DNA of 64,000 bases. It comes from Eledone cirrhosa (lineage: Eukaryota). Shown in pieces: positions 1-64,000 of this stretch. Position numbers and translations under genes: made by a program. The notes beneath the pieces are model-generated. The model was given only the letters and a program-made list of their open reading frames with translations, did not search any database and was not told the origin of the DNA. The DNA lies in NCBI GenBank assembly GCA_964016885.1, contig OZ024743.1:337342001-337406000 (forward strand). The letters are read 5' to 3'. How positions within the stretch are numbered: position 1 is the first letter of the stretch; the number at the start of each line of letters is the position of its first letter.

Positions 1-3000
1 ATAACAACAGTACCACCAATAACAACAGTACCATCAATAACAACAGCACCAATAACAACAGCACCAATAACAACAGTACCACCAATAACAACAGCACCAA
101 TAACAACAGCACCAATAACAACAGTACCACCAATAACAACAGCACCAATAACAACAGCACCAATAACAACAGCAACAATAACAACAGCACCAATAACAAC
201 AGTACCACCAATAACAACAGCACCAATAACAACAGCACCAATAACAACAGCACCAATAACAACAGCACCAATAACAACAGTACCACCAATAACAACAGCA
301 CCAATAACAACAGCACCAATAACAACAGCACCACCAATTACAACATCACCAATAACAACAGTACCACCAATAACAACAGTACCATCAATAACAACAGCAC
401 CAATAACAACAGCACCAATAACAACAGTACCACCTATAACAACAGCACCAATAACAACAGCACCAATAACAACAGCAACAATAACAACATCACCAATAAC
501 AACAGTACCACCAATAACAACAGTACCATCAATAACAACAGCACCAATAACAACAGCACCAATAACAACAGTACCACCAATAACAACAGCACCAATAACA
601 ACAGTACCACCAATAACAACAGCACCAATAACAACAGCACCAATAACAACAGCAACAATAACAACATCACCAATAACAACAGTACCACCAATAACAACAG
701 TACCATCAATAACAACAGCACCAATAACAACAGCACCAATAACAACAGTACCACCAATAACAACAGCACCAATAACAACAGCACCAATAACAACAGTACC
801 ACCAATAACAACAGCACCAATAACAACAGCACCAATAACAACAGCAACAATAACAACAGCACCAATAACAACAGTACCACCAATAACAACAGCACCACCA
901 ATAACAACAGCACCAATAACAACAGCAACAATAACAACAGCACCAATAACAACAGTACCACCAATAACAACAGCACCAATAACAACAGCACCAATAACAA
1001 CAGTACCACCAATAACAACAGCACCAATAACAACAGCACCAATAACAACAGCACCACCAATTACAACATCACCAATAACAACAGTACCACCAATAACAAC
1101 AGTACCATCAATAACAACAGCACCAATAACAACAGCATCAATAACAACAGTACCATCAATAACAACTGCACCAATAACAACAGCACCAATAACAACAGTA
1201 CCACCAATAACAACAGCACCAATAACAACAGTACCACCAATTACAACATCACCAATAACAACAGTACCACCAATAACAACAGTACCATCAATAACAACAG
1301 CACCAATAACAACAGCACCACCAATAACAACAGCACCAATAACAACAGTACCACCAATAACAACAGCACCAATAACAACAGCACCAATAACAACAGTACC
1401 ACCAATAACAACAGCACCAATAACAACAGTACCACCAATAACAACAGCACCAATAACAACAGTACCAATAACAACAGCACCACCAATAACAACAGTACCA
1501 CCAATAACAACAGTACCACCAATAACAACAGCACCAATAACAAGAGTACCAGCAATAACAACAGCACCAATAACAACAGTACCACCAATAACAACAGTAC
1601 CACCAATAACAACAGTACCACCAATAACAAATGTACCACCAATAACAACAGCACCAATAACAACAGTACCACCAATAACAACAGCACCAATAACAACAGC
1701 ACCAATAACAACAGCACCAATAACAACAGTACCACCAATTACAACATCACCAATAACAACAGCACCAATAACAACAGCACCAATAACAACAGCACCAATA
1801 ACAACAGCACCAATAACAACAGCACCAATAACAACAGCACCAATAACAACAGTACCACCAATTACAACATCACCAATAACAACAGCACCAATAACAACAG
1901 CACCAATTACAACATCACCAATAACAACAGTACCACCAATAACAACAGCACCAATAACAACAGCACCAATAACAACAGCACCAATAACAACAGCACCAAT
2001 TACAACATCACCAATAACAACAGTACCACCAATAACAACAGCACCAATAACAACAGCACCAATAACAACAGCACCAATAACAACAGCACCAATAACAACA
2101 GCACCAATAACAACAGCACCAATAACAACAGTACCACCAATAACAACAGCACCAATAACAACAGCACCAATAACAACAGTACCACCAATTACAACATCAC
2201 CAATAACAACAGTACCACCAATAACAACAGTACCACCAATAACAACAGCACCAATAACAACAGCACCAATAACAACAGCACCAATAACAACAGTACCACC
2301 AATAACAACATCACCAATAACAACAGTACCACCAATAACAACAGCACCAATAACAACAGTACCACCAATAACAACATCACCAATAACAACAGTACCACCA
2401 ATAACAACAGCACCAATAACAACAGCACCAATAACAACAGCACCAATAACAACAGCACCAATAACAACATCACCAATAACAACAGTACCACCAATAACAA
2501 CAGTACCACCAATAAGAACAGCACCAATAAGAACAGCACCAATAACAACAGCACCACCAATAACAGTACCACCAATAACAACAGCACCACCAATAACAGT
2601 ACCACCAATAACAACATCACCAATAACAACAGTACCACCAATAACAACAGCACCAATAACAACAGCACCAATAACAACAGCACCAATAACAACATCACCA
2701 ATAACAACAGTACCACCAATAACAACAGCACCAATAACAACATCACCAATAACAGTACCACCAATAACAACAGTACCACCAATAACAACAGCACCAATAA
2801 CAACATCACCAATAACAGTACCACCAATAACAACAGCACCAATAACAACAGCACCAATAACAACAGCACCAATAACAACAGCACCAATAACAACAGCACC
2901 AATAACAACAGTACCACCAATAACAACAGTAACAACAATAACAACAGCACCAATAACAACAGCACCAATAACAGTACCACCAATAACAACAGCACCAATA

Positions 3001-6000
3001 ACAACATCACCAATAACAACAGTACCACCAATAACAGCACCACCAATAGCAACAACACCAATAACAACATCACCAATAACAACAGTACCACCAATAACAG
3101 CACCACCAATAACAACAGCACCAATAGCAAGAACACCAATAACAACAGCACCAATAACAACAGCACCAATAACAACACCATCAATAACAACAGCACCAAT
3201 TACAACATCACCAATAACAACAGCACCAATAACAACAGTACCACCAATAACAACAGCACCACCAATAACAACAGTACCACCAATAACAACAGCACCAATA
3301 ACAACAGCACCAATAACAACAGTACCACCAATAACAACAGCACCACCAATAACAACAGTACCACCAATAACAACAGTACCATCAATAACAACACCACCAA
3401 CAACAACAGCACCAATAACAACAGTACCACCAATAACAACAGCACCAATAACAACAGTACCACCAATAACAACAGCACCAATAACAACAGTACCACCAAT
3501 AACAACACCATCAATAACAACAGCACCAATAACAACAGCACCAATAACAACAGCACCAATAAAAACAGTACCACCAATAACAACAGCACCAATAACAACA
3601 GTACCACCAATAACAACACCATCAATAACAACAGCACCAATAAAAACAGCACCAATAACAACAGCACCAATAACAACAGTACCACCAATAACAACACCAT
3701 CAATAACAACAGCACCAATAACAACAGCACCAATAACAACAGCACCAATAACAACAGTACCACCAATAACAACAGCACCAATAACAACAGTACCACCAAT
3801 AACAACACCATCAATAACAACAGCACCAATAACAACAGCACCAATAACAACAGCACCAATAACAACAGTACCACCAATAACAACAGCACCAATAACAACA
3901 GTACCACCAATAACAACAGCACCAATAACAACAGTACCACCAATAACAACAGTACCATCAATAACAACACCACCAATAACAACAGCACCAATAACAACAG
4001 TACCATCAATAACAACAGCACCAATAACAACAGTACTAGCTATAACAACAGCACCAATAACAACAGTACTACCAATAACAACAGCACCAATAACAACAGT
4101 ACTACCAATAACAACAGCACCAATAACACCACCACCAATAACAACAGCACCAATAACACCACCACCAATAACAACAGCACCAATAACAACAGTACTACCT
4201 ATAACAACAGCACCAATAACAACAGTACTACCAATAACAACAGCACCAATGACAACAGTACTACCAATAACAACAGCACCAATGACAACAGTACTACCTA
4301 TAACAACAGCACCAATAACACCACCACCAATAACAACAGCACCAATAACAACAGCACTACCAATAACAACAGCACCAATAACAACAGTACTACCAATAAC
4401 AACAGCACCAATAACAACACCACCAATAACAACAGCACCAATAACAACACCACCAATAACAACAGCACCAATAACAACACCACCAATAACAACAGCACCA
4501 ATAACAACAGTACTACCAATAACAACAGCACCAATAACAACAGTACCACCAATAACAACACCACCAATAATAACAGCACCAATAACAACACCACCAATAA
4601 CAACACCACCAATAACAACACCACCAATAACAACAGGACCAATAACAACAGCACCAATAACAACAGCACCAATAACAACAGTACTACCTATAACAACAGC
4701 ACCAATAACAACAGTACTACCTATAACAACAGCACCAATAACAACAGCACCACCAATTACAACATCACCAATAACAACAGTACCACCAATAACAACAGTA
4801 CCACCAATAACAACAGCACCAATAACAACAGTACTACCTATAACAACAGCACCAATAACAACAGTACCAATAACAACAGCACCACCAATAACAACAGCAC
4901 CAATAACAACAGTACCAATAACAACAGCACCACCAATAACAACAGCACCAATAACAACAGCACCAATAACAACAGTACTACCAATAACAACAGCACCAAT
5001 AACAACAGTACTACCAATAACAACAGCACCAATAACAACAGTACCAATAACAACAGCACCACCAATAACAACAGTACCACCAATAAGAACAGCACCAATA
5101 AGAACAGCACCAATAACAACAGCACCAATAACAACAGTACTACCTATAACAACAGCACCAATAACAACAGTACCAATAACAACAGCACCACCAATAACAA
5201 CAGTACCACCAATAACAACAGCACCAATAACAACAGCACCAATAACAACAGTACCACCAATAACAACAGTACCAATAACAACAGCACCACCAATAACAAC
5301 AGTACCAATAACAACAGCACCACCAATAACAACAGCACCAATAACAACAGTACCAATAACAACAGCACCACCAATAACAACAGTACCACCAATAAGAACA
5401 GCACCAATAACAACAGCACCAATAACAACAGTACCACCAATAACAACAGTACCACCAATAACAACAGTACCGCCAATAACAACAGCACCAATAACAACAG
5501 CACCAATAACAACAGCACCAATAACAACAGCACCAATAACAACAGTACCACCAATAACAACAGCACCAATAACAACAGCACCAATAACAACAGCACCACC
5601 AATTACAACATCACCAATAACAACAGTACCACCAATAACAACAGTACCATCAATAACAACAGCACCAATAACAACAGTACCACCAATAACAACAGCACCA
5701 ATAACAACAGTACCACCAATAACAACAGCACCAATAACAACAGTACCACCAATAACAACAGCACCAATAACAACAGCACCAATAACAACAGTACCACCAA
5801 TAACAACAGCACCAATAACAACAGCACCAATAACAACAGCAACAATAACAACATCACCAATAACAACAGTACCACCAATAACAACAGTACCATCAATAAC
5901 AACAGCACCAATAACAACAGCACCAATAACAACAGTACCACCAATAACAACAGCACCAATAACAACAGCACCAATAACAACAGTACCACCAATAACAACA

Positions 6001-9000
6001 GCACCAATAACAACAGCACCAATAACAACAGCAACAATAACAACAGCACCAATAACAACAGTACCACCAATAACAACAGCACCAATAACAACAGCACCAA
6101 TAACAACAGCACCAATAACAACAGCACCAATAACAACAGTACCACCAATAACAACAGCACCAATAACAACAGCACCAATAACAACAGCACCACCAATTAC
6201 AACATCACCAATAACAACAGTACCACCAATAACAACAGTACCATCAATAACAACAGCACCAATAACAACAGCACCAATAACAACAGTACCACCAATAACA
6301 ACAGCACCAATAACAACAGCACCAATAACAACAGCAACAATAACAACATCACCAATAACAACAGTACCACCAATAACAACAGTACCATCAATAACAACAG
6401 CACCAATAACAACAGCACCAATAACAACAGTACCACCAATAACAACAGCACCAATAACAACAGTACCACCAATAACAACAGCACCAATAACAACAGCACC
6501 AATAACAACAGCAACAATAACAACATCACCAATAACAACAGTACCACCAATAACAACAGTACCATCAATAACAACAGCACCAATAACAACAGCACCAATA
6601 ACAACAGTACCACCAATAACAACAGCACCAATAACAACAGCACCAATAACAACAGTACCACCAATAACAACAGCACCAATAACAACAGCACCAATAACAA
6701 CAGCAACAATAACAACAGCACCAATAACAACAGTACCACCAATAACAACAGCACCACCAATAACAACAGCACCAATAACAACAGCAACAATAACAACACC
6801 ACCAATAACAACAGTACCACCAATAACAACAGCACCAATAACAACAGCACCAATAACAACAGTACCACCAATAACAACAGCACCAATAACAACAGCACCA
6901 ATAACAACAGCACCACCAATTACAACATCACCAATAACAACAGTACCACCAATAACAACAGTACCATCAATAACAACAGCACCAATAACAACAGCATCAA
7001 TAACAACAGTACCATCAATAACAACTGCACCAATAACAACAGCACCAATAACAACAGTACCACCAATAACAACAGCACCAATAACAACAGTACCACCAAT
7101 TACAACATCACCAATAACAACAGTACCACCAATAACAACAGTACCATCAATAACAACAGCACCAATAACAACAGCACCACCAATAACAACAGCACCAATA
7201 ACAACAGTACCACCAATAACAACAGCACCAATAACAACAGCACCAATAACAACAGTACCACCAATAACAACAGCACCAATAACAACAGTACCACCAATAA
7301 CAACAGCACCAATAACAACAGTACCAATAACAACAGCACCACCAATAACAACAGTACCACCAATAACAACAGTACCACCAATAACAACAGCACCAATAAC
7401 AAGAGTACCAGCAATAACAACAGCACCAATAACAACAGTACCACCAATAACAACAGTACCACCAATAACAACAGTACCACCAATAACAACTGTACCACCA
7501 ATAACAACAGCACCAATAACAACAGTACCACCAATAACAACAGCACCAATAACAACAGCACCAATAACAACAGCACCAATAACAACAGTACCACCAATTA
7601 CAACATCACCAATAACAACAGCACCAATAACAACAGCACCAATAACAACAGCACCAATAACAACAGCACCAATAACAACAGCACCAATAACAACAGCACC
7701 AATAACAACAGTACCACCAATTACAACATCACCAATAACAACAGCACCAATAACAACAGCACCAATTACAACATCACCAATAACAACAGTACCACCAATA
7801 ACAACAGCACCAATAACAACAGCACCAATAACAACAGCACCAATAACAACAGCACCAATTACAACATCACCAATAACAACAGTACCACCAATAACAACAG
7901 CACCAATAACAACAGCACCAATAACAACAGCACCAATAACAACAGCACCAATAACAACAGCACCAATAACAACAGTACCACCAATAACAACAGCACCAAT
8001 AACAACAGCACCAATAACAACAGTACCACCAATTACAACATCACCAATAACAACAGTACCACCAATAACAACAGTACCACCAATAACAACAGCACCAATA
8101 ACAACAGCACCAATAACAACAGCACCAATAACAACAGTACCACCAATAACAACATCACCAATAACAACAGTACCACCAATAACAACAGCACCAATAACAA
8201 CAGTACCACCAATAACAACATCACCAATAACAACAGTACCACCAATAACAACAGCACCAATAACAACAGCACCAATAACAACAGCACCAATAACAACAGC
8301 ACCAATAACAACATCACCAATAACAACAGTACCACCAATAACAACAGTACCACCAATAAGAACAGCACCAATAAGAACAGCACCAATAACAACAGCACCA
8401 CCAATAACAGTACCACCAATAACAACAGCACCACCAATAACAGTACCACCAATAACAACATCACCAATAACAACAGTACCACCAATAACAACAGCACCAA
8501 TAACAACAGCACCAATAACAACAGCACCAATAACAACATCACCAATAACAACAGTACCACCAATAACAACAGCACCAATAACAACATCACCAATAACAGT
8601 ACCACCAATAACAACAGTACCACCAATAACAACAGCACCAATAACAACATCACCAATAACAGTACCACCAATAACAACAGCACCAATAACAACAGCACCA
8701 ATAACAACAGCACCAATAACAACAGCACCAATAACAACAGCACCAATAACAACAGTACCACCAATAACAACAGTAACAACAATAACAACAGCACCAATAA
8801 CAACAGCACCAATAACAGTACCACCAATAACAACAGCACCAATAACAACATCACCAATAACAACAGTACCACCAATAACAGCACCACCAATAGCAACAAC
8901 ACCAATAACAACATCACCAATAACAACAGTACCACCAATAACAGCACCACCAATAACAACAGCACCAATAGCAAGAACACCAATAACAACAGCACCAATA

Positions 9001-12000
9001 ACAACAGCACCAATAACAACACCATCAATAACAACAGCACCAATTACAACATCACCAATAACAACAGCACCAATAACAACAGTACCACCAATAACAACAG
9101 CACCACCAATAACAACAGTACCACCAATAACAACAGCACCAATAACAACAGCACCAATAACAACAGTACCACCAATAACAACAGCACCACCAATAACAAC
9201 AGTACCACCAATAACAACAGTACCATCAATAACAACACCACCAACAACAACAGCACCAATAACAACAGTACCACCAATAACAACAGCACCAATAACAACA
9301 GTACCACCAATAACAACAGCACCAATAACAACAGTACCACCAATAACAACACCATCAATAACAACAGCACCAATAACAACAGCACCAATAACAACAGCAC
9401 CAATAAAAACAGTACCACCAATAACAACAGCACCAATAACAACAGTACCACCAATAACAACACCATCAATAACAACAGCACCAATAACAACAGCACCAAT
9501 AACAACAGCACCAATAACAACAGTACCACCAATAACAACACCATCAATAACAACAGCACCAATAACAACAGCACCAATAACAACAGCACCAATAACAACA
9601 GTACCACCAATAACAACAGCACCAATAACAACAGTACCACCAATAACAACACCATCAATAACAACAGCACCAATAACAACAGCACCAATAACAACAGCAC
9701 CAATAACAACAGTACCACCAATAACAACAGCACCAATAACAACAGTACCACCAATAACAACAGCACCAATAACAACAGTACCACCAATAACAACAGTACC
9801 ATCAATAACAACACCACCAATAACAACAGCACCAATAACAACAGTACCATCAATAACAACAGCACCAATAACAACAGTACTAGCTATAACAACAGCACCA
9901 ATAACAACAGTACTACCAATAACAACAGCACCAATAACAACAGTACTACCAATAACAACAGCACCAATAACAACAGTACTACCAATAACAACAGCACCAA
10001 TAACAACAGTACTACCAATAACAACAGCACCAATAACAACAGTACTACCAATAACAACAGCACCAATAACAACAGAACTACCTATAACAACAGCACCAAT
10101 AACAACAGTACTACCAATAACAACAGCACCAATAACAACAGTACTACCAATAAAAACAGCACCAATAATAACAGCACCAATAACAACAGTACTACCTATA
10201 ACAACAGCACCAATAACAACAGTACTACCTATAACAACAGCACCAATAACAACAGTACTACCAATAACAACAGCACCAATAACAACAGTACTACCAATAA
10301 CAACAGCACCAATAACAACAGTACCACCAATAAAAACAGCACAAATAATAACAGCACCAATAACAACAGTACTACCTATAACAACAGCACCAATAACAAC
10401 AGTACTACCTATAACAACAGCACCAATAACAACAGTACTACCTATAACAACAGCACCAATAACAACAGTACTACCTATAACAACAGCACCAATAACAACA
10501 GTACTACCAATAACAACAGCACCAATAAAAACAGTACTACCTATAACAACAGCACCAATAACAACAGTACTACCAATAACAACAGCACCAATAACAACAG
10601 TACTAGCTATAACAACAGCACCAATAACAACAGTACTACCTATAACAACAGCACCAATAACAACAGTACTACCAATAACAACAGCACCAATGACAACAGT
10701 ACTACCAATAACAACAGCACCAATGACAACATTACTACCTATAACAACAGCACCAATAACACCACCACCAATAACAACAGCACCAATAACACCACCACCA
10801 ATAACAACAGCACCAATAACAACAGTACTACCTATAACAACAGCACCAATAACAACAGTACTACCAATAACAACAGCACCAATGACAACAGTACTACCAA
10901 TAACAACAGCACCAATGACAACAGTACTACCTATAACAACAGCACCAATAACACCACCACCAATAACAACAGCACCAATAACAACAGCACTACCAATAAC
11001 AACAGCACCAATAACAACAGTACTACCAATAACAACAGCACCAATAACAACACCACCAATAACAACACCACCAATAACAACACCACCAATAACAACAGCA
11101 CCAATAACAACACCACCAATAACAACAGCACCAATAACAACAGTACTACCAATAACAACAGCACCAATAACAACAGTACCACCAATAACAACACCACCAA
11201 TAATAACAGCACCAATAACAACACCACCAATAACAACACCACCAATAACAACACCACCAATAACAACAGGACCAATAACAACAGCACCAATAACAACAGC
11301 ACCAATAACAACAGTACTACCTATAACAACAGCACCAATAACAACAGTACTACCTATAACAACAGCACCAATAACAACAGCACCACCAATTACAACATCA
11401 CCAATAACAACAGTACCACCAATAACAACAGTACCACCAATAACAACAGCACCAATAACAACAGTACTACCTATAACAACAGCACCAATAACAACAGTAC
11501 CAATAACAACAGCACCACCAATAACAACAGCACCAATAACAACAGTACCAATAACAACAGCACCACCAATAACAACAGCACCAATAACAACAGCACCAAT
11601 AACAACAGTACTACCAATAACAACAGCACCAATAACAACAGTACTACCAATAACAACAGCACCAATAACAACAGTACCAATAACAACAGCACCACCAATA
11701 ACAACAGTACCACCAATAAGAACAGCACCAATAAGAACAGCACCAATAACAACAGCACCAATAACAACAGTACTACCTATAACAACAGCACCAATAACAA
11801 CAGTACCAATAACAACAGCACCACCAATAACAACAGTACCACCAATAACAACAGCACCAATAACAACAGCACCAATAACAACAGTACCACCAATAACAAC
11901 AGTACCAATAACAACAGCACCACCAATAACAACAGTACCAATAACAACAGCACCACCAATAACAACAGCACCAATAACAACAGTACCAATAACAACAGCA

Positions 12001-15000
12001 CCACCAATAACAACAGTACCACCAATAAGAACAGCACCAATAACAACAGCACCAATAACAACAGTACCACCAATAACAACAGTACCACCAATAACAACAG
12101 TACCACCAATAACAACAGCACCAATAACAACAGCACCAATAACAACAGCACCAATAACAACAGCACCAATAACAACAGTACCACCAATAACAACAGCACC
12201 AATAACAACAGCACCAATAACAACAGCACCACCAATTACAACATCACCAATAACAACAGTACCACCAATAACAACAGTACCATCAATAACAACAGCACCA
12301 ATAACAACAGTACCACCAATAACAACAGCACCAATAACAACAGTACCACCAATAACAACAGCACCAATAACAACAGTACCACCAATAACAACAGCACCAA
12401 TAACAACAGCACCAATAACAACAGTACCACCAATAACAACAGCACCAATAACAACAGCACCAATAACAACAGCAACAATAACAACATCACCAATAACAAC
12501 AGTACCACCAATAACAACAGTACCATCAATAACAACAGCACCAATAACAACAGCACCAATAACAACAGTACCACCAATAACAACAGCACCAATAACAACA
12601 GCACCAATAACAACAGTACCACCAATAACAACAGCACCAATAACAACAGCACCAATAACAACAGCAACAATAACAACAGCACCAATAACAACAGTACCAC
12701 CAATAACAACAGCACCAATAACAACAGCACCAATAACAACAGCACCAATAACAACAGCACCAATAACAACAGTACCACCAATAACAACAGCACCAATAAC
12801 AACAGCACCAATAACAACAGCACCACCAATTACAACATCACCAATAACAACAGTACCACCAATAACAACAGTACCATCAATAACAACAGCACCAATAACA
12901 ACAGCACCAATAACAACAGTACCACCAATAACAACAGCACCAATAACAACAGCACCAATAACAACAGCAACAATAACAACATCACCAATAACAACAGTAC
13001 CACCAATAACAACAGTACCATCAATAACAACAGCACCAATAACAACAGCACCAATAACAACAGTACCACCAATAACAACAGCACCAATAACAACAGCACC
13101 AATAACAACAGTACCACCAATAACAACAGCACCAATAACAACAGCACCAATAACAACAGCAACAATAACAACATCACCAATAACAACAGTACCACCAATA
13201 ACAACAGTACCATCAATAACAACAGCACCAATAACAACAGCACCAATAACAACAGTACCACCAATAACAACAGCACCAATAACAACAGCACCAATAACAA
13301 CAGTACCACCAATAACAACAGCACCAATAACAACAGCACCAATAACAACAGCAACAATAACAACAGCACCAATAACAACAGTACCACCAATAACAACAGC
13401 ACCACCAATAACAACAGCACCAATAACAACAGCAACAATAACAACAGCACCAATAACAACAGTACCACCAATAACAACAGCACCAATAACAACAGCACCA
13501 ATAACAACAGTACCACCAATAACAACAGCACCAATAACAACAGCACCAATAACAACAGCACCACCAATTACAACATCACCAATAACAACAGTACCACCAA
13601 TAACAACAGTACCATCAATAACAACAGCACCAATAACAACAGCACCAATAACAACAGTACCATCAATAACAACTGCACCAATAACAACAGCACCAATAAC
13701 AACAGTACCACCAATAACAACAGCACCAATAACAACAGTACCACCAATTACAACATCACCAATAACAACAGTACCACCAATAACAACAGTACCATCAATA
13801 ACAACAGCACCAATAACAACAGCACCACCAATAACAAGAGTACCAGCAATAACAACAGCACCAATAAGAACAGTACCACCAATAACAACAGTACCACCAA
13901 TAACAACAGTACCACCAATAACAACTGTACCACCAATAACAACAGCACCAATAACAACAGTACCACCAATAACAACAGCACCAATAACAACAGCACCAAT
14001 AACAACAGCACCAATAACAACAGTACCACCAATTACAACATCACCAATAACAACAGCACCAATAACAACAGCACCAATAACAACAGCACCAATAACAACA
14101 GCACCAATAACAACAGCACCAATAACAACAGCACCAATAACAACAGTACCACCAATTACAACATCACCAATAACAACAGCACCAATAACAACAGCACCAA
14201 TTACAACATCACCAATAACAACAGTACCACCAATAACAACAGCACCAATAACAACAGCACCAATAACAACAGCACCAATAACAACAGCACCAATTACAAC
14301 ATCACCAATAACAACAGTACCACCAATAACAACAGCACCAATAACAACAGCACCAATAACAACAGCACCAATAACAACAGCACCAATAACAACAGCACCA
14401 ATAACAACAGCACCAATAACAACAGTACCACCAATAACAACAGCACCAATAACAACAGCACCAATAACAACAGTACCACCAATTACAACATCACCAATAA
14501 CAACAGTACCACCAATAACAACAGTACCACCAATAACAACAGCACCAATAACAACAGCACCAATAACAACAGCACCAATAACAACAGTACCACCAATAAC
14601 AACATCACCAATAACAACAGTACCACCAATAACAACAGCACCAATAACAACAGTACCACCAATAACAACATCACCAATAACAACAGTACCACCAATAACA
14701 ACAGCACCAATAACAACAGCACCAATAACAACAGCACCAATAACAACAGCACCAATAACAACATCACCAATAACAACAGTACCACCAATAACAACAGTAC
14801 CACCAATAAGAACAGCACCAATAACAACAGCACCAATAACAACAGCACCACCAATAACAGTACCACCAATAACAACAGCACCACCAATAACAGTACCACC
14901 AATAACAACATCACCAATAACAACAGTACCACCAATAACAACAGCACCAATAACAACAGCACCAATAACAACAGCACCAATAACAACATCACCAATAACA

Positions 15001-18000
15001 ACAGTACCACCAATAACAACAGCACCAATAACAACATCACCAATAACAGTACCACCAATAACAACAGTACCACCAATAACAACAGCACCAATAACAACAT
15101 CACCAATAACAGTACCACCAATAACAACAGCACCAATAACAACAGCACCAATAACAACAGCACCAATAACAACAGCACCAATAACAACAGTACCACCAAT
15201 AACAACAGTAACAACAATAACAACAGCACCAATAACAACAGCACCAATAACAGTACCACCAATAACAACAGCACCAATAACAACATCACCAATAACAACA
15301 GTACCACCAATAACAGCACCACCAATAGCAACAACACCAATAACAACATCACCAATAACAACAGTACCACCAATAACAGCACCACCAATAACAACAGCAC
15401 CAATAGCAACAACACCAATAACAACAGCACCAATAACAACAGCACCAATAACAACACCATCAATAACAACAGCACCAATTACAACATCACCAATAACAAC
15501 AGCACCAATAACAACAGTACCACCAATAACAACAGCACCACCAATAACAACAGTACCACCAATAACAACAGCACCAATAACAACAGCACCAATAACAACA
15601 GTACCACCAATAACAACAGCACCACCAATAACAACAGTACCACCAATAACAACAGTACCATCAATAACAACACCACCAACAACAACAGCACCAATAACAA
15701 CAGTACCACCAATAACAACAGCACCAATAACAACAGTACCACCAATAACAACAGCACCAATAACAACAGTACCACCAATAACAACACCATCAATAACAAC
15801 AGCACCAATAACAACAGCACCAATAACAACAGCACCAATAAAAACAGTACCACCAATAACAACAGCACCAATAACAACAGTACCACCAATAACAACACCA
15901 TCAATAACAACAGCACCAATAACAACAGCACCAATAACAACAGCACCAATAACAACAGTACCACCAATAACAACACCATCAATAACAACAGCACCAATAA
16001 CAACAGCACCAATAACAACAGCACCAATAACAACAGTACCACCAATAACAACAGCACCAATAACAACAGTACCACCAATAACAACACCATCAATAACAAC
16101 AGCACCAATAACAACAGCACCAATAACAACAGCACCAATAACAACAGTACCACCAATAACAACAGCACCAATAACAACAGTACCACCAATAACAACAGCA
16201 CCAATAACAACAGTACCACCAATAACAACAGTACCATCAATAACAACACCACCAATAACAACAGCACCAATAACAACAGTACCATCAATAACAACAGCAC
16301 CAATAACAACAGCACCAATAACAACAGTACCACCAATAACAACAGCACCAATAACAACAGCACCACCAATAACAACAGCACCAATAACAACAGTACCACC
16401 AATAACAACAGCACCACCAATAACAACAGCACTAATAACAACAGCACCAATAACAACACTACCACCAATAACAACAGCACCAATAACAACAGCACCACCA
16501 ATAACAACAGCACCAATAACAACAGTACCACCAATAACAACAGCACCACCAATAACAACAGCACTAATAACAACAGCACCAATAACAACAGTACCACCAA
16601 TAACAACAGCACCAATAACAACAGCACCACCAATAACAACAGCACCAATAACAACAGCACCACCAATAACAACAGCACCAATAACAACAGTACCACCAAT
16701 AACAACAGCACCACCAATAACAACAGCACTAATAACAACAGCACCAATAACAACAGTACCATCAATAACAACAGCACCAATAACAACAGAACCAATAACA
16801 ACAGTACCACCAATAACAACAGCACCAATAACAACAGTACCACCAATAACAACAGCACCAATAACAACAGTACCACCAATAACAACAGTACCACCAATAA
16901 CAACAGCACCAATAACAACAGTACCACCAATAACAACAGTACCATCAATAACAACACCACCAATAACAACAGCACCAATAACAACAGTACCATCAATAAC
17001 AACAGCACCAATAACAACAGCACCAATAACAACAGTACCACCAATAACAACAGCACCAATAACAACAGTACCACCAATAACAACACCACCAATAACAACA
17101 GTAACACCAATAACAACAGCACCAATAACAACAGCACCACCAATAACAACAGCACCAATAACAACAGTACCACCAATAACAACAGCACCACCAATAACAA
17201 CAGCACTAATAACAACAGCACCAATAACAACAGTACCATCAATAACAACAGCACCAATAACAACAGTACCACCAATAACAACAGCACCAATAACAACAGC
17301 ACCACCAATAACAACAGCACCAATAACAACAGTACCACCAATAACAACACCATCAATAACAACAGCACCAATAACAACAGCACCAATAACAACAGTACCA
17401 CCAATAACAACAGTACCAATAACAACAGCACCACCAATGACAACACCATCAATAACAACACCACCAATAACAACAGCACCAATAACAACAGTACCAATAA
17501 CAACAGCACCAGCAATAACAACACCATCAATAACAACACCACCAATAACAACAGCACCAATAACAACAGCACCACCAATAACAACAGCACCAATAACAAC
17601 AGTACTACCAATAACAACACCACCAATAACAACAGCACCAATAACAACAGCACCAATAACGAAAGTACCAATAACAACAGCACCAATAACAACAGTACCA
17701 ATAACAACAGCACCACCAATAACAACAGTACCACCAATAACAACAGTACCACCAATAACAACAGCACCAATAACAACAGCACCACCAATAACAACAGTAC
17801 CACCAATAACAACAGTACCACCAATAACAACAGTACCACCAATAACAACAGCACCACCAATAACAACAGCACCAATAACAACAGTACCAATAACAACAGT
17901 ACCAATAACAACAGCACCAATAACAACAGCACCAATAACAACATTACCAATAACAACAGCACCAATAACAACAGTACCAATAACAACAGTACCAATAACA

Positions 18001-20772
18001 ACAGTACCAATAACAACAGCACCAATAACAACAGTACCAATAACAACAGCACCAATAACAACATTACCAATAACAACAGCACCAATAACAACAGTACCAA
18101 TAACAACAGCACCAATAACAACAGTACCAATAACAACAGCACCACCAATAACAACAGCACCAATAACAACAGTACCACCAATAACAACAGCACCAATAAC
18201 AACAGCACCACCAATAACAACACCACCAATGACAACAGCACCAATAACAACAGCACCAATAACAACAGCACCACCAATAACAACAGCACCAATAACAACA
18301 GCACCACCAATAACAACAGCACCAATAACAACAGCACCACCAATAACAACAGCACCAATAACAAGAGTACCACCAATAACAACAGTACCACCAATAACAA
18401 CAGCACCAATAACAACAGCACCACCAATAACAACAGTACCAATAACAACAGCACCACCAATAACAACAGCACCAATAACAACAGCACCACCAATAACAAC
18501 AGCACCAATAACAACAGTACCATCAATAACAACAGCACCAATAACAACAGCACCAATAACAACAGTACCATCAATAACAACTGCACCAATAACAACAGCA
18601 CCAATAACAACAGCACCAATAACAACAGCACCACCAATAACAACAGCACCAATAACAACAGTACCACCAATAACAACAGTACCACCAATAACAACAGCAC
18701 CAATAACAACAGCACCACCAATAACAACAGCACCAATAACAACAGCACCACCAATAACAACAGCACCAATAACAACAGTACCACCAATAACAACAGTACC
18801 ACCAATAACAACAGCACCAATAACAACAGTACCAACAATAACAACAGCACCAATAACAACAGTACCACCAATAACAACAGCACCACCAATAACAACAGCA
18901 CCAATAACAACAGCACCACCAATAACAACAGCACCAATAACAACAGTACCACCAATAACAACAGCACCAATAACAACAGTACCACCAATAACAACAGCAC
19001 CACCAATAACAACAGCACCAATAACAACAGCACCACCAATAACAACAGCACCAATAACAACAGTACCACCAATAACAACAGTACCACCAATAACAACAGC
19101 ACCAATAACAACAGCACCACCAATAACAACAGCACCAATAACAACAGTACCACCAATAACAACAGCACCACCAATAACAACAGCACCAATAACAACAGCA
19201 CCACCAATAACAACAGCACCACCAATAACAACAGCACCAATAACAACAGCACCACCAATAACAACAGCACCACCAATAACAACAGCACCAATAACAACAG
19301 TACCACCAATAACAACAGTACTACCAATAACAACAGCACCACCAATAACAACAGCACCAATAACAACAGCACCACCAATAACAACAGTACCACCAATAAC
19401 AACAGTACCACCAATAAGAACAGTACCACCAATAACAACAGTACCACCAATAACAACAGCACCAATAACGACAGCACCACCAATAACAACAGCACCAATA
19501 ACAACAGTACCACCAATAACAACAGCACCACCAATAACAACAGCACCAATAACAACAGCACCACCAATAACAACAGCACCAATAACAACAGTACCACCAA
19601 TAACAACAGCACCACCAATAACAACAGCACCAATAACAACAGTACCAATAACAACAGCACCACCAATAACAACAGTACCACCAATAACAACAGTACCACC
19701 AATAACAACAGCACCAATAACAACAGCACCACCAATAACAACAGTACCACCAATAACAACAGTACCAATAACAACAGCACCACCAATAACAACAGTACCA
19801 CCAATAACAACAGTACCACCAATAACAACAGCACCAATAACAACAGTACCAATAACAACAGCACCAATAACAACAGCACCAATAACAACAGCACCACCAA
19901 TAACAACAGTACCACCAATAACAACAGTACCAATAACAACAGTACCACCAATAACAACAGTACCAATAACAACAGCACCAATAACAACAGTACCACCAAT
20001 AACAACAGTACCAATAACAACAGCACCAATAACAACAGTACCACCAATAACAACAGCATCAATAACAACACCACCAATAACAACAGCACCAATAACAACA
20101 GTACCAATAACAACAGCACCAATAACAACAGTACCACCAATAACAACAGTACCAATAACAACAGAACCAATAACAACAGTACCACCAATAACAACAGCAC
20201 CACCAATAACAACAGTACCACCAATAACAACAGCACCAATAACAACAGAACCAATAACAACAGTACCACCAATAACAACAGTACCACCAATAACAACAGC
20301 ACCACCAATAACAACAGTACCACCAATAACAACAGTACCAATAACAACAGAACCAATAACAACAGTACCACCAATAACAACAGTACCACCAATAACAACA
20401 GTACCAATAACAACAGAACCAATAACAACAGTACCACCAATAACAACACCATCAATAACAACAGCACCAATAACAACAGTACCAATAACAACAGCACCAA
20501 TAACAACAGTACCAATAACAACAGAACCAATAACAACAGTACCACCAATAACAACAGTACCACCAATAACAACAGCACCACCAATAACAACAGTACCACC
20601 AATAACAACAGTACCAATAACAACAGAACCAATAACAACAGTACCACCAATAACAAGAGCACCAATAACAACAGCACCAATAACAACAGTACCACCAATA
20701 ACAACAGCACCAATAACAACAGCACCAATAACAACAGCACCACCAATAACAACAGTACCAATAACAACAGCA
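1..20772 (+). repeat. Coding-type minisatellite of 15/18-nt units (ATAACAACAGCACCA / ATAACAACAGTACCACCA) with ~5.8-6.6-kb higher-order repeats
   Basis: Direct reading. Rare variants recur at fixed offsets: ITRVPA at ~1543/7402/13837, ITTVTT at ~2929/8773/15208, ITTGP at ~4636/11269. Confidence 0.95.
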
Positions 20773-23199
20773 CCACCAACACCAACAATACGACCAACAC
20801 CACTACCACCAACAACACAAACAACAGCACCACCAACACCAACAATACGACCAACACCTCTACCACCAACAACACCAACAACAGCGCCACCAACACTAAC
20901 AATACGACCAACACCACTACCACCAACAACACCAACAACAGCACCACCAACACCAATAATACGACCAACACCACTACCACCAACAACACAAACAACAGCA
21001 CCACCAACACCAACAATACGACCAACACCTCTACCACCAACAACACCAACAACAGCGCCACCAACACTAACAATACGACCAACACCACTACCACCAACAA
21101 CACCAACAACAGCACCACCAACACCAATAATACGACCAACACCACTACCACCAACAACACAAACAACAGCACCACCAACACCAACAATACGACCAACACC
21201 TCTACCACCAACAACACCAACAACAGCACCACCAACACTAACAATACGACCAACACCACTACCACCAACAACACCAACAACAGCACCACCAACACTAACA
21301 ATACGACCAACACCACTACCACCAACAACACCAACAACAGCACCACCAACAGCAACAATACGACCAACACCACTACCACCAACAACACCAACAACAGCAC
21401 CACCAACACCAACAATACGACCAACACCTCTACCACCAACAACACAAACAACAGCACCACCAACACCAACAAGAAGACCAACACCACTACCACCAACAAC
21501 ACCAACAACAGCACCACCAACACTAACAATACGACCAACACCACTACCACCAACAACACCAACAACAGCACCACCAACACCAACAATACGACCAACACCT
21601 CTACCACCAACAACACAAACAACAGCACCACCAACACCAACAATACGACCAACACCTCTACCATCAACAACACCAACAACAGCACCACCAACACCAACAA
21701 TACGACCAACACCACTACCACCAACAACACAAACAACAGCACCACCAACACCAACAATACGACCAACACCACTACCACCAACAACACCAACAACAGCACC
21801 ACCAACACCAACAATACGACCAACACCTCTACCATCAACAACACCAACAACAGCACCACCAACACCAACAATACGACCAACACCACTACCACCAACAACA
21901 CCAACAACAGCACCACCAACACCAACAATACGACCAACACCTCTACCACCAACAACACCAACAACAGCACCACCAACACCAACAATACGACCAACACCAC
22001 TACCACCAAAACCAACAACAGCACCACCAACACCAACAATACGACCAACACCTCTACCATCAACAACACCAACAACAGCACCACCAACACCAACAATACG
22101 ACCAACACCTCTACCATCAACAACACCAACTACAGCACCACCAACACTAACAATACGACCAACACCTCTACCACCAACAATACCAACAACAGCACCACCA
22201 ACACTAACAATACGACCAACACCTCTACCATCAACAACACCAACAACAGCACCACCAACACCAACAATACGACCAACACCACTACCACCAACAACACCAA
22301 CAACAGCACCACCAACACCAACAATACGACCAACACCACTACCACCAACAACACCAACAACAGCACCACCAACACCAACAATACGACCAACACCTCTACC
22401 ATCAACAACACCAACAACAGCACCACCAACACCAACAATACGACCAACACCACTACCACCAACAACACCAACAACAGCACCACCAACACCAACACCACTA
22501 CCGCCAACAACACCAACAACAGCACTACCAACACCAACAATACGACCAACACCACTACCACCAACAACACCAACAACAGCACCACCAACACCAACAATAC
22601 GACCAACACCTCTACCATCAACAACACCAACAACAGCACCACCAACACTAACAATACGACCAACACCTCTACCACCAACAACACCAACAACAGCACCACC
22701 AACACCAACAATACGACCAACACCACTACCACCAACAACACCAACAACAGCACCACCAACACCAACAATACGACCAACACCACTACCGCCAACAACACCA
22801 ACAACAGCACTACCAACACCAACAATACGACCAACACCACTACCACCAACAACACCAACAACAGCACCACCAACACCAACAATACGACCAACACCTCTAC
22901 CATCAACAACACCAACAACAGCACCACCAACACTAACAATACGACCAACACCTCTACCACCAACAACACCAACAACAGCACCACCAACACCAACAATACG
23001 ACCAACACCACTACCACCAACAACACCAACAACAGCACCACCAACACCAACAATACGACCAACACCACTACCGCCAACAACACCAACAACAGCACTACCA
23101 ACACCAACAATACGACCAACACCACTACCACCAACAATACCAACAACAGCACCACCAACACCACCAAACGACCAACACCACTACCACCAACAACACTAA
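1..23199 (+). CDS. Giant mucin-like Pro/Thr-rich (PTS) repeat ORF, 5'-incomplete (>7700 codons within the window)
   Basis: Frame 1 is open from base 1 (ATA ACA ACA GTA CCA CCA) to TAA 23197-23199. The ORF-track start at 4249 is only an internal ATA>ATG variant. Unit-length changes are multiples of 3 until 23161. The product is [11 protein letters not shown], then [19 protein letters not shown], ending [10 protein letters not shown]. No start, signal peptide or folded domain is visible in the window. Confidence 0.65.
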
Positions 23200-26100
23200 C
23201 AACAGCACCACCAACACCACCAAACAACCAACACCACTACCACCAACAACACCAACAACAGCACCACCAACACCAACAATACGACCAACACCTCTACCCT
23301 CAACAACACCAACAACAGCACCACCAACACCAACAATACGACCAACACCACTACCACCAACAACACCAACAACAGCACCACCAACACCAACAATACGACC
23401 AACACCTCTACCATCAACAACACCAACAACAGCACCACCAACACCAACAATACGACCAACACCACTACCGCCAACAACACCAACAACAGCACTACCAACA
23501 CCAACAATACGACCAACACCACTACCACCAACAACACCAACAACAGCACCACCAACACCAACAATACGACCAACACCTCTACCCTCAACAACACCAACAA
23601 CAGCACCACCAACACCAACAATACGACCAACACCTCTACCCTCAACAACACCAACAACAGCACCACCAACACCAACAATACGACCAACACCACTACCACC
23701 AACAACACCAACAACAGCACCACCAACACCAACAATACGACCAACACCTCTACCCTCAACAACACCAACAACAGCACCACCAACACCAACAATACGACCA
23801 ACACTACTACCACCAACAACACCAACAACAGCACCACCAACACCAACAATACGACCAACACCACTACCACTAACAACAGCACCACCAACACCAACAATAC
23901 GACCAACACCACTACCACCAACAACAACACCAACAGCACCACCAACACCAACAATACGACCAACACCACTACCACCAACAACATCAACAACAGCACCACC
24001 AACACTAACAATACGACCAACACCACTACCACCAACAACACCAGCACCAGCAGCACCTACACTAACAATACGACCAACACCACTACCACCAACAACACCA
24101 ACAACAGCACCACCAACACCAACAATACGACCAACACCTCTACCATCAACAACACCAACAACAGCACCACCAACACCAACAATACGACCAACACCACTAC
24201 CACCAACAACACCAACAACAGCACCACCAACACCAACAATACGACCAACACCTCTACCACCAACAACACCAACAACAGCACCACCAACACCAACAATACG
24301 ACCAACACCACTACCACCAAAACCAACAACAGCACCACCAACACCAACAATACGACCAACACCTCTACCATCAACAACACCAACAACAGCACCACCAACA
24401 CCAACAATACGACCAACACCTCTACCACCAACAACACAAACAACAGCACCACCAACACCAACAATACGACCAACACCTCTACCATCAACAACACCAACAA
24501 CAGCACCACCAACACCAACAATACGACCAACACCACTACCACCAACAACACAAACAACAGCACCACCAACACCAACAATACGACCAACACCACTACCACC
24601 AACAACACCAACAACAGCACCACCAACACCAACAATACGACCAACACCTCTACCATCAACAACACCAACAACAGCACCACCAACACCAACAATACGACCA
24701 ACACCACTACCACCAACAACACCAACAACAGCACCACCAACACCAACAATACGACCAACACCTCTACCACCAACAACACCAACAACAGCACCACCAACAC
24801 CAACAATACGACCAACACCACTACCACCAAAACCAACAACAGCACCACCAACACCAACAATACGACCAACACCTCTACCATCAACAACACCAACAACAGC
24901 ACCACCAACACCAACAATACGACCAACACCTCTACCATCAACAACACCAACTACAGCACCACCAACACTAACAATACGACCAACACCTCTACCACCAACA
25001 ATACCAACAACAGCACCACCAACACTAACAATACGACCAACACCTCTACCATCAACAACACCAACAACAGCACCACCAACACCAACAATACGACCAACAC
25101 CACTACCACCAACAACACCAACAACAGCACCACCAACACCAACAATACGACCAACACCACTACCACCAACAACACCAACAACAGCACCACCAACACCAAC
25201 AATACGACCAACACCTCTACCATCAACAACACCAACAACAGCACCACCAACACCAACAATACGACCAACACCACTACCACCAACAACACCAACAACAGCA
25301 CCACCAACACCAACACCACTACCGCCAACAACACCAACAACAGCACTACCAACACCAACAATACGACCAACACCACTACCACCAACAACACCAACAACAG
25401 CACCACCAACACCAACAATACGACCAACACCTCTACCATCAACAACACCAACAACAGCACCACCAACACTAACAATACGACCAACACCTCTACCACCAAC
25501 AACACCAACAACAGCACCACCAACACCAACAATACGACCAACACCACTACCACCAACAACACCAACAACAGCACCACCAACACCAACAATACGACCAACA
25601 CCACTACCGCCAACAACACCAACAACAGCACTACCAACACCAACAATACGACCAACACCACTACCACCAACAACACCAACAACAGCACCACCAACACCAA
25701 CAATACGACCAACACCTCTACCATCAACAACACCAACAACAGCACCACCAACACTAACAATACGACCAACACCTCTACCACCAACAACACCAACAACAGC
25801 ACCACCAACACCAACAATACGACCAACACCACTACCACCAACAACACCAACAACAGCACCACCAACACCAACAATACGACCAACACCACTACCGCCAACA
25901 ACACCAACAACAGCACTACCAACACCAACAATACGACCAACACCACTACCACCAACAATACCAACAACAGCACCACCAACACCACCAAACGACCAACACC
26001 ACTACCACCAACAACACTAACAACAGCACCACCAACACCACCAAACAACCAACACCACTACCACCAACAACACCAACAACAGCACCACCAACACCAACAA

Positions 26101-29100
26101 TACGACCAACACCTCTACCCTCAACAACACCAACAACAGCACCACCAACACCAACAATACGACCAACACCACTACCACCAACAACACCAACAACAGCACC
26201 ACCAACACCAACAATACGACCAACACCTCTACCATCAACAACACCAACAACAGCACCACCAACACCAACAATACGACCAACACCACTACCGCCAACAACA
26301 CCAACAACAGCACTACCAACACCAACAATACGACCAACACCACTACCACCAACAACACCAACAACAGCACCACCAACACCAACAATACGACCAACACCTC
26401 TACCCTCAACAACACCAACAACAGCACCACCAACACCAACAATACGACCAACACCTCTACCCTCAACAACACCAACAACAGCACCACCAACACCAACAAT
26501 ACGACCAACACCACTACCACCAACAACACCAACAACAGCACCACCAACACCAACAATACGACCAACACCTCTACCCTCAACAACACCAACAACAGCACCA
26601 CCAACACCAACAATACGACCAACACTACTACCACCAACAACACCAACAACAGCACCACCAACACCAACAATACGACCAACACCACTACCACTAACAACAG
26701 CACCACCAACACCAACAATACGACCAACACCACTACCACCAACAACAACACCAACAGCACCACCAACACCAACAATACGACCAACACCACTACCACCAAC
26801 AACATCAACAACAGCACCACCAACACTAACAATACGACCAACACCACTACCACCAACAACACCAGCACCAGCAGCACCTACACTAACAATACGACCAACA
26901 CCACTACCACCAACAACACCAACAACAGCACCACCAACACCAACAATACGACCAACACCTCTACCATCAACAACACCAACAACAGCACCACCAACACCAA
27001 CAATACGACCAACACCACTACCACCAACAACACCAACAACAGCACCACCAACACCAACAATACGACCAACACCTCTACCACCAACAACACCAACAACAGC
27101 ACCACCAACACCAACAATACGACCAACACCACTACCACCAAAACCAACAACAGCACCACCAACACCAACAATACGACCAACACCTCTACCATCAACAACA
27201 CCAACAACAGCACCACCAACACCAACAATACGACCAACACCTCTACCACCAACAACACCAACAACAGCACCACCAACACTAACAATACGACCAACACCAC
27301 TACCACCAACAACACCAACAACAGCACCACCAACACTAACAATACGACCAACACCACTACCACCAACAACACCAACAACAGCACCACCAACAGCAACAAT
27401 ACGACCAACACCACTACCACCAACAACACCAACAACAGCACCACCAACACCAACAATACGACCAACACCTCTACCACCAACAACACAAACAACAGCACCA
27501 CCAACACCAACAAGAAGACCAACACCACTACCACCAACAACACCAACAACAGCACCACCAACACTAACAATACGACCAACACCACTACCACCAACAACAC
27601 CAACAACAGCACCACCAACACCAACAATACGACCAACACCTCTACCACCAACAACACAAACAACAGCACCACCAACACCAACAATACGACCAACACCTCT
27701 ACCATCAACAACACCAACAACAGCACCACCAACACCAACAATACGACCAACACCACTACCACCAACAACACAAACAACAGCACCACCAACACCAACAATA
27801 CGACCAACACCACTACGACCAACAACACCAACAACAGCACCACCAACACCAACAATACGACCAACACCTCTACCATCAACAACACCAACAACAGCACCAC
27901 CAACACCAACAATACGACCAACACCACTACCACCAACAACACCAACAACAGCACCACCAACACCAACAATACGACCAACACCTCTACCACCAACAACACC
28001 AACAACAGCACCACCAACACCAACAATACGACCAACACCACTACCACCAAAACCAACAACAGCACCACCAACACCAACAATACGACCAACACCTCTACCA
28101 TCAACAACACCAACAACAGCACCACCAACACCAACAATACGACCAACACCTCTACCATCAACAACACCAACTACAGCACCACCAACACTAACAATACGAC
28201 CAACACCTCTACCACCAACAATACCAACAACAGCACCACCAACACTAACAATACGACCAACACCTCTACCATCAACAACACCAACAACAGCACCACCAAC
28301 ACCAACAATACGACCAACACCACTACCACCAACAACACCAACAACAGCACCACCAACACCAACAATACGACCAACACCACTACCACCAACAACACCAACA
28401 ACAGCACCACCAACACCAACAATACGACCAACACCTCTACCATCAACAACACCAACAACAGCACCACCAACACCAACAATACGACCAACACCACTACCAC
28501 CAACAACACCAACAACAGCACCACCAACACCAACACCACTACCGCCAACAACACCAACAACAGCACTACCAACACCAACAATACGACCAACACCACTACC
28601 ACCAACAACACCAACAACAGCACCACCAACACCAACAATACGACCAACACCTCTACCATCAACAACACCAACAACAGCACCACCAACACTAACAATACGA
28701 CCAACACCTCTACCACCAACAACACCAACAACAGCACCACCAACACCAACAATACGACCAACACCACTACCACCAACAACACCAACAACAGCACCACCAA
28801 CACCAACAATACGACCAACACCACTACCGCCAACAACACCAACAACAGCACTACCAACACCAACAATACGACCAACACCACTACCACCAACAACACCAAC
28901 AACAGCACCACCAACACCAACAATACGACCAACACCTCTACCATCAACAACACCAACAACAGCACCACCAACACTAACAATACGACCAACACCTCTACCA
29001 CCAACAACACCAACAACAGCACCACCAACACCAACAATACGACCAACACCACTACCACCAACAACACCAACAACAGCACCACCAACACCAACAATACGAC

Positions 29101-32100
29101 CAACACCACTACCGCCAACAACACCAACAACAGCACTACCAACACCAACAATACGACCAACACCACTACCACCAACAATACCAACAACAGCACCACCAAC
29201 ACCACCAAACGACCAACACCACTACCACCAACAACACTAACAACAGCACCACCAACACCACCAAACAACCAACACCACTACCACCAACAACACCAACAAC
29301 AGCACCACCAACACCAACAATACGACCAACACCTCTACCCTCAACAACACCAACAACAGCACCACCAACACCAACAATACGACCAACACCACTACCACCA
29401 ACAACACCAACAACAGCACCACCAACACCAACAATACGACCAACACCTCTACCATCAACAACACCAACAACAGCACCACCAACACCAACAATACGACCAA
29501 CACCACTACCGCCAACAACACCAACAACAGCACTACCAACACCAACAATACGACCAACACCACTACCACCAACAACACCAACAACAGCACCACCAACACC
29601 AACAATACGACCAACACCTCTACCCTCAACAACACCAACAACAGCACCACCAACACCAACAATACGACCAACACCTCTACCCTCAACAACACCAACAACA
29701 GCACCACCAACACCAACAATACGACCAACACCACTACCACCAACAACACCAACAACAGCACCACCAACACCAACAATACGACCAACACCTCTACCCTCAA
29801 CAACACCAACAACAGCACCACCAACACCAACAATACGACCAACACCACTACCACCAACAACACCAACAACAGCACCACCAACACCAACAATACGACCAAC
29901 ACCACTACCACTAACAACAGCACCACCAACACCAACAATACGACCAACACCACTACCACCAACAACAACACCAACAGCACCACCAACACCAACAATACGA
30001 CCAACACCACTACCACCAACAACACCAGCACCAGCAGCACCAACACTAACAATACGACCAACACCACTACCACCAACAACACCAACAACAGCACCACCAA
30101 CACCAACAATACGACCAACACCTCTACCATCAACAACACCAACAACAGCACCACCAACACCAACAATACGACCAACACCACTACCACCAACAACACCAAC
30201 AACAGCACCACCAACACCAACAATACGACCAACACCACTACCACCAAAACCAACAACAGCACCACCAACACCAACAATACGACCAACACCTCTACCATCC
30301 ACAACACCAACAACAGCACCACCAACACCAACAATACGACCAACACCTCTACCATCAACAACACCAACAACAGCACCACCAACACTAACAATACGACCAA
30401 CACCTCTACCACCAACAATACCAACAACAGCACCACCAACACTAACAATACGACCAACACCTCTACCATCAACAACACCAACAACAGCACCACCAACACC
30501 AACAATACGACCAACACCACTACCACCAACAACACCAACAACAGCACCACCAACACCAACAATACGACCAACACCACTACCACCAACAACACCAACAACA
30601 GCACCACCAACACCAACAATACGACCAACACCTCTACCATCAACAACACCAACAACAGCACCACCAACACCAACAATACGACCAACACCACTACCACCAA
30701 CAACACCAACAACAGCACCACTAACACCAACACCACTACCGCCAACAACACCAACAACAGCACTACCAACACCAACAATACGACCAACACCACTACCACC
30801 AACAACACCAACAACAGCACCACCAACACCAACAATACGACCAACACCACTACCATCAACAACACCAACAACAGCACCACCAACACTAACAATACGACCA
30901 ACACCTCTACCACCAACAACACCAACAACAGCACCACCAACACCAACAATACGACCAACACCACTACCACCAACAACACCAACAACAGCACCACCAACAC
31001 CAACAATACGACCAACACCACTACCGCCAACAACACCAACAACAGCACTACCAACACCAACAATACGACCAACACCACTACCACCAACAACACCAACAAC
31101 AGCACCACCAACACCAACAATACGACCAACACCAACAACAGCACCACCAACACTAACAATACGACCAACACCTCTACCACCAACAACACCAACAACAGCA
31201 CCACCAACACCAACAATACGACCAACACCACTACCACCAACAACACCAACAACAGCACCACCAACACCAACAATACGACCAACACCACTACCGCCAACAA
31301 CACCAACAACAGCACTACCAACACCAACAATACGACCAACACCACTACCACCAACAACACCAACAACAGCACCACCAACACCACCAAACGACCAACACCA
31401 CTACCACCAACAACACTAACAACAGCACCACCAACACCACCAAACAACCAACACCACTACCACCAACAACACCAACAACAGCACCACCAACACCAACAAT
31501 ACGACCAACACCTCTACCCTCAACAACACCAACAACAGCACCACCAACACCAACAATACGACCAACACCACTACCGCCAACAACACCAACAACAGCACTA
31601 CCAACACCAACAATACGACCAACACCACTACCACCAACAACACCAACAACAGCACCACCAACACCAACAATACGACCAACACCTCTACCCTCAACAACAC
31701 CAACAACAGCACCACCAACACCAACAATACGACCAACACCTCTACCCTCAACAACACCAACAACAGCACCACCAACACCAACAATACGACCAACACCACT
31801 ACCACCAACAACACCAACAATACGACCAACACCTCTACCCTCAACAACACCAACAACAGCACCACCAACACCAACAATACGACCAACACCACTACCACCA
31901 ACAACACCAACAACAGCACCACCAACACCAACAATACGACCAACACCTCTACCCTCAACAACACCAACAACAGCACCACCAACACCAACAATACGACCAA
32001 CACCTCTACCCTCAACAACACCAACAACAGCACCACCAACACCAACAATACGACCAACGGCACTACCACCAACAACAACACCAACAGCACCACCAACACC

Positions 32101-35100
32101 AACAATACGACCAACACCACTACCACCAACAACATCAACAACAGCACCACCAACACCAACAATACGACCAACACCTCTACCCTCAACAACACCAACAACA
32201 GCACCACCAACACCAACAATACGACCAACACCTCTACCCTCAACAACACCAACAACAGCACCACCAACACCAACAATACGACCAACACCACTACCACCAA
32301 CAACACCAACAACAGCACCACCAACACCAACAATACGACCAACACCTCTACCCTCAACAACACCAACAACAGCACCACCAACACCAACAATACGACCAAC
32401 ACCACTACCACCAACAACACCAACAACAGCACCACCAACACCAACAATACGACCAACACCACTACCACTAACAACAGCACCACCAACACCAACAATACGA
32501 CCAACACCACTACCACCAACAACAACACCAACAGCACCACCAACACCAACAATACGACCAACACCACTACCACCAACAACATCAACAACAGCACCACCAA
32601 CACTAACAATACGACCAACACCACTACCACCAACAACACCAGCACCAGCAGCACCAACACTAACAATACGACCAACACCACTACCACCAACAACACCAAC
32701 AACAGCACCACCAACACCAACAATACGACCAACACCTCTACCATCAACAACACCAACAACAGCACCACCAACACCAACAATACGACCAACACCACTACCA
32801 CCAACAACACCAACAACAGCACCACCAACACCAACAATACGACCAACACCTCTACCACCAACAACACCAACAACAGCACCACCAACACCAACAATACGAC
32901 CAACACCACTACCACCAAAACCAACAACAGCACCACCAACACCAACAATACGACCAACACCTCTACCATCAACAACACCAACAACAGCACCACCAACACC
33001 AACAATACGACCAACACCTCTACCATCAACAACACCAACAACAGCACCACCAACACTAACAATACGACCAACACCTCTACCACCAACAATACCAACAACA
33101 GCACCACCAACACTAACAATACGACCAACACCTCTACCATCAACAACACCAACAACAGCACCACCAACACCAACAATACGACCAACACCACTACCACCAA
33201 CAACACCAACAACAGCACCACCAACACCAACAATACGACCAACACCACTACCACCAACAACACCAACAACAGCACCACCAACACCAACAATACGACCAAC
33301 ACCTCTACCATCAACAACACCAACAACAGCACCACCAACACCAACAATACGACCAACACCACTACCACCAACAACACCAACAACAGCACCACTAACACCA
33401 ACACCACTACCGCCAACAACACCAACAACAGCACTACCAACACCAACAATACGACCAACACCACTACCACCAACAACACCAACAACAGCACCACCAACAC
33501 CAACAATACGACCAACACCACTACCATCAACAACACCAACAACAGCACCACCAACACTAACAATACGACCAACACCTCTACCACCAACAACACCAACAAC
33601 AGCACCACCAACACCAACAATACGACCAACACCACTACCACCAACAACACCAACAACAGCACCACCAACACCAACAATACGACCAACACCACTACCGCCA
33701 ACAACACCAACAACAGCACTACCAACACCAACAATACGACCAACACCACTACCACCAACAACACCAACAACAGCACCACCAACACCAACAATACGACCAA
33801 CACCAACAACAGCACCACCAACACTAACAATACGACCAACACCTCTACCACCAACAACACCAACAACAGCACCACCAACACCAACAATACGACCAACACC
33901 ACTACCACCAACAACACCAACAACAGCACCACCAACACCAACAATACGACCAACACCACTACCGCCAACAACACCAACAACAGCACTACCAACACCAACA
34001 ATACGACCAACACCACTACCACCAACAACACCAACAACAGCACCACCAACACCACCAAACGACCAACACCACTACCACCAACAACACTAACAACAGCACC
34101 ACCAACACCACCAAACAACCAACACCACTACCACCAACAACACCAACAACAGCACCACCAACACCAACAATACGACCAACACCTCTACCCTCAACAACAC
34201 CAACAACAGCACCACCAACACCAACAATACGACCAACACCACTACCACCAACAACACCAACAACAGCACCACCAACACCAACAATACGACCAACACCTCT
34301 ACCATCAACAACACCAACAACAGCACCACCAACACCAACAATACGACCAACACCACTACCGCCAACAACACCAACAACAGCACTACCAACACCAACAATA
34401 CGACCAACACCACTACCACCAACAACACCAACAACAGCACCACCAACACCAACAATACGACCAACACCTCTACCCTCAACAACACCAACAACAGCACCAC
34501 CAACACCAACAATACGACCAACACCTCTACCCTCAACAACACCAACAACAGCACCACCAACACCAACAATACGACCAACACCACTACCACCAACAACACC
34601 AACAATACGACCAACACCTCTACCCTCAACAACACCAACAACAGCACCACCAACACCAACAATACGACCAACACCACTACCACCAACAACACCAACAACA
34701 GCACCACCAACACCAACAATACGACCAACACCTCTACCCTCAACAACACCAACAACAGCACCACCAACACCAACAATACGACCAACACCTCTACCCTCAA
34801 CAACACCAACAACAGCACCACCAACACCAACAATACGACCAACACCTCTACCATCAACAACACCAACAACAGCACCACCAACACCAACAATACGACCAAC
34901 ACCACTACCACCAACAACACCAACAACAGCACCACCAACACCAACAATACGACCAACACCTCTACCCTCAACAACACCAACAACAGCACCACCAACACCA
35001 ACAATACGACCAACACCACTACCACCAACAACACCAACAACAGCACCACCAACACCAACAATACGACTAACACCACTACCACCAACAACAGCACCACCAA

Positions 35101-36110
35101 CACCAACAATACGACCAACGGCACTACCACCAACAACAACACCAACAGCACCACCAACACCAACAATACGACCAACACCACTACCACCAACAACATCAAC
35201 AACAGCACCACCAACACCAACAATACGACTAACACCACTACCACCAACAACAGCACCACCAACACCAACAATACGACCAACACCACTACCACCACCAACA
35301 ACATCAACAACAGCACCACCAACACCAACAATACGACTAACACCACTACCACCAACAACAGCACCACCAACACTAACAATACGACCAACACCACTACCAC
35401 CAACAACACCAACAACAGCACCACCAACACCAACAATACGACCAACACCTCTACCCTCAACAACACCAACAACAGCACCACCAACACCAACAATACGACC
35501 AACACCACTACCACCAACAACACCAACAACAGCACCACCAACACCAACAATACGACCAACACCTCTACCCTCAACAACACCAACAACAGCACCACCAACA
35601 CCAACAATACGACCAACACCACTACCACCAACAACACCAACAACAGCACCACCAACACCAACAATACGACTAACACCACTACCACCAACAACAGCACCAC
35701 CAACACCAACAATACGACCAACACCACTACCACCAACAACAACACCAACAGCACCACCAACACCAACAATACGACCAACACCACTACCACCAACAACAGC
35801 ACCACCAACACCAACAATACGACCAACACCACTACCACCAACAACAACACCAACAGCACCACCAACACCAACAATACGACCAACACCACTACCACCAACA
35901 ACAGCACCACCAACACCAACAATACGACCAACACCACTACCACCAACAACAACACCAACAGCACCACCAACACCAACAATACGACCAACACCACTACCAC
36001 CAACAACATCAACAACAGCACCACCAACACTAACAATACGACCAACACCACTACCACCAACAACACCAGCACCAGCAGCACCAACACCAACAATACGACC
36101 AACACCACTA
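20773..36110 (+). repeat. 57-nt minisatellite (19 aa [19 protein letters not shown]) with 2.2-3.2-kb higher-order blocks
   Basis: Unit CCAACACCAACAATACGACCAACACCACTACCACCAACAACACCAACAACAGCACCA; ACGACC recurs every 57 nt (e.g. 23281, 23338). Blocks are delimited by frameshift cassettes spaced 2821, 3220, 2179 and 2671 nt. Confidence 0.95.
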
Positions 36111-36521
36111 CCACCAAAACTATCAACAACACCAGCACCAGCAGCACCAGCAGCACCACCAGCACCACCAGCACCATCAACACCACCAACACCAACAATA
36201 CAACCACCACCACTACCACCAAAACTATCAACAACACCAGCACCAGCAGCACCAGCATCACCAGCACCACCAGCACCATCAACACAACCAACACCAACAA
36301 TACAACCACCACCACTACCGCCAAAACTATCAACAACACCAGCACTACCAGCACTACCAGCACCACCAGCACCATCAACACAACCAACACCAACAATACA
36401 ACCACCACCACTACCACCAAAACTATCAACAACACCAGCACTACCAGCACCACCCCCAGCACCAGCAGCAGCCCCATCAACGCCAATCAGCCTCTTTGTT
36501 TCCAAAGTTGTATTCAGCTAA
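23224..36521 (+). other. Five further open Pro/Thr-frame segments downstream of the first stop (~23224-26020, 26045-29240, 29265-31419, 31444-34090, 34115-36521); status unresolved (3'UTR, pseudogenised tail or recoded)
   Basis: Each segment is stop-free in its own repeat frame. The last degrades into PAPA-rich repeats and ends ...PAAAPSTPISLFVSKVVFS-TAA (36519-36521). There is no GT dinucleotide in the 57-nt array, so canonical splicing cannot remove the cassettes. Confidence 0.6.
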
Positions 36522-36721
36522 GAATGTTGCAGCTAACGTGATATTAGCTGGTAGAAAGAACGATTCAGTTAAAGCCTCTTCGACCTTAAACTATTTTATA
36601 TTTGGTTAAATAGAGAAATATTAACAAATAATGACTACAACAACTAATTAAAAAAAAAAAAAGAAGCAACAACAAAACCAAACGGTGATAGTAGCAACAA
36701 AAATGTTTAAATAGAATGAAC

Positions 36722-37095
36722 CTTGTGCAATGACCGAAAGAATACAATCGCAAATACAAGCGGCCGAAATGGGGTTCCTCCGAAGGGTCTATGGAGTAAC
36801 GTTACTCGATAGAGTCCGTAGCTCGGAGATCAGAGAATCACCTCAGGTAGAGTCGATGCTTCTCCGAATTGATAGATCACAGCTCCGATACTATGAAAAA
36901 ATCGCCGGACAGATATTACGGCAAAACCAACCGGCAGGAGACCCAGGGGTAGACCATGAGCAAGATGCTAGGCTGGTCTCGCTTGGGGATCCAGTTAGAA
37001 ACGGTTGCTTCTGACAGAACCGACTGGAAGGAGTGTTTGAAGTCTCTGCCACCTCGACCCTCTCAGGTGTAAGTGGGCAAAGAAGAAGAAGAAGA
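36722..37095 (+). mobile_element. 3' fragment of a non-LTR retrotransposon (RTE-like)
   Basis: Translation IQAAEMGFLRRVYGVTLLDRVRSSEIRE matches the post-RT C-terminal motif of RTE-type LINEs; ends in an (AGA)n tail at ~37081-37095. Confidence 0.65.
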
Positions 37096-37212
37096 TATAG
37101 AGATATTTAGAAAAACATGTCTCCTCGTCAGAAATAACTAAATTAGATTAATGTTTGTATATCTGTTTTTATTACTCTTTTATCCTCTCCCACTTTCGCT
37201 CTCTCCCCGCCC

Positions 37213-37399
37213 TCTCTCTCATATATATATAATGTGTGTGTGTGTGCGTGTGTATATATATATATATGTGTGTGTGTGTGTATGTGGACATATACATGTA
37301 TATATATGTGTTTATATATATGTATGTATCTATCTATGTCTATCTATTTATCTTTTTATCTCTCTCCCTCTCTCTCTCTCACTCTCTCTCTCTCTCTCA

Positions 37400-37467
<68 letters not shown>

Positions 37468-37485
37468 TATATATATATACATATA
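37213..37485. repeat. Compound microsatellite (CT)n/(TA)n/(GT)n
   Basis: Direct reading. Confidence 0.95.
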
Positions 37486-37906
37486 AACATGCACACATAT
37501 TTACAAATTATGGTTGCACAGAAATGATAACAACAACAGCAGCAACAACAACAACAAATGTATAATATTTCTTTTTTATTTTCTACGCACCATCAGAAGA
37601 GTAAATCTGTTCTGACCAGGCAGTACTGTAATTCTCAGTACATAAATACCATGTTTTCTTTCACAATTTATGAGGTACAGGTTTGAAATGGACAGTAAAA
37701 TAGCAAGTTTTTCTATTAGAGCATTAATAAAAACAAGATTCGCATAAATGTTTGGTAGAACATTCCTTCCTATACATATGTTCATATCTGTAGAGTCAAA
37801 CGTGTAATTATTTGATGCAGAAATGACGTCATACATATAGTTTTGAATAAATTTCTTTTGCAGTTCCACATATGGCATGAAAGGGAAAATATTACTGGAG
37901 CAATAA

Positions 37907-38085
37907 TTCTTTCTAACATTGGCATAAGGCAGCAATTTGGGGGAAGAAAATTATCGATTATATAGACACCAGTATTTAACTGGTACTTTATTATATCGAC
38001 CCTGGAAGGACGAAAAGCAAAGTTGACCATGGCAGGATTTGAACTCAGGCCGTCGAAAGTGTTAACTAAATGCTGCAAAATAACT
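37907..38085 (-). mobile_element. tRNA-derived SINE (Octopus-type family), partial
   Basis: Shares the core CTGGTACTTTATT..ATCGACCC..AAGGA.GAAAGGCAAAGTT.ACC..GGC.GGATTTGAACTCAG with several other copies in the window. Confidence 0.8.
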
Positions 38086-38116
38086 GAACACATACCTAAT
38101 ATATTAGGGTAGCTGA

Positions 38117-38342
38117 AAGGTGATGGATTGCCAGAATAATTAGAGTGTCAGATGAAATGCTATTGCGGTATTTGTTATGACTCTTTACGTTCTGAGTTCA
38201 AATCCCACCGAGTTTAGCTTTATCTTTCGTCCCTGCGGGGTCGATAGAATAAAACACAAGTAAGTCACTGGCGTCAATTTAATCGACTTTACCTTTCCTT
38301 TCAAATTGCTGGCCTTGTGCCAAAAGTAGACATAATTATTAT
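38117..38342 (+). mobile_element. tRNA-derived SINE (same family)
   Basis: B-box-like GAGTTCAAATCC, followed by the family core and the GGCCTTGTGCCAAAAGTAGA tail. Confidence 0.8.
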
Positions 38343-38516
38343 AAGACATATGCCATAAGGTCAAGGTTAAACCATTTTGACACGAAAACGGTTTAAGCAT
38401 GACCATAGGGCGTATATGCCTTATAATAACTAAACTCTACTTTTCTCGAAGTATGAAATACTAAGTTTAATAATTGTTTTATTAGTCTTAAGTAGAATAC
38501 ACACACACACACACAC

Positions 38517-38563
<47 letters not shown>

Positions 38564-38772
38564 GAAAGGATAACAAGGACGATTGATTACTCCTTCATTG
38601 CATTTATTGGTAGGTGACGCGTGTTTCGCCACTGATCAGCTCAAGGTTCGATCTGTATCGATCCTACCCGACTCAATAATCGGCGGCTCGACAGAACCTT
38701 TAAAATGCGAAACGCGCGCCACCTACCAATAAATGCAATGAAGGAGTAATCAATCGTCCTTGTTATCCTTTC
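38564..38772. repeat. Inverted repeat, ~66-bp arms (38564-38629 / 38707-38772)
   Basis: GAAAGGATAACAAGGACGATTGATTACTCCTTCATTGCATTTATTGGTAGGTG... is mirrored almost perfectly; the left side abuts (TA)n. Confidence 0.9.
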
Positions 38773-38860
38773 AATATATTACACACTGAGGTGAACCTAA
38801 ACATCGAGTAGTCTCCCAGGGGAACCTGCAGTAACTCCAAGTTACACCCCCTGGATATAT

Positions 38861-39033
38861 ATATAGTTACAATATACTTATAAACCAACATTAAAAGTTA
38901 AAGACATTTAATCACTGATCTATTGTTTTTTCCTAGACAGCAAATTACTGTGGTATATTCCTATGGGAAGAAACAATTGTCAGTGATTGTCTTGAAGTTT
39001 TAATGTTGGTTTATATACATATTGTAACTATAT
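38861..39033. repeat. Imperfect inverted repeat, ~70-bp arms
   Basis: ATATAGTTACAATAT..TATAAACCAACATTAAAA is mirrored by TTTTAATGTTGGTTTATA..ATATTGTAACTATAT. Confidence 0.85.
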
Positions 39034-39266
39034 ACTATGCTTGATCGTAGTGGTGAATTAAATATACCTAGTAAATGAGTAACATTTACTCTCATTAATA
39101 TTACTGTATATATATATATATATATACTAATATAAAACAGGACGAAGTGTTAGGTCCTCATTACGTTTGTTGAGGTGTGACGCGCGTTTCGCGATTGATC
39201 AGTTCAAGGTTCGATCTGTATCAATCTGGCTCGTCTCTGGAATCAAAAGCTCATCGGACGTTACAA

Positions 39267-39301
<35 letters not shown>

Positions 39302-39329
39302 TTCTCTCTCTCTCTCTATCTCTCTCTCT

Positions 39330-39402
<73 letters not shown>

Positions 39403-39439
39403 AATGAAATGACAGGAGGCTGGACTTGAAAGGTTTATT

Positions 39440-39497
39440 ATACTATGATCATTTCAATGACCGGGTTCCGTATGAATCCGGTGATATCATCAGGTAT
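39440..39497 (-). ncRNA. Type I hammerhead ribozyme motif (Penelope-like-element type)
   Basis: Minus strand reads ATAC-CTGATGA-tatcACCGG..CCGGTcatt-GAAA-TGATCA-TA-GTAT-AATAAA: complete core, stem I ATAC/GTAT, palindromic stem III, AUA cleavage triplet, then a poly(A) signal. Confidence 0.7.
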
Positions 39498-39703
39498 TCG
39501 AAATATAATAAGTGAATGTAATAGATAAAATCCATATATATATAAAGAAAGTGCTCAAGCGCAGAAATGCTATAAAGATAGCATATAAAATAGGGTGAAG
39601 ACCCTTAAAAGACGGCAAAGGAATTTGCCAACGACCGCAGACCGCAATATATATGTAGTGGTAGAGATGTGTTTACGTTTGTGTCTGAGTTCACGTTTAT
39701 GTA

Positions 39704-39871
39704 CAGTATTTCCAGGCGTCGGAGACGCTACTTTTCCCCCAAAATAAGTCTCAAAAATCTACCATGCGTCCTGGAAGCCGAAGGTTGGTGATTATTTTTT
39801 TTCAAATTTTTGGTTGTCAAAAGTAGGGTGCGTCCTCGAGGACGAAGCTTCTTCGGCGCCGGGAAATACGG
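39704..39871. mobile_element. MITE, Tc1/mariner superfamily (pogo/Tc2-like termini)
   Basis: Imperfect TIRs CAGTATTTCCAGGCGTCGGAGA / TCTTCGGCGCCGGGAAATACGG; TA on the left flank. Confidence 0.6.
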
Positions 39872-40046
39872 CAATTTAGCGATTAGACAACAACAAAAAA
39901 CGACAACAACAATAGAATAAATGTCAGAATTGGAAGAAAGTACTGATTGGTGGTTAATATGATCGACTAAATCAAAGCCGGTGCTCCAGCATGGCCGCAG
40001 TCTAATGGCCGAACCCAGCAGAGATAGATAGATAAATACAATGAAA

Positions 40047-40240
40047 GAATAATTGTTTCTACTTTTGGCACACGGCCAGCAATTACCCAGTAAATTACGG
40101 GTACTTTATTTTATCGACCCCGTAAGGATGAAAGGCAAAGTTAACCTTGGCGGGATTTGAACTCAGTCCGTAAAGGGACGTAACTCTGTGCTGCAAAGCA
40201 TGGCGTCCTACCTTCTACCGATACTGCCAATCCACCACCC
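40047..40240 (-). mobile_element. tRNA-derived SINE (same family)
   Basis: Near-identical to the copy at 55905-56091. Confidence 0.85.
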
Positions 40241-40457
40241 CAAAGAAAGACTAATAAAATAATAGAAGTTCTACGATATAGTTTTATGACTATAACAGAG
40301 AGTGTGGTGTTTATACAACATTGATATACAATGGTCCAGACACTTGAGCGCTTTTCTCTTAGAATTGGTAAATACATTGCAATGTGTTTATAGGAACACT
40401 TAAATAGCTCTGGTGTTAACACTAGAGAATTACCTTTATCTATGTCTGGCAAAATTG

Positions 40458-40488
<31 letters not shown>

Positions 40489-40845
40489 TGTTTTGTAAGG
40501 TTTTGTTTTGTGCTGAGCAGCTTTTTTTTCCTCTATCACACTATCTTCTACATAACCCCCCTTCTTCTCTGTTATATATATGTGTGTGTGTGTGTGTGTG
40601 TGGGGGGGGGGGGTTGTGTCTGTCTGTGTGTGTACTTGTGTGCGTGCATGTGATCGTCTTAACGTAGTCCAACTGATGCTCACACACACACCTACACACA
40701 CACACGCATATATATATATATATATTTATTTTTATATGGGGATAACCGACCTGGAATGTGCAAACCACTCTCTCTCTTTCTCTCTCTCTATATATATTTA
40801 TATATATAAGAGTCAAGGAAAAATAACTGATGACTAATAAAGTGA

Positions 40846-40873
<28 letters not shown>

Positions 40874-40876
<3 letters not shown>

Positions 40877-40977
40877 ACAAATTTAATATAGAAATGACTT
40901 CTACATGACTACAAATATTTCATTTGAATGAAACAGTTCTAGTCATGTAGAAGCCATTTCTATATTAAATTTGTTGT
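40874..40977. repeat. Inverted repeat, ~50-bp arms with almost no spacer
   Basis: ACAACAAATTTAATATAGAAATGACTTCTACATGACTA is mirrored by TAGTCATGTAGAAGCCATTTCTATATTAAATTTGTTGT; abuts (TA)n. Confidence 0.9.
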
Positions 40978-41053
40978 ATACACTCTAGTAAGGCATTGAC
41001 CACCTTACTTACTGTGGTTACCCTCGATTGCACTCGGGACTCACAGACACACA

Positions 41054-41140
<87 letters not shown>

Positions 41141-41537
41141 GCATGTGTATGTATGTGTGGGAGTGTATTAGATCACTGTAGTTTGAATGTAAAATTAGGA
41201 AATAGAGTTAACTGTTGCCAAAATTATTTTAGAAAATCCTGTGCAATGCAAGCTGGAAATAGAGGAGTAAAAATAGAAGCCAAGTAAAGCAAAACACCAG
41301 TTTACACTTTTATCTTTCGTTGTTAAGAGATACCATTTCGTTACAATCCTCTATTTTTCTCTTGATAAAGGTATTTTAAGATCGAAATATCGAAATATAT
41401 GTTAAAAGGGAAAACTGTTGTTTTATTTTACTTCTTTATTTCTAGTTTACATTGTGAGTGGCTTTCTATAAGAATTTTAGTAGTTTTGAATACGCGTGCC
41501 CACACAAACATGCACACACAAACATGCACACACATAT

Positions 41538-41618
<81 letters not shown>

Positions 41619-41638
41619 CACACATATATATATATATA

Positions 41639-41738
41639 CAGGTTTGTCCCAAAAAATACATACATACTTCAACACAATTCTATTAAATATTGCCTGCACA
41701 GGTAATCAAAGTGTATATATTTCTTTTGGGACACCCTG
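41639..41738. mobile_element. 100-bp MITE, Tc1/mariner-type
   Basis: TIRs CAGGTTTGTCCCAAAA / TTTTGGGACACCCTG, inserted in (TA)n with TA on both sides. Confidence 0.75.
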
Positions 41739-41839
41739 TATATATATATATATATGCAAATATATATATATATAATATTATGGATACTATTTATGGTTAT
41801 GTATATATTAAAACTTTTTATAGTTATGTATATTTTAAA

Positions 41840-43045
41840 CCCTAAACAGTGAAGGTCAGTAATTTATTACTACCTTATTACCAGTAAGATAAATAGCTCA
41901 ATGTAATAACATCAGTTGTTCTACAGAGCAGTTATATAGAATTCACAAGAATCAAAGCAATGTTCAAAGCATTTATTCACTTACAATTGTTTCATCCAAA
42001 CCTAGGCTTGGATTAGGTTATATTAAAATATAAACCCAATTTAAGTGTTTGGGGTACTAACAAAATGTATAATGTGGAAAAACCAGTTGTATTATTTTAT
42101 GAGATATAATTAAAGTTAAAGTATATCTCTCTTTCCAAACAATTGTTTCATTATAAGTTTTCTACAAGTTTGGGAGAATGTTTCCAGTTTATGTAGAAGC
42201 CTAATATATATTCATGTAAGAATATGTTTAGGTGGGCACTTATAAATCGTCAGTAATTTATTAAACATTGAAATAAGAAAACAATTTCTTACCGCTGTCA
42301 AAAATCATGTCCGTAAAGTAACTCTCTCTCACCTCGAATGACCGCCAAATTTGAAATTCCAGCAGTTTTTGACTGAGGAAGTATCATAGCGACACGAAGC
42401 GGGAAGGGGAGACAACCCACGAAATGAGGAAAAAAATAATATACACGCGGGTTAATTAGTTTTTTTGAAAACATTATCAATCCGACGTGTTTAAGAACTC
42501 AATTGAAAATAAAAAAATAAATATATGCTTGTATAAATTACACACGCATATAGATATTTTCTTAGGCTAAACCAGAAGTTGTACCCGAATAAGAACCGCT
42601 TCTCATAACCGCAGTAAATGCAGAAAGTTATGCTATAAAGGGCAAATGGGAATATAATTCTCCGGCCGAAATATTAAGAGTAAAATATAAAACACACGCG
42701 GGTTAATTAGTTATTACAAAACCAATATTAGTTCCTCGTGTAAAGAACTCAATTAATAAAAGAAAATAAATACACATATGCATGTAATTATATACGTAGG
42801 CATATATTCCTAGGCTAAAAAACAGAGAAGTTACAACCAAAAAAAAGCCACAATATTTCACAACAGTAATAAAAACGGAAAGTCAAATTCATAAGGTACC
42901 TGGAAATAAACACCTCTGGCCAATCAAGAGTAAATATTTAATACAATAACAGAGATAGTTTAAAACTAAACTCTGACTGGTAACCATCTCACTCAACAAA
43001 CATTAGGTTATATTAAAATATAAACCCAATTTAAGTGTTTGGGGT
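41840..43045 (-). mobile_element. Non-autonomous element with terminal direct repeat and hammerhead-like motifs (probably Penelope-like derived)
   Basis: 44-nt direct repeat ATTAGGTTATATTAAAATATAAACCCAATTTAAGTGTTTGGGGT at ~42012 and ~43002; internal ~250-nt tandem duplication (~42440-42930); hammerhead-like core at 42135-42257 (-); diverged relative at ~52440-52710. Confidence 0.5.
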
Positions 43046-43341
43046 GATATATATATATAAATATATATATATAGGTATATTATATTATATTATATTTTAT
43101 TACATTGTATTATATATAATTCCTGCTATATATAACCACCTTTGTTTAGCTCTAGGTTTTTTTTTGCTTTGGACTATATTTGTAATATGGTTCTTAATGT
43201 TATATACATCCTTAGTCATTTTTATTATATATTTTTATTATTTTTATTATATATTTTTGCAATACTTTAGTCTATGTACACTCCATATTCTTCGGAGCTT
43301 CCGGCTTGTATCTGCCGATATTACTTCTTGTTGTTTTAATT

Positions 43342-43379
43342 GCCCTGATGAGTCCTTAATAGGACGAAACATTGTCGGC
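43342..43379 (+). ncRNA. Minimal type I hammerhead ribozyme
   Basis: GCC-CTGATGA-GTCCT taat AGGAC-GAAA-C att G-TC-GGC: perfect core, 5-bp stem II, stem I GCC/GGC, GUC cleavage triplet; AATAAA at 43381-43386. Confidence 0.85.
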
Positions 43380-43426
43380 TAATAAAGACTTTTGATGTAT
43401 TGAAGGCTTCTTTGTTTTACTCTCTT

Positions 43427-43442
43427 AAATATATATATATAT

Positions 43443-43523
<81 letters not shown>

Positions 43524-43540
43524 CATACATACATACACAC
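43427..43540. repeat. (TA)n/(TACA)n microsatellite
   Basis: Direct reading. Confidence 0.95.
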
Positions 43541-43944
43541 ATTACTATACTGTACAACAGAGTATGTCTATACATTTTAACTAACACTGTAATCAATAGA
43601 CAAATGTACAATATCTCTGTGGACAGAAAAAGATTGGATATATTTTTAACTATTTTGGAATTTCAATAAATACATTAGTACTAAGGGCTGCAATATATTG
43701 AATGGCATAAATAATGTCTTGTTAGTAGATAGTTCGAATACTCAGTCGCTGATGGAATCCCAACAAAGAGGGGAAACTAATCCGACTGATCCTTCTTTTT
43801 CTCTCCCAGAAAATATTGTATACAAAAACAGGATATTTAAATCTCGTATTTCTTCTGAGTCTCTACGATCTATGTTCAAATACCCATCAAATATATAGCG
43901 TGTTCTTTAAAAATCTATTGTTATATCTGTTGTGTACTATAAGT

Positions 43945-44096
43945 CAGTCATGGGCAAAATGCGGGCCGCTTGCCACAAAGGCCAGTTTTGCTTTCTGAAT
44001 GGCACGCCTAATTTCAATATTGCCTTAAATGCGACTTGCCTTCTGATGAGCCACATCCTATGCGGCCCACTGCTCGAAAGAATTTGCCCATGCCTG
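43945..44096. mobile_element. hAT-type MITE with 8-bp target-site duplication
   Basis: TIRs CAGTCATGGGCAAA / TTTGCCCATGCCTG; exact TSD CTATAAGT at 43937-43944 and 44097-44104. Confidence 0.85.
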
Positions 44097-44199
44097 CTAT
44101 AAGTATTATAACGATGTATGTAAATAAAAACAATCTGTTTAAATCTGTCTCTATAGAGTGTTGTTTAAACATCTATAGATATTTTTGTTGTACAGTATA

Positions 44200-44392
44200 A
44201 ATATTAAATCCAAAGCACTGCTAACTTGCGCATCCTTTTACAATCTGAGTTCAAATCCTGCCGAAGTTAACTTTGCCTTTCATCCTCGTGGGGTCGATAA
44301 AATAAAGTACCAGTAATGCACTGGGGTCAATTTAATATACTTTCCCTTCCCCAAAATTGTTGGCCTTGTGCCTAAATCATAAACCAATATAT
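44200..44392 (+). mobile_element. tRNA-derived SINE (same family)
   Basis: CTGAGTTCAAATCC...GGGGTCGATAAAATAAAGTACCAG...GGCCTTGTGCC. Confidence 0.8.
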
Positions 44393-44682
44393 TAACATAC
44401 GCATACTCAGATAACGTTTTCCCGCGTACTAATATCTCATTTTTATCAATTCAAAATCTTTAACTTTTAACATCCTGTATGTGAAACGAACTCGCAGCCT
44501 TACGATCGTGAGCTGAAAATCTTGGAAATATTCAGAAATGATTTTGTATGTAACTCGTAGCTTCTAGGCGGCGAGGCGGCTTCGAGGCGGCGTTTCTTGG
44601 AGATTTTATACTCGGTGGAGCCATCTCCTTTCCAGGTCTCAACACAGCCAATTTCTTTCGAAGAAGGAGAGAGAGTGAGTGA

Positions 44683-44731
<49 letters not shown>

Positions 44732-44779
44732 TGTGTGTGTGTGTGATAGAAATGAAGTGAGAAAGAGATATACAAGAAG

Positions 44780-44937
44780 TATCAATCCCAGTATTGAACT
44801 GATACATTTTTTATCTATCTTCAAATGATGAAAAGTAAAGTTGGCTTCGGCGGAATTTGAACTCAGAATGCAGAGAGCCAGAACGAATAACGAAATGCAT
44901 TCTGATTGACGTTCTAGCGTCTCTGCCAACCGCCTTG
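44780..44937 (-). mobile_element. tRNA-derived SINE (same family), diverged
   Basis: GGCGGAATTTGAACTCAGAA core and a degenerate head. Confidence 0.7.
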
Positions 44938-45134
44938 AAATGATTTAGTAGAAAGTATCTAAAAATGGGTCTGTTAATTCAAATGTTTCTAGTATCTTTA
45001 CTAATGGAAAGATTGTTGTGTGAGTATTCTGTAGTACTTTTCAATGTCTTAATCATGCTGATGTGGTTTCCTGTGGTACAGGATGTTCAGAGTTAAGTTA
45101 ATGAACTCTTACACATATGTTATGAATGCGCGTG

Positions 45135-45450
45135 GAATGGGGCTTGCAATCGGGAGGTTGTGGCTTCGATTCTCAGATCGGGTGATGAGTTGTGTCCTTG
45201 TGCAAGACACTTTATTTCACGTTGCTCCAGTTTACTCAGCTGTAGAAATGAGGTGTGATGTCACTGGTGCTGAGCTGTATCGGCCATTGCCTTTCCCTTG
45301 GACAACATCGGTAGCGTGCAGACGGGGGACTGGTATGCAAGGGCGACTACTGATCTTCCACAAACACCATTGCCCGACTTGTACCTCTGAGAGGAACTTT
45401 CTAGGTGAAAATCCCATGGTCATTTGTGACCAAAGGAGGTCTTTAACCTC
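45135..45450 (+). mobile_element. Second tRNA-derived SINE family
   Basis: tRNA-like head (..GGGAGGTTGTGGCTTCGATTCTC) followed by the SINE-core-like GTGTCCTTGTGCAAGACACTTT...ACTCAGCTGTAGAAATGAG. Confidence 0.55.
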
Positions 45451-45579
45451 TTACCAGTTACACACATATCACTCAACGCATTCTATCAACACTATCACAC
45501 ATTATCTAGTACCATCGGGGAGCCCATCACTACAGCTCCCACAATAACCTCCACAATCACTACCACCATTAATTCTCCC

Positions 45580-45581
<2 letters not shown>

Positions 45582-45641
<60 letters not shown>

Positions 45642-45765
45642 CACCACCACCACCACCACCACCACCACCACCACCACCAACAAAACCACCACCAAAAAAA
45701 CCACCACCACCACCACCACCACCACCACCGCTACTACTACTACTACTACTACTACTGCCACCATT
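45582..45765. repeat. (ACT)n/(ACC)n trinucleotide microsatellite
   Basis: Direct reading. Confidence 0.95.
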
Positions 45766-46062
45766 GTAACATCACAGCTGCAATACTTTAAACAACATTA
45801 AAATTACTACCACTACCACTTCCTAACCGACACCACCACTACCAACAACAACTACAACACACGCGCAATCACCACCACCACCTTGTTACCAACATTCTTT
45901 ACACCTATACCTCAGTTAACTAACATCACGTGTCCTCCACGTCATTATACTATCAAACAACAAACAACAAACAGCAATGCCAAACATTGCTTGAAAGTTA
46001 CAAGCAGTGCAGCAGTGAGCACCATTTTATACCATCTTTCCATCTGTCTATCTATCTGTCTG

Positions 46063-46092
<30 letters not shown>

Positions 46093-46094
<2 letters not shown>

Positions 46095-64000: not shown

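Follow-up and report, generated by a model that had tools for sequence, protein, structure and literature searches.

These data indicate that the tandem-repeat array found in the window, a 64,000-nt stretch of the Eledone cirrhosa genome, is most probably a non-coding compound minisatellite lying in the predicted 60 kb intron 1 of an intact protease gene, and that the five frame-breaking cassettes it carries probably stem from one old one-base deletion multiplied by repeat turnover. The features discussed below are listed here; negative coordinates are window numbering continued upstream, and a position in L005 is obtained by adding 10000 to the window value.

L005:2749-2830, 7.2 kb upstream of the window: predicted exon 1 (27 codons, signal-peptide-like, phase-1 donor GTGAGT), best-candidate match
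1..52996, + strand: in-window part of predicted intron 1, of which the full length is 60,166 nt
1..20762, + strand: 15/18-nt-unit block of the array, with its own higher-order repeats of about 5.8-6.6 kb
20763..36450, + strand: 57-nt-unit block of the array, with higher-order repeats of 2.2-3.2 kb and a degenerate 3' edge
23161..23225, + strand: cassette 1, two -1 deletions, TAA at 23197
25982..26046, + strand: cassette 2, TAA at 26018
29202..29266, + strand: cassette 3, TAA at 29238
31381..31445, + strand: cassette 4, TAA at 31417
34052..34116, + strand: cassette 5, TAA at 34088
52997..53168, + strand: protease exon 2, phase-1 acceptor, activation site and catalytic His
56659..56798, + strand: protease exon 3
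58580..58711, + strand: protease exon 4, catalytic Asp
60296..60438, + strand: protease exon 5
Start at 66217 in window numbering, beyond the window (L025): protease exon 6, catalytic Ser

The array and the protease gene predicted around it

Overall, the array extends over ca. 40 kb; its start, at about L005:6140, precedes the window by some 3.9 kb. Its head-to-tail units of 15, 18 and 57 nt fall within the 10-100 nt of minisatellite tandem units and are organized in multi-unit blocks that are more alike than the units composing them, with exact duplicates of 2.0-2.9 kb in the 57-nt block and periods of 5.8-6.6 kb in the 15/18-nt block. It occurs at a single locus, 454 of 455 pattern matches falling locally on recount. 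Its 3' end (36412-36758) has an exact match in sequencing-run contigs, and contigs of X1, X2 and X3, which represent one sample, possibly the assembly's own source, agree at every base with L005:5975-6442 at the 5' edge. On the stretches compared, the matches to runs X4, X5 (organism B) and X9 (RAD-seq) were all repeat-derived. Of the runs listed for 36300-37100 none is of RNA, which carries no weight in either direction. The literature on octopus intronic satellites yielded nothing specific, and absence from print is not claimed.

Downstream of the array, exons 2 to 6 are 72-89% identical to an O. bimaculoides protein, have GT-AG ends with consistent splice phases and carry all three catalytic motifs (His, Asp and Ser). 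Exon 1 is predicted: compared with the N-terminus of P0001-P0003, it came top of 2408 ATG-to-phase-1-GT candidates (score 41, the next being 18) and has a consensus donor and the phase that exon 2 requires. The downstream gene thus appears to be an intact six-exon tryptase-like protease with a predicted first exon. As judged from homology and not from cDNA, the whole array would sit between predicted exon 1 and exon 2, with matching phase 1, and we infer that it is spliced out and untranslated. That exon 1 is spliced to exon 2 over the array is itself a prediction, which counts against the intronic reading. Relatives in O. sinensis, O. bimaculoides and O. vulgaris have a length of 268 aa and lack any Pro/Thr block. 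A Pro/Thr linker fused to exon 2 was ruled out, given the length of these relatives and the stop met by the Pro/Thr frame on the 3' side, at 36519. With the likely first exon of the protease placed 60 kb from exon 2, gene callers could miss it or swap it for a false mucin.

Coding potential of the Pro/Thr frame

All three options of the original prediction took the array to be a coding exon of a mucin, a premise that is probably wrong in view of the predicted intron, the splice phases and the lack of synonymous excess. Without interruption, the Pro/Thr frame runs from -3305 to 23199, and from -3299 to 23159 it comprises 8,819 codons, almost only T, P, I, A, V, L and S, that is, a long Pro/Thr/Ser-rich repeat frame. 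Such a length of 26.5 kb without a frame break, together with a translation that resembles mucin, is counter to the intronic reading. The openness of the frame is expected from composition and means little, because a three-base-periodic A/C-rich sequence hardly mutates to a stop and slips in multiples of three; only 0.3 stops are expected from the 52 substitution types found. In a neighbouring four-base-periodic satellite of 24.6 kb taken as a control, unit lengths are multiples of 4 in 442 of 448 units, and five short flank tracts of similar make-up have stop-free frames of 68-270 codons. The control satellite also has a 51-nt unit, found four times, that resembles an amplified -1 deletion; this is a homopolymer change near an assembly gap and was not counted as support.

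In the Pro/Thr frame, 14 of the 52 substitution types are synonymous for 13.0 expected (P=0.41), and no synonymous excess was found in any of the six frames, the number of types giving low power. Coding on the minus strand (Gly/Val or Leu/Val frames) was rejected, with no synonymous excess and with the cassettes breaking those frames too, and so was coding in the Asn/Thr frame, which has no synonymous excess either. Real mucin repeats are often weakly constrained. In the flanks, a Pfam scan of 300 of the 332 candidate ORFs, all of at least 55 aa and with low-complexity ORFs left out, gave only retroelement, C2H2 and trypsin matches; vWD, Cys-knot, SEA or membrane domains were found in none of these 300, a scan that short exons would escape. 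Protein searches with the 3' 240 aa (among proteins of 132-420 aa) and with the 105 aa of the 5' edge (185-2000 aa) detected no relative, low-complexity queries of this kind being weak.

The 5' edge carries a TAG, a TAA and a TGA in the Pro/Thr register, all three confirmed by the X1-X3 contigs described above. A register change near L005:6300 is older, and two further one-base deletions occur near L005:6574 and 6693. No exact X1-X3 contig bridges these two deletions, and one longer contig across L005:6575 differs by 2 letters and 4 gaps and may represent another locus. Both deletions would be explained most simply, as in the cassettes, by a triplet that lost its middle base, and not by homopolymer slips. 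With these two deletions and the three stops, all located upstream of the window, the plausible ways into the Pro/Thr frame appear to be closed. The array and its edges contain 1715 AG; none of the interior ones is preceded by more than 5 T within 20 nt, and only four edge sites have 8-10. Phase-1 entry at the two T-rich sites just inside the 5' edge gives 25 and 9 aa, and in-frame ATGs are found only deep in the repeat, the first at -1595, without a signal peptide.

These observations bear on an alternative that we consider unlikely, in which the array serves, or once served, as an alternative terminal exon and the signal exon of the protease is joined to a 5'-edge acceptor to give a secreted Pro/Thr mucin. 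Such an exon would now be broken by the two upstream deletions or, if these are errors or a private allele, would end at the TAA at 23197 and leave cassettes 2-5 in the 3' UTR. It amounts to two options of the original prediction, a true C-terminus whose block was amplified into the 3' UTR and a truncating allele or assembly artefact, with a start added. The long open frame and the two deletions, for which independent contigs provide no confirmation, are in its favor, as is an acceptor-like site at -3899 (14 of 20 pyrimidines) from which phase-1 entry reads 161 aa into the repeat before a stop; read from exon 1, this site and that at -3844 would keep the frame open over 161 and 25 codons, respectively. 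However, every CAG in the repeat is in phase 1 by construction, so that the phase match is not independent. The probable mode of loss of the two deletions, the confirmed stops, the lack of synonymous excess and the searches that returned no relative, weak as these are, also argue against it. The signal exon upstream belongs to the protease, and in the assembly, where the two candidate deletions block the frame, its joins to the edge acceptors end early. That a mucin is translated without recoding and ends at 23199 is very unlikely.

Structure and origin of the cassettes

What the original prediction described at the level of the sequence was confirmed. The five cassettes are all 65 nt and letter-for-letter the same in the assembly, each carries a pair of one-base deletions, one in each of two consecutive 56-nt units, and all five TAA codons are present. 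The unit variant that creates the TAA has five occurrences, none outside the cassettes, and skipping one base (+1) at the TAA does bring reading back to the Pro/Thr frame. Phase tracking found no other frame break from 1 to 36500 of the window, and there is no GT between 20780 and 36498 that could act as a splice donor. A 30-nt cassette pattern further had five matches in the whole 3.0 Gb assembly, every one at this locus.

Each cassette is located at the same place within a higher-order repeat of 2.2-3.2 kb, with cassette-to-cassette spacings of 2821, 3220, 2179 and 2671. Identical stretches around them reach 2,887 nt for copies 1 and 2, 2,028 nt for either of these versus copy 3 and 1,275 nt for copies 4 and 5. 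A frame-neutral unit variant is found five times at -998/-980 nt from the cassettes, and other ordinary unit variants recur 3 or 4 times at fixed offsets from them. Because of the shared block position, the long identities and the unit variants at the same offsets, the five cassettes are likely one event multiplied, and the copies are not independent. We infer an order in which one 57-nt unit would have lost one base and acquired an A>C change; unit-level slippage would then have doubled the deleted unit into two adjacent 56-nt units, the second of which would have acquired G>A plus C>T, creating the TAA, before unequal exchange spread a 2-3 kb block with the unit pair to five copies. Amplification of a block by unequal exchange, as proposed in one of the original options, is supported by the higher-order repeats, whereas the true mucin C-terminus that this option assumed is probably wrong.

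Another option invoked an assembly artefact. Exact duplicates of several kb make a 40 kb array difficult to assemble, an assembly gap occurs in the neighbouring satellite, and the cassette is known from the assembly. Yet the deletion lies outside homopolymers and is accompanied by linked A>C, G>A and C>T changes, the five blocks differ from one another in their flanks, both array ends (36412-36758 and L005:5975-6442) are exact in run contigs, and the array is at one locus; that the cassette or its copy number results from misassembly of a hard repeat is therefore highly improbable. The linked substitutions that accompany the deletion in ten units make a random sequencing error unlikely, while the copy number may still be mis-assembled.

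Finally, the option of stop-dependent +1 frameshifting at CAC-UAA, which would restore the Pro/Thr frame at each cassette and produce a ladder of six mucin lengths, can be set aside as extremely improbable. The regained frame and the restriction of the TAA-bearing unit to the cassettes are in line with it, and CAC-TAA-C is found in all five, a C after the stop being a context called highly conserved after an ORF1 UGA in a passage of PMC5009743. It requires, however, a translated array, and this one is in a predicted intron; as judged from DNA, it has no credible entry that would lead into the cassettes in frame. Regaining the frame by one more skip after two -1 deletions is arithmetic and not evidence, and the five copies count as one event. 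His/Gln-frame TAA are common outside the cassettes (49 in about 263 units), and within the next 19 codons one is met after 46 of 246 normal units, a 19% background per unit. CAC slipping +1 lands on ACU with 0/3 positions matching, so that neither P-site re-pairing nor a known shifty codon is found; some yeast sites shift without re-pairing according to part of PMC12661321, and the mismatch is no absolute exclusion. Folding of 23150-23300 gave a minimum free energy of 0 kcal/mol (z 0.27), with no 3' stimulatory structure. An exonised satellite, with the protease signal exon spliced into the array to give a giant secreted mucin whose length ladder arises from +1 slips at amplified CAC-UAA without structure or re-pairing, is scarcely credible. 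A translated and recoded array would represent a +1 site of a new kind and a novel means of setting mucin length, which none of these results favours.

Comparison with known systems

As it stands, the array is an ordinary intronic repeat. Like other intronic minisatellite or satellite arrays (VNTRs), it has head-to-tail units in multi-kb blocks with variants at fixed offsets, a single locus, decayed edges and length changes in multiples of the base period; its higher-order repeats can be compared with an alpha-satellite-style hierarchy. It differs from other VNTRs in being three-base-periodic and A/C-rich, with two plus-strand frames that are open over 26 kb and mimic mucin. Caution is needed, as three-base-periodic A/C-rich octopus satellites can imitate mucins through open frames of some 9,000 codons, and a single neutral deletion, once duplicated with its block, resembles a repeated signal. 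The host gene shares its catalytic motifs with Octopus tryptase-2-like S1 peptidases (XP_029644037.1, XP_014790913.1, CAI9731730.1), but its signal exon is predicted and more diverged.

Euplotes has an altered stop-codon use, which is not known for octopus. The cassettes resemble the +1 "shifty stop" of antizyme and Euplotes, in the parts of PMC1874602 and PMC5009743 that describe it, in having a stop followed by C where a +1 move continues an open frame; they differ in being known here from DNA alone and in having no known shifty codon, re-pairing, 3' pseudoknot or stem. Frameshifts in the coding VNTRs of MUC1 and CEL, as presented in portions of PMC12458345 and PMC8692231, involve the same one-base indel in a repeat unit that leads to an alternative repeat frame until a stop is met. 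In MUC1 and CEL, however, the repeats belong to exons proven to be coding, with indels that represent disease alleles, whereas the present repeat is placed in a predicted intron and carries an indel amplified tenfold.

Genomic context of the array and its predicted host protease gene

The window corresponds to G000:C4:337342001-337406000 in the 3.0 Gb assembly, and was read together with 200 kb of upstream and 30 kb of downstream sequence. The array begins ca. 3.9 kb upstream of the window. Among flank ORFs of at least 55 aa (300 of 332 scanned), Pfam detected retroelement domains, a C2H2 fragment and trypsin exons, the latter at 53.0 kb and 58.6 kb. For the 57-aa trypsin exon, only one of 21 candidates reached E<=1e-8, namely Octopus sinensis tryptase-2 (268 aa; 75% identity to the exon), whose cluster includes 268-aa proteins from O. 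bimaculoides and O. vulgaris. Judging by these matches, the genome is probably that of an octopod. All three catalytic motifs are encoded by exons 2-6 of the protease, which have GT-AG ends and mutually consistent phases; residues 1-25 were not recovered by tblastn. Scanning all 2408 candidates having an ATG, 15-40 codons and a phase-1 GT in the 253 kb upstream of exon 2 yielded a clear best exon 1 candidate at L005:2749-2830, with a GTGAGT donor and a score of 41 vs 18 for the runner-up; it donates the single base required by exon 2 and restores a Val at the position seen in relatives. Since this candidate lies upstream of the array and exon 2 downstream, the array is predicted by homology to fall within a 60,166-nt intron of the protease. 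Features in the window and in the flank segments (L005 to L020 upstream, L025 downstream) are as follows.

L005:2749-2830, window 52997-60438 and L025 (66217 on the window scale): intact six-exon tryptase-2-like S1 protease gene, whose first intron is predicted to span 60 kb
Window 46105-47769 (+) and 61375-62724 (-), L007:3535-7041 (-): non-LTR retroelement frames (RVT_1, zf-RVT) within and around the protease introns, the last open over 1,169 aa
Window 58042-58212 (+) and L011:4155-4325 (-): single C2H2 zinc-finger fragment below the Pfam cut-off, equally long and equally placed in the two ORFs and probably belonging to a dispersed repeat
Window 36700-37110: high-copy retroelement-like fragment directly 3' of the array, matched by thousands of contigs
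Window 42130-42260 and 52560-52760; 42000-42050 and 42990-43050: diverged short duplicates in intron 1, recognized by eye
Window 48815-49442: TCAC-type repeat of 630 nt overlapping open frames of ca. 220 codons, probably another false ORF made by a repeat
L013-L015, about 83.5-108.1 kb upstream of the window: control satellite, containing a 200-N assembly gap
L020, about 158.7-159.5 kb upstream of the window: AT-rich open frame of 264 codons with an ordinary protein-like composition

Elsewhere in the assembly there are 26 more trypsin-like matches, several of them grouped on C22 and C28.

Origin of the cassettes

Five mutually identical 65-nt cassettes occur where the original prediction had placed them (starting at 23161, 25982, 29202, 31381 and 34052), each made up of two successive 56-nt units; the commonest unit length in the array is 57 nt (233 of 276). 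The pattern is found five times in the whole assembly, always at the array. Also borne out were the confinement of frame breaks to the cassettes within the window (ten register changes by phase tracking, all in cassettes), the absence of GT from 20780 to 36498, and the restriction to cassettes of the C>T change that makes the TAA at its unit position, the last being expected if the change arose in the founder copy.

The five cassettes are probably one event that was copied. When the block was split into units, the run of unit types was alike before and after all five. Exact matches around the cassette extend over 2,887 nt between copies 1 and 2, 2,028 nt between either of these and copy 3, and 1,275 nt between copies 4 and 5; the remaining six pairs share 217-576 nt. 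Within a 1,171-nt stretch that has the cassette at its centre, copies 1, 2 and 3 are identical; in cassette-centred alignments to copy 1, identical bases number 1,117 of 1,132 for copy 4 and 1,130 of 1,132 for copy 5. One frame-neutral unit type occurs five times, each 998 or 980 nt upstream of a cassette, and further unit variants present three or four times also keep constant offsets, indicating that variants move along with the duplicated block. Both deletions of a cassette lost the same base and carry the same A>C change, and would most simply reflect a single deletion followed by unit-level duplication.

Coding potential and entry into the Pro/Thr frame

The open Pro/Thr frame is no evidence of coding. 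The two blocks display 52 distinct substitution types, from which 0.3 stops are expected in this frame; for the Asn/Thr frame, likewise open over >9,000 codons, the expectation is 0.0. Synonymous types in the Pro/Thr frame number 14 vs 13.0 expected (P=0.41), with an excess in none of six frames, although 52 types make this a weak test. The scarcity of frame-breaking indels is expected from periodicity, as in the control satellite 80 kb upstream (24.6 kb, four-base motifs, 52- and 56-nt units), where 442 of 448 units are multiples of four. Five short A/C-rich flank tracts of similar make-up, one ca. 200 nt upstream of the array, are stop-free over 68-270 codons, and such tracts would be plausible seeds. 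Within a cassette, the frame passes from Pro/Thr to His/Gln and meets TAA after 36 nt; this stop is unremarkable given that the His/Gln frame outside cassettes contains 49 TAA in about 263 units, and that 46 of 246 normal units have one within 19 codons downstream.

Translational entry is a larger problem for a coding reading than these statistics. At the 5' edge of the array, TAG, TAA and TGA stand in the Pro/Thr register, the register itself changes near -3700, and single bases are deleted near -3426 and -3307 (L005 positions minus 10000). Contigs from three sequencing runs, of a single sample that may be the source of the assembly, showed 0 differences over L005:5975-6442 and confirmed the edge stops, the two one-base deletions lying outside the bridged stretch. 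AG sites in the array interior lack a T-rich tract, whereas the protease acceptors are T-rich; phase-1 entry from edge acceptors gives 9, 25 or 161 codons, and in-frame ATGs occur only deep inside the repeat, without a signal peptide. The main rival, a dead or alternative mucin exon fed by the protease signal exon, is improbable, if still the most serious alternative. The feature is real but ordinary: the array is quite probably a compound minisatellite in an intron, in which higher-order repeats carry a single amplified deletion.

Mis-assembly, frameshifting and known systems

Mis-assembly is very improbable overall. The cassette is unlikely to be an artefact: the deletion is not in a homopolymer, is accompanied by linked substitutions and recurs in five blocks with differing flanks. 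Contigs match the array exactly at both ends; the copy number may still be mis-assembled.

Programmed +1 frameshifting is the least credible reading. Against it, the missing array entry and the single origin of the five copies weigh more than the site features, namely a P-site CAC that would need to shift onto ACU, without re-pairing, and a cassette region with no folding at all. Rejoining of the Pro/Thr frame by a one-base skip at the TAA does occur as originally predicted, but it is arithmetic rather than a signal, since one skipped base after two -1 deletions always restores the frame. According to PMC5009743, P-site re-pairing is involved in most frameshifting, stimulators are usually required for high levels, and Euplotes is thought to join poor UAA decoding with +1 re-pairing; low-efficiency frameshifting without stimulators also exists, so that site features alone are insufficient against slippage. 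Antizyme mRNAs, molluscan ones included, have 3' pseudoknots and strongly conserved frameshift sites, as described in PMC1874602. The array resembles a frameshifted coding VNTR but, by the features that define them, probably qualifies neither as a mucin gene nor as a shifty-stop site.
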